From the NCBI GenBank assembly GCA_049666725.1, contig JBATHK010000022.1, forward strand, positions 12,947-76,946: a stretch of DNA of 64,000 bases, read 5' to 3'. Below the pieces are notes generated by a model. That model ran no database searches. It was not told where the DNA came from and saw only the letters and a list, made by a program, of their open reading frames with translations. A program made the position numbers and the translations under genes. The DNA comes from Woeseiaceae bacterium (GTDB lineage Bacteria; Pseudomonadota; Gammaproteobacteria; Steroidobacterales; Woeseiaceae). Positions 1 to 64,000 of this stretch are shown here, one piece after another; positions within the stretch are counted from its first letter, which is position 1; every line of letters begins with the position of its first letter.

Positions 1-690
1 CCGGGCAGCGCCAAAGGGTCCATCGCTTCGCGCCTTGCGCACCTGTTCATAAAACAGATCGTTTCCAAAGCCGACTACGGTATCGATTTGCACACGGGCG
101 CAATCAACCGATCCAATCTGCCGCAAATTCGAGCAAATCTCGACGAGCCGGAAACTCTCGAAATTGCCAGGGCATTCGGCGTCCCTGTGATCATCAATTC
201 TGACATTAGAGACGGATCACTTAGGGGATGTGCGGCGGATCGCGGCATGCCGGTGCTTATTTACGAGGCCGGTGAGGCGCTGCGTTTTGACGAGGTCAGC
301 ATTCGTGCGGGATTGCGCGGCGTACTCAACGTAATGCGGCAGGTCGGTATGCTGCCCAAGCTCAAGAACCCCAAGCTTGTCGAACCCGTTATCGCCAAGT
401 CAACGAGCTGGGTTCGCGCGCCTGATAGCGGTATTTTTTCGGCGAAGATCGCCCTCGGCAAAAGCGTTCAAAAAGGCCAGCACCTTGCGCTTATCAGCGA
501 TCCCCTGGGCGACGAAGAGGAACATGTCCTCGCGCCCTTCGACGGGATTGTTATCGGCCAGAATAATTTGCCTCTCGCTCATGAAGGAGACGCTTTGTTT
601 AACCTGGGATCCTTCAAGAGCATTCCACGCGCCGAGAACCTGGTTGAGAATTTTGCGGCGACGCACGACGGCGACCCCACCCCGACATAA
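1..690 (+). CDS. succinylglutamate desuccinylase/aspartoacylase (AstE/AspA) family zinc hydrolase, C-terminal part; the 5' end lies outside the window
   Basis: Frame 1 is open from base 1 ([34 protein letters not shown]...) and runs into the listed ORF 88..690. The [13 protein letters not shown] and later beta-rich C-terminal blocks resemble the AstE/AspA carboxypeptidase-like family. It sits directly upstream of rimK, a common pairing. Confidence 0.7.
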
Positions 691-749
691 AAAATCATCA
701 CAAAACCACAGCGCTGAAAAATCAAAACTGTGCAACTGAGGATCCAAAG

Positions 750-1655
750 ATGAAAATAGGAATTCTGTCCACGAACAAGAACCTCTACTCCACGCGACGT
801 TTGGTAGAGGCCGGCGTCGAGCGCGGTCATAAAATGCCGGTGATCAATCACAAGCGTGCTTACATGAACATCACGAGCCACAATCCGAGCATTCACATCA
901 AAGGCGAAAATATAACCGGGATCGACGCGATCATCCCGAGAATCGGCGCCTCGGTCTCGTTTTATGGCACAGCGGTAGTGCGCCAGTTCGAAATGATGGG
1001 CGTCTATTCAGTCAACGAGTCGGTCGCAATCACACGGTCACGTGACAAGCTGCGGGCCGTACAGCTGCTTTCAAGAAGGGGAATCGGCCTACCTGTCACG
1101 GGTTTTGCCAATTCGCCCGACGATACCGAAGACCTGCTGCAGTTTGTCGGTGGCGCGCCCGTGGTCATCAAGCTGCTGGAAGGCACACAGGGCGTGGGCG
1201 TGGTGCTTGCCGAAACGAAGAAAGCGGCCGAAAGCGTGATCGAAGCATTCAGCGGTCTCAAAGCCAACTTTATGGTCCAGGAATTCATCAAGGAAGCGGG
1301 CGGTTCCGACATCCGATGCCTGGTCGTCGGCGACAAGGTAGTCGCCTCCATGAAGCGACAGGGCAAAGAGGGCGAATTTCGATCCAACCTGCATCGCGGC
1401 GGCAGCGCCAAGCTGATCAAGATTACGCCGGAGGAACGTTCGACAGCCGTGCGCTCGGCCAAAGTAATGGGTCTGAATGTCGCCGGCGTCGACTTGTTGC
1501 GTTCCAATCATGGGCCGGTAGTTATGGAAGTGAATTCGAGCCCCGGCCTGGAAGGCATCGAGAAGGCTACGAACAAAGACGTGGCCGGCTTGATCATCGA
1601 ATTCATCGAAAAGAACGCGAAGCAAGGCAAGACTCGCACGCGCGGCACAGGTTAA
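750..1655 (+). CDS. rimK: ribosomal protein S6--L-glutamate ligase RimK (ATP-grasp)
   Basis: 301-aa [44 protein letters not shown] and [26 protein letters not shown] closely match the RimK ATP-grasp motifs. Confidence 0.93.
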
Positions 1656-1677
1656 TTCCGCAGGACGGTAGGCAACG

Positions 1678-2565
1678 ATGCTTGACGATCTTAAAATCGT
1701 ATTGGATGCGCAGCTATTCACGTCGCCAGGTGGCAAAGTCATTACGCTTGGGCAAATGACCGAAGTCTTCCTGCTATTGCTCTTTGGCTATCTCGGTAGC
1801 CGCCTGGTGGGCTACCTCCTCGGCAAGCGACTGGCAGGAACGAAACTGCGGCCTGACGTCATCTATGTGCTGAAGAGAATCGCTTTTTTTGTGATCCTGA
1901 TACTGGTCGTCATTACAGCGCTGGGCCTGCTCGGCATTCCACTGACGGCATTTGCTTTTGCAACCGGCGCACTGGCGATCGGCGTCGGCTTTGGCGCGCA
2001 GAATATAATTAACAACTTCATCAGTGGCTGGATACTGATGGTCGAGCGCCCGATTCGAATTGGGGATTTCATCGAGATTGATAGTGCCCAGGGCGTCATT
2101 GAAAATATCGGTAACCGGTCTACGCGAATCCGCCGCACGGATGGCGTGCATCTGCTTGTGCCCAACAGCCTGCTGCTCGAACGCACAGTCGTCAACTGGA
2201 CCCTGGTCGACCTGGAAATTCGATCCATCGTGCGCGTCGGCGTTGCTTACGGTTCGCCCGTGCGATTGGTGGCGGACCTGATTCTCCAGGCCGTTAAAGA
2301 GCAAAACGAAACCAAGGAAAAGCCGGAACCGAGCGTCATTTTCGACGACTTCGGCGACAACGCACTCGCTTTCGACGCGTATTTCTGGTGCGACGCTGGC
2401 AGCGAGAGATTTCTCAGGGAGATCCGTAGCTCGATCCGCTTCCGGATCAACGAACTGTTCGAACAAAATGGCATTGTCATCGCCTTTCCGCAGCGCGACG
2501 TTCACCTCGACTCGAGCAGCCCACTGGAAATACGCATGATCGGCAAGGAGACGGATGATGAGTAA
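1678..2565 (+). CDS. mechanosensitive ion channel (MscS family)
   Basis: 295 aa. N-terminal TM helices are followed by the MscS pore/beta-domain region (GAQNIINNFISGWILMVERPIRIGDFIEI....G.IENIGNRSTRIRRTDG). Confidence 0.85.
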   Translation: MLDDLKIVLDAQLFTSPGGKVITLGQMTEVFLLLLFGYLGSRLVGYLLGKRLAGTKLRPDVIYVLKRIAFFVILILVVITALGLLGIPLTAFAFATGALAIGVGFGAQNIINNFISGWILMVERPIRIGDFIEIDSAQGVIENIGNRSTRIRRTDGVHLLVPNSLLLERTVVNWTLVDLEIRSIVRVGVAYGSPVRLVADLILQAVKEQNETKEKPEPSVIFDDFGDNALAFDAYFWCDAGSERFLREIRSSIRFRINELFEQNGIVIAFPQRDVHLDSSSPLEIRMIGKETDDE

Positions 2566-2592
2566 CTACAGTATTTTACGAGGACGGCTGCG

Positions 2593-3942
2593 ATGAGCAC
2601 GCTCGGTTACTCGCTGGTTGCGGTTATTTTTCTGCTGGCAGCCAACGCGTTTTTTGTTGCCGCGGAGTTTGCTCTCGTAAAAGTTCGTGGCTACCAGCTC
2701 GACCAGGCGGTCATCGCGGAGCGTCGTAGTGCCGCTCTAAGTGTGCGCATGCATAAAAACCTTGACGCCTACCTGGCGGCCTGCCAGCTGGGAATCACCA
2801 TGGCATCCCTGGGGCTCGGCTGGGTCGGTGAGCCGGCGGTCGCCGCAATTCTTGAGCCACTGCTCTCGAAGGTGGGCGTGACCGGACAAGCACTGCATAC
2901 CATATCTTTCATCGTCGGCTTCCTGCTGTTTTCGTCCCTGCATATCGTTATTGGTGAGCAGGTACCCAAGACCTACGCTATTCGCGAACCCAAGCCCGTC
3001 ACGCTTGCACTTGCCTACCCCTTGCACTGGTTCTATCGACTTGTCTTTCCGCTGAACTGGCTGCTTGACAGGGCGAACGCCGCGATTCTGAATTTGCTTG
3101 GCGTCGGCGGCGGCAGTCATCATGAAGTCATATCGGAGGCGGAAATCAGTGCGATCGTCGACGAGTCGGAGGCTCACGGCGAGCTGGAAGGCAAGACGGC
3201 GGAAATCATCCGCAAAGCGTTTCGCTTTGACGACCAGACCGTTCGCGAAGTAATGATCCCCTGGAATAGTGTCGACAAGCTGCGCCTGTCATCTGATGCC
3301 GGTGCAAAGAAAAAGACCATAGTGGAGACCATGCACAGTCGTTATCCTGTGCTGGACGAGAACGGCGATGTGGTCGGCATCCTGGCCACCAAAGATATGA
3401 CGTCGGCATTGATCGAGCAACAGGACAATGTGTGGGAGTCGCTCACGGAAAAACTTCATCCACCTGTTGTAGTACCCCCTTCGCTGCTGATCTCGTCGCT
3501 GCTTGAGCGCATGCGGGCCAAACGTACTCACATGGCGATTGTGGTCGACGAACACGGTAACTACATCGGCCTCGCTACGCTCGAAGACATGCTTGAGGAA
3601 ATCGTGGGCGAAATTGCCGACGAGTGGGATCACGAAGACGTCAGTATCCCCATCGAGGCCGTGAAGTCCGGCTGGCGGGCCATTGGCCAGCTGCCAATGC
3701 CAATGCTGGAGGAGGTTGTCGGCGGCGGCTTTGAGCAAAATCCCCACATTACAACGCTGGGAGGCTTTGTCATGCAAAGGCTCGGACGGCTACCAAGGGA
3801 AAACGACAAATTCGTCGATTCCGGCTACGACTTTTATGTGGCACGAATGCATGGACGGCAGGTCCATACTGTTATGATTTCTCCTTCGAAAAAGACCAAA
3901 CAGAATCTGGAAACTGCTCCGGTTGACGGCAACACCAACTGA
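2593..3942 (+). CDS. hemolysin/TlyC family protein (CNNM/DUF21 membrane domain + CBS pair + CorC_HlyC domain)
   Basis: 449 aa. AEFALVKVR and GEQVPKTYA are DUF21 motifs, followed by the CBS-pair region (VREVMIPW....YPVLDENGDVVGIL) and HMAIVVDEHGNYIGLATLEDMLEEIVGEI. Confidence 0.88.
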   Translation: MSTLGYSLVAVIFLLAANAFFVAAEFALVKVRGYQLDQAVIAERRSAALSVRMHKNLDAYLAACQLGITMASLGLGWVGEPAVAAILEPLLSKVGVTGQALHTISFIVGFLLFSSLHIVIGEQVPKTYAIREPKPVTLALAYPLHWFYRLVFPLNWLLDRANAAILNLLGVGGGSHHEVISEAEISAIVDESEAHGELEGKTAEIIRKAFRFDDQTVREVMIPWNSVDKLRLSSDAGAKKKTIVETMHSRYPVLDENGDVVGILATKDMTSALIEQQDNVWESLTEKLHPPVVVPPSLLISSLLERMRAKRTHMAIVVDEHGNYIGLATLEDMLEEIVGEIADEWDHEDVSIPIEAVKSGWRAIGQLPMPMLEEVVGGGFEQNPHITTLGGFVMQRLGRLPRENDKFVDSGYDFYVARMHGRQVHTVMISPSKKTKQNLETAPVDGNTN

Positions 3943-3968
3943 CGCGCGGACTACCCCGCCCGTCGATA

Positions 3969-5723
3969 ATGCCGCCAATGCACTCCTGGAACCGAATTCC
4001 GTTTTTGCATCGACAGTTATGCTGTTGCGCACTCCTCGTGCTCGCTGTCGCATCGCAGCCCAGGGCAGAACTGCGGGTTGACGGCGTTAGCGATGAACTT
4101 GCCCGAAACGTCTACAGCTATGTTTCCCTCGCCAGTGAACCCTGCGACGCCGAGCCGTGGCTGATTCGACGACGATTTCGCGCGATCGCGTCGGAGGTGC
4201 AGAGGGCGCTGGAGCCTTTCGGATACTACGACGCGGCCGTCGAGACAAGGCTCGAACAGGACGAAAGCTGCTGGCTCGCCATTATCGACATCGACCCGGG
4301 AAAACCCGTACTTTTGAGAAACGTCGACCTCTCGCTGAGCGCTGCTCCGGATGAAAACGCGAATTTCATCGACATTCTTGATTCGACAGCACTGGTCGCC
4401 GGCACGCAACTCCGCCATTCCGCCTACGAGGCGTTAAAAGAAGCACTGCAAATTCGCGCGGCAGAGCGCGGTTACATCGACGCGAGTTTCCTGCAGAACA
4501 AGATTGAAGTCTGGCCGGCGGAAAGAGCCGCTGACGTGACGCTGAATTTCGAGAGCGGTCCCAGGTACAACTTCGGCGAAATAACTCAGGAGCAGGATTT
4601 TCTCGATGACAGCCTGATCAGCGCCTATTTTGACTTTGAAACGGGCATGCCATACGACAACCGGCTGCTCACGAAGGCCTACAGCGATTTGTCGGTCAGC
4701 GGGTACTTTGGCCGAATCGAACTCCTGCCTGATTATGAGCTGGCGGACGACGGCCAGATTCCGGTTCGTGTTTTACTCGAGCCGGCTGACCGTGTTGAGT
4801 ACACCGTCGGCATCGGTTTCTCGACGGATACCGGGCCCAGGGCACGTGCCGGCTACTACAATCGGCGCGTCAACAAACATGGCAATCGCTTCAAAACCGA
4901 CATAAGCCTGTCTCCTGTTATTCAGGGAATAGCCGCCGAGTATCGCAAGCCACTGACGGATCCGCGCAGCGAGTGGCTGAGCTATTCGAGCGCGCTGACG
5001 AATGAAGACACGGATACGTTTAACAATGATACGGCGCGCGTTGGCGTCCGGCGCACCAAGAAAGTCCGCAGCAACTGGATCCGCACCCTGTCCCTCGATG
5101 TGAGCTACGACCAGTTCGACGTTGGCCTGGAGTCGAGCAGTTCCCGGCTGGTGCTGCCTGGAATTGCCTACGACCATAAACGCGCGGACCGCGACGTATT
5201 CCCGACCCGCGGCCGTCGTTTGACCTTCGAGCTTCGTGGTACAGGCCAGTTCCTGGGATCGGATACCTCTTTCCTGCAGGCGACTACCAGCTTGCGCCTG
5301 GTGCGCAGTATCAGCGACGAGAGTCGTCTGCTGGCAAGGGCGACGCTGGGATTCACGGCCCAGTCGGAGTTCTTTGAACTGCCGCCCTCTGTGCGATTTT
5401 TTGCGGGGGGCGATGAGTCGGTTCGCGGTTTTGCCTATAACACGCTGGGGCCAAAGGACGAACTGGGTAACGTAGTTGGCGGTAGTCACCTGTTGGTTGC
5501 AAGCGTCGAATACGAGCATCGACTGCGCGGCAATTTCTACGGCGCCGTTTTCCTGGACGCCGGCAATGCGTTCGACGGCTTTGATGTTGATCCGGCGATA
5601 GGCGCCGGGCTGGGTCTGAAATGGCAGTCGCCCGTTGGTCCGCTGCGCTTCTACCTCGCACATCCGGTCAACAAGTCCGACCGCAGCGTGCGACTGCACA
5701 TTCGCCTCGGGGCAGACCTGTGA
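3969..5723 (+). CDS. tamA: outer-membrane translocation and assembly module protein TamA (Omp85/BamA family)
   Basis: 584 aa with a signal-like N-terminus, a POTRA-like N-terminal third and a C-terminal surface-antigen (D15) barrel (FFAGGDESVRGFAYNTLGP ... GAGLGLKWQSPVGPLRFYLAHP). Directly followed by tamB. Confidence 0.8.
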   Translation: MPPMHSWNRIPFLHRQLCCCALLVLAVASQPRAELRVDGVSDELARNVYSYVSLASEPCDAEPWLIRRRFRAIASEVQRALEPFGYYDAAVETRLEQDESCWLAIIDIDPGKPVLLRNVDLSLSAAPDENANFIDILDSTALVAGTQLRHSAYEALKEALQIRAAERGYIDASFLQNKIEVWPAERAADVTLNFESGPRYNFGEITQEQDFLDDSLISAYFDFETGMPYDNRLLTKAYSDLSVSGYFGRIELLPDYELADDGQIPVRVLLEPADRVEYTVGIGFSTDTGPRARAGYYNRRVNKHGNRFKTDISLSPVIQGIAAEYRKPLTDPRSEWLSYSSALTNEDTDTFNNDTARVGVRRTKKVRSNWIRTLSLDVSYDQFDVGLESSSSRLVLPGIAYDHKRADRDVFPTRGRRLTFELRGTGQFLGSDTSFLQATTSLRLVRSISDESRLLARATLGFTAQSEFFELPPSVRFFAGGDESVRGFAYNTLGPKDELGNVVGGSHLLVASVEYEHRLRGNFYGAVFLDAGNAFDGFDVDPAIGAGLGLKWQSPVGPLRFYLAHPVNKSDRSVRLHIRLGADL

Positions 5724-8700
5724 GCCGCCGGGTGTGGCGCTGGACGGGCGGCGTTTTTGCGGCAGTTCTGCTGCTCGCCGTTGTCGCGTCTTTCTGGCTC
5801 TTCGCGACGACCAGCGGCACCCACTGGTTAATGGCGCGCGTGTCTCCGCTGCTGCCGCCGGCCCTGCAAATCGGTGAGGTCGATGGCACGCTGTTGGAGG
5901 GCGTCGATTTTCGCTCTGTTAGCTGGACAGACGAGACCGTTCGCGTTTTCGTCGACCGGCTGGATACGGAGGTCGATCTGTGGCCGCTGCTCCGACGACA
6001 GGTACGAATCAGGAATCTCAACCTGCGCAACGTCGACGTCATAGTTAGCGAGGGCCCACGCGATAACACCGGCGGCGGAGAATTTTCACTCGATCTTCCG
6101 ATCACTCTGCGCATCGACACGGCTTCCATCCGGAAAGTGCATATCGTCAGCGGTGACAGCGAATTTGATGTCGAAGAGGCCTGGCTCGCCGGTCAGCTGT
6201 CCGGATCGGCGCTGCAAATTGACCGCCTTGAAGTCCACAGCGAGCTGGCCGATGTCAGCCTTTCAGGAAACGCGGCACTGGCCGGCGAATTCCCGGCCAG
6301 TGCCAATGCCGCATGGGAGCTTCGGCTGCAGGATCAGCCCCCGTTGTCCGGCATGCTGCATCTGCGCGGCAATGCTTCGCGCTACGTTCTCAAGCATGAT
6401 CTCGATGCGCCTTATGAAATCGGCACGCAGGGTACGCTCGCGCTTGTTGATGACGACATCGTCGTCGACCTCGTCAATACCTGGCAACTGGTGCATGTCG
6501 AAACGGGAGATGCCGGTGCGATCGACTCGGTGGACGGCTCGTTACGTATTTCGGGCACTATGGCTGCGCTGGCATTTGACGGCAACACCACGATTCTGTC
6601 GGGTGACATGCCTGCCGTTGCTGTTGTAACGCGCGGCACACGTGAAGCTGAGCGTATTGTTTTCGAGACGGTGTCAATTTCGAATGAATGGGGACAGCTG
6701 CTCGCGAACGGTGAGACCGTTATTTCGCCGGAACTGGCCTGGAAGTTCGAATTCGCGGCTTTGGAGCTGGATCCCGGCGCTGCCGATCCAAGGCTGGATG
6801 GAAACCTCGAGCTAACGGGAAAGACGTCCGGGCGCATCGTCGCTCAGCAGCCGATTGTCGATGTACGAATCGACGACATGGGCGGGAATCTTAATGGCTA
6901 TCCCGTCAATGGCGCGGGAAACCTTTCGTATGCTGACAAGCGACTGCAGGTTGACGGCGCGGTTGCACGCGTCGGCGATAACCGGATTAATTTCGATGGC
7001 TCCTACGGCCAACGGCTGCGAATCAACGCAGCGCTGCGCTTTTCCGACATCAGTCAGCTTGGCATCGGTGCGGCCGGCCTGCTGCAGGGCGACATTCGGC
7101 TCAACACGAATTTCAAGACCCTCGAAGCAACCGGCAACCTGAACGGAAAGGGTCTTGCCTGGAAAGACTACTTCGTCGATGCACTAGTAGCCGACTTCAA
7201 GGTACCAGCCACGGGGCGCGGCGACGTGGCGCTGCAGCTAACCGATACCCGCATCGGAAGCCTGCTGCTCGCAACGGCGCGCCTGAATGCAACGGGATCA
7301 GCGCCGTCGCATACGCTTCAGCTTGATTTGTCGAACGAACAGGGCAGTGCCGCGTTACAGCTCGAGGGCAGCTTCGCCGACGAGCGCTGGTCCGGGGCTG
7401 TCGAAAAGCTCACCCTCTCCGGCGAACGGACCGGAGAGTGGGCGCTGCAGGAAAAGGCAGCTCTTTCATTGTCACGATCTGAGCTCAAGCTAGGGAAAAC
7501 CTGCCTGAGTACGAACAGCACGGCTGGCCTCGTGTGTAGCCTGCTCGACTATGACTTTTCCGGGCCACTGCGTTTTGACACCTCTGTCAAAGAACTACCG
7601 CTCGCCGCGATTGCCGTCGGGCTACCCGAAGGAACGACCGTCGAGGGGACCATCGAGGCACACGCCAAAGGAGAGTTTGTGAACCAACGCCTGACGGCGG
7701 AGGCGGCCCTCGATATCGAGAACCTGAATTTGAAAGCGATCTTCGAAGGGGATGAACTTTCGGCGAGTTTCGATCGCGCCTCTGCGAAAGCGTCTGTCCT
7801 CGACAACCACCTCAAAGGCGACCTTGAGTTTCGCCTGACCAATCAAACCGACCATATTCGAAGCAGCATCGAAATTTCCGATTTGTTTGACCCGAATTCA
7901 GCGCTTCGCGGGCAAGGCAGCCTAGCGTTCACTGATCTGGGCGTACTGTCGTTCTTTGTTCCTGACCTGGCCAATCCCGCCGGCACGATCGCCGGCAGCG
8001 TCGATGTCGCCGGCAGTCTCGCCGCTCCGGAAATCATCGGAGAAATAGGGCTCAGTGACGGCTCTTTCGGCATCCGGCGAGCCGGCATCGCGGTTACCGA
8101 AGTTAACGTCAAACTACGCCAACCGGATGTCGGCCACCTCTCGCTACTGGGTAGCGCACGCTCGGGTGAAGGGCGGCTCGATATACGCGGCGAAACCGAA
8201 CTGAGCTCAGCGTCGGGTATTCGCACGGAATTGACCCTAAATGGCGAAAATTTCACGCTGATCCAGCTGCCGGACTGGCAGGTCACGGCATCGCCAGACA
8301 TCGCTGTAGTTTTCGACGACAACGCCATCCGGGTCAGTGGCGAAGTTCGCATCCCGAGAGCGAGCATCAACATTCCCAGCATACCGGAGACGGCTGAGCG
8401 GCCATCGTCCGACGTCGTTGTTTATCGCGCCGATGAGCCTGAGCCGGAGAAGCGAAGAATACTGTATGTCGACATCCGGACGGTTCTTGGTAACGCCGTC
8501 GTCCTGTCGGGATTCGGGCTGACGACGGGTCTCGAGGGGTCCGTGCGTATCACCGGCAACAGCAATACGCCGTACACCAGCTCCGGTCGGGTTGTGTCGC
8601 GCGGCGGACGCTACCAGGCTTACGGCCAGAACCTCGCTATCGATAGCGGCGAACTGATATTTAACGGGCCGTTGACCAACCCAACCCTCAACATACGCGC

Positions 8701-9160
8701 AACCCGCAAGGCAAGCGACGGCACGGTCGCCGGCATACACCTGACCGGAACACCGACGGCTTTAAAATCCCAGGTATACAGCGAGCCTGCGAAAAGTGAC
8801 GCCGAAGCGCTTTCGTACCTGTTGACCGGCCGGCCACTCGGCAGCGCCGATTCCGCGGAGGGCGCCATGCTGAACCAGGCCGCGTTCGCTCTCGGGCTGA
8901 CTTCCGCGGGCAGCATTGCGTCGGTAATTCGTAACGAACTCGGATTCGAAACGCTGGGTATCCAGGGCGGCGCCGAAAACAGGCAGTTTGTCGCCGGCAA
9001 GCGCATCGGCGAGCGCCTGCTGGTCGAATACGCGTATGGCATGATCGACAACCTCGGCACGCTGTTGCTGCGCTACCAGTTAACCAACCGAATCATCCTG
9101 GAGTCACGATCCGGCACGGCTCGTATGTTGGACATCGTATATAGCGTCAAGAAACAGTAA
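5720..9160 (+). CDS. tamB: translocation and assembly module protein TamB
   Basis: Large ORF listed from 5621. I place the start at in-frame GTG 5720, which gives VSRRVWRWTGGVFAAVLLLAVVASFWL as an N-terminal signal anchor and overlaps the tamA stop (GTGA). It has a long beta-rich body and a DUF490-type C-terminus (SYLLTGRPL..., LLRYQLTNRIILESRSG). Confidence 0.8.
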   Translation: MSRRVWRWTGGVFAAVLLLAVVASFWLFATTSGTHWLMARVSPLLPPALQIGEVDGTLLEGVDFRSVSWTDETVRVFVDRLDTEVDLWPLLRRQVRIRNLNLRNVDVIVSEGPRDNTGGGEFSLDLPITLRIDTASIRKVHIVSGDSEFDVEEAWLAGQLSGSALQIDRLEVHSELADVSLSGNAALAGEFPASANAAWELRLQDQPPLSGMLHLRGNASRYVLKHDLDAPYEIGTQGTLALVDDDIVVDLVNTWQLVHVETGDAGAIDSVDGSLRISGTMAALAFDGNTTILSGDMPAVAVVTRGTREAERIVFETVSISNEWGQLLANGETVISPELAWKFEFAALELDPGAADPRLDGNLELTGKTSGRIVAQQPIVDVRIDDMGGNLNGYPVNGAGNLSYADKRLQVDGAVARVGDNRINFDGSYGQRLRINAALRFSDISQLGIGAAGLLQGDIRLNTNFKTLEATGNLNGKGLAWKDYFVDALVADFKVPATGRGDVALQLTDTRIGSLLLATARLNATGSAPSHTLQLDLSNEQGSAALQLEGSFADERWSGAVEKLTLSGERTGEWALQEKAALSLSRSELKLGKTCLSTNSTAGLVCSLLDYDFSGPLRFDTSVKELPLAAIAVGLPEGTTVEGTIEAHAKGEFVNQRLTAEAALDIENLNLKAIFEGDELSASFDRASAKASVLDNHLKGDLEFRLTNQTDHIRSSIEISDLFDPNSALRGQGSLAFTDLGVLSFFVPDLANPAGTIAGSVDVAGSLAAPEIIGEIGLSDGSFGIRRAGIAVTEVNVKLRQPDVGHLSLLGSARSGEGRLDIRGETELSSASGIRTELTLNGENFTLIQLPDWQVTASPDIAVVFDDNAIRVSGEVRIPRASINIPSIPETAERPSSDVVVYRADEPEPEKRRILYVDIRTVLGNAVVLSGFGLTTGLEGSVRITGNSNTPYTSSGRVVSRGGRYQAYGQNLAIDSGELIFNGPLTNPTLNIRATRKASDGTVAGIHLTGTPTALKSQVYSEPAKSDAEALSYLLTGRPLGSADSAEGAMLNQAAFALGLTSAGSIASVIRNELGFETLGIQGGAENRQFVAGKRIGERLLVEYAYGMIDNLGTLLLRYQLTNRIILESRSGTARMLDIVYSVKKQ

Positions 9161-9181
9161 CGCTGCGGCCGCCCACGGAGG

Positions 9182-9679
9182 CTATTGATCCTCCTCGCCC
9201 ACCAGCCTGACTTTGCGCAACAGCTCGGCGAGCTCCTTGCGTTCCCTGGAATTAATGCTGCACAAGCTCTCGTCGGCGGCTTCCAGGCGGAGTTGAATCG
9301 CTTTGTCGATGGTCCTTCTTCCGCTGGCCGTGAGCGATACATCGACACCGCGTCGGTCATTCCTGTCCCGGCGCCGGCGCACGAAGCCTCGCTCCTCGAG
9401 CCTGTCGACACGGTTGGTCATCGCCCCACTGCTGAGTCCGGTTGCTTTTGCCAGGCGGGTCGCGGCTAGCGCGTAGGGCTTGCCCTGGCGCCGCAGCGCG
9501 GAAAGCACATCGTACTCGAACAGCTCCAGGCCGAGCGGCTCCAGGGCCTCGGTCGCCTGCCGGACGAACGCCCGATACAGGGACATTACCCGGATCACTA
9601 CTCCGAGGCTGGCCGTATCGAGCTCCGGGCGCTGCTCCGACCACTGCTCCAGAATGTCGTCAACGGCGTCTCTCTTCAT
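9182..9679 (-). CDS. MarR family transcriptional regulator
   Basis: Winged-helix MarR pattern (FEYDVLSALRRQGKPYALAATRLAKATGLSSGAMTNRVDRLEERGFVRRRRDRNDRRGVDVSLT). Start moved to ATG 9679 (MKRDAVDDILEQW); the upstream 19 codons of the listed ORF look non-coding. Confidence 0.85.
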   Translation of the reverse strand: MKRDAVDDILEQWSEQRPELDTASLGVVIRVMSLYRAFVRQATEALEPLGLELFEYDVLSALRRQGKPYALAATRLAKATGLSSGAMTNRVDRLEERGFVRRRRDRNDRRGVDVSLTASGRRTIDKAIQLRLEAADESLCSINSRERKELAELLRKVRLVGEEDQ

Positions 9680-9715
9680 GGGTTTTCCGGTTGTATTATT
9701 TTGATACCAAATTAC

Positions 9716-9746
9716 TTGACATCGAAGTAAAATCAAAGATACTTCG
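9716..9746 (+). promoter_or_regulatory. candidate sigma70 promoter (TTGACA-16 nt-GATACT) with an embedded 7-bp inverted repeat, CGAAGTA-N10-TACTTCG; possible MarR operator
   Basis: TTGACA at 9716-9721. Perfect inverted repeat at 9723-9729 and 9740-9746. It lies in the 130-bp divergent region between the MarR gene and the small ORF at 9810. Confidence 0.35.
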
Positions 9747-9809
9747 GTTCATTGGAAGCTCGAACGGAGATTAGCGCTCTGACCCTTTCAATGATAGGAG
9801 GCACCAAAA

Positions 9810-10046
9810 ATGCACCAGATCCCTGACGACTACGACGAGTTGGAGGAGTTCGACGACTCCAGCTTTGAGAGCTTCGCAGCGACTCGTCGCCAGCTCGGTC
9901 CGAAGAGTAAGCTGCATCAAAAAGACGCTGGCCGAAAACGTCGCGGCCGCGCCCATCACGATCGTTGGGCGGACGACGACCTGGATAGCCCTGACGATAG
10001 CAGCGACAAATTTGACCGGTATCACAAGTTGAGATTCGACGACTAG
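9810..10046 (+). CDS. hypothetical small, highly charged protein (78 aa)
   Basis: ATG is preceded by AGGAGG (9796-9801) with an 8-nt spacer. The acidic N- and C-terminal segments flank a basic core (KDAGRKRRGRAHHDRW). No family recognised. Confidence 0.45.
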   Translation: MHQIPDDYDELEEFDDSSFESFAATRRQLGPKSKLHQKDAGRKRRGRAHHDRWADDDLDSPDDSSDKFDRYHKLRFDD

Positions 10047-11408
10047 TCAAACCAGCCGCGGCAGCACGAGGCTCGCAAGGCTCAGCAGCAGGAAGAATCC
10101 GCACATGTCCGTGACCGTCGTCAGGAGCGGACCCGACGCAACGGCCGGGTCGAGCTTCATGCGCCGCAGCACGAGCGGAACCGTGCCGCCGATCGATACG
10201 GCGATAATCGTATTGGCTGCCAATGCGCCCCCAACGACCAGGCCGAGAATCAGGTTTCCTTTCCAGGCCCAGGCAGCTGCACCGAGCAACGCGCCAAGCG
10301 CCAGCCCGTTAATGAGTCCTACAATTGCTTCCTTGCGCCACACCCGCCACACGTCTTTCGGCACCGCCGCGCCGAGCGTCAATTCGCGCATGCTGACGGC
10401 GACAGCCTGGTTGCCCGAACAGCCGCTCATGTCCGAGACAATCGGAAGGAACACGGCGAGTGCAATAACCGCCGTTAGCGTGTCTTCATAGATAGCAATA
10501 ATGCTGGCCGCCATGATGTTCAGCCCGATGTTGATACTCAGCCACGCCAGGCGCCGTCGTGAGCGCACCATCACGGGCATACTTCGTAGTTCGTCGCCGC
10601 CGATAATACCTGCGGCCTTCAGGCTATCCGCCTCCGCATGCTCGGCAATCGCCTCGAGAACGGCACGCCTTCGTACGATGCCGAGCAACAAGCCGCGATC
10701 ATCAACGACCGGGACCGCAGCAATATCATGCTCGGCGAAAAATTCGTCGAGCTTTGCCATGCTCGTCTCCGGCGATACCGTAAGAGCCGGTATCGCAACC
10801 TCCCCGATCGTCTTGTTCGGGTCGGCAAAGACCAGGTCACGAAGGCGAACAACGCCCTTGAGTTTTCGCTTTTTCACGACCACGTAGATGTAGTGCACGG
10901 TCAGGAACTGGTAGTCGATGTCGTCGGCCGTCAGGTCATGAACGACGTCGCGCACCGAGCGGCTCATCGGATAAGACGCGAACTCCTTCATCATCAGGCC
11001 ACCGGCCTGTTCCGGCTCATAGGAACTCAGCTCGCGAACCTCGAGCGCATCCTCCTCGTCAAGCTCCGCGATGATTGCTTCCGCGTCATCGCTGTCCAGC
11101 TCCGCCAGCACGTCTACGCGATGGTCGCTCGCCAGCTCCCCTACGATCAGCGCCGATTCTGCCACCGACATTTCCTCGATCAGGTCTGCTGCATGGGCAT
11201 CCGGGAGATCCTCAACAATCGATGCTGCCCTGTGCGGCGTCAGCGCCGCCAGCAGTGCGCGCTGACCGTTGGGATCAAGCGCAAACATCGTATGCAGCAG
11301 AACAGACGGCTCCAGTCCGTCCAGGACCGCCTCGATCTCTGCCGGCGCAACGCCTTTCTGCAGCATTTCACTGACTTTGTCGCGAATGTCTCTTTGCTCT
11401 TCCTGCAT
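10047..11408 (-). CDS. mgtE: magnesium transporter MgtE
   Basis: 453 aa with the MgtE_N domain, a CBS pair and a C-terminal 5-TM domain carrying IVSDMSGCSGNQAVAVSMREL and PLLTTVTDMCGFFLLL. Confidence 0.93.
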   Translation of the reverse strand: MQEEQRDIRDKVSEMLQKGVAPAEIEAVLDGLEPSVLLHTMFALDPNGQRALLAALTPHRAASIVEDLPDAHAADLIEEMSVAESALIVGELASDHRVDVLAELDSDDAEAIIAELDEEDALEVRELSSYEPEQAGGLMMKEFASYPMSRSVRDVVHDLTADDIDYQFLTVHYIYVVVKKRKLKGVVRLRDLVFADPNKTIGEVAIPALTVSPETSMAKLDEFFAEHDIAAVPVVDDRGLLLGIVRRRAVLEAIAEHAEADSLKAAGIIGGDELRSMPVMVRSRRRLAWLSINIGLNIMAASIIAIYEDTLTAVIALAVFLPIVSDMSGCSGNQAVAVSMRELTLGAAVPKDVWRVWRKEAIVGLINGLALGALLGAAAWAWKGNLILGLVVGGALAANTIIAVSIGGTVPLVLRRMKLDPAVASGPLLTTVTDMCGFFLLLSLASLVLPRLV

Positions 11409-11534
11409 GTCTTCTTCCCTGTCGAGAATCGAAAATAATCGCTTCGCTTATCAGCGAAACCAACCTAGAATAGCGGCGCCTGCCCGCTTAAGTTCTCCAT
11501 ATTTGCTGCCATTTTTTGGCCAGCGTCAATAGAC

Positions 11535-12782
11535 ATGACAAAAGCCCTTGCGCCCGTCGCAATATTACTAATCAGCGTCTCGATACTTCTGACGGGGCAG
11601 GGACTGCAGGGCACGTTGCTGCCGGTCAGGGCTTCGCTCGAACACTTTTCCACGATTGCTATCGGCACAATGGGCGCGGCCTACTTTTTCGGCTTTACGG
11701 TCGGCTGCCTGAAGGGCGGAGAACTGCTGCGCCGGGTTGGGCATGTCCGGGTGTTCCTTGCGATGAGCGCGCTGGCTTCAGCCTCGCCCTTGCTGCACGG
11801 CCTGATTATCCAACCGGTCGTGTGGGGGTCGCTGCGCATGCTGACCGGTTTTTGCTTCGCGGTGCTGTACGTCGTTATCGAAAGCTGGCTGAACGAACTC
11901 GCGGATAACGAGAACCGCGGCGTCATCTTTTCAAGCTACGCGATGATAACGCTGACGGTATTTGCCGCGGGCCAGATGATGACACTGCTGTACGACCCTT
12001 CCGGATTTCAGCTCTTTATCATCGCTTCCGTCCTGGTTTCGATCGGTGCGGTACCGATCGCGCTGTCGACATCGCCGACCCCGGAACTGCCGCAACGTGT
12101 CTCGGTCGATGTGAAGCGCCTCTTCGAAATTTCTCCCTCGGGCGCGCTTGCCTGTCTTGTCACCGGACTCGCCAACGGCTCCTTTTGGGCGCTGGGCCCG
12201 GTTTATGCGACCAGCCTGACCAACACGGTGGAAATAGCGGCCTGGTTCATGACTTCCGCGGTCATCGGTGGAGCGATCGCGCAGTGGCCCCTCGGAATTC
12301 TGTCCGATGTGATCGGTCGGAGAAAGGTCCTGGTCGCAGTGTCGCTCGCCGGCGGTGTGGTCGGCCTGCTGCTGTTCCTGGCCGTGCCGGTATTGAATTT
12401 CACGACTGCGAATATCCTTGCCGCGTTTTGGGGCGCCCTCGCTTTTCCGCTGTATACATTAGCCGTCGCTTACGCCAACGACTTCGCCGAAGCGGGTGAA
12501 TATGTCATGGTCTCCAGCGGTTTATTGCTGATGTACGGCATCGGTGCAACGATTGGACCGTTTGCCGCTTCGGCGGTGATGACCATGCAGGGCACCGGCA
12601 GCCTTTTTCTGTTTACGGCACTCGTGCATGTCGCGCTCGTCGCCTACGTGATGATTCGGTTCATGCGCCGCCGCACTCAGGCCACCCAGCAAATCGCATT
12701 CAGCGACGCACTGTCCGCCGCTCAAACCGCGTCACAGGTCTTCGAAGAAGACATCCACCCACAGGCTGCGGACGACGAGTAA
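11535..12782 (+). CDS. MFS transporter
   Basis: 415 aa with about 12 predicted TM segments and an MFS-like loop motif between TM2 and TM3 (GELLRRVGHVRVF). Confidence 0.82.
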   Translation: MTKALAPVAILLISVSILLTGQGLQGTLLPVRASLEHFSTIAIGTMGAAYFFGFTVGCLKGGELLRRVGHVRVFLAMSALASASPLLHGLIIQPVVWGSLRMLTGFCFAVLYVVIESWLNELADNENRGVIFSSYAMITLTVFAAGQMMTLLYDPSGFQLFIIASVLVSIGAVPIALSTSPTPELPQRVSVDVKRLFEISPSGALACLVTGLANGSFWALGPVYATSLTNTVEIAAWFMTSAVIGGAIAQWPLGILSDVIGRRKVLVAVSLAGGVVGLLLFLAVPVLNFTTANILAAFWGALAFPLYTLAVAYANDFAEAGEYVMVSSGLLLMYGIGATIGPFAASAVMTMQGTGSLFLFTALVHVALVAYVMIRFMRRRTQATQQIAFSDALSAAQTASQVFEEDIHPQAADDE

Positions 12783-12797
12783 AGCCCGGAGCATTGT

Positions 12798-14195
12798 TTA
12801 CAAACTGCTGTAAAGGACCGCGAGAATTGCAAGTGGCGCGACAACCCGAATCATCCACAGCCACACCTTGAATAGCGCCGTACTCCCGAATGAAAGGTCT
12901 TCAGCCAGGACAGCCGGCTTTATGAGCCAGCCGACAAACACGGCCATCAGAATTCCACCCAGCGGCATCATCAGGTTGGCGGTGACGTAGTCGATCAACG
13001 CGAAAATGTTCATGTCTGCGAACGGGCGTACCGCGCTGAGCGGCGTGAAGTCGGACCAGACATTGAATGAAAACACGGTCGCGAGTCCTATCGCCCAGGC
13101 GATGACACCAAACACAATGCAGGCGCTGCGCCGGCGCATTCCCCATCTATCTTCTGCGTAGGCGACGATAGGTTCGATGATTGCGATTATCGACGTAACC
13201 GCTGCAAACGCCAGCAACAGGAAGAAGAACGAACCAAAGATCGCGCCGCCTTTCATACCGGCAAATGCAGTTGGCAAGGTGCGGAAAATCAGTCCTGGCC
13301 CCGAACCAGGGTCAAGATTGTTGGCAAAAACGAGCGGAAAAATCATCAGCCCTGCCAGAATTGCAACCAGCGTATCGGCGCCGGCGATAATCAGCGCGGA
13401 CTTTGTCAGGGATACTTCCTTTGGTACATAAGAGCCGTAGGTCATGATCAGCCCCATCGCAACGCTGATCGAAAAAAATGCCTGACCAATGGCAGTCAGA
13501 ACGATGGTGCCGTCAATTTTGCTGAAATCGGCGCTGAACAGGAAATCGACACCGGCCGCGAAGTCGCCTTCAACTGCAGCATAGCCGATCATGACAATGA
13601 GCATGACAAACAGCGCCGGCATGAGAAACTTGACGGCGCTCTCGATACCGTCGCGCAGGCCGCGACCGACAATCAGGAGCGCGATCGTAATGAATGCCGT
13701 ATGCCAGAACGCCATCGCGCCGGGATTTGCCAGTAGCTCGTCGAACTGTTGGGAAACGGTCGCGGGGTCCGCGCCGCCGAAGCCGCTCCCGGCCTTCACG
13801 ATGTAGGCCAGCGTCCAGCCGGCAATCACGCTGTAATAGGTGGCAATGAGATAGCCCACGAGCATGCCCATCCAGCCGATGACCGCCCAGGCCCTCGAGC
13901 GGCCGGCTTTGCCGGCAACGACCTGCATGGCTACGGGTGGACTCTGACCGCCACGGCGGCCCAGCCAGAGCTCCGCGATCAGTATCGGAACTGCGACAAA
14001 AACGACACAGGCCAGGTACACGAGGACAAACGCCCCGCCACCGCTGACGCCTACAACAAAAGGAAATTTCCAGATATTGCCCAGGCCGACCGCGGCGCCA
14101 ACTGCCGCAAGTATGAACGTGAACCCGGAGGACCAGGTCTGATTGCTGTCGCTCGGAACCGCATTTCTCATCGGCTTCACCCCAGAATGCCTCAT
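12798..14195 (-). CDS. sodium-dependent transporter (NSS/SNF family)
   Basis: GFTFILAAVGAAVGLGNIWKFPF is the NSS signature. Start trimmed to ATG 14195 (MRHSGVKPM...), with 14171 as an alternative. The first 146 codons of the listed ORF overlap the divergent adaptor gene and look non-coding. Confidence 0.85.
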   Translation of the reverse strand: MRHSGVKPMRNAVPSDSNQTWSSGFTFILAAVGAAVGLGNIWKFPFVVGVSGGGAFVLVYLACVVFVAVPILIAELWLGRRGGQSPPVAMQVVAGKAGRSRAWAVIGWMGMLVGYLIATYYSVIAGWTLAYIVKAGSGFGGADPATVSQQFDELLANPGAMAFWHTAFITIALLIVGRGLRDGIESAVKFLMPALFVMLIVMIGYAAVEGDFAAGVDFLFSADFSKIDGTIVLTAIGQAFFSISVAMGLIMTYGSYVPKEVSLTKSALIIAGADTLVAILAGLMIFPLVFANNLDPGSGPGLIFRTLPTAFAGMKGGAIFGSFFFLLLAFAAVTSIIAIIEPIVAYAEDRWGMRRRSACIVFGVIAWAIGLATVFSFNVWSDFTPLSAVRPFADMNIFALIDYVTANLMMPLGGILMAVFVGWLIKPAVLAEDLSFGSTALFKVWLWMIRVVAPLAILAVLYSSL

Positions 14196-14246
14196 TATTT
14201 TGCTACGATTGCCGGCCGCGCACGCAAAAACAAGCAATGGCAAGAC

Positions 14247-15473
14247 ATGGCGGACTCTGCAGATAAAATAAGCCAGCTGAAGATCGATCGCAATGCGCCA
14301 GCTTCGACCGGCCGTGGCTGGATGTGGCCCGCTGCCGCCCTGGCCGTCGTCGGCATCATCGTGATCTGGTGGCTGTTCTTCAGCCCCGGATCCTCGGCCG
14401 TGCTCGTCGAATCCGATATCGCGCGCAAGCCACCCAGCGTCGCGGCGGCCAACAGCGTGCTCGACGCATCCGGCTACGTCGTTGCACGACGCGAGGCAAC
14501 CGTATCCTCGAAGGTTACCGGCAAAGTCGTCGAGGTCCTGGTCGAAGAAGGTATGCGCGTCGAGCAAGACCAGGTTGTAGCCAGGCTTGACGATACGACT
14601 CAGCAGGCACAGCTCTCGCTGGCACGAGCGCAAGCGCAGTCGTCGCGCGCCGCGCTGCAGGAAATTGAAGCTGGTTTACGCAATGCCCGGCTTGAGCGAG
14701 ACAGGCTTCGTGACCTCGGAAAACGGAAGCTGACCAGTCAAGCCAGTGTTGATGCAGCGGATGCGACGTTCGACCAGTTAGCCGCTCGACTCGAAACGGG
14801 GCGCGAGAACGTTACTGTGGCGGAACGTAACGTCGAGCTGGCCCGCGACTCACTGTCCAACATGACCATCAAAGCACCGTTTGCCGGCATGGTCGTGTCG
14901 AAGAATGCGCAGCCGGGCGAGATGATCTCACCGATTTCAGCCGGTGGCGGCTTTACGCGAACCGGTATCTGCACAATCATCGACACCGACTCGCTCGAGA
15001 TCGAAGTCGATGTCAATGAAGCCTATATACAGAGAGTGAAAGCAGGCCAGTCGGTTTCGGCAACTCTGGACGCTTATTCGGATTGGCGCATCCCTGCCGA
15101 AGTGATCGCCATAATACCGACAGCCGATCGGCAGAAAGCAACGGTCAAGGTTCGGATAGGTTTCCTGGAACGGGATGAACGAGTGCTGCGCGACATGGGC
15201 GTTAAGGTCGCGTTTCTCGGTGCCGAGACGCCGGCCGAAACGCCGCAGGAAATCGGCGGCGTAATGATTGCCGGTGAGGCGCTGCGCTCTGATGCCGGCG
15301 GCGACTTCGTGTGGCTGCTGCGTAACAATGTTGTCGAGAAACGTGCCGTACAGCTTGGCGGTCAAAGGGACCGGCCGCGGGTACTGATCGTAAACGGACT
15401 AAGCGTCGGCGATACGATCGTTCGTTCGTCCGAGGCGCCGCTGGTCGAAGGCCAGCTGATAAAAACCAATTAA
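14247..15473 (+). CDS. efflux periplasmic adaptor subunit (HlyD/MacA-like)
   Basis: Start set at ATG 14247 (MADSADKISQLK...), followed by a TM anchor (WPAAALAVVGIIVIWWLFF), a lipoyl-like segment, a coiled coil (AQLSLARAQAQSSRAALQEIEAGLRNARLERDRL) and a beta-barrel domain. Followed by ABC genes. Confidence 0.85.
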   Translation: MADSADKISQLKIDRNAPASTGRGWMWPAAALAVVGIIVIWWLFFSPGSSAVLVESDIARKPPSVAAANSVLDASGYVVARREATVSSKVTGKVVEVLVEEGMRVEQDQVVARLDDTTQQAQLSLARAQAQSSRAALQEIEAGLRNARLERDRLRDLGKRKLTSQASVDAADATFDQLAARLETGRENVTVAERNVELARDSLSNMTIKAPFAGMVVSKNAQPGEMISPISAGGGFTRTGICTIIDTDSLEIEVDVNEAYIQRVKAGQSVSATLDAYSDWRIPAEVIAIIPTADRQKATVKVRIGFLERDERVLRDMGVKVAFLGAETPAETPQEIGGVMIAGEALRSDAGGDFVWLLRNNVVEKRAVQLGGQRDRPRVLIVNGLSVGDTIVRSSEAPLVEGQLIKTN

Positions 15474-15485
15474 GAGGAGCAGACG

Positions 15486-16171
<686 letters not shown>

Positions 16172-16175
<4 letters not shown>

Positions 16176-17329
16176 AGTACTTTCGCCTTGTCTGGAAGAA
16201 CGCCTGGCGCAAGAAGATCCGCACTTCGCTGACTATCCTCTCGGTGTTCGTGGCGTTCCTGCTATTTGCGTTGCTCTCGGCGATTGGCTATGCATTTCGA
16301 GGCGGCGTTGACGTCGCCGATGCCGAGCGGCTGATAATTATTGACAAGATCTCGCTCATCAATCCGCTGCCAATGAGTTACATGAACCGCGTCGCTGCCA
16401 CCGACGGGGTGGAATCGGTCACACACGCAAGCTGGTTCGGCGGCTATTACCAGGAACCCCGTAATCAGTTCGGGCAATTCCCCGTGGATCCGCAGTCTTA
16501 TTTCGACATGTACCCGGAATTCAATATGCCTGCCGAGCAGCTCGAGGCGTTCAAGCGCAACCGAACCGGCGCTGTCGTCGGCAAGGAACTCGCGGACACC
16601 TACGGCTGGAAGGTCGGTGACCGGATCCCGCTGCAGGCCACGATCTGGACCAAGGCCGACGGTGGTCGAACCTGGGAGTTTGACCTGGAGGGTATTTTCT
16701 CGGCGGATGACGCACGCGGCAGCACGGCGCTGATGCTGTTCCAGTACGACTACTTCGAAGAGGCCAGGGCGTTCGCCAAAGGAACCGTCGGCTGGTACAT
16801 CCTGAGGGTTGCCAAGGGCGCCGACCCTGTGCGCGTAGCCAACGCGATCGACCTGCAGTTTGCGAATTCGCCCAACGAGACCAAGACCAGCACCGAGGCT
16901 GCCTTCGCGCAGTCTTTTACCAAGCAGTTCGGCAATATCGCGCTGATCGTAACGCTGATCCTTGGTGCCGTGTTCTTCACGCTTTTGCTCGTGTCCGGCA
17001 ACACGATGTCGCAGTCGGTTCGCGAAAGAATTTCCGAGCTTGCGGTTCTGAAAACGCTGGGTTTCGGCGATCGGACAGTGCTCGGCATCGTATTGTCAGA
17101 GTCTATTCTGATCATGCTCCTGGGTGGCCTGCTTGGCCTCGGCCTGGGATGGCTGATTGTGCAGGGGCTTGCAAAGGAGATGGGCGCGTTTTTACCCGGC
17201 GTTTTCCTCTCCCCCACCGCGATAGCCGGCGGGGTGGCCATGATGATCGTCGCCGGCATACTCGCAGGAATTTTTCCTGCGCTGAAAGCGATGCGCCTGT
17301 CGATCATCGAAGCGCTGGCACGAGCCTAG
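16172..17329 (+). CDS. ABC transporter permease (FtsX/MacB-type)
   Basis: 385 aa with an N-terminal TM, a periplasmic domain and a C-terminal FtsX-like 3-TM bundle. 4-nt overlap with the ATPase gene. Confidence 0.85.
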
Positions 17330-17339
17330 GAGACCCAGT

Positions 17340-18524
17340 ATGCGCGGACTAAGACAAATATTTGCCGTCACCTGGCTAAACCTTCGTAACCTCCCGCAGC
17401 GTACCGGCTCATCGGTGGTTGCCGTGATCGGCGTCGCGTCGGTTGTGCTGGTTTTTGCCGCAGTCCTGTCGATGGCCAAAGGATTTGAACGGACGTTAAT
17501 TTCTGCCGGCTCCGACGATACTGCGATCATCATGCGCAGCGGTTCGACGTCGGAACTCAACAGCGGAATTTCCAATGATCAGGCACTGATCATCGCCAAT
17601 TCACCGGGCGTACTGAAGGACGGCGATACTGCGGTCATGTCTGCCGAACTGTATGTCATCGTGGACTTAAAAAAGAAATCCAGCAAGAGCGACGCCAACG
17701 TACCGTTTCGCGGCGTTCAGCCGGGCGCATTCGCGGTACGCAACGGCGTGACCCTCGTCGAGGGCCGCATGTTCGAAACCGGCAGGAACGAAATTATCGT
17801 TGGCCGCGCTGCGCAGCAGGAGTTCGAAGGGCTCGACACCGGATCGACAATGCGTTTCGGCCAGACCGAGTGGCGTATCGTCGGCGTATTCGAGGCTAAT
17901 GGCGGCGTGTCCGAGTCCGAACTCTGGACCGACGTCATTACCCTGCAGAACGCCTATCGTCGCGGCAACTCTTTCCAGTCCGTGCGCGTCAGGCTGCAAA
18001 GTACCGGCAGCCTGCAGGAGCTCAAGGACTCCCTTGAAGCGGACCCGAGAATCGATCCGGATGTCATGAGCGAAAAAGAATACTACTCCAGCCAGGCTGC
18101 TCCGTTGAGTCGGTTCATCAAGCTCATCGGCTATCCCCTGACGATTTTGATGTCGATTGGCGCGGTATTCGGTGCGCTTAATTCGATGTACTCATCGGTG
18201 TCAGTGCGTGGCAAGGAAATTGCAACACTGCGGGCATTGGGATTCGGCCCGATCTCGATCCTGTTTTCAACAATGATCGAATCGACGTTGCTCGCGCTGG
18301 CCGGCGGTGTGTTGGGAGGCATACTCGCCTACCTTGTGTTTAACGGCTTCCAGGTATCGACTTTGGGTGCCAGTTTCAGCCAGGTCGTTTTCGACTTTGC
18401 GGTGACACCCGACCTGCTTGTCGACGGTCTCTACGCCGCGTTAATTATCGGCGCATTCGGCGGCCTGTTTCCGGCGATTCGTGCCGCGCGGTTGCCGGTC
18501 GCACAGGCGCTGCGCGAACTTTAG
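17340..18524 (+). CDS. ABC transporter permease (FtsX/MacB-type), second copy
   Basis: 394 aa with the same architecture as the preceding permease (RALGFGPISILFSTMIESTLLALAGGVLG). Confidence 0.85.
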   Translation: MRGLRQIFAVTWLNLRNLPQRTGSSVVAVIGVASVVLVFAAVLSMAKGFERTLISAGSDDTAIIMRSGSTSELNSGISNDQALIIANSPGVLKDGDTAVMSAELYVIVDLKKKSSKSDANVPFRGVQPGAFAVRNGVTLVEGRMFETGRNEIIVGRAAQQEFEGLDTGSTMRFGQTEWRIVGVFEANGGVSESELWTDVITLQNAYRRGNSFQSVRVRLQSTGSLQELKDSLEADPRIDPDVMSEKEYYSSQAAPLSRFIKLIGYPLTILMSIGAVFGALNSMYSSVSVRGKEIATLRALGFGPISILFSTMIESTLLALAGGVLGGILAYLVFNGFQVSTLGASFSQVVFDFAVTPDLLVDGLYAALIIGAFGGLFPAIRAARLPVAQALREL

Positions 18525-18542
18525 GCCCGCCTGTATCGCGCT

Positions 18543-19364
18543 TCAGAATGACTGACACTGCGGACAGACGAATATATTGCGGCTGCCCATCGTAAGTCGT
18601 TCGATCGTCCGGCCACATTCGTAACAGGCGAGACCTTCGCGACCGAAAACCTGGAAACGATACTGCTGGTAGGTCATGCCACTGGCTTTGCGTCCTTTCG
18701 CTGCTTTAGGCGGCGCCGTCACGCCGCGCGTTCTGTAGGAGCGGCGAGATATTGTCAGTGTCTGGCTCGCGACCTTGCGAAGCGATACAGCGTCGAGTTG
18801 CGCCGGTTTCGTCGTCGGGTCGAGCCGCGCTGCCCACAGAATCTCCGATCGCAGGTAGTTGCCAATACCGGCAAGAAATGCCTGGTCGAGGTACAGCTGC
18901 CCCAGCGCACGATTGCGGAAAGTCGGCGACCGGAGGCGCTCGACAACCTGGTCCGCTGTAAGACTCGGATCGAGTATGTCCGGACCGGCACGATTCAGAA
19001 ACGGGTGGAGCGCAAGGCCGCGCTCTGTCAAAACCTCGATATCCGATGCGCTGTACAAGAGCGCGCTGTGCGTCGGCGTATGCAGCGCGACGCGCAGCTG
19101 TCGACCGGTTTCGGGTAGTTTCGGCCGCCGGGTCGTATACCACCGGCCGTATAGCTGGTTATGGCTGTACATGGTGAGTCCGTTGTCGAAACGCGTCAGC
19201 ATGGCTTTGCCGCGCGTATCAATTGCCGTGACAGAACTTCCGGTCAGACGGCTCTCAAATCGACTGATTTTGGGAAGCAGCAGGGATGCAGCGACGATCG
19301 GCTGGCCAACCAGCACCCTGGCAACGCGGTCGGCTGCGAGCCGGATTTCGGGACCTTCCGGCAT
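18543..19364 (-). CDS. nei: endonuclease VIII (Nei, Fpg/Nei family DNA glycosylase)
   Basis: MPEGPEIR N-terminus, TRGKAMLT, YSHNQLYG, LLYSASDIEVL, LLDQAFLAGIGNYLRSEILW and a C-terminal CxxC...CxxC zinc finger track E. coli Nei closely. Confidence 0.87.
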   Translation of the reverse strand: MPEGPEIRLAADRVARVLVGQPIVAASLLLPKISRFESRLTGSSVTAIDTRGKAMLTRFDNGLTMYSHNQLYGRWYTTRRPKLPETGRQLRVALHTPTHSALLYSASDIEVLTERGLALHPFLNRAGPDILDPSLTADQVVERLRSPTFRNRALGQLYLDQAFLAGIGNYLRSEILWAARLDPTTKPAQLDAVSLRKVASQTLTISRRSYRTRGVTAPPKAAKGRKASGMTYQQYRFQVFGREGLACYECGRTIERLTMGSRNIFVCPQCQSF

Positions 19365-19480
19365 CTAAAACCCGTCCAATCCGCCAGTCGCCCGACACTT
19401 GATAGTTTTTTTGGCACCAGCCATGCTGTGCTCCCCTGGCAATTCAAAGCGCTGACGCATCAGCACAGGAATTACAAATC

Positions 19481-20521
19481 GTGGATTTACTCAATAACTA
19501 CCTTGTCGAAGCGTCCAGATTCCTGCCTGTGCTCGGTGCGATCATCGCGGTCGTGGCGGTCCTGTTTTTCGTCGACCGCATCCTGAAACGTCGCTGGAAA
19601 GATAACCCGGACGCACAGTTTCGTTTTCAACTCATCATGCTGGCACTGACGTTCGCCGGCTTGCTTTCGATTATCCTCGCATTACCGGTAAGCGTAGAGA
19701 CTCGCGGTCAGTTGCTGAGTCTGATCGGCATTTTGCTCAGCGCCGCGATAGCACTCTCCTCGACGACGTTCATCGGCAACATCATGGCCGGCATCATGCT
19801 GAAAGCTGTGAAGAGCGCCCGGCCGGGCGACTTCATCACGGTGGCCGAGCTTACCGGACGAATCACCGAGATGGGCCTGCTGCACACCGAAGTACAGACC
19901 GAGTTCCGGGACCTTGTTACGGTGCCCAACCTGTACATGGTGACGCAGCCGATGCAGGTCGTGCGTGCTTCCGGCACGATCATCACGGCCGAGGTCTCGC
20001 TGGGCTACGATGTGTCGCATGTCAACGTCTCTCGAATCTTGTGTGAAGCCGCCACTCACGCCGACCTCAAGGATGCCTTCGTGCACGTGCGGCAGCTGGG
20101 CGATTTCTCCATAACCTATCGCGTCGCCGGCGTCCTGGAAGACGTCAAGAGCTTGATCTCGGCACGCTCCCGACTGAGAGAGGCCGTGCTCGATTCGCTG
20201 CATGCCGCCGGCATCGAAATCGTATCGCCGAATTTCATGAATACCCGCGCGATTGCCGAAGGGAAGATATTCATCCCCGAGCCAACGCGCAAGGTAGCGG
20301 AAGAAAAGGCCACGCAAGCCGAGGATGTGGTATTCGACAAGGCCGAGGAGGCCGCCTCAGCCGAGCAAATTCGCAAGTCGATCGAGCTCGTCGACGTCGA
20401 GATCAAGGCGTTAAAGGAGCAAAAGACGGATGTCGCCGACGCCAGCGTGGAAAAACTCACGGCGAGGAAAGAGCACCTGATTCAGCGGCTCAGAAACGCC
20501 GAAGAGCAGCTCAAAGACTGA
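19481..20521 (+). CDS. mechanosensitive ion channel family protein
   Basis: 346 aa with a GTG start. TM helices are followed by the MscS-type beta domain (RPGDFITVAELTGRITEMGLLHTEVQT) and a charged C-terminal tail. Confidence 0.8.
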   Translation: MDLLNNYLVEASRFLPVLGAIIAVVAVLFFVDRILKRRWKDNPDAQFRFQLIMLALTFAGLLSIILALPVSVETRGQLLSLIGILLSAAIALSSTTFIGNIMAGIMLKAVKSARPGDFITVAELTGRITEMGLLHTEVQTEFRDLVTVPNLYMVTQPMQVVRASGTIITAEVSLGYDVSHVNVSRILCEAATHADLKDAFVHVRQLGDFSITYRVAGVLEDVKSLISARSRLREAVLDSLHAAGIEIVSPNFMNTRAIAEGKIFIPEPTRKVAEEKATQAEDVVFDKAEEAASAEQIRKSIELVDVEIKALKEQKTDVADASVEKLTARKEHLIQRLRNAEEQLKD

Positions 20522-20555
20522 AGTCCATCCACCTCGTCCGCAGCGACGCCGAGTC

Positions 20556-21095
20556 TCAGCCGCCGAGCGCCGCCTTTATTTGCGCGACGAGCTTCTTATC
20601 TTCCGGCTGCGTGCGTGGGCTGAATTCGGCAATGAGCTTGCCGTCGCGGCCGATCAGGTACTTGTGAAAATTCCACGTCGGGTAGGTACCGGAAGCGGCA
20701 GCCAGCCGATCGAACAACGGATGGGCTTTACCCTCCTTCACGGTGACCTTTTCAAACATCGGGAACTTGACCTTGTACGTCAGGCGGCAGAACTCCTGGA
20801 TCTCTGCCTCGGTACCCGGCTCCTGCCCGAAAAAATCATTCGAGGGAAAACCAAGCACGACAAAACCGTCGTCGCCATAGTCCTGGTACAGCTTTTCCAG
20901 ACCGTCGTACTGCGGCGTGTTGCCGCACTTGGACGCGGTGTTCACGACCAGTACAACTTTTCCTACGTAGGCTTCACCAAGATTTACGACTTCGTCGGAC
21001 GCCAGGCGACGAAAATCCTGGTCAAGCAGGATGTTGTCGGACGCTGCGGAAAATGTTGTAGCCATGAGTAACAGTACTCCTGCCAGGTAACGCAT
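20556..21095 (-). CDS. glutathione peroxidase (Cys-type, with signal peptide)
   Basis: VLVVNTASKCGNTPQY and LGFPSNDFFGQEPG are GPx signatures. Hydrophobic N-terminal signal sequence. Confidence 0.9.
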   Translation of the reverse strand: MRYLAGVLLLMATTFSAASDNILLDQDFRRLASDEVVNLGEAYVGKVVLVVNTASKCGNTPQYDGLEKLYQDYGDDGFVVLGFPSNDFFGQEPGTEAEIQEFCRLTYKVKFPMFEKVTVKEGKAHPLFDRLAAASGTYPTWNFHKYLIGRDGKLIAEFSPRTQPEDKKLVAQIKAALGG

Positions 21096-21250
21096 ATTGG
21101 AAACTCCAAAAAGTGACGCGACCGATCAAGGACGCAGTTGGTTCGATGCTTGTATAGTGCTCTCTGACAGCAGTCTGTGCCAGCGTATCACTGTAACAAG
21201 TCGTAACAGCATTAGATCTGGCGCGTAACCGCCGGTAGGGTAAAAAGACC

Positions 21251-21688
21251 ATGGAAAACAAAAGGCTCTATACGCTGTTAGCCCTCGCGGGTACGTCCCC
21301 CTTCGTTGCCTGTGCGTTACTGCCGCTGATCGGGATCGATTCCTTGCCCGGGTTCGGGGCGCTCGACGTACTGGCAAGCACCTACGGACTGGCGATTATC
21401 TGCTTCCTGGCAGGCGCTCACTGGGGGACTTATCTGCTCAGCCAGTCTGCGACACCGTTTAACCTGTTTGTCAGCAGCAACGTTGTGTTTCTCGCGGTCT
21501 GGTTCGCTTTCATAGGCGCGAACCTCGCATGGTCCATTGCGGTACAAATCATCGCGTTTCAGATCCTCTTGTTCATCGACTTTCGATTGAATCAGGACGC
21601 GATAATCTCTGCCGCGTACTTGCGAATCCGTCTCATCGCAACGTTGATTGCGACTGTTTCCCTGCTCGTCATTCTGCTGTTCCGGTGA
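21251..21688 (+). CDS. DUF3429-like small integral membrane protein
   Basis: 145 aa with four hydrophobic helices and a FLAGAHWG motif as I recall for DUF3429. Its stop overlaps the next start (GTGA). Confidence 0.65.
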   Translation: MENKRLYTLLALAGTSPFVACALLPLIGIDSLPGFGALDVLASTYGLAIICFLAGAHWGTYLLSQSATPFNLFVSSNVVFLAVWFAFIGANLAWSIAVQIIAFQILLFIDFRLNQDAIISAAYLRIRLIATLIATVSLLVILLFR

Positions 21689-22677
21689 CGACTGTCGCCG
21701 TCATCGGCGCAGGTCTTTCCGGCTTGGTCGTTGCCCGTGAATTGCAGGACACTCACGCGGTCACGGTATTCGAAAAATCGCGTGGCGTCGGCGGTCGCAT
21801 GGCTACGCGCTACGAACACGGCTTCGAGTTTGATCATGGTGCCCAGTTCTTCACGGCCCGATCGCCCGATTTCCGCCAGTACCTGCAGCCTTCGATCGAG
21901 CGCGGGATCGTCGCAACCTGGCGAGCCCGCTTCGCCGAACTGGAACGCAACAAAATCGTCTCTCAACGCGATTGGGATGACGATTACCCGCACTATGTCG
22001 GTGCTCCGCGCATGAATGAAATTGGCAAGAATCTCGCGGCGGACCTCGACGTTCGCTGCAATACGACCGTGAGTAAACTCGAAAGAAAACCCGGCGGCTG
22101 GTGCCTAACTGGCAGTGGCGGGAAAAATCTCGGTCGCTTCGACTGGGTTGTCTTGACGATGCCGGCGGCGCAAGCGGCAGCCCTGGCGCCCGAGGGATTC
22201 CGTCTCCGCGAGCATTGCGATTCAGCAAGGATGCGAGCCTGCTTCGCCCTGATGCTCGGTTTCGATGCACCGCTGCCGTTGCCCTGGCAGGCCGCGCTGG
22301 TCCGCGGGGCCGACATAAGCTGGGTTTCCGTCAACAGCAGCAAACCGGGACGACCTGAACCCTTTACCCTCGTTGTGCATTCAACGAATGCGTTTGCTGA
22401 CGCCAATATCGGTAGCGACGCCGACGAGCTTGTCGGCCGGCTGCTGGCCGAGACAAGCGACGTTCTTGGCGAGAACGTCGAGACGGCGACATTTTGCAGG
22501 CTGCAACGCTGGCGCTATGCCAATGCAGACGATCTTGACGGCGCGGACTTTTTTGTTGACAAATCGGGTCAGCTGGCCGCTTGCGGAGACTGGTTTAATC
22601 GCGGCAGGGTGGAGGCTGCGTTTACAAGTGGCTTTGGTTTGGCGCAGGAACTCAAGCGGCCAGAGCTGCAAAGCTAG
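21685..22677 (+). CDS. NAD(P)/FAD-dependent oxidoreductase (renalase/amine-oxidase-like)
   Basis: Start set at GTG 21685 (VTTVAVIGAGLSGLVVARELQ....VFEKSRGVGGRM is a dinucleotide-binding fold). The listed upstream extension overlaps the DUF3429 gene. Confidence 0.8.
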   Translation: MTTVAVIGAGLSGLVVARELQDTHAVTVFEKSRGVGGRMATRYEHGFEFDHGAQFFTARSPDFRQYLQPSIERGIVATWRARFAELERNKIVSQRDWDDDYPHYVGAPRMNEIGKNLAADLDVRCNTTVSKLERKPGGWCLTGSGGKNLGRFDWVVLTMPAAQAAALAPEGFRLREHCDSARMRACFALMLGFDAPLPLPWQAALVRGADISWVSVNSSKPGRPEPFTLVVHSTNAFADANIGSDADELVGRLLAETSDVLGENVETATFCRLQRWRYANADDLDGADFFVDKSGQLAACGDWFNRGRVEAAFTSGFGLAQELKRPELQS

Positions 22678-22685
22678 GCGCTGCG

Positions 22686-23945
22686 TTAACCGGCCTCGCT
22701 GCGGGATCCCGCAAACTCACCCTGGGTTTCGATGCCGAGGCTGTCGAGAAAACCCGGGATCTTGTCTTTAAGCTTGAAGTAACCCTGCCGGGCATGCGGC
22801 CAAACGACACTGTCGTAGGTCCGACGGAGTTGTAGCAGCCGAATGCCGTGCTTTTGCAGTTGATTTCCTGTCGCGGCGAGTATCTCCGCGACCGGACCGA
22901 CGGGCGCATAGGCGGTAACGATAGTGCGGACGTTGTTCTGCGCCGCCCATTCCGTTAGCAGGTTGCCCCAGTCTTCGGTTTCGGCGAGCTGACCGTCGAC
23001 GGCGAAGTGCTGGGTAGCCCGTTTAAGGGCATCGGCGACGGCGCCAGCGGCGAAATCACGCGCGGGCGTACCTAAAGGTAGCGGTGACCGCTGCCGTGTC
23101 GCGACCGCAGCCAACACGAGTTTCGGTTTGCCGGGAAGCGACAGCGTTTCCGGGCAGCCATCTTCTTCAGTTATAAGCAGGCCGTAGTCCTCGTCGTTCG
23201 GAAGCGCCTGCGTCAGTGGCAGGTCGCGCAGCGGAAATACGCAAGACTCCACCAGGGCGGGTGCGCTGGTAGCCAGCTTGCCGTCGGGGTTGAAGCGGTT
23301 GTCAGTGTAGCGGGCGATGTTTGTGCTCAGCGCAAGGTAGGTCTTGCCCTTGGTGTGCAGTCCTGCAACCCAGCGCCAGCTGAGCGTGTTCGATGCGGGG
23401 TCGCCATCGATAAGGTGGCGCAAGAAAAGATCAGCTCCGAGCTGCCAGGGAAGCCGTAGTGTGAAAATCCAGATGGACGCGAACCACATGCGGGCATGGT
23501 TGTGAAGGTATCCGGTCTCTTCAAGCTCGCTCGTCCAGGCGTCAAAGCAATCGATTCCTGTCTTGCCGCTGACGGCGGCACTGTATCGCCGCATTAGATC
23601 TGCATCAGAGTCGAGTGATTTGACCAATTGGGCGACGCTCGCTCTGTAGTCCAGCCAGACGCCCGGCCGTTGTTCGAGCCAGCCTTTGAAGTAGGCGCGC
23701 CAGAAAACCTCCTGTACAAACTTGTTCGCTGTCGCAAGCGAATGCCGTTGAAGCGCAGTGTCCAGCAACTCCTGCTCGAGGACGAGTCTGTGGCGGACGT
23801 AGGGCGAAAGCAGCGATACGTTACTGCGCCGCTGCGGCCCAAAGTCAAAATTGCGCGCCTTTGAATAGTGGCTCAGCGATTTCGCGTTAAAGGCCGCTAG
23901 TCGTCCGAGTCCGGCGCTGCGACTGGGCCCTGGGTTCGTCTCCAT
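22686..23945 (-). CDS. cryptochrome/photolyase-family protein with an N-terminal FAD-binding domain (non-canonical domain order)
   Basis: Residues about 40-225 align by eye with the C-terminal FAD domain of E. coli Phr (SPYV.., EVFWRAYF, GKTGIDCFDAWTSELEETGYLHNHARMWFASIW, LIDGDPASNTLSWRWVAG). About 190 further residues follow. Confidence 0.75.
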   Translation of the reverse strand: METNPGPSRSAGLGRLAAFNAKSLSHYSKARNFDFGPQRRSNVSLLSPYVRHRLVLEQELLDTALQRHSLATANKFVQEVFWRAYFKGWLEQRPGVWLDYRASVAQLVKSLDSDADLMRRYSAAVSGKTGIDCFDAWTSELEETGYLHNHARMWFASIWIFTLRLPWQLGADLFLRHLIDGDPASNTLSWRWVAGLHTKGKTYLALSTNIARYTDNRFNPDGKLATSAPALVESCVFPLRDLPLTQALPNDEDYGLLITEEDGCPETLSLPGKPKLVLAAVATRQRSPLPLGTPARDFAAGAVADALKRATQHFAVDGQLAETEDWGNLLTEWAAQNNVRTIVTAYAPVGPVAEILAATGNQLQKHGIRLLQLRRTYDSVVWPHARQGYFKLKDKIPGFLDSLGIETQGEFAGSRSEAG

Positions 23946-23965
23946 GAGCGTGTGCTTTGCCCTCC

Positions 23966-24097
23966 CTAAGCGCGGCGCTGTCGCTCCGAAGAAGAGTCTC
24001 GTTCGCTACGGGATTTGACGAACTGCTCCTTCGCGCTTTTCTTCTCAATAAGCGCCAAAGCGGTAGTTCCAAGTAATACCAATGCAACCATTTCCAT
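23966..24097 (-). CDS. hypothetical 43-aa membrane peptide (below the ORF-track size cutoff)
   Basis: Translated by hand as MEMVALVLLGTTALALIEKKSAKEQFVKSRSERDSSSERQRRA. AGGAGA (24104-24109) lies 6 nt upstream of the ATG. One hydrophobic helix plus a charged tail. It fills the gap between the HiPIP gene and the photolyase-like gene. Confidence 0.35.
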   Translation of the reverse strand: MEMVALVLLGTTALALIEKKSAKEQFVKSRSERDSSSERQRRA

Positions 24098-24115
24098 TAG
24101 AGTTCTCCTGATTTG

Positions 24116-24466
24116 CTATGAAGTTTGTTTGGCCGCCCAAACGGAACACCAGCCCTCGCTGGCGACGGCCTTGCCGGGAAATATTCCGCAGCCCGCCCAC
24201 TCGTCATCACTGTCGCCTGTAAACAGCACACAATTGCTGCAGTACTGGTCCGAGAAGCGCTTCGCGGCATCAACAGTCTTTGCGTCGTGAACGTAGTTCA
24301 GCGCTTTCGCTGTGGGATCGTTCTCGTCCAGAGGGACGAGATCGTCTGCTGCGGCAAGTCCGCCGAAACCGGTAGTCGCTACGGCAGCCGCTGCGCCGGC
24401 CGAGGTGAAGAATCGGCGGCGTGTCATTTTCGGCAACCATCGTGCTTGCAGATTTTTCTCTTTCAT
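24116..24466 (-). CDS. high-potential iron-sulfur protein (HiPIP) with Tat signal
   Basis: Start set at ATG 24466 (MKEKNLQARWLPKMTRRRFFTSAG carries a twin-arginine motif). The mature part has the HiPIP Cys pattern (YCSNC...GC...GWCSVW). Confidence 0.88.
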   Translation of the reverse strand: MKEKNLQARWLPKMTRRRFFTSAGAAAAVATTGFGGLAAADDLVPLDENDPTAKALNYVHDAKTVDAAKRFSDQYCSNCVLFTGDSDDEWAGCGIFPGKAVASEGWCSVWAAKQTS

Positions 24467-24496
24467 CTCTGGTCCTTCCCTCGATCCTGCTTTCTG

Positions 24497-24530
24497 AAAA
24501 AAATCCCGGCCGACGCAGAGCGCCGGCCGG
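24497..24530 (-). terminator. Rho-independent terminator (minus strand)
   Basis: Minus strand reads CCGGCCGGCG-CUCUG-CGUCGGCCGG (10-bp stem with one G-U) followed by GAUUUUUUU. The same hairpin on the plus strand has an A-C mismatch and no T tract. Confidence 0.6.
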
Positions 24531-24611
24531 TAACGGTCAAAGGGGATAGTCGGGGGGAACCTTGGCCCTTTGCGTACAACGCTGAGTAAGTCAAAGCTCA
24601 AGCGAAACCAG

Positions 24612-24666
24612 AGGATACCAATAACAAAATAATTGTCAATGTTTTGTCTATGTATTTTCTAGACAA
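24612..24666 (-). promoter_or_regulatory. candidate promoter (TTGACA-16 nt-TATCCT) overlapped by TnGACAA repeats; putative operator for the MerR/LitR-like regulator
   Basis: Minus strand reads TTGTCTA-N9-TAGACAA-N4-TTGACAA(-35). TAGACAA and TTGACAA start 11 bp apart. TTGTCTA (24644-24650) and TAGACAA (24660-24666) form a perfect inverted repeat on the plus strand. Confidence 0.4.
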
Positions 24667-24699
24667 CAATGTAACCAAGTGTAACGACCACGGGCAGGC

Positions 24700-25683
24700 T
24701 TAGTAGGTCAATCCCTCGGCATCGGCGACCTTCTTCAGCGCAACCTCAACCAGGGCCCGCGCCTGCGCCGTTGTCTGATGCAGGTAACGGTGCAGCGCCG
24801 CATCGTCATCATTACGATTTGCGCAGTTTGCGCTGTACATTTCAAACGCACTGAGATCGCCGACGAGCTGCGCCAGGTGCTTGGGGCACTCGCACTCGAT
24901 CGTGCTCGAGGTATTGGCAAGGCGGGCGATCTGCTGCTGGTTGAAGAGCCGCGTTGTGTTGGCACCTGCGAATCTCCATCCCGCAGATTCTTCGACCTCC
25001 GGCTTCTTTGGCTGCGCCTTTCCAACCAGCGGCTGCGTGTAGGCGCGAACGACGGCCGCATGAACCTCCTCGATATCGACTGGTGCCCGAAGCACTACGA
25101 TATTCGACTTGCGTGCCCTTTCGACATCGCGACTGCTGCCAAAGCCATAGATGATCACGCCGCATTTTGCACCACATTCTTTCATATAATCAATAAGTTG
25201 GGCCGCTTGATCAGGGCCCAGGATCGGGCTTTCGAGGATAACGACGTCGGCAGCCTGGCAACGCAGGTCAGCCGCGAAGCGATCGCGGTTACTTTCCGCC
25301 ACCCGTACATTGATCGGGGCAATATCGCGGTCATGCGCGAGCAGCTGCGCAGGCAGGTAATCTCCCAGCACGGCTACACTGATCTGCTCCGGCAACGAGG
25401 CCAACGAAATATCGCTGAGGCTCTGGCACTGGTCCCTGAGCTGATCAATGCTGCTTGAAGCGATCTGTCCAATCGAGAACCCGGCGTCGGTGAGTCGCTT
25501 GAGGACACCGAGTTTTTCGACGTCTCTGTCGCTGTAAACGCGACGACCATTGGCTGCCCGCTGGGCAACAACCGCACCATAGCGGCGTTCCCATACTCGA
25601 ATCGTGTGATCTGTCAGCCCAGTCACTTTGGCGACGGCGCCAATACCGTAGTTGTGTTCTTCCTTTTTCTCTTTTTTGGCCAT
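24700..25683 (-). CDS. MerR family transcriptional regulator (LitR/CarH-like architecture without the B12 His motif)
   Basis: Start set at ATG 25683 (MAKKEKKEEHNYGIGAVAKVTGLTDHTIRVWERRYG... is a MerR HTH). This is followed by a Rossmann-like middle region and a C-terminal ECECPKH...C segment. Confidence 0.8.
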   Translation of the reverse strand: MAKKEKKEEHNYGIGAVAKVTGLTDHTIRVWERRYGAVVAQRAANGRRVYSDRDVEKLGVLKRLTDAGFSIGQIASSSIDQLRDQCQSLSDISLASLPEQISVAVLGDYLPAQLLAHDRDIAPINVRVAESNRDRFAADLRCQAADVVILESPILGPDQAAQLIDYMKECGAKCGVIIYGFGSSRDVERARKSNIVVLRAPVDIEEVHAAVVRAYTQPLVGKAQPKKPEVEESAGWRFAGANTTRLFNQQQIARLANTSSTIECECPKHLAQLVGDLSAFEMYSANCANRNDDDAALHRYLHQTTAQARALVEVALKKVADAEGLTY

Positions 25684-25752
25684 TTTTACCACCCTTCGTT
25701 GACGCGTGCTGTAGACATCAAAACATTGTTCATATATTGTGCCCAATCTTCT

Positions 25753-25781
25753 TAGACATTATATAGACATCTTATCGACAT
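25753..25781 (+). promoter_or_regulatory. three direct repeats with 11-bp phasing (TAGACAT-N4-TAGACAT-N4-TCGACAT); putative operator
   Basis: Repeats at 25753, 25764 and 25775, in the divergent region between the MerR-like gene and the DMT-ubiG-cryB operon. A fourth TAGACAT lies at 25712-25718. Confidence 0.45.
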
Positions 25782-25877
25782 GGAACCCCTTGCCACCACT
25801 TTAAACACGATTGCGACAGGAACGCGGGTTGGCGCCATCGTTTTTCAGTGCGCCGTGCTCTCGGGGGGCTGATACAG

Positions 25878-26828
25878 ATGCCTCGCTCAGCACATTTTGG
25901 TGACTGGGTCGCGCTGCTGGCGCTGACCCTTTTGTGGGGTACAGCTTTCATGTTCAACGAGCTGGCCCTGGCTTCGTTTCCACCCGCAGTGTTGGTCGCC
26001 GGTCGCATTTTGATTGCGACTGCCGTGCTGTTCGCCTTTATGCGAGCCAACGGCATTCGGCTGCCACCGCTTGGGCGGGCCTGGATACCGCTGCTCGTCA
26101 TGGCGGTTCTCGGCAACGTGCTTCCGTTTCAACTCATTGCCTGGGCACAGCAATACATCGACTCGTCCCTGGCCGGCATATTGATGGCCGTTATGCCTCT
26201 GTTCGTGTTGACGCTGGCACATTTCCTGCTGCCGGGGTCGAAACTGACGCCCTGCCGTGTTGTCGGGTTCGTTGTCGGATTCGCCGGCGTCGTAACCATT
26301 ATCGGGCCGGAAGCGCTGCGCGGACTGAACAAAAACACGGCTCTTTGGGGCACAGTTGCGGTTCTAGGTGCGGCACTGAGCTACTCGTTGAACAGCATTT
26401 ACGCGCGCCGCCTCGGTGCTGCGAACCCCTTGCAACTGTCGGCCGGCATGCTGGTTGCCGCAAGTTTACTGTCACTTCCCGGCGCTGCGGTCGACGTACC
26501 CGGCATCGTTTCCCCGAGCCTTGCAGCAACGGCATCGATGGTTGTGCTGGGGCTGCTATCGACGGGCCTTGCAACCATTCTCTATTTTCGTCTTGTGCAG
26601 GGCCCCGGACCAGCCTTTCTCTCTTTCGTGAACTATCTGGTTCCGCCCTGCGCCGTACTTGCCGGAGCGCTGTTCCTGGACGAGACTGTCTCGTCATCTG
26701 TTTACGTGGGTCTGTCCCTGATTTTGTCGGGGATCGCTTTTAGCGAACTTGGAGCGCGCTTTAACGATGTGCTCCGCTTCCGGCGACTGGCGGCGATGCG
26801 AACCGGCACTGTGAGGGGTAAGGCATGA
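25878..26828 (+). CDS. DMT family transporter (EamA-like)
   Basis: Ten hydrophobic segments in two EamA-like halves. Start taken at ATG 25878 (MPRSAHFGDWVALLALTLLWGTAF); GTG 25848 is the alternative. Confidence 0.82.
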   Translation: MPRSAHFGDWVALLALTLLWGTAFMFNELALASFPPAVLVAGRILIATAVLFAFMRANGIRLPPLGRAWIPLLVMAVLGNVLPFQLIAWAQQYIDSSLAGILMAVMPLFVLTLAHFLLPGSKLTPCRVVGFVVGFAGVVTIIGPEALRGLNKNTALWGTVAVLGAALSYSLNSIYARRLGAANPLQLSAGMLVAASLLSLPGAAVDVPGIVSPSLAATASMVVLGLLSTGLATILYFRLVQGPGPAFLSFVNYLVPPCAVLAGALFLDETVSSSVYVGLSLILSGIAFSELGARFNDVLRFRRLAAMRTGTVRGKA

Positions 26829-27568
26829 GTGACGACAAAACGGTCGACGAGCGTGAAGTCGAGTTCTACTCCCGGATCGCTGAAACGTGGTGGGATCAAA
26901 AGGGTCCATTCTGGCCACTGCACAAGCTTAACGAGCTGCGGCGCGCCTATATTATCGAGAAGCTCAGCGCGCATTTTCAGCGCAATGCGGCGGCCGCCAA
27001 ACCGCTGCACGGGCTCCGTGTGCTGGACGTAGGCTGTGGCGGAGGCATTCTGTCCGAGTCGATGGCCAGATGCGGCGCTAAGGTCACCGGCATCGACGTC
27101 GTCGAAAAGAATATCGCCGTTGCCTCCCGGCATGCGCGCCAGCAGGGCCTGCCTGTCGACTACAGGTTGACAACGGCATCGGCCCTGGCAGCCACCGGGG
27201 CCCGGTTCGATGTCGTACTCAACATGGAAGTTGTCGAGCACGTCGCCGATGTCAATGCCTTCATGCAGGATTGTTCGCGCCTGACCGACAGCGACGGTGT
27301 AATGTTCGTGGCAACGATAAATCGCACCGCGAAGGCGTGGCTGTTCGCAATCATCGGCGCGGAATATATTCTGCGGTGGCTGCCTAAAGGTACGCATCGG
27401 TGGCGACTGTTTCAGAAACCGTCTGAAATAGTCGCGCATCTCGAACGTGGCGGCTTGTCCCTTCTCGACGCCGTCGGCGTAGCCGCGAACCCCTTCAGCC
27501 GAAGCCTTCGAATCACACGGTCGCTGGCAGTCAACTACATGCTGTTTTCTGCACGGCACGCTGACTGA
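26825..27568 (+). CDS. ubiG: bifunctional 2-polyprenyl-6-hydroxyphenol / 3-demethylubiquinol O-methyltransferase UbiG
   Basis: EVEFYSRIAETWWDQKGPFWPLHKLN, the SAM motif VLDVGCGGGILSE, VLNMEVVEHV and YILRWLPKGTHRW match UbiG. ATGA overlap with the DMT gene. Confidence 0.85.
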   Translation: MSDDKTVDEREVEFYSRIAETWWDQKGPFWPLHKLNELRRAYIIEKLSAHFQRNAAAAKPLHGLRVLDVGCGGGILSESMARCGAKVTGIDVVEKNIAVASRHARQQGLPVDYRLTTASALAATGARFDVVLNMEVVEHVADVNAFMQDCSRLTDSDGVMFVATINRTAKAWLFAIIGAEYILRWLPKGTHRWRLFQKPSEIVAHLERGGLSLLDAVGVAANPFSRSLRITRSLAVNYMLFSARHAD

Positions 27569-27580
27569 GCGACTGCAGCC

Positions 27581-29059
27581 ATGCTTGTTATTCTCGGCAA
27601 TCAGCTTTTTCCGCTTGCGTATTTGCCGCCGCCGGATGAGGGCCCCGTGTTCATGGCAGAGGACGTAGGGCTCTGCACCTACGTAAAACACCATCAGCAA
27701 AAAATCGTGCTGTTCCTCGCGGCAATGCGATCTTATGCCGACGCGCTAAAAGTCGCTGGCTACGACGTTATTTATCACGAGCTTGACGTCGCCAAACCCG
27801 CAAGCTACGAGGACAAGCTCGGCGCCGCGCTGCGGGCCAGGGGCGTTACGCAAATTCAACACTTCGAGATCGAAGACAAGCCGATGGAGCGACGACTGTT
27901 CGAGTTTGCGAAACGCGATCATCTGCAGAGAATCGAACTGGCATCACCGATGTTTGTCTGCACTCGGGATGCGTTCACGTCGTTTGCAAACGGAAAAAAG
28001 CGGCTGCTCATGGGCGACTTCTACAAGCAGCAGCGTCGTTCCCTGGGCGTGCTTATCGAAGATGATGGGCAGCCAACCGGGGGCCGCTGGAGTTTTGATG
28101 CGGATAATCGTAAAAAACTTCCCCGTAACGTATCGCCGCCCGAACTAACCTGGGCAGCACCAACGCAGCACGTCAGCAACGTCATTGAGCTGGTTTTTCA
28201 CGAGTTCGCGGATCATCCGGGTGACGCCAGGGAGTTCTGCTGGCCGACGACGCGCGAGCAGGCGTGCCAATGGCTCAACGAGTTTGTCGAGAACAGGCTG
28301 GAGCAGTTCGGCCCTTACGAAGATGCCATGACGTCGCGATCAACGACCGTGTTTCACAGCGTATTGAGTCCGTGCCTCAACCTCGGCCTGCTGACGCCCG
28401 ACGAGGTTATCGAAAAAGCCCTGGCCAAGGCCGACGAGATTCCGTTGGCAAGCCTCGAGGGATTTGTTCGACAGGTTATCGGCTGGCGCGAGTTTGTGCG
28501 CGGCATCTATCGTCAATACAGCGAGGAACAGGATACGAGCAATTTCTGGTCGCACGAACGCGAACTGACAAGCGCGTGGTACGAGGGCGCCACCGGAATT
28601 CCACCCCTGGATGATGCGATCCAGACAGCGCAGCGACTTGGCTGGACACATCACATACCGCGCCTCATGGTGCTCGGCAACCTAATGACGCTGTGCGAAA
28701 TTCGCCCGGCCAGCGCCCACCGCTGGTTTATGGAAATGTTTGTCGATTCATCCGAATGGGTAATGGGTCCAAATGTCTATGGCATGGGTATCTTCAGCGA
28801 CGGCGGCATCTTCGCTACCAAGCCCTACATTTGCGGCTCCAACTACCTGCTCAAGATGAGCGACTACCGCAAGGGCCCGTGGTGTGACGTTGTTGACGGC
28901 CTGTACTGGCGCTTTATCGACCGTCACCGCGAGTTCTTCAGCGGCAATCCGCGGCTGGCGTTGATGCCCAAGGCGCTCGATCGACTGGGTGCCGAACGGC
29001 GATCACGGATTACCGCGGCTGCCGAGGATTTCCTGGAGCGGCACACGATTCCGGCCTGA
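27581..29059 (+). CDS. cryptochrome/photolyase family protein of the FeS-BCP (CryB/PhrB, COG3046) type
   Basis: MLVILGNQLF N-terminus, VKHHQQKIVLFLAAMR, GWREFVRGIY, HHIPRLMVLGN and the C-terminal Cys set (...ICGSNYLLKMSDYRKGPWCDV...) expected for the 4Fe-4S cluster. Confidence 0.87.
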   Translation: MLVILGNQLFPLAYLPPPDEGPVFMAEDVGLCTYVKHHQQKIVLFLAAMRSYADALKVAGYDVIYHELDVAKPASYEDKLGAALRARGVTQIQHFEIEDKPMERRLFEFAKRDHLQRIELASPMFVCTRDAFTSFANGKKRLLMGDFYKQQRRSLGVLIEDDGQPTGGRWSFDADNRKKLPRNVSPPELTWAAPTQHVSNVIELVFHEFADHPGDAREFCWPTTREQACQWLNEFVENRLEQFGPYEDAMTSRSTTVFHSVLSPCLNLGLLTPDEVIEKALAKADEIPLASLEGFVRQVIGWREFVRGIYRQYSEEQDTSNFWSHERELTSAWYEGATGIPPLDDAIQTAQRLGWTHHIPRLMVLGNLMTLCEIRPASAHRWFMEMFVDSSEWVMGPNVYGMGIFSDGGIFATKPYICGSNYLLKMSDYRKGPWCDVVDGLYWRFIDRHREFFSGNPRLALMPKALDRLGAERRSRITAAAEDFLERHTIPA

Positions 29060-29120
29060 CTTGCAGTGACTGTCATCGAATTGGCTGTTACGAAAGTCAG
29101 CTCTTGGAGTAGATCGCTCA

Positions 29121-30095
29121 CTACGTGGAAATTCGAAGATATGCGTAGCCAAAATAAGTCAGCAGCAGAAAAGCGCCAATGTTCCTGCCCAATCGTGCAT
29201 CAGCGAAGACGAAGATTGGCACCAGGATCGCCGTAAGAAACAAAGACAGCGACAGGTCGCCGACGCCACCACTCGGTACCGGTATCTGGCTGATGAGGCT
29301 GCTCGCCGGCAGCACGATCAGCGAATTGAAAATGTTGGATCCGACAACATTGCCCAGGGCCAGGTCAGCCTCGCCGCGCATTGCTGCGACGATGGACGTA
29401 ACGAGCTCCGGCATGCTCGTTCCCACGGCAACCAGGAACAGGCCAACAATTGTCGGCGAGACGTTAAGGTTTTCAGCGATCGTAACTCCGTTTCGAACGG
29501 TCATTTCACCGCCAATCAGCAACAGGCCCATGCCACCGATCACGAACAACCATCGAAACTGGCTGTGCGGGTCGGATGGTATGAGGGGATTATGCTCGAT
29601 GTCCGCGATCAGCTTATCGGTATGACGCGTCTCGACAAAATCGAGCACATTGACGTAGGCAAAAATACAAAAAAGCGACAGCAATATGATGCCCTCGGAC
29701 CTGCCAATCATCGAGGGTAGCCCTTCCAGCTGCTGGTCCATCGCCATTACAACCATTATCGTTGTAGCAAGCAGCAACAGCGGCACTTCCCGCCGGACGA
29801 GCTGTCCCTGGATCTTGATTGGCGCGATCAGCACCGCTGCGCCAAGAACAAGCGCCAGGTTGGTGATGTTCGATCCCACAACGTTGCCGAAAGCGATCTC
29901 GGTTTCGCCGCGCAGGGCACCGACAACGTTGATGATGAGTTCCGGTGTGCTGGTGCCGAACCCGACCACGGTCAGACCAACGATTAACGGCGACACACCG
30001 AGTCTTGTTGCGATTTCGGACGCGCCGCGTACAAGCAAAGTACCGCCGCCAATCAGCGCCACGATTCCCACAATCAGACCAGCGAAAGAAAGCAT
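29121..30095 (-). CDS. calcium/sodium antiporter (CaCA family, YrbG-like)
   Basis: Two alpha-repeats: GTSTPELIINVVGALRGETEIAFGNVVGSNITN and GTSMPELVTSIVAAMRGEADLALGNVVGSNIFN. Confidence 0.88.
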   Translation of the reverse strand: MLSFAGLIVGIVALIGGGTLLVRGASEIATRLGVSPLIVGLTVVGFGTSTPELIINVVGALRGETEIAFGNVVGSNITNLALVLGAAVLIAPIKIQGQLVRREVPLLLLATTIMVVMAMDQQLEGLPSMIGRSEGIILLSLFCIFAYVNVLDFVETRHTDKLIADIEHNPLIPSDPHSQFRWLFVIGGMGLLLIGGEMTVRNGVTIAENLNVSPTIVGLFLVAVGTSMPELVTSIVAAMRGEADLALGNVVGSNIFNSLIVLPASSLISQIPVPSGGVGDLSLSLFLTAILVPIFVFADARLGRNIGAFLLLTYFGYAYLRIST

Positions 30096-30104
30096 GCCGG
30101 CCGT

Positions 30105-31457
30105 CTACCTCACCGCGAATGGCAGCAGGGTTTCAAGGTCGCGATTCAGCAACATATGCAGCCAGATGCTTAGCGCGTAACCCAGTGCGATCGCCGGCGT
30201 CCAGCGAAGGTGCGTGAAAAAAGTGTATTTGCCGCGCGCCTGTCCCATTAATGCGATGCCGGCGGCTGATCCGATTGAGAGGAGACTACCTCCCACGCCG
30301 GCAGTTAGCGTGACCAACAACCATTGCTGAACGTCCATCGCGGGGTTCATTTCCAGCACGGCGACCATGACCGGTATGTTATCGACGACGGCAGAAATCA
30401 GTCCTACGAGCACGTTTGCAACGGTTGGGCCAAGCTCTCCATAAAGGTACGCCGAGAGATGATCAAGGTAGCCGATGAACCCAAGGCCACCAACGCACAT
30501 GATGACTCCGAAGAAGAACAAGAGCGTATCCCACTCCACCCTCGCGACCTCACGAAAGCTGTCAAACGGCATCGTGTCGCCAACCTCGCCGTAATGTTCC
30601 CCGTTGTACGTTGTCTTGGCGTGCGTTTTTCTGAGGTAATAACCATAAAATTTGAGCGCCGCAAGGCCGGTCATCATGCCGAGAAAGGGCGGCAGGTGAA
30701 GAAAGTTATGAAACGACACAGCTGTGACTATAGTGCAAGCGAACAGAAACATGATTTGTCTTGCACCCCGCTTCAGGCTAACTGCATTATCCGGGCCGGA
30801 TGCCGATGGCAGGCCCTTTGGAACCGCAAGTGACATGATGGCAGCCGGCACGAGAAAATTGACAACGCTGGGCAGGAATAGTCGGAAAAAATACTCGAAA
30901 CCGATAACGCCCCGCTGCCAGACCATCAGCGTTGTTATGTCGCCAAAAGGACTGAACGCACCGCCGGCATTTGCTGCCACGACTATATTGATACAGGCGA
31001 GGCCGATAAAGCGGGGGTTCCCTTCACCAATGGCCAGTACAACGGCGCACATAACGAGCGCCGTCGTCAGGTTGTCGATCACCGGAGACAAAAAGAAACT
31101 CAAAATTCCGGTAATCCAGAACATGGTACGGAAGGTGTACGAACGTCCTGCCAACCGGTCCCGTAGCGCTTTGAAAACGTTGCGCTCACTCATGGCATTG
31201 ACATAGGTCATCGCGGCCAGCAAGAACAGAAACAGCTGAGCAAATTCGGTCAGATATTCGTTGACAGCCTCTGCGGGGGCATGTGTCTGCTCAGTGCCAG
31301 CATACTGGTATGCGATCAGGCCCCAGATAATGCCGGCTGCGAGTATGACCGGCTTCGATTTCCGCAGATGCGTGAACTCCTCGGAAATCACGAGACTGTA
31401 GGCAGCCACGAACAATACTATTGCAGCAACACCCACCCAATCTGCAGTAAGATCCAT
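30105..31457 (-). CDS. nhaD: sodium:proton antiporter NhaD
   Basis: 450 aa, polytopic. The N-terminal LVISEEFTHLRKSKPV block and overall pattern resemble the NhaD/ArsB-superfamily antiporters. Confidence 0.8.
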   Translation of the reverse strand: MDLTADWVGVAAIVLFVAAYSLVISEEFTHLRKSKPVILAAGIIWGLIAYQYAGTEQTHAPAEAVNEYLTEFAQLFLFLLAAMTYVNAMSERNVFKALRDRLAGRSYTFRTMFWITGILSFFLSPVIDNLTTALVMCAVVLAIGEGNPRFIGLACINIVVAANAGGAFSPFGDITTLMVWQRGVIGFEYFFRLFLPSVVNFLVPAAIMSLAVPKGLPSASGPDNAVSLKRGARQIMFLFACTIVTAVSFHNFLHLPPFLGMMTGLAALKFYGYYLRKTHAKTTYNGEHYGEVGDTMPFDSFREVARVEWDTLLFFFGVIMCVGGLGFIGYLDHLSAYLYGELGPTVANVLVGLISAVVDNIPVMVAVLEMNPAMDVQQWLLVTLTAGVGGSLLSIGSAAGIALMGQARGKYTFFTHLRWTPAIALGYALSIWLHMLLNRDLETLLPFAVR

Positions 31458-31605
31458 TAAACCGTTACTCCATTAATTCTCAAGTACACTCTTATGTTCA
31501 TCGACACAACTGTCCCACGTTCGATAGCTTGTTGCGAGCCTTGGCGTCTTTCTTGCCAAATAATGCAATGAAATTTCCGATTTTTCGACAAGCTGACCTG
31601 GCGAA

Positions 31606-32829
31606 GTGACTCAGCACGTAATATTCGCCGCGCCCTTTTTCATGGACGCGACCGTGCGCTTCCTGCGCGGCGCCTGCCAGTTGCCGGATGTCGCGCTATC
31701 GGTCGTGAGCCAGGATCCTGCGGAGCAGCTGCCCGCAGACATTCGGGCCCGCATCGCCGGGCACTGGCGCGTTGCCGACGCGCTAAACCCAAACCAGTTG
31801 ATAGAGGCCGCGCAGCAGCTGGAGGCCCGGCTCGGCAAAGCCGCTTGCTACCTCGCAGCGCTCGAACAATTGCAGGTGCCGCTGGCGCTTGCTCGGGAAG
31901 CGCTTGGCATCGACGGGCTGTCGTCCGCTGCCGCGAGGAACTTCCGCGACAAATCGCGCATGAAAGATGTCCTGCGCGGCGCGGGGGTTCCATGTGCACG
32001 TCACGCACTTGTGGGCGACCGTGCAGCCGCGGAGGCGTTCATACAGCGCGTCGGATTTCCGGTCGTGGTAAAGCCCCCCGCCGGCGCCGGTGGAAAAGGT
32101 ACTTTCAGGCTCGATCAGCCGGCGGACCTTGGCACCTGGTTGCAGCGTTTTCCACCCAATCCCGACCACCCCACCCTGTTCGAGGAATTCGTGTGCGGCA
32201 CGGAACACTCATTCGACAGCGTATTCATTGATGGTCGACCGGTCTGGCATTCGATATCCCGATACATGCCGTCGCCCCTGGAGGTGCTGGAGAACGACTG
32301 GATACAGTGGTGCGTCATGCTGCCGCGCGACATTAGCGGCGCCGAGTTCGATCCCATTCGCGAAGCGGGATATACCGCTATCGAGGCGCTGGGACTGCAG
32401 ACCGGGCTTAGCCACATGGAGTGGTTTCGGCTGGCGAACGGCAGCATCGCCATTTCCGAGGTCGGCGCGCGTCCGCCTGGCGCACAGTTTTCCTCCTTGT
32501 TGTCGTATGCTCACGACATCGATTTTTACAGGGCATGGCCACGCCTGATGGTATTTGGGGAATTTGAACGGCCGGAGCGCCGTTACGCGGCCGGTGCGGC
32601 GTACATACGTGGCCAGGGACAGGGCCGCATTCGCAGCATCAGCGGAGTTGACGAAGTGCAGCGCCGTTTCGGCTCGATCGTTGTCGAAGCCAAGCTACCG
32701 CACGAGGGCCAGCCTCCGAGCGACAGCTACGAAGGCGATGGCTACATCATCGTACGCCACCCCGATACCGACGTCGTGCAGGATGCGCTGCAGCAGATCG
32801 TCAGCACGATTCGCGTGGAGCTGCGATGA
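31606..32829 (+). CDS. ATP-grasp domain ligase (paralogue 1 of 3)
   Basis: GTG start. FRDKSRMKDVL, GFPVVVKPPAGAGGKGTFRL, EEFVCGTEHSFD and HMEWFR...ISEVGARPPGAQF are ATP-grasp blocks, collinear with the products of 36979..38196 and 39752..40972. Confidence 0.8.
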   Translation: MTQHVIFAAPFFMDATVRFLRGACQLPDVALSVVSQDPAEQLPADIRARIAGHWRVADALNPNQLIEAAQQLEARLGKAACYLAALEQLQVPLALAREALGIDGLSSAAARNFRDKSRMKDVLRGAGVPCARHALVGDRAAAEAFIQRVGFPVVVKPPAGAGGKGTFRLDQPADLGTWLQRFPPNPDHPTLFEEFVCGTEHSFDSVFIDGRPVWHSISRYMPSPLEVLENDWIQWCVMLPRDISGAEFDPIREAGYTAIEALGLQTGLSHMEWFRLANGSIAISEVGARPPGAQFSSLLSYAHDIDFYRAWPRLMVFGEFERPERRYAAGAAYIRGQGQGRIRSISGVDEVQRRFGSIVVEAKLPHEGQPPSDSYEGDGYIIVRHPDTDVVQDALQQIVSTIRVELR

Positions 32830-33770
32830 ATCCGGAAGCGCCTTTACGATTGCTGCTCGGCCCGCAGCGCCCCGTTGTGAATTTTGACAGTGCTTTGGCG
32901 CGCTCCGGGATTGGCGACGGACCGATCGGCGTGATATCGGCCGCGTGGCAGGAAGCCGAAGGCGATATCGATGGCATGCAACGCCTGGTAAAGAATCCTT
33001 TGTCGGATCTGCGCCTTTATCAGAAGACTGAAGCGCTGTTTGCCGCAGACCCGCGTCTTCATGAAGCTTATCGGCAGCGGCAGGAACGCCTCAAAGAGCA
33101 GCAGCGCTTCTACAGCCTTCGACTGCGGCAGCTGAAGATCGCCGCACGGGTAATTCTGCGCGCCGAGGGTGAGCCGTCCGTCGTGGCGGCAGAGCGCCGG
33201 CATGCCATTTCGCAACTGCGTGCACTCGACCAGCACCACCTCCGCCAGGTGGACAAGATTCATGCCCGCTTCGACAAGGATTTTAACGTTGATTGTCACG
33301 ATCTCCTCGCCGATCAAACCGCCGCGCTTGTCGAAGCGCTGTCACAATTCGAGACCTTGCTGATCACCGGCGGCAATGTCGTCGTTCTGATGAACCGGCT
33401 GCGCCTGTTCGGACTTGGCCCACAGCTTAAGCGAAAGAACATCGTTGCCTGGTCAGCGGGCGCGATGGTGCTGGCTGATCGCATCGTGTTATTCCATGAG
33501 CGCATGCCGCAGGGTCGGCGTGACGCCGAAATTATGTGCCGTGGCATGGCAATCGTGCCGGACACCGTGCTGCTGCCGAACGCAAGCGGACGGCTGAAGC
33601 TAGGGGACTCGCTGCGCATCGGCCTGTTTGATCGCCGCTTTTCGCCGGCCAATTGTGTGACTCTCGAAAACGGCTCATACCTGCTGTTCGAGGGTGAAAC
33701 CTTGCGCGACTCCGAGGCGGCCAGGCGCATGACACGAAGCGGAAAATTCAAACGGATGCGCGCGGCATGA
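32826..33770 (+). CDS. S51 (dipeptidase E/cyanophycinase)-like peptidase-fold protein, uncertain
   Basis: LLITGGNVVVLMNRLRLFG and IVAWSAGAMVL resemble the GGN and G-x-S-A-G-A nucleophile motifs of family S51. There is a long charged insertion between the first strand and GGN. ATGA overlaps on both sides. Confidence 0.5.
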   Translation: MNPEAPLRLLLGPQRPVVNFDSALARSGIGDGPIGVISAAWQEAEGDIDGMQRLVKNPLSDLRLYQKTEALFAADPRLHEAYRQRQERLKEQQRFYSLRLRQLKIAARVILRAEGEPSVVAAERRHAISQLRALDQHHLRQVDKIHARFDKDFNVDCHDLLADQTAALVEALSQFETLLITGGNVVVLMNRLRLFGLGPQLKRKNIVAWSAGAMVLADRIVLFHERMPQGRRDAEIMCRGMAIVPDTVLLPNASGRLKLGDSLRIGLFDRRFSPANCVTLENGSYLLFEGETLRDSEAARRMTRSGKFKRMRAA

Positions 33771-34903
33771 ATCCGGCACTACGCAAACTGCTCCGCAAAG
33801 CCGCTCCGGACGGGGCTGATATTGATGCGTTGATCCAGGAGCTGGATTTTCCACTCGTCGATGGCACGGACGTCACCTTCGTTTTTCGCGGCAAGGCCGA
33901 TGCCGTTTACCTGCGCTGCTGGATTGCCGGGCTCGATACCGCGCAGCCGTTCCAGGCATTGGCCGGCACCGACCTGTGGGCGACGACGATTGAGTTACCC
34001 AAAGGCTCTCGCATCGAGTACAAGTTCGAAGTTGCGTCTAACGGCAATAAGGAACTCATACTCGACCCCCTGAACGATGTTGTTGCGCGCGATCCGTTTG
34101 GCGCCAATTCAGTATGCCAGGCAGCCGGCTACGAGCGGCCGGAGTGGACGTTGCACGATCCGCAGGCGCGCGAGGGCTCTTTGCAAACTAGAAAAATTGA
34201 AAGCAGCGTGTTCCGGGAGTCTCGCGATATTGAGGTTTACCTTCCGGCAACGTTTCGCAAGAATCGTCGTTATCCGTTGCTTGTCGTTCACGATGGCGTC
34301 GACTACCTGCGCTATGCGGAACTCAAGATCGTGCTCGATAACCTCACGCACCGGCTGGAAATGCACCCCGTCATCGTTGCGTTGATCCAGTCGCCCGATC
34401 GACTCAAGGAGTACTCCGGCGATAACCGGCACGCGCGGTTCCTTGTCGAAGATCTTCTGCCTTTCATGAACGACACGTTTCCCTTAATGGATTCGGCTGA
34501 TTCACGTTGCATCATGGGCGCAAGCTTCGGCGGCGTTGCGGCGCTGCACGCGGCGTGGCGCTATCCGGAACATTTTGGTTCGCTGTTGCTGCAGTCAGGC
34601 TCGTTCGCGTTCAGCGATATCGGCCGGCATCAGCGCGGGCCGGTTTTCGATCCCGTCGTACGATTCATGAACGAGTTTCGTGAACATCCCGGGCGCCCGG
34701 CGGACCGGATATTCATGAGCTGCGGCATGTACGAGTCACTGATCTACGAAAACCGCTCGCTCGTGCCGCATCTGCAGTCGAAAGGTGTCGAGCTGCGCTT
34801 CGAGGAAGCGCGCGACGCACACAACTGGGAGAACTGGCGGGATCGACTGCGTATCGGTCTGTCGTGGGTACTGCCGGGTCCGGCGTGGATGGTGTACGAA
34901 TGA
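33767..34903 (+). CDS. esterase family protein (enterochelin-esterase/PF00756-like) with an N-terminal beta-sandwich domain
   Basis: The N-terminus (VTFVFRGKADAVYLRCWIAG...LWATTIELPKGSRIEYKFEV) looks like an E-set/CBM48-like domain. It is followed by YPLLVVHDG, the GxSxG motif IMGASFGGVAAL and a C-terminal H.W.NW block. Confidence 0.75.
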   Translation: MNPALRKLLRKAAPDGADIDALIQELDFPLVDGTDVTFVFRGKADAVYLRCWIAGLDTAQPFQALAGTDLWATTIELPKGSRIEYKFEVASNGNKELILDPLNDVVARDPFGANSVCQAAGYERPEWTLHDPQAREGSLQTRKIESSVFRESRDIEVYLPATFRKNRRYPLLVVHDGVDYLRYAELKIVLDNLTHRLEMHPVIVALIQSPDRLKEYSGDNRHARFLVEDLLPFMNDTFPLMDSADSRCIMGASFGGVAALHAAWRYPEHFGSLLLQSGSFAFSDIGRHQRGPVFDPVVRFMNEFREHPGRPADRIFMSCGMYESLIYENRSLVPHLQSKGVELRFEEARDAHNWENWRDRLRIGLSWVLPGPAWMVYE

Positions 34904-34999
34904 CCGCAATAAAACCGCGCTTCGTTCTTTGCTCACCTGCTATATTGATGAAGACGGCTTACCAGACTAATTGCTTTTTTATTCAAGGAAACGCAAACC

Positions 35000-36250
35000 G
35001 TGGCCAAAAAAACCAAACACATCGGCTTGTCTCTCGGCGCGGATATTTGCTGGCCCATTTGCTACGAGGGACTGCTCAAGGAACTCGACCTGGAAATACC
35101 GATTGGCAATGACACGCTGACATTTGAAGTCGAGCGCATGGCGATTGAACCGTTCAGCCTGACGCAACACTGCAAATACGATGTCGTCATCGACCGTTTG
35201 ACACACTGGTACCACACGTCGCGCGAGTGGATAAAGAAAGCCATCATTACTGACGACCTTTACGTGTTCAACAATCCGTGGTCGCTGCAGTCCATGGAAA
35301 AACAGACGACGTATTGCGCGATGATGCGGCTCGGCATGCCGGTGCCGGAAACCTGGATGATACCGCCCAAGTCGTACACGGAATCATCCGATCTGCAGCC
35401 GACGCTGAAACGTTACGCGAAGCTCTTTAATCTCGGCGACATTGGCGACAAGATCGGCTATCCGCTGTTTATGAAGCCCTACGACGGTGGCGCGTGGGTT
35501 GGCGTTACCGCGATCAAGGATCGCGAATCGCTGCTCAAAGCCTATAACGAGAGCGGCATACGAGTCATGAACCTGCAGAAAGGCATTGTGCCATTCGAGG
35601 GCTTCGTCCGCTGCGTCGGCCTCGGCGCGCAATGGCGCTGCGTCAACTACGATCCCGACGCGCCGCTGCACGATCGCTACCGCATGGAAACAGACTTTCT
35701 TTCGACAGAGGAAGAACAGCGCCTGATCGACATCACGATGGTGATCAACGCTTTTTTTGGCTGGGATTTCAATTCCTGCGAGTCCCTGCTGAGCAATGGC
35801 GTGTGGCATCCGATCGATTTTGCCAACGCCTGCCCCGATTCGCAGGTCACGTCGCTGCACTTTCACTTTCCGTGGCTGATCAAAGCGAATATTCGCTGGT
35901 CGATTTTCTGCGCCGCGACGGACCGAAACATGAAAACGGACCTGAACTGGCGCGCATATTTCGACATTGCGGACCAGGACAAGCCGTTCGATGACAAGCT
36001 CGCCGACTACGTGCGCATAGCGCGGCAGCACTTCGACATTGAAAATTTCGAGGAATTCTGCGAGCGGCACCTCGGGCATCTGGATGAAGTAGCGCACAGC
36101 TATTTCGCGACGGACGCCGTGCGTTGCGCAATCCGGGAGAAAGTCGAAGCGCTGTATCCAGATTATGAATACGACGAATTCACCGAGCTGTTCTGGAATC
36201 GCATCCAGCAGTGGCGGCAGCTGCAGGGCGGCGTCGGTCCCCTCGCATGA
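35000..36250 (+). CDS. ATP-grasp-like protein (RimK/glutathione-synthetase-like fold), uncertain
   Basis: GTG start after AAGGAA. YPLFMKPYDGGAWVGVTAIKDRESLLKAYNESG and GWDFNSCESLLSNGVWHPIDFAN resemble ATP-grasp central and C-terminal blocks. No closer family recognised. Confidence 0.55.
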   Translation: MAKKTKHIGLSLGADICWPICYEGLLKELDLEIPIGNDTLTFEVERMAIEPFSLTQHCKYDVVIDRLTHWYHTSREWIKKAIITDDLYVFNNPWSLQSMEKQTTYCAMMRLGMPVPETWMIPPKSYTESSDLQPTLKRYAKLFNLGDIGDKIGYPLFMKPYDGGAWVGVTAIKDRESLLKAYNESGIRVMNLQKGIVPFEGFVRCVGLGAQWRCVNYDPDAPLHDRYRMETDFLSTEEEQRLIDITMVINAFFGWDFNSCESLLSNGVWHPIDFANACPDSQVTSLHFHFPWLIKANIRWSIFCAATDRNMKTDLNWRAYFDIADQDKPFDDKLADYVRIARQHFDIENFEEFCERHLGHLDEVAHSYFATDAVRCAIREKVEALYPDYEYDEFTELFWNRIQQWRQLQGGVGPLA

Positions 36251-36972
36251 AGGACGTGTTTCGCTGGTATTCGCCGAACGTCGAACAGGAAGTACAGCTG
36301 GTGCGCTGGGGCACCTTCGGCACGCCGGTGCTGTTGTTTCCGACGGCGGGAGGCGATGCCGAGGAAGTCGAGCGTTTTCACCTGATCGGCGTTTTGCAGC
36401 CGCTGCTCGACGCCGGCCGCATCAAGGTTTATTCGACCGACAGTGTCGCCGGAAAAGCGTGGTTCTCCGGAGAGCATTCGGCCGAATACTGCTCGCGACT
36501 GCAGAACTGCTTCGATGCGTTCATCTATTCGGAGGTAACGGCCGCGATCCGCAGGGACTGCGCGTCAGAGGATATCGAAATCGTTACGGCTGGCGCATCG
36601 ATCGGCGCGTTTAACGCGTTGGCGACGGTGTGCCGCCACCCTGACGTCTACAGGCTCGCAATTGCCATGAGCGGCACCTTCGATCTTTCGAAATATCTCG
36701 AGGGTCGGATGAACCAGGACTTCTATTTCTCGTCACCGCTGCACTACCTGCCGCGCCTTGAAGGCCCGCAGCTCGAGATGTTGCAGAAGCGGCTCATTCT
36801 GCTACCCACCGGAGAAGGCGATTACGAAGACGTGGGCGAGTCGTGGCGCGTCGCACAGGTGCTCGGCGCGAAAGGCGTCCCCAACCGCGTCGACCTCTGG
36901 GGGGCGCACTATCACCACGACTGGCAAACGTGGCGCGACATGCTTCCCAAGTACCTGGCCGAGTACGCCTGA
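36247..36972 (+). CDS. esterase-fold (alpha/beta hydrolase) protein
   Basis: Start set at ATG 36247 (ATGA overlap with the previous stop). PVLLFPTAGGDAEE, the GxSxG motif TAGASIGAFNA, and a late HDW block. Confidence 0.62.
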   Translation: MKDVFRWYSPNVEQEVQLVRWGTFGTPVLLFPTAGGDAEEVERFHLIGVLQPLLDAGRIKVYSTDSVAGKAWFSGEHSAEYCSRLQNCFDAFIYSEVTAAIRRDCASEDIEIVTAGASIGAFNALATVCRHPDVYRLAIAMSGTFDLSKYLEGRMNQDFYFSSPLHYLPRLEGPQLEMLQKRLILLPTGEGDYEDVGESWRVAQVLGAKGVPNRVDLWGAHYHHDWQTWRDMLPKYLAEYA

Positions 36973-36978
36973 GCCGTT

Positions 36979-38196
36979 CTATTCGGCGTACATCTGCAGT
37001 TCCGAACCCACGGCGTCCGCCATCGCCATCGTGTCTTCAAGATCCGGGTGGCGCAGCATGATAAAGCCGTCAGAAACCAGCGTCTTCAGCCAGTCGCGGC
37101 GCGGAGTCCCCGGCGGCAGCAGCGTATTCCAGACAACGTGCTCGCCAAATCTCGCTTGCAGTGACTCGCTACCCTCGATGCGCGTAATACGCCCGACGCC
37201 GCGGGCACGCTTGAAAATTGTCGCCACGTTGTAGCGTCGCTCGAATTGTTCTTCCACGCGACCGTGGGTCACTGCCTGCCCCCAGGCCTTGAACACGTCG
37301 AAGTCACAGGCATATTTCATCTGGTCGACCTGGTGCGCGCCGGGAGGACGTCCGCCGATCTCGCCGAACACCACTTCGCCGTCCGACTTGCGGTACCACT
37401 CCATGTGGGTAAAACCCGTGTCGAACTTCAGGGCCTTGATGACATCGAAGCCCATTTGTATGCCGCCGACCAGGTCTTTGTTATCGACGTCCCTGAGTGC
37501 GATCACCTGCGGGCTGATCCACTCGTTGCTGCGCGCGATCAGCGGCCGGGGCCGGTACCAGGCGACATTGTAATAAGCGATCTCGCCGCCGACGGTAATC
37601 GTGTCGAAGGTATATTCCTCGCCGTCAACAAATTCCTCGACGCTGATGAGCGGCACGTGCCGCAGTCGCGGCAGCACGGCGCGCAGCTCTTCTCTCGACG
37701 TCACGCGGTAAGTATCCGCGGAGCCCGCGCCGTCGATGGGCTTGAGGATGACCGGAAAACCGATGTCTTCGACGGCAGTCCAGCATCCGGCGACGCTGTC
37801 GACAGCCGCATGGCGGGGCGTGCGGATGCCCGCTTTATCAAGCGCGACTTTCATGGCTTCCTTGTCGCGAAACAGTCGCGCGTGCTCGATGCCGAGACCG
37901 GGCACGCCAAAATGTTCCCGCAGCTCGGCCGCCAGCATGACGCCCGGCTCCCAGAGACATTCGATGCGCTCAATCTGGTGACCGCGCAGCTTCTCCGAGA
38001 GCTCCGCGATTACGCGCTGGCTGTCCCACAAAGACGAGACCTGGACGTACTCCGACAATGAGCGGCGCACGAGTTCCGGCAGCCCCCCGACATGTTGGTC
38101 GCCGACGCCATATACGCGCGCGCCGCTTGCCGCGAGCCCGCGCGCGAACTCGGGCATATCCGCCGGATAACCGGGAGAAATCATGAGGACATTCAT
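36979..38196 (-). CDS. ATP-grasp domain ligase (paralogue 2 of 3)
   Basis: FRDKEAMKVAL, GFPVILKPIDGAGSADTYRV, EEFVDGEEYTFD and HMEWYRKSDGEVVFGEIGGRPPGAHQ are collinear with the other two paralogues. Confidence 0.8.
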   Translation of the reverse strand: MNVLMISPGYPADMPEFARGLAASGARVYGVGDQHVGGLPELVRRSLSEYVQVSSLWDSQRVIAELSEKLRGHQIERIECLWEPGVMLAAELREHFGVPGLGIEHARLFRDKEAMKVALDKAGIRTPRHAAVDSVAGCWTAVEDIGFPVILKPIDGAGSADTYRVTSREELRAVLPRLRHVPLISVEEFVDGEEYTFDTITVGGEIAYYNVAWYRPRPLIARSNEWISPQVIALRDVDNKDLVGGIQMGFDVIKALKFDTGFTHMEWYRKSDGEVVFGEIGGRPPGAHQVDQMKYACDFDVFKAWGQAVTHGRVEEQFERRYNVATIFKRARGVGRITRIEGSESLQARFGEHVVWNTLLPPGTPRRDWLKTLVSDGFIMLRHPDLEDTMAMADAVGSELQMYAE

Positions 38197-38285
38197 CGTG
38201 CGCGCCTTCGGATGGAAATGAATGAATACAGCGTGCGCTGGTACACGTAGAATAGTACCTCAACACAATAACCGGTGGACCCGAA

Positions 38286-39755
38286 TTGGCGACCACGGAC
38301 AAACGGAAAATCTGCCTGGCGACGGCCGAGCTGGCGCCGCTGGCAAAGACAGGAGGCCTTGCCGACGTCAGCGCTGCACTCTCGGCCTATCTGCATGCCG
38401 AGGGACACGATGTTCGCGTGCTGATGCCGTTCTACTCGCAAATCAGGCGTGAGAATCTCAAGGTACAGCCCGTCAGCAACCTGCAGAACCTGACCATCAG
38501 CGTCGGTCTCTGGGATATCGAGTACTCGATCGACGTCGCGACCTTGCCGGCCAGCGGTCTCCCGGTCTTCTTGCTCCGCTGCCCGGCCCTTTACGACCGC
38601 CCGGGCATCTATTCCTCCGAGGCCGACGAGCACCTGCGGTTCATCGTCCTGTCCCGCGCTGCGATCGAGATGTGTCAGCGCATGAACTTTGCACCAGACA
38701 TCTTTCACTGCAATGACTGGCACACCGCGCTGATACCGCTGTTCCTGCGCACGATTTACTCCTGGGACAGCCTGTTCGCCAGGACCCGGTCAGTCATGAC
38801 GATCCACAACATCGGTTACCAGGGTGTGTTCGGCTCCCACATCGTCGGCGACCTGAGCCTTTACGGCGGCGAACATCTTCTGCACCAGGACGACCTCGCC
38901 CAGGGTCGCATCAATTTTTTGAAGACCGGTATCCTGCTGGCCGATGTGCTGACGACAGTCAGCCCGACCTACGCGCGCGAGATCCAGAGTCCTGAGTACG
39001 GTATGGGGCTCGACGGCTATCTTCGCGCCCGTAGCGATTCACTGATCGGCATTCTCAACGGTGTCGACTACGACGAGTGGAACCCGGAAACGGACGCGCT
39101 GATTCCACAGAATTTCACGAGTCGCGATCTCAGCGGCAAGACCGCCTGCAAGCTGGAACTGATGCGCGAACTCGGCCTCGCCGGAGGAGCAGACCAGCCC
39201 GTTATCGGATTTGTCAGCCGACTCGTCGGCCAGAAAGGCATCGACCTGATGGTGAGCGTCCTGCCGCGGCTCCTGGCGCGACGCAACTTTTCGCTGGCAT
39301 TGCTCGGCAGCGGCGAGCCGCACTTCGAACTGTTTTTTCAATCGTTGCAGCGAGCGGTGCGCAAGCGCGTCGGTTTCTACCGGGGCTACAACAACAAACT
39401 CGCTCACTGGATCGAGGCTGGCAGCGACATGTTCATGATGCCGTCCGCTTACGAGCCCTGCGGCCTTAATCAACTGTACAGCCTGAAGTACGGCACGGTA
39501 CCAATCGTTCGTGAAACAGGCGGGCTTGCCGATTCAGTACAGCAGGTTAACCGGGCTTCCGGAACGGGTACCGGTGTCCTGTTTCGTGACTACGACGAAA
39601 CTGGCTTCCGCTGGGCAATTTCGAGGGCACTCGATTTGTACGAAGACCAGCCGCTTTGGCGTAAGATCATGGCTAACGGCATGGCTATGGATTTTTCCTG
39701 GCAACAGCAGGGGGCGAAGTACGTGAAACTCTATCGATACTTGTCCGGCTCATGA
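38286..39755 (+). CDS. glgA: glycogen synthase GlgA (GT5, ADP-glucose type)
   Basis: ELAPLAKTGGLADV N-terminal motif, FHCNDWHT, HNIGYQG, SRLVGQKG and PSAYEPCGLNQLYSLKYGT. The first in-frame start is TTG 38286. Confidence 0.9.
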   Translation: MATTDKRKICLATAELAPLAKTGGLADVSAALSAYLHAEGHDVRVLMPFYSQIRRENLKVQPVSNLQNLTISVGLWDIEYSIDVATLPASGLPVFLLRCPALYDRPGIYSSEADEHLRFIVLSRAAIEMCQRMNFAPDIFHCNDWHTALIPLFLRTIYSWDSLFARTRSVMTIHNIGYQGVFGSHIVGDLSLYGGEHLLHQDDLAQGRINFLKTGILLADVLTTVSPTYAREIQSPEYGMGLDGYLRARSDSLIGILNGVDYDEWNPETDALIPQNFTSRDLSGKTACKLELMRELGLAGGADQPVIGFVSRLVGQKGIDLMVSVLPRLLARRNFSLALLGSGEPHFELFFQSLQRAVRKRVGFYRGYNNKLAHWIEAGSDMFMMPSAYEPCGLNQLYSLKYGTVPIVRETGGLADSVQQVNRASGTGTGVLFRDYDETGFRWAISRALDLYEDQPLWRKIMANGMAMDFSWQQQGAKYVKLYRYLSGS

Positions 39756-40972
39756 ACGTCATATTCGTCGAGCCGTCTTTTCCGCACAATCAACGCGAAT
39801 TCGTGCGCGCGCTGCACGCGGCTGGCGCCAATGTTATTGGTATCGGCGAGCGGCCGCTCGACTATCTCGACTCCGAAGTGAAAGGCTGGCTGCACGACTA
39901 CGTGCAGATCCGCTCGGTTGTTCACGAGCCATCCTTGCTTAAGGCCGTGCAGTACGTCCAGGAACAGCTTTGGGTCGATCGCCTGGAGGCGACAATCGAA
40001 GCTCATATCATGCCGACGGCAGCTGTTCGCGAGGCGACCGGCATTCCGGGAACCTCGACCAAGACCGCGTACCTGTGTCGCGACAAGCCGGCAATGAAGG
40101 AAGCCTTGCGCAAGGCCGGTATTTCCACCGCGCAGTCAACGCGTGCATCCACCCCGCAGGACGCCCGCGATTTCGCCGCAGCGGTCGGCTACCCGCTGAT
40201 CGTCAAACCGCCGGCCGGAGCCGGCGCATCGGGCACCTATAAAGTGCGGGATGACGACAGGCTGGAAAGCGTGATCAACGAGTCAGGACTCGCGGACGGC
40301 CATGCCGTGGCAATCGAGGAATTCATCGAAGGGCATGAAGGCTACATCGACACGCTGACCATCGACGGCAAGGTCCGGCACGAGTTCATCACGCACTATT
40401 ATCCGAATGTCCTCGAAGCCATGCGCGAGCGCTGGATCTCGCCACAGATGGTAACGACAAACCGCATCGACGCACCAGGATACGCCGAGGTACGCAAAAT
40501 GACGCGCGACGTCATCCGCATCCTGGAAATCGGCACGTCAGCGACGCACATGGAGTGGTTTTTCGGTCCGAAAGGCCTCAAGTTTTCCGAGATCGGCTGC
40601 CGTCCGCCCGGCGTCGGCCAGTGGGATGTATACAACGCCGCGAACGAATTCGATCTCTATTTCGAGTGGGCCTCGGCGATTGTAAACGGCGACACGCACA
40701 CGCGTCCCTCGCGTCGCTATGCCGCGGGCATGATCGCACTCAGACCCGACCGCGATGGTCGCATCACGGGCTATTCGGGAGCCAACCGCATTCACGAGCG
40801 CTACGGCGACTGTATTGTTGCGGCTCACCTTCCGGATCCGGGCACGCCGACACAGGCGGTCGAAGCGGGCTACATGGCGAACGCCTGGCTGCGCGTGCGT
40901 CATCCGGACTACGACCATTTGCGCGGCATCCTCGACGATATCGGCCAGACGCTGAAGGTGCACGCCGGATGA
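39752..40972 (+). CDS. ATP-grasp domain ligase (paralogue 3 of 3)
   Basis: CRDKPAMKEAL, GYPLIVKPPAGAGASGTYKV, EEFIEGHEGYID and HMEWFFGPKGLKFSEIGCRPPGVGQ. ATGA overlap with the glgA stop. Confidence 0.8.
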   Translation: MNVIFVEPSFPHNQREFVRALHAAGANVIGIGERPLDYLDSEVKGWLHDYVQIRSVVHEPSLLKAVQYVQEQLWVDRLEATIEAHIMPTAAVREATGIPGTSTKTAYLCRDKPAMKEALRKAGISTAQSTRASTPQDARDFAAAVGYPLIVKPPAGAGASGTYKVRDDDRLESVINESGLADGHAVAIEEFIEGHEGYIDTLTIDGKVRHEFITHYYPNVLEAMRERWISPQMVTTNRIDAPGYAEVRKMTRDVIRILEIGTSATHMEWFFGPKGLKFSEIGCRPPGVGQWDVYNAANEFDLYFEWASAIVNGDTHTRPSRRYAAGMIALRPDRDGRITGYSGANRIHERYGDCIVAAHLPDPGTPTQAVEAGYMANAWLRVRHPDYDHLRGILDDIGQTLKVHAG

Positions 40973-42516
40973 GCGGCACGGAATCAGAGGCCGGGCAGTT
41001 CAAAGACCTGCAGCGGCAGCTGAAAAAAGTCTGGCACGAATTTCAGGAAGATCCTTTATACGCGCACACCTCGGTCATCGTGCCTTCGATGACGGTGAAC
41101 CAGGAGGAGCTTTCGAAAGTAACCGGCGCCGCGTTTTATGAAGAGCGACTGATGTTCGCGCTGATCCGCTTGCGAAACCCGAATGCGCGACTGATCTATG
41201 TTACGAGCCAGCCGGTGCATCCGGACATTGTCGACTACTACCTGCAGCTGCTTGACAGCGTCTCGGCCAGTCACGCACGCAGGCGCCTGCACATGCTGTG
41301 CGTGTTTGACGCCAGCCCGCGCCCGCTGTCGGAAAAAATTCTCGAGCGGCCGCATCTGCTGAAGCGGCTGCGCAAAATCATTGGCAATACGGATCGCGCC
41401 TACCTGACCTGCTACAACTCTACCGTGCTCGAGCGGCAGCTCGCGCTGAGTCTCGGCATCCCGTTAAATGGTCTGGACCCTGAGCTGCTCAACTTTGGCA
41501 CAAAGTCCGGCAACCGCAAGGTCTTTGCGGAAGCGGGCGTGGATTATCCGGCCGGTTTCGAGGACCTGCGCAACGTTGACGATATCGTACGTTCCTTGCT
41601 GGCGCTCCGCGAGCAGCGCCCGGGGCTCAAACGCGCCGTTATAAAGATCAATGAAGGCTTTGGCGGCGAGGGCAACGCCGTCTTCAGCTATCCGGAGGGG
41701 ACCGTTGACGACAGCAGCGTGCGGCAGGCACTGCAAAAACTTTCGTGGCTGTCGGGTGTAGAAACCTACAGCAACTTCCTGCGCAAGTTCGATGAAATGG
41801 GTGGAATTGTCGAGGAGCTCATCGTCGCAACGGAGACGCGTTCACCGAGCGTGCAGATGCGCATTCTTCCTGACGGCAGCACCCACCTCGTCTCGAGTCA
41901 TGAGCAGGTGCTTGGCGGATCGACCGGGCAGGCCTATCTCGGCTGTCGTTTTCCGGCCGACGACGATTATCGCAAGACCTTGCTGGATCATGCCAAAAAG
42001 ATCGGCGCAGTGCTGAGCGAGCACGGCATCCTCGGACGTTTCGGCATCGATTTTTTCGCGTCGCGTAACAACGGTCGCTGGGCCACGCATGCTATCGAAA
42101 TCAACCTGCGCATGGGCGGCACGACTCCGCCGTTTCACGCGCTTGAATTTCTCACGGGCGGCGAACTGAACGACGACAGCGGACTTTTCGTGGCGCCGAA
42201 CGGCCAGGCGAAGTTCTACACCGCGACCGATAATCTGAAATCGCCTGCTTACCGCGGGCTGCTACCCGAAGACCTGTTCGAGATCATCTGGCAGCACGGC
42301 ATTGGTTTCCGGCATGCGACCGGCACGGGTGTGCTTTTTTACATGATTGGCGCTTTGTCGCAGTACGGCAAGCTGGGCGTGACCTGCATCGGCAACAGCC
42401 CCGAAGAAGCGCAGCAGCTGTTCAAGCGGACCGTCAAAATACTCGATGAGAGCACGGCCGGGAAAAGACAGGGCATTATCGCACCGATGTCTGACCGCTA
42501 CTTCGCAATGGAGTAG
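40969..42516 (+). CDS. PGM1-related peptide-ligase-like ATP-grasp protein
   Basis: Start set at ATG 40969 (ATGA overlap). VIVPSMTVNQEEL, FYEERLMFALIRLRNPNARLIYVTSQPV.PDIVDYYLQLL, HARRRL and GTKSGNRKVFAEAGV match my recollection of the PGM1-related family consensus. The listed upstream extension is a shadow of the previous gene. Confidence 0.6.
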   Translation: MSGTESEAGQFKDLQRQLKKVWHEFQEDPLYAHTSVIVPSMTVNQEELSKVTGAAFYEERLMFALIRLRNPNARLIYVTSQPVHPDIVDYYLQLLDSVSASHARRRLHMLCVFDASPRPLSEKILERPHLLKRLRKIIGNTDRAYLTCYNSTVLERQLALSLGIPLNGLDPELLNFGTKSGNRKVFAEAGVDYPAGFEDLRNVDDIVRSLLALREQRPGLKRAVIKINEGFGGEGNAVFSYPEGTVDDSSVRQALQKLSWLSGVETYSNFLRKFDEMGGIVEELIVATETRSPSVQMRILPDGSTHLVSSHEQVLGGSTGQAYLGCRFPADDDYRKTLLDHAKKIGAVLSEHGILGRFGIDFFASRNNGRWATHAIEINLRMGGTTPPFHALEFLTGGELNDDSGLFVAPNGQAKFYTATDNLKSPAYRGLLPEDLFEIIWQHGIGFRHATGTGVLFYMIGALSQYGKLGVTCIGNSPEEAQQLFKRTVKILDESTAGKRQGIIAPMSDRYFAME

Positions 42517-42530
42517 CGACTGCGTTCGAG

Positions 42531-43604
42531 CTAAAACCACTTTCGGCTGCGGAAAAAAATAACCATACCGATCGCGATGGCGATCATTACAATCCAGACA
42601 AACAAGTAGCCCAGGGGCTGGCCAAGTTCCGGCATGCTGAGCGGTCCGGCGCCGCGATCGAAGTTCATTCCGTAGACGCCCACGATAAAAGTCAGCGGAA
42701 TGAAGATGGTTGCTATGACCGTCAGTACGCGCATCACATCGTTCATGCGGTTGCTGACGCTCGACAAATAAATTTCCAGCAGGCTGCCCGCCATGTCACG
42801 GTATGTTTCGAGCAGGTCTATGATCTGTATGGTGTGATCGTAGCAGTCGCGCAAATACAGGTGCGTATCCTTCTGGATTATTTCGTTGTCGTCCCTGATC
42901 AGTGAGTTGATCACCTCTCGCTGTGGCCAGAGGTTACGCCGCAGCAGGATGAGCTCCCGCCTGATCAGGTGAATCTGCGCCAGTGAATCGCGATCGGCAG
43001 ACTCCAGCACCTGCTCCTCGAGCTCTTCCAGCTGCAGACCAAATGTCTCCAGCAGCGGGAAAGCCCGGTCTATGACGGCATCCAGAAGGCCGTACATGAG
43101 GTAGTCAGCACCGCGCGTACGCATACGACCGCCGACCGCCTGTAGCCGCTTTACAATGGGCTCGAAAGGCTTGAAATCAGCTTCACAAAAGCTGATGACG
43201 TAGTTAGTGCCAACAAACAGGCTTACCTGGTGTACTTCAACAAGGCCATCGACCAACATTGGAAGGCTCATGACAACAAAGAGCTGGTCGGGGAAAGGTT
43301 CAACCTTGGGTCGCTGGCCGATGTTAAGCACGTCTTCGAGCGCCAGTGAATGCAGACTGAAGGACGCACCAAGCTCGCGCAACGCGGCTTCTGTCGGCTG
43401 GCCCTCTACATGCACCCACGTAACCGTATCGCGCTGCAGGTAAGGCTCACATTTTTCTACCGACGTGTCATCAAGGATAGAAACCTCCCTGGCGTCGTAA
43501 TCGATAAGCCGAATTCGCAGCGGCGCTGCGTCGGCCGCGCGCGCTTTCGTCAGCGTCCCGGGCGCCGTGCCAGCAGGATGATACTGTTTGTTAAATAGAG
43601 CCAT
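42531..43604 (-). CDS. corA: magnesium/cobalt transporter CorA
   Basis: 357 aa with the C-terminal YGMNF signature (GVYGMNFDRGAGPLSMPEL) and two terminal TM helices. Confidence 0.92.
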   Translation of the reverse strand: MALFNKQYHPAGTAPGTLTKARAADAAPLRIRLIDYDAREVSILDDTSVEKCEPYLQRDTVTWVHVEGQPTEAALRELGASFSLHSLALEDVLNIGQRPKVEPFPDQLFVVMSLPMLVDGLVEVHQVSLFVGTNYVISFCEADFKPFEPIVKRLQAVGGRMRTRGADYLMYGLLDAVIDRAFPLLETFGLQLEELEEQVLESADRDSLAQIHLIRRELILLRRNLWPQREVINSLIRDDNEIIQKDTHLYLRDCYDHTIQIIDLLETYRDMAGSLLEIYLSSVSNRMNDVMRVLTVIATIFIPLTFIVGVYGMNFDRGAGPLSMPELGQPLGYLFVWIVMIAIAIGMVIFFRSRKWF

Positions 43605-43720
43605 GGCGGCTGTCCTTTGCGCTCGGCAGCAATTACCAAGGTGCAGTGTTAATACATTTGCCGGATTGCGGCCGTCATGCTATCAGGGGCCAGCGTAGCT
43701 ATACAAACCAGTTCATTGCG

Positions 43721-44626
43721 ATGACAGCAAACGTGACACAAAATGCCCTTAAGCTCTCTGACCAGAAAATGACAGGTTTTCTGTCGCGACATAGGCTGCC
43801 CGCTGAGTTTCGGAGCATTGCAAAGCTGCACTACTTGCCGCTCGCGAAGCGACTGCGACAGATGCGCGACGGCAGGCGTCTGCTGCTGCTCGGCATCAAC
43901 GGCGCCCAGGGTACCGGCAAATCAACGCTCGCCGATTTTCTCTGGCTTGCGACAGAATCGATGTTCGATTGGAATGTCGCGGTTTTGTCGATCGACGACT
44001 TCTACTACACCCTTGCGGAGCGGAAAACCTTGGCCGAGGAAGTGCACCCGCTGCTAAGGACTCGTGGCGTGCCGGGCACGCATGACACCGATATGCTCGC
44101 CGGCTACCTTGAACGACTGCAGCGGCTTGGCAAAAGTGAGCACATGGCCTTGCCGCGATTCGACAAGGCTGTCGATGACCGTGCCGACGAGTCGCGATGG
44201 CCGGTCGTTAAGGGCCCTGTCGACCTCGTTATTCTCGAGGGGTGGTGTGTTGGCACCGTCGCGCAGTCCGATGCCGAACTGCAGCAACCGGTGAACGCCC
44301 TGGAACGTGACGAAGATCCTGACGGTACCTGGCGTCGCTATGTCAATGACCGGCTGAGAGCGAAATACGAACCGATTTTTAAAAAGCTCGATGCGCTGAT
44401 ATTCATTGGTGCCCCGAATTTCGATGCGATTCTCCGCTGGCGGCTGGAACAGGAAGAGAAACTCGCCGCGTCCGCGCCCTCGGGCTCGTCAGGCGTCATG
44501 AACAAGCAGCAGATCGTTCGGTTCATTCAGTTCTACGAACGACTGACGAGGGCCAACCTTGCCGCGCTCCCGGAAAGAGCCGACTTCGTTTTCAGACTGG
44601 ATGACTCGCACGCGATAGTTTCATGA
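43721..44626 (+). CDS. P-loop kinase (D-glycerate 3-kinase-like family)
   Basis: Start set at ATG 43721. Walker A GINGAQGTGKSTLA followed by SIDDFYYT and RGVPGTHD blocks. Confidence 0.65.
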   Translation: MTANVTQNALKLSDQKMTGFLSRHRLPAEFRSIAKLHYLPLAKRLRQMRDGRRLLLLGINGAQGTGKSTLADFLWLATESMFDWNVAVLSIDDFYYTLAERKTLAEEVHPLLRTRGVPGTHDTDMLAGYLERLQRLGKSEHMALPRFDKAVDDRADESRWPVVKGPVDLVILEGWCVGTVAQSDAELQQPVNALERDEDPDGTWRRYVNDRLRAKYEPIFKKLDALIFIGAPNFDAILRWRLEQEEKLAASAPSGSSGVMNKQQIVRFIQFYERLTRANLAALPERADFVFRLDDSHAIVS

Positions 44627-44686
44627 CGCGCATAGCCCGGTTGCGTCGTACAATGGGGCCTCCGTGTTCGACGAAAAGGTGACTCG

Positions 44687-45148
44687 ATGAACTTGCAAAG
44701 ACCCATTGCGGTTCTTGCTTGCGTTGTTTTAACAGCGTTGGCGCTGGCTAGCCCCGCCCCCGAGCGCGATTTAAAAAAAATAATGCAAGACCTGCGCAAT
44801 AACACCGTGGCAATGCTTGACGGTCTCCTGACGGATGACTTTGACGCCGTCGCTGTTGCCGCGAACGGTATTGCCCATCATCCAAGCATACCCGGTGCCC
44901 AGGTACAGCTGGTTGCCCAAGAACTGGGCGCCGAAATGCCGGCGTTCAAACAGCTCGATCAGCAGGTGCACGATCTGTCCCTGTCGATACTGGCCGCGGC
45001 CAAAGAACAGGATCCGGCCCGCGCCATTGCGGACTATCAGCACATGCTCAATGGCTGCCTGGCCTGCCACGCAGCTTATAAAGACCGCGTGTCAAAGGTT
45101 TTGAGTGCTGCCGATGAAACGGAAATGAAAAGCAACGATCCGTTGTGA
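44687..45148 (+). CDS. class II cytochrome c (cytochrome c-prime/c556-like), periplasmic
   Basis: Signal peptide, helical body and a single C-terminal heme motif, CLACH (NGCLACHAAYKDR), which is the class II arrangement. Confidence 0.72.
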   Translation: MNLQRPIAVLACVVLTALALASPAPERDLKKIMQDLRNNTVAMLDGLLTDDFDAVAVAANGIAHHPSIPGAQVQLVAQELGAEMPAFKQLDQQVHDLSLSILAAAKEQDPARAIADYQHMLNGCLACHAAYKDRVSKVLSAADETEMKSNDPL

Positions 45149-45157
45149 AAACCGCGC

Positions 45158-46465
45158 CTAAAGAAAGCGCATGAATATCGTTGCAATGCCGAGGAACGAG
45201 AAGAAACCCGCAACATCGGTCACGGTCGTGAGCAAAATCGACGAAGATGTAGCAGGATCCTGACCGAGGCGTGTCAGAATGATGGGAATGACCGCACCCG
45301 CGAAGCCGGCCGCGATCATTGCCAGGACCATCGAGGCCGCGATGACGCCAACCAGCGCGAGAGAGCCGCTCCAGAAATAGACTCCCAGCCCGCAGGTGAT
45401 GGCGATGCCGATGCCGTTCATGAAGCCGGCCAGCACTTCCTTGCGCATGACGCGCAGCCACTGCTTAACCGTGATCTCTCGCAAAGCAAGACCGCGCATG
45501 GTCACTGCCAACGCCTGCGCGCCGGCGTTGCCCGACTGGCCCGCGACCACGGGTAACAAAACGGCCAGGGCCGTGACCTGTGCAATCGTGCTTTCGAATA
45601 TGCCGACGACGGCCGCTGCAAGAAATGCGGTCAGCAGGTTGACCTGCAGCCACGGCATGCGTTTTTTCACGGTGAATACCGGGCTGGATAACGCCCGCTC
45701 GTCCTTGCTAGCACCAACCATCGTTTGCATGTCGACCGACGCCTGCTGCTGCATGGTCTTCGCAAGCCGATCATGTGTCACGGCACCGAGAAACACGCCG
45801 TCCAGATCGACGACCGGGATGTCGAGTACCTTGTGAGTTTCAAACGCCGCCGTAATTTCCTCGAGCGGATCTACCGGGCGCAGGGCGACGCTCAAAGGCT
45901 CTTCCAGTTCGCCCAGCGTCGTATGCGGGAACGCCAACGCCAGCTGCTGCAATGCTACTTTGCCGATGAGCTTGTGTTCGTTGTCGACGAGAAAAAGGCT
46001 GCGCGCCGTTTTCATTTTCTGCTTGCGCAGCTGTTTCAAAACCTGCTCGACAGTCATCGTGCGCCGGTAGGTGGCGACGCCGACGTCCATCAGCCGACCC
46101 GCCGTATTTGGCGGGAACGACATCATCAACTCGAGGTCCTCGCGTATCATCGGTTCGAGTCGCGCAATGCGCTGCTCGCGCTCCTCCTCAGACATACACC
46201 CAAGGATGCGCACGGCCTGTGGCGGCGGCAGCTCCTCCAGCAGTCGGTCCGTGAGCGCGTCCGGCATTTCCCGCATCAGCATTGCTGCCCGGTCCGGCAG
46301 CAAACGGCGCCAGACCGGCGTCAGAATTTTCGCCGGCTGCCGCGCCGCGGCCTCCGCCGCACTGCTGATACTGATTGATTCAATTTCGCGCGCCGCATCG
46401 AGTGGATACTCGACGAAAAACTGCCGATTCATGGCATCGGCAACGCGCAGCAGGTCAACGCTCAT
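45158..46465 (-). CDS. mgtE: magnesium transporter MgtE (second full-length copy)
   Basis: MgtE_N, a CBS pair and the TM domain with LLPVVAGQSGNAGAQALAVTMRGL and ILLTTVTDVAGFFSFLG. Confidence 0.9.
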   Translation of the reverse strand: MSVDLLRVADAMNRQFFVEYPLDAAREIESISISSAAEAAARQPAKILTPVWRRLLPDRAAMLMREMPDALTDRLLEELPPPQAVRILGCMSEEEREQRIARLEPMIREDLELMMSFPPNTAGRLMDVGVATYRRTMTVEQVLKQLRKQKMKTARSLFLVDNEHKLIGKVALQQLALAFPHTTLGELEEPLSVALRPVDPLEEITAAFETHKVLDIPVVDLDGVFLGAVTHDRLAKTMQQQASVDMQTMVGASKDERALSSPVFTVKKRMPWLQVNLLTAFLAAAVVGIFESTIAQVTALAVLLPVVAGQSGNAGAQALAVTMRGLALREITVKQWLRVMRKEVLAGFMNGIGIAITCGLGVYFWSGSLALVGVIAASMVLAMIAAGFAGAVIPIILTRLGQDPATSSSILLTTVTDVAGFFSFLGIATIFMRFL

Positions 46466-47303
46466 CGAGATCTCCCGGGCCGGACGGGCTCGTGGATGCA
46501 GGGGTTAGCAAGTCCGCCAGGCCTGTCGCGCTTGCCGCCAGCGCATCGATCATCGACTCAGCCAGTGACGGTGCGCGGGAATCGCTGTCCGCGTGCTCGA
46601 GCAGATGGGCGCGCGACAGTACCTTTCGCGACAGGGTTCCGACAACTTCACCACGCCGGGAAATGACGGGAAGCTGGTTGTAATCGTCCCACGCCTCCAG
46701 GCTCGCAACAGCGTCGAGTCGTGCGTGTGCGGAGAGCGCTACACACGACGTATCGATCTGATCGGCGAGCGGAATATGTGTCGGCCGCCGCAGCAGATTG
46801 GTCACAGTTACTGCGCCGACCAGCCTGTGCTTATCGCTAACAACCAGGACAATGTCGACGTGATCGCGCTCCATCTGCTTGATGAGTTCGAGCGCATCCG
46901 ACGTTTTGTCGTTTTCCGATAGCGTTGCAATTGCTGTGGTCATATGAGCGCCAACGGAATCAATCGGAAAGGCAAGAGACATTTCAAAATCGCGTCGCAG
47001 CCGGCGCGGCAATTCTTCGAGCAACTGATTTCGAACAGCCGGATCGATCTGGCGCAGGATCGCCGACGCTTCCGCAAAACTAAGATCACGAACGAGCGCG
47101 GCGGCCGACGTTACGCCCATTTTCTGAACCAGCTCAGACGCAGGACGCGGATTCATGTGGGCAACCGCGTCAACCGCAAACCGGGTCGGAATTGACTCCA
47201 GGAATGCAGCGGCAACGGCCGGCCGCATGGCGGCCAGAACGCGGCCAGCGGACGCCGGACGCTTCCTCATAAACGCAATGGTCAGGTCGGATGTATCAGA
47301 CAT
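46455..47303 (-). CDS. soluble MgtE_N + CBS-pair protein (MgtE cytosolic module without a membrane domain)
   Basis: 282 aa. The N-terminal helical region (AAAFLESIP..., ASAILRQIDPAVRNQLLEELP) and two CBS-like units resemble the cytosolic half of MgtE. No hydrophobic segment. 11-nt overlap with the mgtE start. Confidence 0.7.
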   Translation of the reverse strand: MSDTSDLTIAFMRKRPASAGRVLAAMRPAVAAAFLESIPTRFAVDAVAHMNPRPASELVQKMGVTSAAALVRDLSFAEASAILRQIDPAVRNQLLEELPRRLRRDFEMSLAFPIDSVGAHMTTAIATLSENDKTSDALELIKQMERDHVDIVLVVSDKHRLVGAVTVTNLLRRPTHIPLADQIDTSCVALSAHARLDAVASLEAWDDYNQLPVISRRGEVVGTLSRKVLSRAHLLEHADSDSRAPSLAESMIDALAASATGLADLLTPASTSPSGPGDLDER

Positions 47304-48195
47304 CGTCCGCGTCGCGCCCTGCTTCCGGCGTCAGAATCGTGACGGGTAGTTCGTCAATGAGCCTGCCCGGCAGCAGGATCTTGCCCTCATCGTTGGTGAG
47401 CGCGATCTGCGTCGGCGTTATTTCGAGTATTTCACCTTCGATGTCATCGATGCGGATGCGCACACCGGGACTCAGCTGTCGGCGGGCGGAGCGCATCCCG
47501 ATGAGGTTGCTTACATGGCTGCGCGCACCCAGGGCAAAAGCGACTGCCAGTCCGGTCAGCAGCGCGGCGACGCTGACGACAGACAGCGCGACCAGCAGGG
47601 CAACGTCGATACCAACCTGGTCGAGCCCGACAATCAGCGCCGTGGACATGACAAGGCCCTGTGCGACTCGTCCAAGCAGCAGGCTTTGCCTTGAACCGCC
47701 CGGCTTTGCCTGAGGAGCCACCTGTTCGCGCAGATAAACGCTCAGGAAAAAGCCGATCACGACGATTGCGATGCCGGCGACAAGGTTCGGCAGGTGCGCC
47801 GTGATTCGGTCGAGCCACTCAGCGACTGCGCTCAGTCCGGCGATGCCCGCGGCAATTGTCACGGTGATCAGGATGATCACCCAAAATACGATCTCGCCCA
47901 GGAGGGTTGTTACGAGCGTCGATACACGTGCTTCGGCCAGGAAGCCACTCGGGAACGCGCGCTCAAGAAAACTGTTGGACGCCTCCGCCAGTTTCCTAAC
48001 GGCGTGCCTGACGAGGCGGGCAACGATCCAGCCAAAAACGAGCAGCAGAATTGCAGCCAACAAGCTCGGAACATAGTCGGCGCCAACCCTGATTTGATCC
48101 CAGACCGCGTCGAGGTAAGAGCCGAACCAAGAGCTTTTGGATTCCATGGCGAAAGCATAGCGCGACGACCCATCGAGAACCAGATTGTTGATCAC
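47296..48195 (-). CDS. MscS-like mechanosensitive channel protein with TM-helix repeats
   Basis: 299 aa with repeated TM hairpins and a short beta domain (PGVRIRIDDIEGEILEITPTQIALTNDEGKILLP). GTG 48195 overlaps the upstream stop (TAGTG); ATG 48147 is an alternative start. Confidence 0.68.
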   Translation of the reverse strand: MINNLVLDGSSRYAFAMESKSSWFGSYLDAVWDQIRVGADYVPSLLAAILLLVFGWIVARLVRHAVRKLAEASNSFLERAFPSGFLAEARVSTLVTTLLGEIVFWVIILITVTIAAGIAGLSAVAEWLDRITAHLPNLVAGIAIVVIGFFLSVYLREQVAPQAKPGGSRQSLLLGRVAQGLVMSTALIVGLDQVGIDVALLVALSVVSVAALLTGLAVAFALGARSHVSNLIGMRSARRQLSPGVRIRIDDIEGEILEITPTQIALTNDEGKILLPGRLIDELPVTILTPEAGRDADDV

Positions 48196-49505
48196 TACTT
48201 CCGTTCGGCCAGGCTGTCGTTTTCCCTGCTATCGAACGCCCGGCCCAGCCGTGTGCCAACCCAGGCCCAGGTTGCGGCGATGGCCGAGCCGACCAGAGCA
48301 ACCGCTGCAAGTCCGAGACCGATCTTGTCCGTCAGGATTGCAAACAACGATCCGCTCACTGCATCGCCGCCACGGTAGACAACAATATCGATCACCGGCT
48401 TGGTCTTGAAACGATCTTCCTTACTGACATGGGTATACAACATCTCACGGGCCGGCCGCGTCAGGCCATAGTTACCGCCGCGCCGTACTACCTGCAAAGC
48501 GAGCAACACCGTCAGCACCGGCGCAAACGCGAGGATCAGCATGCCGATGCAAACCAGCACCGGCATAAGCGCAAGCCCCACCGGCATGCCCAGCTTGTCG
48601 ACAATCCGGCCCGTGAAAAAAAACGCCAGGCCGAACGTCAAAAGATTTACGATCCAGTCGATGCCTCCCAGGATCTGGGTGCGTTCTGCCCGAGTGAAAT
48701 CGGCGAGCAGGTTCTTTTGCTCAAAATAGACGAAAGAGCCGATGAACACATACAACAAAATGAACGCGCCGATGCCGAGCAGGTATGGATTGGCAACGAA
48801 CGACTTGAACCCGTGCCACCAGTTGCCACCCATCACGGCGCGGCTTGTATCCGCGGCAAGATCCTCGTTGCCGAGCTCCATGCTTTTCAGGCGGTACAGG
48901 TAAAAAACCAGCGGTATGACGAGCAGCAAGCCGGCGGACGCAATCAGCAGAAGATTATCCGTGCCCAAGGTGCCCGCGAACAGGGTCGGTATCGCCGGGC
49001 CGACCAGCGCGCCGGCACTTGCACCGGCACCAATAATTCCGAACAGCCGTTTGGCCTGACCTTTGTTGAACGTATCGGCCATGAATGTCCAGAAGACGGA
49101 CACATGGAACAAAGCAAAAACGCTCACCCAAAGATAAAACGCCTTGTCGATGAGTACACGATCCGACAGCGACGCAACGCCGAAATAGAAGCTGATAAAG
49201 GTCACAGCAAAAAAACCGTACACCGTCGGTATGATGCTTTTGAGCCTGATCCGCGATACCGCGAAACCATACACGGCGACGATGCCGGCGCTGACAAAGA
49301 AGTTGATGTTCCACAGGAAGCTGACTTCCGTGTCCGTCCAGTCGCTGGCCATCGCATCGCGAACCGGCCTCAGGATGTAGTACGACGCCATCAGGATGAA
49401 AACGAACAGCGTCGAAACAAACGTCGCCTTTAGCTCATTCGACTCGACGCCCGAAAGCGCTTTGGCGAGCCTCGTCCCAAAACCACGGCCCTTGTCTACA
49501 TTCAT
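48195..49505 (-). CDS. MFS transporter of the Tlc/NTP-NDP exchanger-like (AAA) family
   Basis: 436 aa with about 12 TM segments. The N-terminal NELKATFVSTLFVFILMASYYILRPVRDAM pattern resembles ATP/ADP-carrier-like bacterial MFS proteins. Confidence 0.65.
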   Translation of the reverse strand: MNVDKGRGFGTRLAKALSGVESNELKATFVSTLFVFILMASYYILRPVRDAMASDWTDTEVSFLWNINFFVSAGIVAVYGFAVSRIRLKSIIPTVYGFFAVTFISFYFGVASLSDRVLIDKAFYLWVSVFALFHVSVFWTFMADTFNKGQAKRLFGIIGAGASAGALVGPAIPTLFAGTLGTDNLLLIASAGLLLVIPLVFYLYRLKSMELGNEDLAADTSRAVMGGNWWHGFKSFVANPYLLGIGAFILLYVFIGSFVYFEQKNLLADFTRAERTQILGGIDWIVNLLTFGLAFFFTGRIVDKLGMPVGLALMPVLVCIGMLILAFAPVLTVLLALQVVRRGGNYGLTRPAREMLYTHVSKEDRFKTKPVIDIVVYRGGDAVSGSLFAILTDKIGLGLAAVALVGSAIAATWAWVGTRLGRAFDSRENDSLAERK

Positions 49506-49640
49506 CAGCTTGTAGCCTGTTGTTTTCTTATGCGGATAGGCTAGTATACCGCCGCTTTTCCCGCAGGATCGTCCGCTATCTTTTCATCAGCCATCAAACT
49601 GTTTTTCGCCCTGCTTGCTGTCTTCGCAATCGCCATTGGC

Positions 49641-50702
49641 GTGCTGTGGCTGCGCTCCTATCTGCCGGCCGATATGGAAGCTGCCCGAATTGATTGCCCG
49701 TCAGACGCCCCGGCATGGAATGCTGAGTCACCGCTCAAAGTCATGACGTACAACGTGCAGTACATGGCCAGCAAGAACTACGTCTTTTTCTATGACGTTG
49801 ACGTTAATGACCAGGCGCGGATTGATGCCGTGGAAAAGGCCGGCAAGGCCATTGCGAGTCGGCCGACCGCAGAACATGTCTTCTGGACGCTGGACAAGAT
49901 TGCGGACGTAATAAAGAAGGAAAACCCCGACGTCGTCCTGCTACAGGAAATCAATGGCAAAGAGGACAGCCGAACCTACTACACCGACCAGGTTGATGAA
50001 CTCTTGAAGAGGCTTCCCGGCGATCTTTACCCCTGCCAAACCGAGGCGCCCTACTGGAAAGCCGAGTTCATTTTTCACCCGGCAATACTGGGGCCGGTTG
50101 ACATGAAGCTGTTGACGTTATCGAAATATCGCATTACGAAATCGGTGCGCCACCAGCTACCGCGTATGTTGAGGAATTTTCTCGTTACGCCATTTCATTT
50201 CCAGAGAGCTTTACTCGAATCTCACATTGCCGCGGGCAGCGATGACACGGTGGCGTTGATCAATACGCACTTCGACGCCTGGGGTGCCGGCACCGGGATC
50301 ATGGACCGACAAATCGCCAGGACGCAAGAGCTGTTGCAGTCACTGGACGGCGCAAACATCCCCTGGGTTTTGGGTGGCGATCTGAACTTGTTACCGCCGG
50401 ACAACAATCGGCAACGGCAAAAAATCCATGCAGCCGGCACCGGTAATTATGATGAGAAGTCGCAAATCGAATTGCTGTACGAAAAGTATCGCGGTATCCC
50501 TGCTTTGCAGCATCTCAATTCGAACGACGCGCAGGCCTGGTACACGCAGTTCCCTAATGATCCGACGGTCAGCGCGCCCGATCGCACCATCGACTACCTG
50601 TTTTATAGCGACCAGTGGTCATTAATAGATGCTTATATCCGGCAGGAGGATACACTGGACCTTTCCGACCATCTTCCGGTTGTTGGTGTCTATTCTCTAT
50701 AG
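49641..50702 (+). CDS. endonuclease/exonuclease/phosphatase (EEP) family protein
   Basis: [28 protein letters not shown] and DHLPV are EEP catalytic blocks. The start is uncertain (see findings). Confidence 0.8.
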
Positions 50703-51578
50703 CCGGCGAAGCGCCTCGATCCGCTCCGGGATCGGCGGATGACTCATGAACAGGCGTGACATCTTCTTCTTGGCGCCCCCCGAAATACCGAACGCCTGCA
50801 GCGCTTCGGGCAATTCGCCTGGCCTGCCTCGCTCGAGCCGCGCCAGTGCGTTGATCATGGGCTCGCGGCCGTTGAGCTTGGCCGAACCCGCATCGGCCCG
50901 GTACTCACGCAGACGCGATACCCACATCACGATCATGCTCGCGAGAATCCCGAGCAGTATCTGCGACACAATCACGGCAGCAAAGTATCCGATACCGTAG
51001 CCCCGGTCGTTTTTCAGGATCACGCGATCGACGAAGTGGCCAACGACGCGCGAGAGGAAGATGACGAACGTGTTAACCACGCCCTGAATCAGCGTCAAAG
51101 TGACCATGTCACCGTTGGCGACATGAGAGATCTCGTGGGCAAGGACCGCTTCAACCTCTTCCTTGGGCATGCTGTTCAGGAGACCCGTGCTTACCGCAAC
51201 GAGTGCCGCATTGCGGCGCGCACCGGTCGCAAACGCGTTCATGTCCGGTGAGTCATAGATCGCGACCTCCGGCATTTCGATGCCTGCCTGGCGCGCCTGG
51301 CGCTCGACCGTGTTGAGCAGCCAGGATTCCGCCGCATTGGACGGCTGCTTAATGACGCGCGCGCCCGTGCTGCGCTTGGCCATCCACTTCGAGATGGCGA
51401 GCGAGATGAACGAGCCGCCGAAACCGATGACCAGCGACAGGATCAGCAGGGACTGGTAATTGATGCCGATATTGCGCTCGTCGAGGATGCTGTCGACGCC
51501 GAGCAGCCGCAGCACGATACTCAACACCAGTATGACGGCGAGGTTGGTCGCCAGGAACAGCGCTACGCGCTTAAACAT
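50697..51578 (-). CDS. htpX: protease HtpX
   Basis: 293 aa with TM helices, the zinc motif [10 protein letters not shown] and a conserved C-terminus ([16 protein letters not shown]). Confidence 0.93.
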
Positions 51579-51659
51579 CGTCGGATCTCCGAATTATATT
51601 GAGGTTCGATTCTGAGTCCTTTTGAGCCGATTTCAAGGCCTTGAGTTCCCGGGGCGGTC

Positions 51660-52859
51660 TCAAAGCACGCGCCCAAGGTCCTCGCAAAGGTCTTTGGCGT
51701 CCTCGAGGCCCACGGACAATCGGAACAAGCCATCGCCGGCCGTCGCACGGTAGCTCGCAAGCTCCTCACCTTCCAGGCAATAGGAGGATCCGATCAGGTC
51801 CTCGGTCTGCATCAGGTAAATCAGGCTGCGGTGGTGCCCGAGGGAAACGGCATAATGGATGACCTCGAGATCTGACATCATGCGTTCGGCGACCCGCTTC
51901 GCGTCGGCCACACGAAAAGCAACCATCCCGGAAAAATTGTCCATCTGCCGTTTGGCGAGTTCGTGCTGCGGGTGCGAGTCGAGCCCCGGATAGATCACGA
52001 CTTCCACGCGCGGATGATTTTGCAGAAACTCGACGACAGCAAACGCATTCTCTTCGTGTGCCCGCATGCGCATTGGCAACGTCGCCATGCCGCGCATGAT
52101 AAGCCAGGCATTAAACGGACTGATTACTCCACCATAGTGCGTCAGCGCCTCGCCACGGAGCGCCGAAATCAGTGCCTGCGAGCCGCAAATCGAGCCGCCC
52201 ATTGCATCGCCATGCCCACCGATGTATTTCGTCAGTGAATGCACCACCAGGTGCGCGCCGAGTTCCAGCGGTCGGGTCGCAATCGGCGTCGCAAACGTGG
52301 AATCGACGACCAGCAGCGCACGCTGTCTATTCGCGACGTCTGCCGCCGCTGCAATATCGGCCAGCCGGAGCAGCGGATTGGACGGCGTTTCGAGCCAGAT
52401 CATCTTGGTTTCACTGCGTATCGCGTTTTTAATGTATTCCGGTTCTCGCGTGTCGATCGGCGTCACGCTGATGCCAAAACGAGGCAGCGTTTGCCGTGCA
52501 AATTCCGCCGTTCCCGGGTAGTTGGTGCTGCTGATGACCAGGTGATCGCCCTTGCTCAGGAACTGCAGCAGGACCGCGGTCGTCGCCGCCATGCCCGAGG
52601 CCAGAGCAATGCAGGCTTCTGCCTGCTCCAGTGCTGCAAGTTTTTCTTCGAGCTGCGCGGTCGTCGGGTTGGACCATCGTGTGTAGATGAAGGGTGAGTC
52701 TGCGTCCAGGTTGGTGGCCGAGAAGCTGACTTCCTCGTCGATCAGGAACGAGCTCGACATGACCAGATCAGGGGCGGACGCGCCCGTGCTGGAGCGGCGC
52801 TCTTCGCCCGCGTGAATCGCTTTCGTGCTGATGCCCTTGTTTCTACTGTTACTGGTCAT
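51660..52859 (-). CDS. Cys/Met-metabolism PLP-dependent enzyme (cystathionine gamma-synthase/methionine gamma-lyase family)
   Basis: YTRWSNPT, ASGMAA, and SLTKYIGGHGD with the PLP lysine. Confidence 0.85.
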   Translation of the reverse strand: MTSNSRNKGISTKAIHAGEERRSSTGASAPDLVMSSSFLIDEEVSFSATNLDADSPFIYTRWSNPTTAQLEEKLAALEQAEACIALASGMAATTAVLLQFLSKGDHLVISSTNYPGTAEFARQTLPRFGISVTPIDTREPEYIKNAIRSETKMIWLETPSNPLLRLADIAAAADVANRQRALLVVDSTFATPIATRPLELGAHLVVHSLTKYIGGHGDAMGGSICGSQALISALRGEALTHYGGVISPFNAWLIMRGMATLPMRMRAHEENAFAVVEFLQNHPRVEVVIYPGLDSHPQHELAKRQMDNFSGMVAFRVADAKRVAERMMSDLEVIHYAVSLGHHRSLIYLMQTEDLIGSSYCLEGEELASYRATAGDGLFRLSVGLEDAKDLCEDLGRVL

Positions 52860-52909
52860 GTCCAGGTCACAACGCTGTTTTCATCTGGTAGCGATAGTGT
52901 ATATCTCAT

Positions 52910-54262
52910 TCAATGTAGCGGTGCACGATGCGGCGATTGTTTTTCCGCTTGCCAGGTAAATGAAATCAGGACTATCGCCAGTACGCAGGCAGCCGCGATC
53001 AGCTCGAAGCCCGCGTCCCAGCCGGCCGCGTCAACCACCATACCTATGACAATGTTGGCGGCGACCGCACCGCCGACGTAGCCGAACAGCCCGGTAAATC
53101 CGGCCGCGGTTCCAGCCGCCTTTTTCGGTGCAAGATCCAGTGCATGCACGCCGATGAGCATAACCGGTCCATAGATAAAGAAACCGATACCGATCAGCAT
53201 CGCAATATCGACATTTGGGTGGCCAACCGGATTCCGCCAATAGACCAGCACGCAGACCAGCGTGAGCAGCAAAAAAAGTATCGATGCCGGCGCGCGACGC
53301 CCCTTGAAGACCTTGTCTGACAGCCATCCGCAGAGCAGGGTGCCGGGAATTCCGGCGAATTCATAAAACGCGTACGCCCATCCGGAATCGGCAAACGCAA
53401 ACTGCTTCACCTCACTCAGGTAAGTCGGCGCCCAGTCCAGCACGCCGTAGCGCACGAAATAGACGAAAGCATTCGCCAAAGCAATCGTCCACAAGAGTTT
53501 GTTGTTGAGCACATATTCTAGAAAGATTTCTTTCGCCGAGAATTCGTGTTCGTGAGTTTCGCTGTAAGCAAAATCCCTGGGGTAATCGTCGCGATGTTTC
53601 TCGATATTTGGCAAACCTGCCGACTGCGGCGCGTCACGGACGGTCAGCAAAATGAACACCGCAATCGCGATCGCGAAGAAACCGTGCAGATACAGAATCG
53701 CATGCCAGTCCGCGAATATGGCCATCGCGAGAATTGCGATCGGACCAACCATGCCACCACCAATATTGTGCGCAACGTTCCAGATGGCCATCTTGGTGCC
53801 GCGTTCGTTGGTCGAAAACCAGTGCACCATAACCCGCCCGGACGGCGGCCAACCCATACCCTGAAACCAGCCGTTTATCAGTAGCAGCCCGAACATGAAG
53901 GTAACCGAGCTGGTGGCAAGCGGTACCGTGCCCATCACGATCATGACAAGCGCGGAACAAAACAGCCCCAGCGACATGAAAACCCGCGCATTGCTGCGGT
54001 CGGAGACGCTGCCCATGATGAATTTGGACACGCCGTACGCGATAGCCACTCCGGATAACGCCAGGCCGAGGTCTGTTTTCGAGTAGCCTTGCTCGACCAG
54101 GTGGGGCATCGCGAGCGCAAAGTTCTTCCGCACAAGGTAGTAGCCGGCGTAGCCGACAAAGATACCGAGGAATACCTGTAGCCGGAGACGCCGGTAGGTC
54201 GCGTCGATCTTGTCATTTGGTAACGGGCTACGATGCGCAGCCGGTTTGAGAAAACCGATCAC
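52910..54262 (-). CDS. glpT: glycerol-3-phosphate transporter GlpT
   Basis: Collinear with E. coli GlpT by eye ([73 protein letters not shown]). Confidence 0.9.
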
Positions 54263-55314
54263 AAATTAGACTCGATGTACTCAACCGTAGAATCGGGGAA
54301 ATCGGTGAACACGCCGTCTACGCCGATATCGTCCAGGAAGATTTTCAGGAGATCATCGTAGTCATCTGCATATGCCGGCAGCAGGTCACGACGAAACGTG
54401 TATGGATGGACAGCGAGGCCCAGCTCGTGTGCGAGCTCAACAAGGTTGGTGATCTGCAGTTTTCCCGCGACTGAACCGGGCGCCACAATCAACTGCATCG
54501 ACGGACCGATGCCGTCAGCGTACGTGGCAACTGATTTTATCCCCGCCGCTGTTAGCGCCGGCCGAAATTCGGGTTCCGTACCCAGCAGCTGAACCAGCGG
54601 TACGGTCATATTCATGGCAGGAAAAAGCTCGCCACGAATGCGCTGCAACTCGTTGCCATCGAAACACTGCAGAAAAACGCTGTCTCGCTGTTCGTCATAG
54701 CCGTAGGCCTTCAGAACCTCGAGTACTGCGGCGGAGATGTCCTTGCCTTCACTGCGGTGGAATGCCGGGCTCTTAATCTCCGGGTAAATTCCCACCGAGC
54801 GGCCAGTCGACTGGTTGAGACCCTGGATTAATTCTATTTCTTCCGCGAACGTACTGATTCGAAACGACGATTTCTCGAGCGGAAAACGAGATTCGAAAAT
54901 CGCGGTTTTCACTCCATCAGACAGCCTGAAGCGTTCCGACACCGCCAAAGTCCTAAGTTCTGCCAAGGTAAAGTCGATAACGTAATAACGGCCATCTGCC
55001 CTGCTCCTGTCCGGGAATACATCACGGACATTGGTGACTGTATCGAGATAATGATCGTGCAAGACCACCACCTGATCGTCCCGGGTCATGACGAGATCTT
55101 GCTCGATGAAATGCGCCCCCTGAGCGTAGGCCATCGCTTTTGCCGCGAGCGTGTGCTCGGGTAAATAGCCGCTGGCTCCGCGGTGTGCAATCACCAGCTT
55201 GTTTTGCCACAGCGTCACGCGATCCTTGCCGACCAATACCCGATCATTGACGGTCACCACACAACCGACGAGGAACACCGTGGCGAGCAAAGCCGTCGCC
55301 CTGACTGCTTTCAT
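54259..55314 (-). CDS. glpQ: glycerophosphodiester phosphodiesterase GlpQ (periplasmic)
   Basis: [48 protein letters not shown]...[14 protein letters not shown] tracks E. coli GlpQ. Lipoprotein-like signal (LVGC). Confidence 0.88.
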
Positions 55315-55325
55315 ATTTCGCGCCT

Positions 55326-57146
55326 TCAGCTGCTTGCGGCTATGTACTGGTCGACAATCCTCTCGAGGATATCCATTGGCACCGCACCATTCTTCAAAAC
55401 GACATCGTGAAAGTCACGAAGATCGAACCTGTCCCCCAGCTCGTTCATCGCCTTCTGGCGTAATTCCAGGATCTTCATCATGCCGACCTTGTACGCGGTC
55501 GCCTGGCCCGGCATGACTATATAGCGCTCAATCTCTGCAACGACATCACTCTCGGCCATGCCTGTATTTACCAGCATGTAATCGATGGCTTCTTCACGCG
55601 TCCAGCGTTCATGGTGAATTCCCGTGTCGACGACCAGCCGCACGGCCCTGAAAAGTTCTGCGGTGAGGCGGCCGATATTGTCGGCGGGCGTTGGCATCAG
55701 GCCCTGCTCCCACGCGACGCGCTCTGCATAGAGCGCCCAGCCTTCGATGTAGGCGGTAAAGAGCGGGAACTTGCGAATCAACGGCACGCCCTCCAGTTCC
55801 ATCGCGATCGCGACCTGGAAATGGTGCCCGGGAATACCCTCGTGAGCCGCCAGCGTTCGCATACCAAATTTGGGCGTGGCCTTGATGTCATACAGGTTTG
55901 CGTAAAAACGTCCCGGTCGGGTCCCGTCGATCGAAGGCTGTTCGTAGTACGCGCCTGGCGATGTCTTCTCCTTGAACGCGGGGATGCGGACAACTTCGAG
56001 ACCGGCCTTTGGGCGGATATTGAAAGAAGCATCCAGGCCCGCGTCGATTTCGTCGAGGATTTTCTGGTAGTCCTCGAGAATCTGAGCACGTCCCTCGTCG
56101 TTGTCATCGTAGTAGAACTCCGGCAGCGCCGAATAGGCGTCCATGGCGTCCGTGAAGCCCAGCGAAACATCGATGCCTTGCGAGGCAAATATTTCCAGCA
56201 TCTCGGCTTGGATACGTGCGACCTCAGACAGACCGATCTGGTGTATCTCATCCGCCGTGTAGTCCGTCGTCGTGAATAACCGCAACGCCATTTTGTACGC
56301 CGCCGCCCCGTCCGGCAGGTGCCAGTAACCATCGTCGTTACCGGCTTTCGCTTCCAGCTCGCTGAAGTAGTTGATGAACAGATCGTACGAGGGATAAACG
56401 TTCTCGTTTATCGATACCTCTACCCGATTCAGTATGTCCTCGGCCTGGCCCTCATCAATCTCGTCTGCTTCGCTGAGTTTTTCGGCCAGTGACGTGTACA
56501 GAATATTCTCCTGTGCCGGCGTCGCCACGAAATCACGCATTTGTTCGAGGACACGATCGATCACGAAACGCGGCGGAATGATGTCCTTGCCTTCGCGAAT
56601 CTTCAGACCGAGAAGGTACTGCTCATGCTTGCGTGGCAACTCGCTCATGCGCGAGAGGTAATGCTCTGCATCCTCAAGCGAGTGAACCTGGTGGCTCGAG
56701 TCCATGAAACTCGGAAACGCGCTCTGGATGCCCCTCATCTGGTTGGCCGGATAGGTGTGATAACGAAATGGCTCTGCATCAGCGATCATGCTGGTCAGGT
56801 ACAGGACGATCTCCTTCGAGAGCCTCTGGTCAGCATCAAGGTCTTCGTCATCGTATTGCAACAGGCCATCGCCAAATACCTTCATTTCGTCGAAGAACTC
56901 GTCCGTCCTGTCCGGATGCACGTCATCGAGGTGGGCGTTGTGACCGTTGATGCCCATCGACTCGAGAAAACCCAGGGACGTCAGCGTTTCAGGATCTTCG
57001 AAAGCGACTTTCAGCATCTGCCGGTCGAGATAGGCGCGGAACATGAACGGCTTTTCGGCATACCACTCGTGCGCCGCGAACGATCCGCCCAGCACGATAA
57101 CGACCAGCAGCGTCAGGCCGATCCACTTGAATATCTTCTTGATCAT
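55326..57146 (-). CDS. DUF885 domain-containing protein
   Basis: 606 aa with an N-terminal anchor and the characteristic HEGIPGHHFQ block of DUF885. Confidence 0.82.
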   Translation of the reverse strand: MIKKIFKWIGLTLLVVIVLGGSFAAHEWYAEKPFMFRAYLDRQMLKVAFEDPETLTSLGFLESMGINGHNAHLDDVHPDRTDEFFDEMKVFGDGLLQYDDEDLDADQRLSKEIVLYLTSMIADAEPFRYHTYPANQMRGIQSAFPSFMDSSHQVHSLEDAEHYLSRMSELPRKHEQYLLGLKIREGKDIIPPRFVIDRVLEQMRDFVATPAQENILYTSLAEKLSEADEIDEGQAEDILNRVEVSINENVYPSYDLFINYFSELEAKAGNDDGYWHLPDGAAAYKMALRLFTTTDYTADEIHQIGLSEVARIQAEMLEIFASQGIDVSLGFTDAMDAYSALPEFYYDDNDEGRAQILEDYQKILDEIDAGLDASFNIRPKAGLEVVRIPAFKEKTSPGAYYEQPSIDGTRPGRFYANLYDIKATPKFGMRTLAAHEGIPGHHFQVAIAMELEGVPLIRKFPLFTAYIEGWALYAERVAWEQGLMPTPADNIGRLTAELFRAVRLVVDTGIHHERWTREEAIDYMLVNTGMAESDVVAEIERYIVMPGQATAYKVGMMKILELRQKAMNELGDRFDLRDFHDVVLKNGAVPMDILERIVDQYIAASS

Positions 57147-57200
57147 TAAACTACCTTTTCCCGGCGCTCGATTTTCTCGTGATGATCACTATACCTGCGA

Positions 57201-57677
57201 TCAGGATCGCTCGTATGTGCCCACGAGTCGGTTCATCGCAATGACGTCAGGCTCGATCTTCTCAAGGAGATCCCACATAGCAAGTCCCGGCTCGAGCACG
57301 GGCTCGGAATCCAGGGCGAGCAGCCAGAAAAAATAGTGGTGAGGCCCGTGACCCTCGGGCGGCATGGGACCGCCATAGCCGTTGTTGCCGAAGTTGTTGA
57401 CGCCCTGCGTGTAGTCTTCGGTTCCCTCTGCCAACTGAGATACCGACCCCGGGATGCCGTACAGCACCCAGTGCACAAAACCATAATTGCCGGGCGAGAC
57501 GAGTGGCGCGTCCGGATCGTGGCAGATCAGCGCGAAGGAAGCCGCGCCGTCAGGTGCACCCGACCAGGACAGTGCCGGCGAGACATCGGCGCCTTCGCCG
57601 GTATGGCGCGCAGGAATGCTTCCGCCATGATCAAAAGCGGAGCTCGTCAATTTCATGTCTGATAGCGCGAATCCCAT
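57201..57677 (-). CDS. YbhB/YbcL family Raf-kinase-inhibitor-like (PEBP) protein
   Basis: 158 aa. LICHDPDAP, HWVLYGIP, GYGGP.PP.GHGPHHY is the PEBP pattern. Confidence 0.88.
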   Translation of the reverse strand: MGFALSDMKLTSSAFDHGGSIPARHTGEGADVSPALSWSGAPDGAASFALICHDPDAPLVSPGNYGFVHWVLYGIPGSVSQLAEGTEDYTQGVNNFGNNGYGGPMPPEGHGPHHYFFWLLALDSEPVLEPGLAMWDLLEKIEPDVIAMNRLVGTYERS

Positions 57678-57848
57678 GGTGGCTTCTCCTCGTTCGTTAT
57701 GTGAAAACTCATCTTCCCATACACATCCCTCTGCCGCATAGGCAGATTCCGAGACTCATTTTTGCGGCCGAAGGGCGTAGGCTGATGCCTACCGGGCACG
57801 CCTGATTCGGGGGAACGACGTGTCTGTGGAAGATACAAGGAGAGAATC

Positions 57849-58304
57849 ATGCCTGGGTCACGACTCAAAGAATTTCTCGACAAAGAGCACGTCAAGTACG
57901 TCACCATCGCTCACTCGCCGGCCTTCACGGCGCAGGAAATAGCCGAGATGACGCATATTCCCGGCAAGGAAGTCGCGAAGACTGTCGTCGTTAAAATCGA
58001 CGGTAAGATGTCGATGGTGGTCACGCCGGCCTCCGAGCACGTCAAGCTGAACAAGCTCAAAGAAGCGCTTGGCGCCACTAAGGTCGAACTCGCCAGCGAG
58101 AGTGAATTCAAAGGTTCATTCCCGGATTGCGAGACAGGTGCCATGCCGCCGTTCGGCAACCTTTACGACATGAAGGTATTCGTCTCGCAGACGCTCAGGG
58201 AAGATGAGCAGATTGCTTTTAACGCCGGCTCGCACAGCGAGCTGGTACGTCTGCCGTATACGGAGTTTGAGCGCCTCGTCGAACCGATACCGTTTGCTGG
58301 ATAG
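57849..58304 (+). CDS. YbaK/aminoacyl-tRNA-synthetase-associated (deacylase-like) domain protein
   Basis: 151 aa after AAGGAGAG. KTVVVKIDGKMSMVV and GAMPPFGNLY resemble the YbaK/ProX editing-domain fold. Confidence 0.75.
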   Translation: MPGSRLKEFLDKEHVKYVTIAHSPAFTAQEIAEMTHIPGKEVAKTVVVKIDGKMSMVVTPASEHVKLNKLKEALGATKVELASESEFKGSFPDCETGAMPPFGNLYDMKVFVSQTLREDEQIAFNAGSHSELVRLPYTEFERLVEPIPFAG

Positions 58305-58379
58305 CCGGCATCATCGACAGATACTGTTCCTGATGGTTGAAATCCACCGGGTTTTGCCGGTCGGCTGACCGCAAACATC

Positions 58380-59066
58380 TTAGTCACCTTTTACGAACTG
58401 CGACGGAGTTTTGTCGATCTTGGGCAGCAAAACGAACACGAGAATCGCGGTCGCGACAACCATATACAGCGGGCCGAACAGCCAGAATATCAGCGGCACA
58501 AGATAATAATAGGCGCGCACACCGAGACTGAAGTACCTGCTCCCGCGATTTAACTGGCTCGCAACCATGTGGTGAGAGAAATGTGTTCTGCCCGGCGCTT
58601 GTTGGATCGAAATCATGTAGCCCACATGATTGGTTACGCGAATCGAATTTATAAAGTTGAAAAACGCATAGAAGAGCAACAACAGGATGCACAGCAGTTT
58701 GGTCAGCCAGAGCGCCGGACCCAGCGTCCCGAACACGTTGAGAAAGTGCCAGGCTTCTTGAAGGGATTTGGCCTGACCGGTCAATGTCAAAACTCCAACC
58801 ATTAACAGTATCGCCGTCGACGCCAGAAATGATGATGCCATGCTGGTGTTCCGCAGGGTCTGCACTGCAAGCAGCGCATCGCCATGGTCGCCCATTACCG
58901 TCTCTACCCAGGCCGTGCGCGCGAGTGTCGCAGCTGTCGAGAAAACAGCGGCGGAATTGCGCCGCGCGAGTCTTCGCAGGTACATCTGGTAACCCGCTAT
59001 CATAGCGACAACGAGCAGCGCCGCTATGAGATCGTTTGCGTATTCTGTGAAATTAGTGGCGTTCAT
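58380..59066 (-). CDS. DUF599 family membrane protein
   Basis: 228 aa with several TM helices. AVQTLRNTSMASSFLASTAILL matches my recollection of DUF599. Confidence 0.72.
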   Translation of the reverse strand: MNATNFTEYANDLIAALLVVAMIAGYQMYLRRLARRNSAAVFSTAATLARTAWVETVMGDHGDALLAVQTLRNTSMASSFLASTAILLMVGVLTLTGQAKSLQEAWHFLNVFGTLGPALWLTKLLCILLLLFYAFFNFINSIRVTNHVGYMISIQQAPGRTHFSHHMVASQLNRGSRYFSLGVRAYYYLVPLIFWLFGPLYMVVATAILVFVLLPKIDKTPSQFVKGD

Positions 59067-59331
59067 GCGGATCTTCCTGGCGGTTTGGTCCTAGCCGCCT
59101 ACGGCTCGTGTAGATGTTGGTCCTGCGCTACTTTCCGAAACGGCCTGCATCACAGCCTTGTGCGCCGTCCTCACAACGACAATTTCGACGATCAATGTCA
59201 CGGCGAGGCCGGCAAGTAACGCTATTCTACATCACGATGACAGCCTTACAGACCTAACCCCCGGGGCGCTGAGGATGAACAGTCCACGATATCGTCAGCG
59301 ATGAGTTTCGGCGGTCACCACCCAATGAAAT

Positions 59332-59359
59332 AGCCCCGCGTTGAGCGGGGCTTTTATTA
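59332..59359. terminator. GC-rich hairpin flanked by A/T tracts (bidirectional intrinsic terminator candidate)
   Basis: AGCCCCGC-GTTGA-GCGGGGCT followed by TTTATTA on the plus strand. On the minus strand the same stem is followed by ATTTCATT and lies 19 nt downstream of the EF-hand gene stop. Confidence 0.6.
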
Positions 59360-59377
59360 CTTCATGTATCGATCGGA

Positions 59378-59872
59378 TCAGTCGTCCTTGCTCTGACGTT
59401 CTGCGCGGCGCTCTGCCGATCGAGCCTTCATCATGGCATGCATTTCGGTCGGATCGAGTTCACCACTTCCATCGGAATCCGCGGCCTGGAAGGTATCGGC
59501 GTCCGGGCTGAAGGGCTTGCCGTCCAGCTCCACCAGCGACACGCCGCCACTGTCGTCAGCATCGAGTCGTTTGAACATCTCTGCGGGGTTTCTCTTCCCC
59601 TGGCGTCGATCGCCATCACGCTTTTTGTCGCGATCGCCCCGACGGGCTTTCTTTGCGGCTTTCATCTCTTCCTCAGAGAGCAGACCGTCAGCATTGGCGT
59701 CCATGCGGACGAACTGCTCTTCAATCCGGGCGCTGTGCGCTGACTTGAACTCATCAAGTGATACAAAGCCGTCACCACTTGCATCAGCGTCTTTCATTCC
59801 TTTTTCGGCGTACACTGCCGTCGCGCCAAGTGTTGCCAGGGCGAATATTGCGAAAACTGTCTTGGTTCTCAT
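59378..59872 (-). CDS. periplasmic EF-hand calcium-binding protein
   Basis: Start set at ATG 59872 (AGGAGA 7 nt upstream), giving a signal peptide MRTKTVFAIFALATLGATAVYA. Four EF-hand loops: DASGDGFVSLDE, DANADGLLSEEE, DADDSGGVSLVE and DSDGSGELDPTE. Confidence 0.8.
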   Translation of the reverse strand: MRTKTVFAIFALATLGATAVYAEKGMKDADASGDGFVSLDEFKSAHSARIEEQFVRMDANADGLLSEEEMKAAKKARRGDRDKKRDGDRRQGKRNPAEMFKRLDADDSGGVSLVELDGKPFSPDADTFQAADSDGSGELDPTEMHAMMKARSAERRAERQSKDD

Positions 59873-60064
59873 GTGTGTGTCTCCTGTCGAAACCAAATTG
59901 CGTACTAACTGAGATGAGATACTGCCAGAGTCGTTCGCAGAGAAGTCTTAAGTTTGCTCAAGTAGCCTCGTTTTCGCGCCGAACTCAATAAATCTTAAGG
60001 TTCAGGCTCGACTGGAGGGCTTTTCGGGCAAGATCGAAAGGCCACGCTTGTATAAGATGAGTCC

Positions 60065-60760
60065 ATGGGCCAGGCAAAGAAGATCTTACTCGTTGACGAC
60101 GACCGCGCGTTGACCGAGATGCTGTCCGAACTGCTGCAGACGGAGGGTTACGAATGTTCTGCTGCCGCTAGTGGATCCGAGGGGCTCTTAAAGGAGCGCG
60201 AAGAAAAACCGGACCTGGTTATCCTCGACGTCATGATGCCCCGCGACGACGGTATTTCGACTCTCCGCAAGCTTCGCGAGACCTCGGAGGTGGCAGTGCT
60301 AATGCTGACCGCTATGGGTGAGGATGACGACCGTGTGCTCGGCCTGGAAGCCGGCGCCGACGATTACCTTGCCAAGCCCTTTGTCGCCCGTGAGCTCGTG
60401 CTGCGCATCCAGGCAATCCTCCGCCGGCTGACCCAGGCAAAACCTGTTGAAGCGGGATCGACAATTCAAGCCGGCCCGCTAACGATCGAGCCGTCAAAAG
60501 AGCGCGCTCAGCTGGACGGAGCCATCTTGCCGCTTACCGGCGCGGAGCTGCGCATACTCGAATCGCTGGCATCGACCCCGGGTGAAATTGTCAGTCGCGA
60601 AGAACTGACACGAATCGCGCTGGGACGCGAGTTGAGCCCCTACGATCGAGCGCTGGATACACACGTCAGTCACCTGCGGAACAAACTTGGCAAAGCAGGC
60701 GATTCGCCTGTCGCTATTCGCAGTGTCCGCGGCGCCGGTTATCGCCTGGTGATCGATTAG
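60065..60760 (+). CDS. OmpR-family response regulator, CpxR-like
   Basis: KILLVDDDRALTEML, LVILDVMMP, VLGLEAGADDYLAKPF.ARELVLRIQAILRR and a winged-helix C-terminus; strongly reminiscent of E. coli CpxR. Confidence 0.9.
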   Translation: MGQAKKILLVDDDRALTEMLSELLQTEGYECSAAASGSEGLLKEREEKPDLVILDVMMPRDDGISTLRKLRETSEVAVLMLTAMGEDDDRVLGLEAGADDYLAKPFVARELVLRIQAILRRLTQAKPVEAGSTIQAGPLTIEPSKERAQLDGAILPLTGAELRILESLASTPGEIVSREELTRIALGRELSPYDRALDTHVSHLRNKLGKAGDSPVAIRSVRGAGYRLVID

Positions 60761-60761
60761 C

Positions 60762-62114
60762 ATGCGCTCACTGTTCTGGAAACTGTTCGGCGCGTTCTGG
60801 CTGACAACATTGGTCATCCTCGCGGTTAGCATCTTTGTCAGCTTCAGGATTGCAGATGAACAGTCTCCCTACTCGTTCGCCGATCCACGCGAGATCGATG
60901 AACAGCTGCAAGCCATTCTGCAGCTCGAGGGTATCGAGGGACTTGAAGAACATATTGCCAATCCTGACAATTTCCCGCCCGGGCAAACCGTCTATTTGAT
61001 CGACAGCAACGGTAGAGACCTGCTTGGTCGCACGCTTCCCGAGCGCGTGCACAATCGTGCCAGACGTATCTGGTCCTCGATCTCGGAGCGTAAACGCGAC
61101 CGGCGCGATTCGGATCGACGGTCACGATGGTTGCGTCAATCCTTGCTGGTCACCGCCGAAGGCCAAATGCTGCTGGCCATGCCCGGACCCGCGCCGCGGG
61201 AGCGATTCGGATTTCTCCTCGCCGGTAGCGGCCGCTGGGCGGTGCTCGGGCTGGCCGCTGCGATCAGCTTGCTGAGTTTCTGGCTGCTGAGCCGCTCTCT
61301 CGCGCGTCCCGTAGCACGTATTTCGGAGACCGCCGCCCGGTTAGCGGCGGGCGACATGCGTTCGCGAGTTGGTGAGACTGCCTATACGCGTGACGAGATC
61401 GGCCGGCTCGCCGCACAGTTCGATCGCATGGCGGCAGAGCTCGACCAGCAGTCGCGAACGCGCCTTGAGATGTTCCGCAACATCGCACACGAGCTGCGCG
61501 CGCCGCTGACGCGTCTGCAGATTGCTACCGAACTTCTGGAGCGAAAGCCCGGCAGTTCGCCGCAGCAGCTAAAACGCATTCGATACGAAATCGAACGCGT
61601 CGAAGCGCTTGCTTCCCAGGTGCTGGCGTTAGCTCGTGCGGAGCAATTGCCGGATTCGGAAGAATTGACTTCGCTCAATGGGGTCGTCAAACAAGTCATC
61701 GCTGATGCCGGATTTGAGGCAGGTGCGCGCAATGTCCGGGTCGAGTGTCCGGATCCCGACACCGATATAATGGTCAAGGGCAACCCCGATGTTGTTTCCA
61801 GCGCCATCGAAAACGTCGTTCGCAATGCGATTCAGCACACACCTTCCGGCGGCGAGGTGATGGTAACCACTAGTGACGGCCCGCCCGGTACCGTTACGAT
61901 TACCGACGGCGGGCCCGGCGTTCTCGCCAAGGATTTGGATAAGATTTTTGAACCTTTCTTTCGCATCGACACAAACCGGCCGGGCGCCGGGATTGGCCTG
62001 GCAATAACGAAGCGCGTACTACAACAATTGGGTGGGACACTGAACGCAGTCAATCGACAGGGTGGCGGTCTTCGAATTACGATGCGCTTTCCCTTGTCCA
62101 AGAGAACACCGTAG
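60762..62114 (+). CDS. sensor histidine kinase, CpxA-like (periplasmic domain, HAMP, HisKA, HATPase_c)
   Basis: Two TM segments flank a periplasmic domain. HAMP is followed by the H-box FRNIAHELRAPLTRLQ, the N box ENVVRNAIQHT and G boxes DGGPGV / GAGIGLAI. Confidence 0.9.
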   Translation: MRSLFWKLFGAFWLTTLVILAVSIFVSFRIADEQSPYSFADPREIDEQLQAILQLEGIEGLEEHIANPDNFPPGQTVYLIDSNGRDLLGRTLPERVHNRARRIWSSISERKRDRRDSDRRSRWLRQSLLVTAEGQMLLAMPGPAPRERFGFLLAGSGRWAVLGLAAAISLLSFWLLSRSLARPVARISETAARLAAGDMRSRVGETAYTRDEIGRLAAQFDRMAAELDQQSRTRLEMFRNIAHELRAPLTRLQIATELLERKPGSSPQQLKRIRYEIERVEALASQVLALARAEQLPDSEELTSLNGVVKQVIADAGFEAGARNVRVECPDPDTDIMVKGNPDVVSSAIENVVRNAIQHTPSGGEVMVTTSDGPPGTVTITDGGPGVLAKDLDKIFEPFFRIDTNRPGAGIGLAITKRVLQQLGGTLNAVNRQGGGLRITMRFPLSKRTP

Positions 62115-62164
62115 GATCCCGCGACGTCGCCAAGACTATACTCAAGCTTCAACGTCAAATGGTG

Positions 62165-63067
62165 TCAGGCGACCGGCGGCGGTGCTTCCGGATCTTTCTT
62201 GCGCTGTTTGCGCCACAGCCACGTATGCGTCGTCTGGACAACTCTTTTTTCTACTTCGTAGCTGATCGAGACCATCCATGGCTTGTATTCGGGATCGAGC
62301 GCGGTGATTTCGGCGAGCAGCTCCTGGAGAAATGTTGTCTCTATGGGCTGCTGGCGGCTCGGCCAGATACGAAATTTGACTCTGAGTATCTCTTTTCCGG
62401 CGTCGAGGCTGATGCGGCCCTCGCTCGAAGGTGGAATCAAGTTTATCCGCGGAAACTGCTGCTGCAAAAGGTTCATCTGGCGCAGTGCAACTGCTTCGAT
62501 TGCAATGCGCCGCTCTTCGTCGCCGCGAAGCGTCACGTCAACAATGCAGCGAATGTAGCCACGCGGATAATTGGTAACGTTACTGATCGTCCTGTTCGGT
62601 ATAAACACGACCGCGCCCATTGCGTCCTCGAGTTCAACGAATCGCATGGTAATCGCCTTGACCATGCCTGTCTGACCCGAAACCTGAACGAGGTCGCCAA
62701 CATCAATTAGATCGGAGAATATAAACGTCAGTCCCGTTACGACGTCCTGCACAATGCCCTGCGAGCCGAAACCAATTGCAAGGCCAACGACTGATGCGCT
62801 TGCAAGGTATGCCTTGAGCGAAACGCCGAATTCTCGCAGGATCAGTCCAATTGCAAGGAAATACAGCGTGAACACGACGGCACTTGTCAAAAGGGTCGCA
62901 ATAGAACGCAGTTTCTGATGGCGCTTTACCTGCCGGCTCACAGCCGCGGTGCTGGCCAGCTGCCGAACCAGAATGACACCGAGATGGGTCACGATAGCAA
63001 GACCGGCAAAGGCGGCGAGTCGCCAGGGCAGTTTCGCGCTGTTGATGGTTGTTAGCAGATCTTCCAA
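62165..63067 (-). CDS. mechanosensitive ion channel family protein (MscS-type)
   Basis: 300 aa with three N-terminal TM helices, then GSQGIVQDVVTGLTFIFSDLIDVGDLVQVSGQTGMVKAITMRFVELED. Confidence 0.85.
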   Translation of the reverse strand: MEDLLTTINSAKLPWRLAAFAGLAIVTHLGVILVRQLASTAAVSRQVKRHQKLRSIATLLTSAVVFTLYFLAIGLILREFGVSLKAYLASASVVGLAIGFGSQGIVQDVVTGLTFIFSDLIDVGDLVQVSGQTGMVKAITMRFVELEDAMGAVVFIPNRTISNVTNYPRGYIRCIVDVTLRGDEERRIAIEAVALRQMNLLQQQFPRINLIPPSSEGRISLDAGKEILRVKFRIWPSRQQPIETTFLQELLAEITALDPEYKPWMVSISYEVEKRVVQTTHTWLWRKQRKKDPEAPPPVA

Positions 63068-63136
63068 TCCGGAATCCTCCCTATGCGGGTGCTACTATCG
63101 TAGTCTGCGAGTTTTCGTCATTCCAGGGCAACGACT

Positions 63137-64000
63137 TTGAGCAGTGTCTTAGTATACCTGCTGACCCTTGCGCACATCGCGCTTGCGTCCTGGAGCATCT
63201 ATCACATTTTGCTTTACAAAAGGGATTCCAGGGCCGCCATGGGTTGGATTATGGCGTGCCTGTTTATTCCTTACGGTGGGCCGATCGCCTACTTCATTTT
63301 TGGTATCAACCGGGTCAGGACGCGTGCGCGCGGAATGCGGCGGTCGCTGCTGGCAGTCGACTATGAGTCGAGCCAGACTCTCACTATACCTTCATCTGCG
63401 ATTGGCAAGGGCCTGGATACCGTGGGGCAACGCATAACCGGGCGAGCTCTTTCGAACGGTAATGCCTTTGACGTGTATCACAATGGTGAGCAAGCTTATC
63501 CAGCGATGCTTGCCTCAATAGAGGAAGCCAGACAACAGGTCCTGCTGGCTACTTACATTCTGAAAACCGATCGAACCGGTGAGTTGTTTCTGGACGCACT
63601 GAGCGCCGCCGCCGCGCGTGGCGTCGAGGTAATGGTTCTCATCGACGGCGTTGGCGAAATGTACTCATGGAAGAAGCCCTCAAAGCTTTTGAAGCGTCGC
63701 GGCGTTAACGTGGGTCGCTTTCTCCCACCGCGACTGATTCCGCCGAGTATTTACGTCAACTTAAGAAATCATCGCAAACTGCTGGTCGTGGATAACGACA
63801 TCGCTTACGCGGGTGGCATGAACATCAGTGACGACCACACCACCGTGCCTGGTAAACCGCGAAGAGTTACCGATGTCCACTTCAGCCTGCGTGGACCGGT
63901 CGTTGCTGAACTTGCCGCCGTGTTCCACGACGACTGGCTGTTCGCGACCGGGCAGACGATCAAAGCGGATGAGCCCCAGGTACCATTATCGGACGGTACT
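63137..64000 (+). CDS. cardiolipin synthase / phospholipase D family protein, N-terminal part; the 3' end lies outside the window
   Basis: Not in the ORF track because there is no stop before the window end. Hand translation of the frame open from 63104 gives ...LLTLAHIALASWSIYHILLYKRDSRAAMGWIMACLFIPYGGPIAYFIFGINR... then the HKD motif HRKLLVVDNDIAYAGGMNISDDH. Start tentatively TTG 63137; ATG 63239 is the alternative. Confidence 0.85.
   Translation, partial: MSSVLVYLLTLAHIALASWSIYHILLYKRDSRAAMGWIMACLFIPYGGPIAYFIFGINRVRTRARGMRRSLLAVDYESSQTLTIPSSAIGKGLDTVGQRITGRALSNGNAFDVYHNGEQAYPAMLASIEEARQQVLLATYILKTDRTGELFLDALSAAAARGVEVMVLIDGVGEMYSWKKPSKLLKRRGVNVGRFLPPRLIPPSIYVNLRNHRKLLVVDNDIAYAGGMNISDDHTTVPGKPRRVTDVHFSLRGPVVAELAAVFHDDWLFATGQTIKADEPQVPLSDGT

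Follow-up and report, generated by a model that had tools for sequence, protein, structure and literature searches.

What could a compact run of ATP-grasp ligases, hydrolases and a glycogen synthase make together, and do these genes form a unit at all? We addressed this question for nine genes (g1 to g9) in a 64,000-nt stretch of DNA, hereafter referred to as the window, from a MAG of the Woeseiaceae, an abundant marine-sediment family. All nine ORFs were confirmed in the window with their coordinates and strands, and the ORF check and profile searches bore out the family calls and the five ATGA overlaps of the first-pass annotation. Its statement that no precursor-peptide gene is present also stood: the junctions without overlap are gaps of just 96, 6 and 89 nt, so such a gene cannot fit. 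As had likewise been reported, the nine-gene cluster contains no regulator, transporter or NRPS and is flanked by a CitMHS/NhaD-type permease and CorA; sequence inspection revealed no signal peptide in any of the cluster products. The term "island" does not apply in the compositional sense, because the cluster and its flanks do not differ in GC content (0.555-0.611). The cluster is instead conserved throughout the lineage, with neighbouring genes that change from genome to genome.

We quantified conservation in 44 fully covered loci, each from a different species, and found g4 in 43, g3 in 42, g8 in 40, g1, g5 and glgA (g7) in 38 each, and g6 in 37. Eight of the nine genes were each present in 37-44 of the 44 loci, and g9 (24/44), carried by roughly half of the genomes, is accessory. 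The nine-gene order was identical in 20 species and 12 further species had eight genes in common, so the arrangement is far beyond chance. The concern that the genes might not co-occur elsewhere proved unfounded, as they were found together in 76 species-level genomes, with gene order and co-occurrence kept, and in many metagenome contigs. Planctomycetota-type and other metagenome contigs carried the same genes in reshuffled orders, with glgA mostly remaining beside g8. The view that five ligases form the centre of the system needs correction: the conserved core consists of g4, g3 and g5, with or without g2, and g1, g6 and g9 are variably present. This core, a RimK-like ATP-grasp ligase (g4) and two PF00756/CE1-type esterases (g3 and g5), often with the S51-like g2, was also detected in Planctomycetota and Actinobacteria.

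The most widely distributed core gene, g4 (35000..36250, + strand), encodes an ATP-grasp ligase that is RimK/Ddl/ArgX-like but divergent and has a helical domain at its C-terminus. A Pfam search returned no family above threshold for g4; its AlphaFold model (pLDDT 78.5) matched RimK, Ddl and ArgX in Foldseek at probability 1.0, and on the strength of this predicted structure the earlier label "RimK/GshB-like" appears fair. Homologues as little as 30% identical keep the ATP/Mg residues K159, E261, D273 and N276 unchanged, and the family comprises 1222 clusters at 50% identity. Peptidases (a large S51, MATCAP and AstE/AspA) accompany the most distant g4 homologues, around which glg genes are absent; this context suggests that g4 forms an amide or peptide.

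The hydrolases comprise two serine esterases and one S51-like protein. The first esterase, g3 (33767..34903, + strand), joins an N-terminal Ig-like/E-set beta-sandwich to a CE1-type alpha/beta hydrolase (PF00756, 86 bits, besides weak Enterochelin_N and CBM_20 matches), and its S253, H352 and E323 show no variation between clades. Foldseek matched its AlphaFold model (pLDDT 76) to Fes (TM 0.62-0.65, 24% identity) and to CBM48-CE1 esterases; since Fes, a depsipeptide esterase, is slightly closer than the CBM48-CE1 enzymes, the beta-sandwich is no proof of glucan binding. The second, g5 (36247..36972, + strand; 241 aa), is a small PF00756/CE1-type enzyme (36.9 bits) with invariant G-x-S118-x-G and H224-D225-W226; it is translationally coupled to g4, with the 4-nt overlap present in 54 of 95 loci, and a profile search of the PDB recovered the CE1 esterases 6ne9 and 7b5v, PS1 mycoloyltransferase and Ag85. 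The solved relatives recovered for g3 and g5, including S-formylglutathione hydrolases and CBM48-CE1 feruloyl/acetyl-xylan esterases, act on esters or thioesters, save the weakest matches (E above 0.004), which are prolyl or glutamyl endopeptidases. The remaining hydrolase, g2 (32826..33770, + strand), has the class-I glutamine-amidotransferase fold (PF03575, 29.1 bits; cut-off 23.9) with a helical insert of ~100 residues, and alignment with PepE and the S51 peptidase Lmo0363 brings its TGGN and WSAGAM motifs into register. The gene overlaps its neighbours on both sides, with its start at the g1 stop and with its stop at the g3 start (the latter in 82 of 90 loci), and is conserved less than any other member of the cluster (40-60% identity). 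The window copy retains the Ser nucleophile and has Asn in place of the canonical catalytic His, which has been lost in the window's lineage. The Peptidase_S51 assignment stands, but the missing His makes the cyanophycinase-like label uncertain.

The other four ligases are of two types. Three L-amino-acid-ligase (LAL)-type paralogues share 31-35% identity: g1 (31606..32829, + strand; 407 aa; Pfam ATP-grasp and LAL_C2), g6 (36979..38196, - strand, divergent from glgA; Pfam ATP-grasp families) and g8 (39752..40972, + strand; Pfam ATP-grasp and CPSase_L_D2). Their nearest PDB sequences are the LALs 30vh, RizA 4wd3 and BL00235 for g1, RizA 4wd3 for g6 (E 7.5e-17), and RizA (E 1.2e-15) and BacD for g8. 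The fourth, g9 (40969..42516, + strand), is a BesA/PGM1-family ATP-grasp amide ligase (PGM1_C, 48 bits; ATP-grasp_IQCH, 83 bits) whose closest relative is BesA (structure 8yi6, E 3.7e-48), although it scores 169 bits against NF042917, for which the cut-off is 750. The nearest solved relatives of the five ligases are thus L-amino-acid ligases, RimK/Ddl and BesA, and none of the five reaches the cut-off for the housekeeping enzymes PurK, PurT, Ddl, GshB or CPS (20-70 bits vs 240-1000), a possibility that the first-pass annotation had raised against its own reading.

The link to glycogen runs through g7 (38286..39755, + strand), which encodes GlgA, an ADP-glucose-type glycogen synthase (GT5; TIGR02095, 536.5 bits, cut-off 328; NF001899, 464.9 bits, cut-off 459) containing a KTGGL motif. 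Judging from the gene layout, the 89-nt region between the divergent g6 and glgA (38197..38285) presumably holds a bidirectional promoter; neither a sigma-70-like site nor an Rfam match was found in it. The ATGA overlap between the glgA stop and the g8 start recurred in 40 of 55 loci, and g8, the ligase tied most closely to glgA, adjoins it in several differing gene orders. Describing glgA as "embedded" was correct in that it is part of the cluster but understated the connection, as several genomes place the cluster inside full glg loci, and in genomes other than that of the window it abuts glgC, glgP, glgX, glgB and malQ. For instance, L043 reads malQ-glgC-glgP-glgX-g1..g6-glgA-g8-glgB, and there, as in L039 and L041, glgB starts ~45 nt past g8, so that three species have the order glgA-g8-glgB. 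In L020, g9 is followed by malQ at a distance of 22 nt; L049 and L106 have glgC near the cluster, and L142 has glgX. In an actinobacterial-type locus (L119), a distant g3-g5-g4 triad (g4 40% identical) adjoins glgB-pep2-treS of the GlgE pathway. In cultured Kribbella (Actinobacteria) and Ca. Phosphoribacter-type contigs the triad lies beside MFS transporters, one of them EntS-like (MFS_3 family), and not beside glg genes, and no glgA adjoins two distant full clusters (L076, Myxococcales, and L072). Much of the glg linkage falls within one family, so these observations are not phylogenetically independent.

The nine genes are best explained as a single conserved metabolic unit, linked to the metabolism of alpha-glucan (glycogen) and composed of two modules. 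The first (g2-g3-g4-g5) would be a RimK-like ligase bracketed by two CE1/PF00756 esterases plus the S51-like hydrolase, and the second (glgA-g8(-g9) with the paralogues g1 and g6) a glycogen synthase coupled translationally to LAL-/BesA-type ligases. We tentatively propose from these sequences, with less than even confidence, that the ligases ester-link amino acids or short peptides to the alpha-glucan and that the esterases strip them. The ligases would convert amino-acid carboxylates to acyl phosphates, and the activated amino acids would then be joined to one another and, via esters, to glucose hydroxyls of the GlgA-elongated glucan or of malto-oligosaccharides, yielding reversibly aminoacylated or peptidylated glycogen. 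The ester-linked groups would be removed by g3, with its CBM48-like beta-sandwich, and g5, and the peptide part trimmed or recycled by g2. Such a product may serve as a combined carbon/nitrogen reserve or control glycogen solubility and turnover. Ester formation is within reach of ATP-grasp enzymes, as in VanA and the graspetide macrocyclases. To our knowledge, there is no precedent for amino-acid-esterified glycogen or for any amino-acid decoration of glycogen. Our literature search returned no description of a system of ligases and esterases in a glycogen operon, and the available text of a 2024 review of prokaryotic alpha-glucan enzymes does not mention ATP-grasp, esterase or acylation. Conserved as it is and built into the glycogen operon, the gene set suggests that amino-acid ligation and glycogen storage are connected in a way not described before.

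The build-and-breakdown logic suggested earlier is partly supported by a conserved ligase-hydrolase pairing kept between 30%-identical homologues in other phyla, and it could also apply to a free product. The main alternative, only slightly less probable than the ester-linked product, is a non-ribosomal peptide, poly-amino-acid reserve or compatible solute that is co-regulated with glycogen and mobilised by the hydrolases, be it a soluble or granular di-/oligopeptide or a RimK-type homopolymer. The LAL, RimK-like and BesA-like identities of the ligases, the g2-g4 pairing retained at ~30% identity, the MATCAP, AstE/AspA, M20 and GCS2 genes (all for amide-bond enzymes) adjoining other g4 homologues, and the distant full clusters without adjacent glgA would all fit. 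However, the most constant g4 partners are two PF00756/CE1 esterases, a family in which we know of no peptidase, the canonical S51 His is lost in the window's lineage, and the glgA-g8 coupling and the position of g8 between glgA and glgB are tighter than co-regulation requires. We consider it improbable that the system performs reversible C-terminal amino-acid tailing of a protein such as GlgA, akin to the action of RimK or tubulin tyrosine/glutamate ligases and with the hydrolases as removing carboxypeptidases: the cluster holds no conserved candidate gene for a carrier or target, the three LAL paralogues look like free-amino-acid ligases and the esterases are not carboxypeptidases, even though g4 most resembles in fold RimK and ArgX/LysX, enzymes that lengthen proteins at the C-terminus, and a MATCAP tyrosine-carboxypeptidase homologue was seen once, two genes away from a 41%-identical g4 homologue. 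A siderophore-like or exported depsipeptide, assembled by ATP-grasp ligases in place of NRPS/NIS and opened after uptake by Fes-like esterases, would accord with Fes as the best structural match of g3 and with the MFS genes beside actinobacterial triads, but is very improbable given that none of the 76 Woeseiaceae-type loci has a transporter, TonB receptor, catechol/hydroxamate biosynthesis gene or iron-regulated feature, that all products lack signal peptides and that the glg linkage would be left unexplained. Coincidental adjacency of unrelated housekeeping genes, favoured by nothing except that each enzyme superfamily is common, is scarcely credible, being contradicted by the order, 4-nt overlaps and co-occurrence kept across families, phyla and rearrangements and by ligases that reach no housekeeping equivalog cut-off.

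We compared the proposed glycogen-decorating unit with known systems. RimK (the poly-alpha-L-glutamate ligase of ribosomal protein S6) and ArgX/LysX give the best fold match to g4, with the ATP/Mg residues kept, but g4 is only ~15% identical to them, is not matched by the TIGR00768 rimK_fam model, carries an extra C-terminal helical domain of ~120 residues, and has esterases rather than an S6 or LysW-like protein as constant partners. The L-amino-acid ligases of dipeptide-antibiotic clusters (BacD/YwfE, RizA and BL00235) are closest to g1, g6 and g8 (E 1e-11 to 1e-17) and have the LAL_C2 domain in common with them. In contrast to those clusters, warhead-biosynthesis and export genes are absent here, three paralogues occur together with g8 coupled to glgA, and the cluster occurs throughout the family (70-85% identity), suggesting a role in primary metabolism. 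The pre-ATP-grasp, ATP-grasp and PGM1_C architecture of g9 is that of BesA (L-propargylglycine--L-glutamate ligase) and the PGM1 peptide ligase, whereas g9 is accessory, falls below the equivalog cut-off and is not accompanied by bes or pheganomycin pathway genes. Fes, the CBM48-CE1 feruloyl/acetyl-xylan esterases and the Ag85/PS1 mycoloyltransferases (PF00756) resemble g3 in two-domain architecture and Ser-His machinery and g5 in the catalytic domain; unlike them, g3 and g5 are cytoplasmic and are found with ATP-grasp ligases and glycogen genes, not in a siderophore or xylan context, and the score with the Fes equivalog is 112 bits, below the cut-off of 222.

Cyanophycin synthetase and cyanophycinase (CphA1 with CphB/CphE) likewise pair an ATP-grasp ligase with an S51-family hydrolase in a cytoplasmic make-and-break system for an amino-acid reserve. 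Here, however, a CphA-type multidomain enzyme and its Mur-ligase-like M domain are absent (cyanophycin synthetase models score 30-38 bits vs a cut-off of 850), g2 lacks the canonical His, and five separate ligases and two CE1-type esterases lie amid glg genes. Although their chemistry involves phosphate or short acyl groups from acyl-CoA and their enzyme families are unrelated to those described here, GWD/PWD with SEX4 or laforin (starch/glycogen phosphorylation) and the acylated mycobacterial MGLP are conceptual analogues: in them, as proposed for the cluster, a cytoplasmic alpha-glucan receives an ATP-dependent decoration that a CBM-bearing hydrolase takes off again.

The nine genes at 31606-42516 of the window (g1-g9) make up a genuine gene system that is strongly conserved and so far uncharacterised. 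All nine open reading frames were found where the first-pass annotation had placed them, as were its five ATGA junctions, with stop/start overlaps at 32826, 33767, 36247, 39752 and 40969. The other spacings are 96 nt between g3 and g4, 6 nt between the convergent g5 and g6, and 89 nt between the divergent g6 and glgA (g7). The region had been called an island, which holds in the sense of a gene cluster but not of a compositional island, since its GC content (0.555-0.611) equals that of the flanks. The upstream flank carries a CitMHS/NhaD-type permease and a Na/Ca exchanger, and an ion-transport gene run lies directly downstream (42531-49505; CorA, MgtE, an MgtE_N/CBS protein, an MscS-type channel and an MFS/TLC transporter); ion-transport flanks on both sides are common only to close relatives and lie outside the cluster proper. 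Between 31300 and 42700, an Rfam search (E up to 1) found no riboswitch or other RNA, a sigma-70-like promoter consensus had 0 sites in the 11.4 kb against 3.8 +/- 2.3 in shuffled sequence, and terminator-like hairpins showed no excess over the shuffled-sequence rate, both of the latter scans being uninformative. PADLOC anti-phage defence models matched none of the nine proteins. Elsewhere in the window, 21529-29059 holds photolyase/cryptochrome-related genes (a DPRP with FAD_binding_7 at 27581-29059 and a further FAD_binding_7 at 22686-23945), and genes for a MerR regulator, a flavoprotein resembling amine oxidases, a methyltransferase and an EamA transporter; such a light-related repair/sensing set is notable for a sediment bacterium.

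A genome scan anchored on the S51-like gene g2, with one genome per GTDB species, yielded 76 loci, nearly all from Woeseiaceae or unclassified Gammaproteobacteria MAGs, with a few labelled Halieaceae, Lysobacterales, Myxococcales or Acidobacteriota. Carriers of the cluster include the Woeseia sp. MAGs L027, L028, L037 and L042 and the genome OZ271838.1. The co-occurrence expected from the first-pass annotation was borne out by tblastn with all nine proteins, which recovered the same gene order in most loci: the nine-gene arrangement is identical in 20, and eight genes are present in 12 more. Among the 44 loci with enough flank, g4 was present in 43, g3 in 42, g8 in 40, g1, g5 and glgA in 38 each, g6 in 37 and g9 in 24. 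Identity across the family is 70-85% for the ligases and esterases, which probably indicates a core physiological role in Woeseiaceae, and 40-60% for g2, the least conserved cluster protein. The 4-nt overlaps are also kept (g2-g3 in 82/90 loci, g4-g5 in 54/95, g1-g2 in 41/58 and glgA-g8 in 40/55). Flanking genes vary from genome to genome, and those of the distant loci L072, L075 and L076 gave no functional hint. Within the cluster, insertions occur between g5 and g6 only, which divides it into two modules, g1-g5 and g6/glgA-g8-g9; the inserted genes are unrelated and not conserved (a TonB/TPR/metallo-beta-lactamase set, GAF, PagP, an AI-2E transporter, FGE-sulfatase, a kinase and an aldehyde dehydrogenase). 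A tblastn search of a plasmid collection with g4 returned no match.

Homologues of the RimK-like ATP-grasp protein g4 reach far beyond these loci (more than 7,000 database proteins; 1,222 clusters at 50% identity), and a metagenome scan on distant g4 homologues, combined with tblastn, defined three more clades. The first, clade B, has g4 at 55-65% identity and Planctomycetota MAGs among its members; it retains g2-g3-g4-g5 and often g1, g6, g8 and glgA in differing orders: g8 and glgA on the reverse strand followed by g1, g6, g2, g3, g4 and g5 in L106 and L112, a reversed g6 followed by g1, glgA, g8, g2, g3, g4 and g5 in L137, and yet other orders in L148, L151 and L155. In clade C, where g4 is about 40% identical, the members are Actinobacteria (cultured Kribbella and wastewater contigs of Ca. 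Phosphoribacter type among them) and have only the g3-like, g5-like and g4 genes, sometimes with an adjacent MFS transporter (MFS_1 in Kribbella italica, L168 7017-11236; EntS-like MFS_3 in L170 6761-11266, a contig from activated sludge with relatives labelled Ca. Phosphoribacter). L170 also has a GH38 mannosidase gene near the triad. Clade D, with g4 at 32-36% identity, encodes an S51 protein of larger size directly upstream of g4, and this protein is homologous to g2, helical insert included (E 6e-15). These clades and a survey of neighbouring genes identify the RimK-like ligase with dedicated hydrolases as the invariant core; the L-amino-acid-ligase (LAL) paralogues g1, g6 and g8, together with g9 and glgA, are an expansion upon it.

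Several g4 relatives occur in other settings. A separate four-gene module in unrelated bacteria (L080 4771-7991; L081-L083, e.g. L081 6768-11230) combines a HEAT-repeat protein, DUF3806, an S51-like protein of 464-486 aa and a g4-like ATP-grasp (32-36% identical), and contains neither esterases nor glg genes. In a single case (L085 4118-7837), a g4 homologue (41%) is accompanied, at a distance of two genes and on the other strand, by a bacterial MATCAP gene; MATCAP belongs to the tubulin tyrosine carboxypeptidase family, and this pairing recalls the eukaryotic ligase/carboxypeptidase cycle. Occasional neighbours of g4 homologues are GCS2+CBS, AstE/AspA and M20 genes. One 616-aa open reading frame (P0382) joins the C-terminal portion of a PF00756 esterase to a g4 domain, and one 90%-identity cluster combines esterases of 248 aa with g4 proteins of 415-421 aa; either genuine fusions of esterase and ligase or artefacts of gene calling may lie behind both cases. 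A g5-g4 fusion in L119 was ruled out by a stop codon between the two genes.

We then considered the ligases individually. The paralogues g1, g6 and g8 (pairwise identity 31-35%) had only LALs as best matches in a PDB sequence search, their nearest solved relatives being RizA (4wd3), BL00235 (3vot), BacD and 30vh (E 1e-11 to 1e-17); LAL_C2 scored 27.4 bits in g1, slightly below the Pfam cut-off of 29.4. By sequence, all three are assigned to the LAL family, here without an antibiotic-cluster context. For g4, no Pfam family exceeded its threshold, and TIGR00768 and PF08443 gave no match. Its AlphaFold model (pLDDT 78.5), which has an additional C-terminal helical domain, matched RimK, Ddl and ArgX/LysX at a Foldseek probability of 1.0, and RimK-type folds at E 1e-9 with TM-scores of 0.42-0.48 (query-normalised) and 0.55-0.65 (target-normalised). 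Homologues as distant as 30% identity all keep the predicted ATP/Mg residues of g4 (K159, E261, D273 and N276). It may work in a RimK-like manner, the similarity being structural only, whereas RimK membership by sequence fails. The last ligase, g9, scored 48 bits for PGM1_C (cut-off 22.5) and matched BesA (8yi6) at E 3.7e-48, with 169 bits for the BesA equivalog against a cut-off of 750, and is classed from these scores as a BesA/PGM1 family member, not an orthologue.

On the hydrolase side, g3 and g5 exceed the PF00756 cut-off of 22 bits (86.4 and 36.9 bits, respectively), and their nucleophile serine and catalytic histidine (S253 and H352 in g3; S118 and H224 in g5) are invariant across all clades. 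Family score and conserved residues together identify both as predicted PF00756/CE1-type serine esterases. The g3 model (pLDDT 76), with its N-terminal domain at residues 1-130, has the two-domain architecture of the enterochelin esterase Fes (TM 0.62-0.65, 24% identity) and of CBM48-CE1 esterases, the latter being feruloyl and acetyl-xylan esterases; from this fold, glucan binding and a Fes-like binding of substrate cannot be told apart. Profile searches with g5 matched CE1 esterases, PS1 mycoloyltransferase and Ag85.

The third hydrolase, g2, had been described as an S51-like peptidase, and this stands for the family score (PF03575, 29.1 bits against a gathering score of 23.9; TGGN motif kept) and the nucleophile motif, but not for a complete Ser-His-Glu triad. 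The WSAGAM motif (W209, S210, A211, G212, A213 and M214, invariant in 13 homologues) aligns with the S51 nucleophile. Residue 252, the position of the canonical S51 catalytic histidine within a 'PHA' motif, is occupied by Asn in the window's g2 (LPNAS) and by Asp in its counterparts from other Woeseiaceae; the histidine is retained in Planctomycetota-type, Myxococcales and large-S51 homologues (clades B and D). In the alignment of g2 homologues with E. coli PepE, the PepE NPHF motif is set a few residues upstream of 'PHA', so that the equivalence of the 'PHA' histidine with PepE His157 is our own reading of positions left unaligned there. No conserved Glu stands opposite the PepE Glu in this alignment, and conservation of an alternative, His224 (motif LFHE/D), is confined to clades A and B. 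The His and Glu changes and the low conservation make the catalytic status of g2 uncertain, and it may be a pseudo-enzyme or have a changed mechanism.

Carbon storage enters the cluster through g7, which is predicted to be a canonical ADP-glucose glycogen synthase of GT5 (TIGR02095, 536.5 against 328.45; NF001899, 464.9 against 459) and whose translation contains AKTGGLADV, with the KTGGL motif. All loci were queried by tblastn with the Glg and Mal proteins of E. coli, and the matches, combined with gene coordinates, showed that a complete glycogen locus encloses the cluster in several Woeseiaceae, as in L043 (malQ, glgC, glgP, glgX, g1-g5, g6, glgA, g8, glgB). In L039, L041 and L043, glgB starts about 45 nt past g8, giving glgA-g8-glgB; in L020, 22 nt separate g9 from the malQ start; and in L056, L059 and L061, glgX, glgP, glgB and glgC lie immediately upstream. 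Other nearby genes are glgC (L049 and L106), glgX (L142) and pullulanase (L065), and in L119 (clade C) the g3-g5-g4 triad adjoins glgB, maltokinase (pep2) and TreS of the GlgE pathway. On that actinobacterial-type contig, a DUF5995 gene (L119 9134-9934) lies between the triad and glgB-pep2-treS. We read the linkage as functional because it recurs at different junctions, in different gene orders and with two alpha-glucan pathways. Many of the glg-linked loci come from one family; the same queries found glgA as the sole glg gene in the window, and no glg genes adjoin L072, L076, the Kribbella loci or the Phosphoribacter loci. Our literature search found no paper on this gene combination, and ATP-grasp enzymes, esterases and acylation go unmentioned in the accessible text of a 2024 review on the alpha-glucan enzymes of prokaryotes.

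The ligases and esterases thus keep their catalytic residues, and the genes are co-inherited, translationally coupled and linked to glg genes. The first-pass description of the genes is upheld, and its interpretation is supported in part. The solved relatives recovered for the two most constant hydrolases nearly all act on esters or thioesters, and PF00756 is not known to include a peptidase; both points suggest ester bonds in the product. ATP-grasp enzymes able to form esters include VanA and the graspetide cyclases, and the genetics suggest the GlgA-made glucan as the nearest hydroxyl-rich substrate. On these grounds we tentatively favour aminoacylation or peptidylation of glycogen or malto-oligosaccharides, that is, amino acids or peptides reversibly attached to them, as a possible function. 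The more specific proposal, that glycogen of Woeseiaceae and cluster-bearing Planctomycetota carries covalent, reversible, ester-linked amino acids or short peptides, is slightly more doubtful. On this proposal, ATP-grasp ligases would add the groups to glycogen alongside GlgA, dedicated CE1-type esterases would strip them off, and the result would be a modified storage polymer not known before, one that couples carbon and nitrogen reserves.

The main rival is a reserve of free peptide or poly-amino acid, or an osmolyte, under joint regulation with glycogen. The peptidase-type partners of distant g4 homologues argue for it; we regard it, too, as rather doubtful. Tailing of protein C termini is improbable. 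An exported, siderophore-like depsipeptide, to which the Fes-likeness of g3 and the actinobacterial MFS genes point, is more improbable still. Coincidental adjacency is excluded, the gene order being shared among genomes and every ligase scoring far below the curated cut-offs of housekeeping equivalogs.

Woeseiaceae are among the most abundant marine-sediment bacteria worldwide. What is new here is a minimal core of g4 and two esterases, with or without an S51-like protein, its spread across phyla and its tight integration with glycogen genes. Should glucan be the substrate of the ligases, the system would yield a modified glycogen of a new kind and a reaction class new to LAL-type enzymes; should it instead make a reserve of free peptide, this would amount to a novel pathway for a storage compound or osmolyte, cyanophycin-like and wired into glycogen metabolism. 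Either reading offers directly testable enzymology, and the large 'hypothetical protein' families related to g4 gain genomic context.

Set against known systems, the cluster shares the make-and-break logic of cyanophycin CphA/CphB, but the defining CphA architecture is absent: CphA1 models reached at best 30-38 bits against cut-offs of 850-877, over the ATP-grasp core only, and none of the nine products has a Mur-ligase domain. CphA-type cyanophycin synthesis had been set aside in the first-pass annotation, as had a graspetide cluster. For the latter (microviridin-type), no conserved small open reading frame was found, and gaps of 96, 6 and 89 nt with all other junctions overlapping leave no space for a precursor-peptide gene; the graspetide macrocyclase AMdnB is a weak structural match to g4, at rank 50. 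Fes resembles g3 in fold, but g3 scores below the equivalog cut-off (NF007758, 112 bits against 222), the cluster holds no ent/fep-type genes, and no siderophore genes surround g3.
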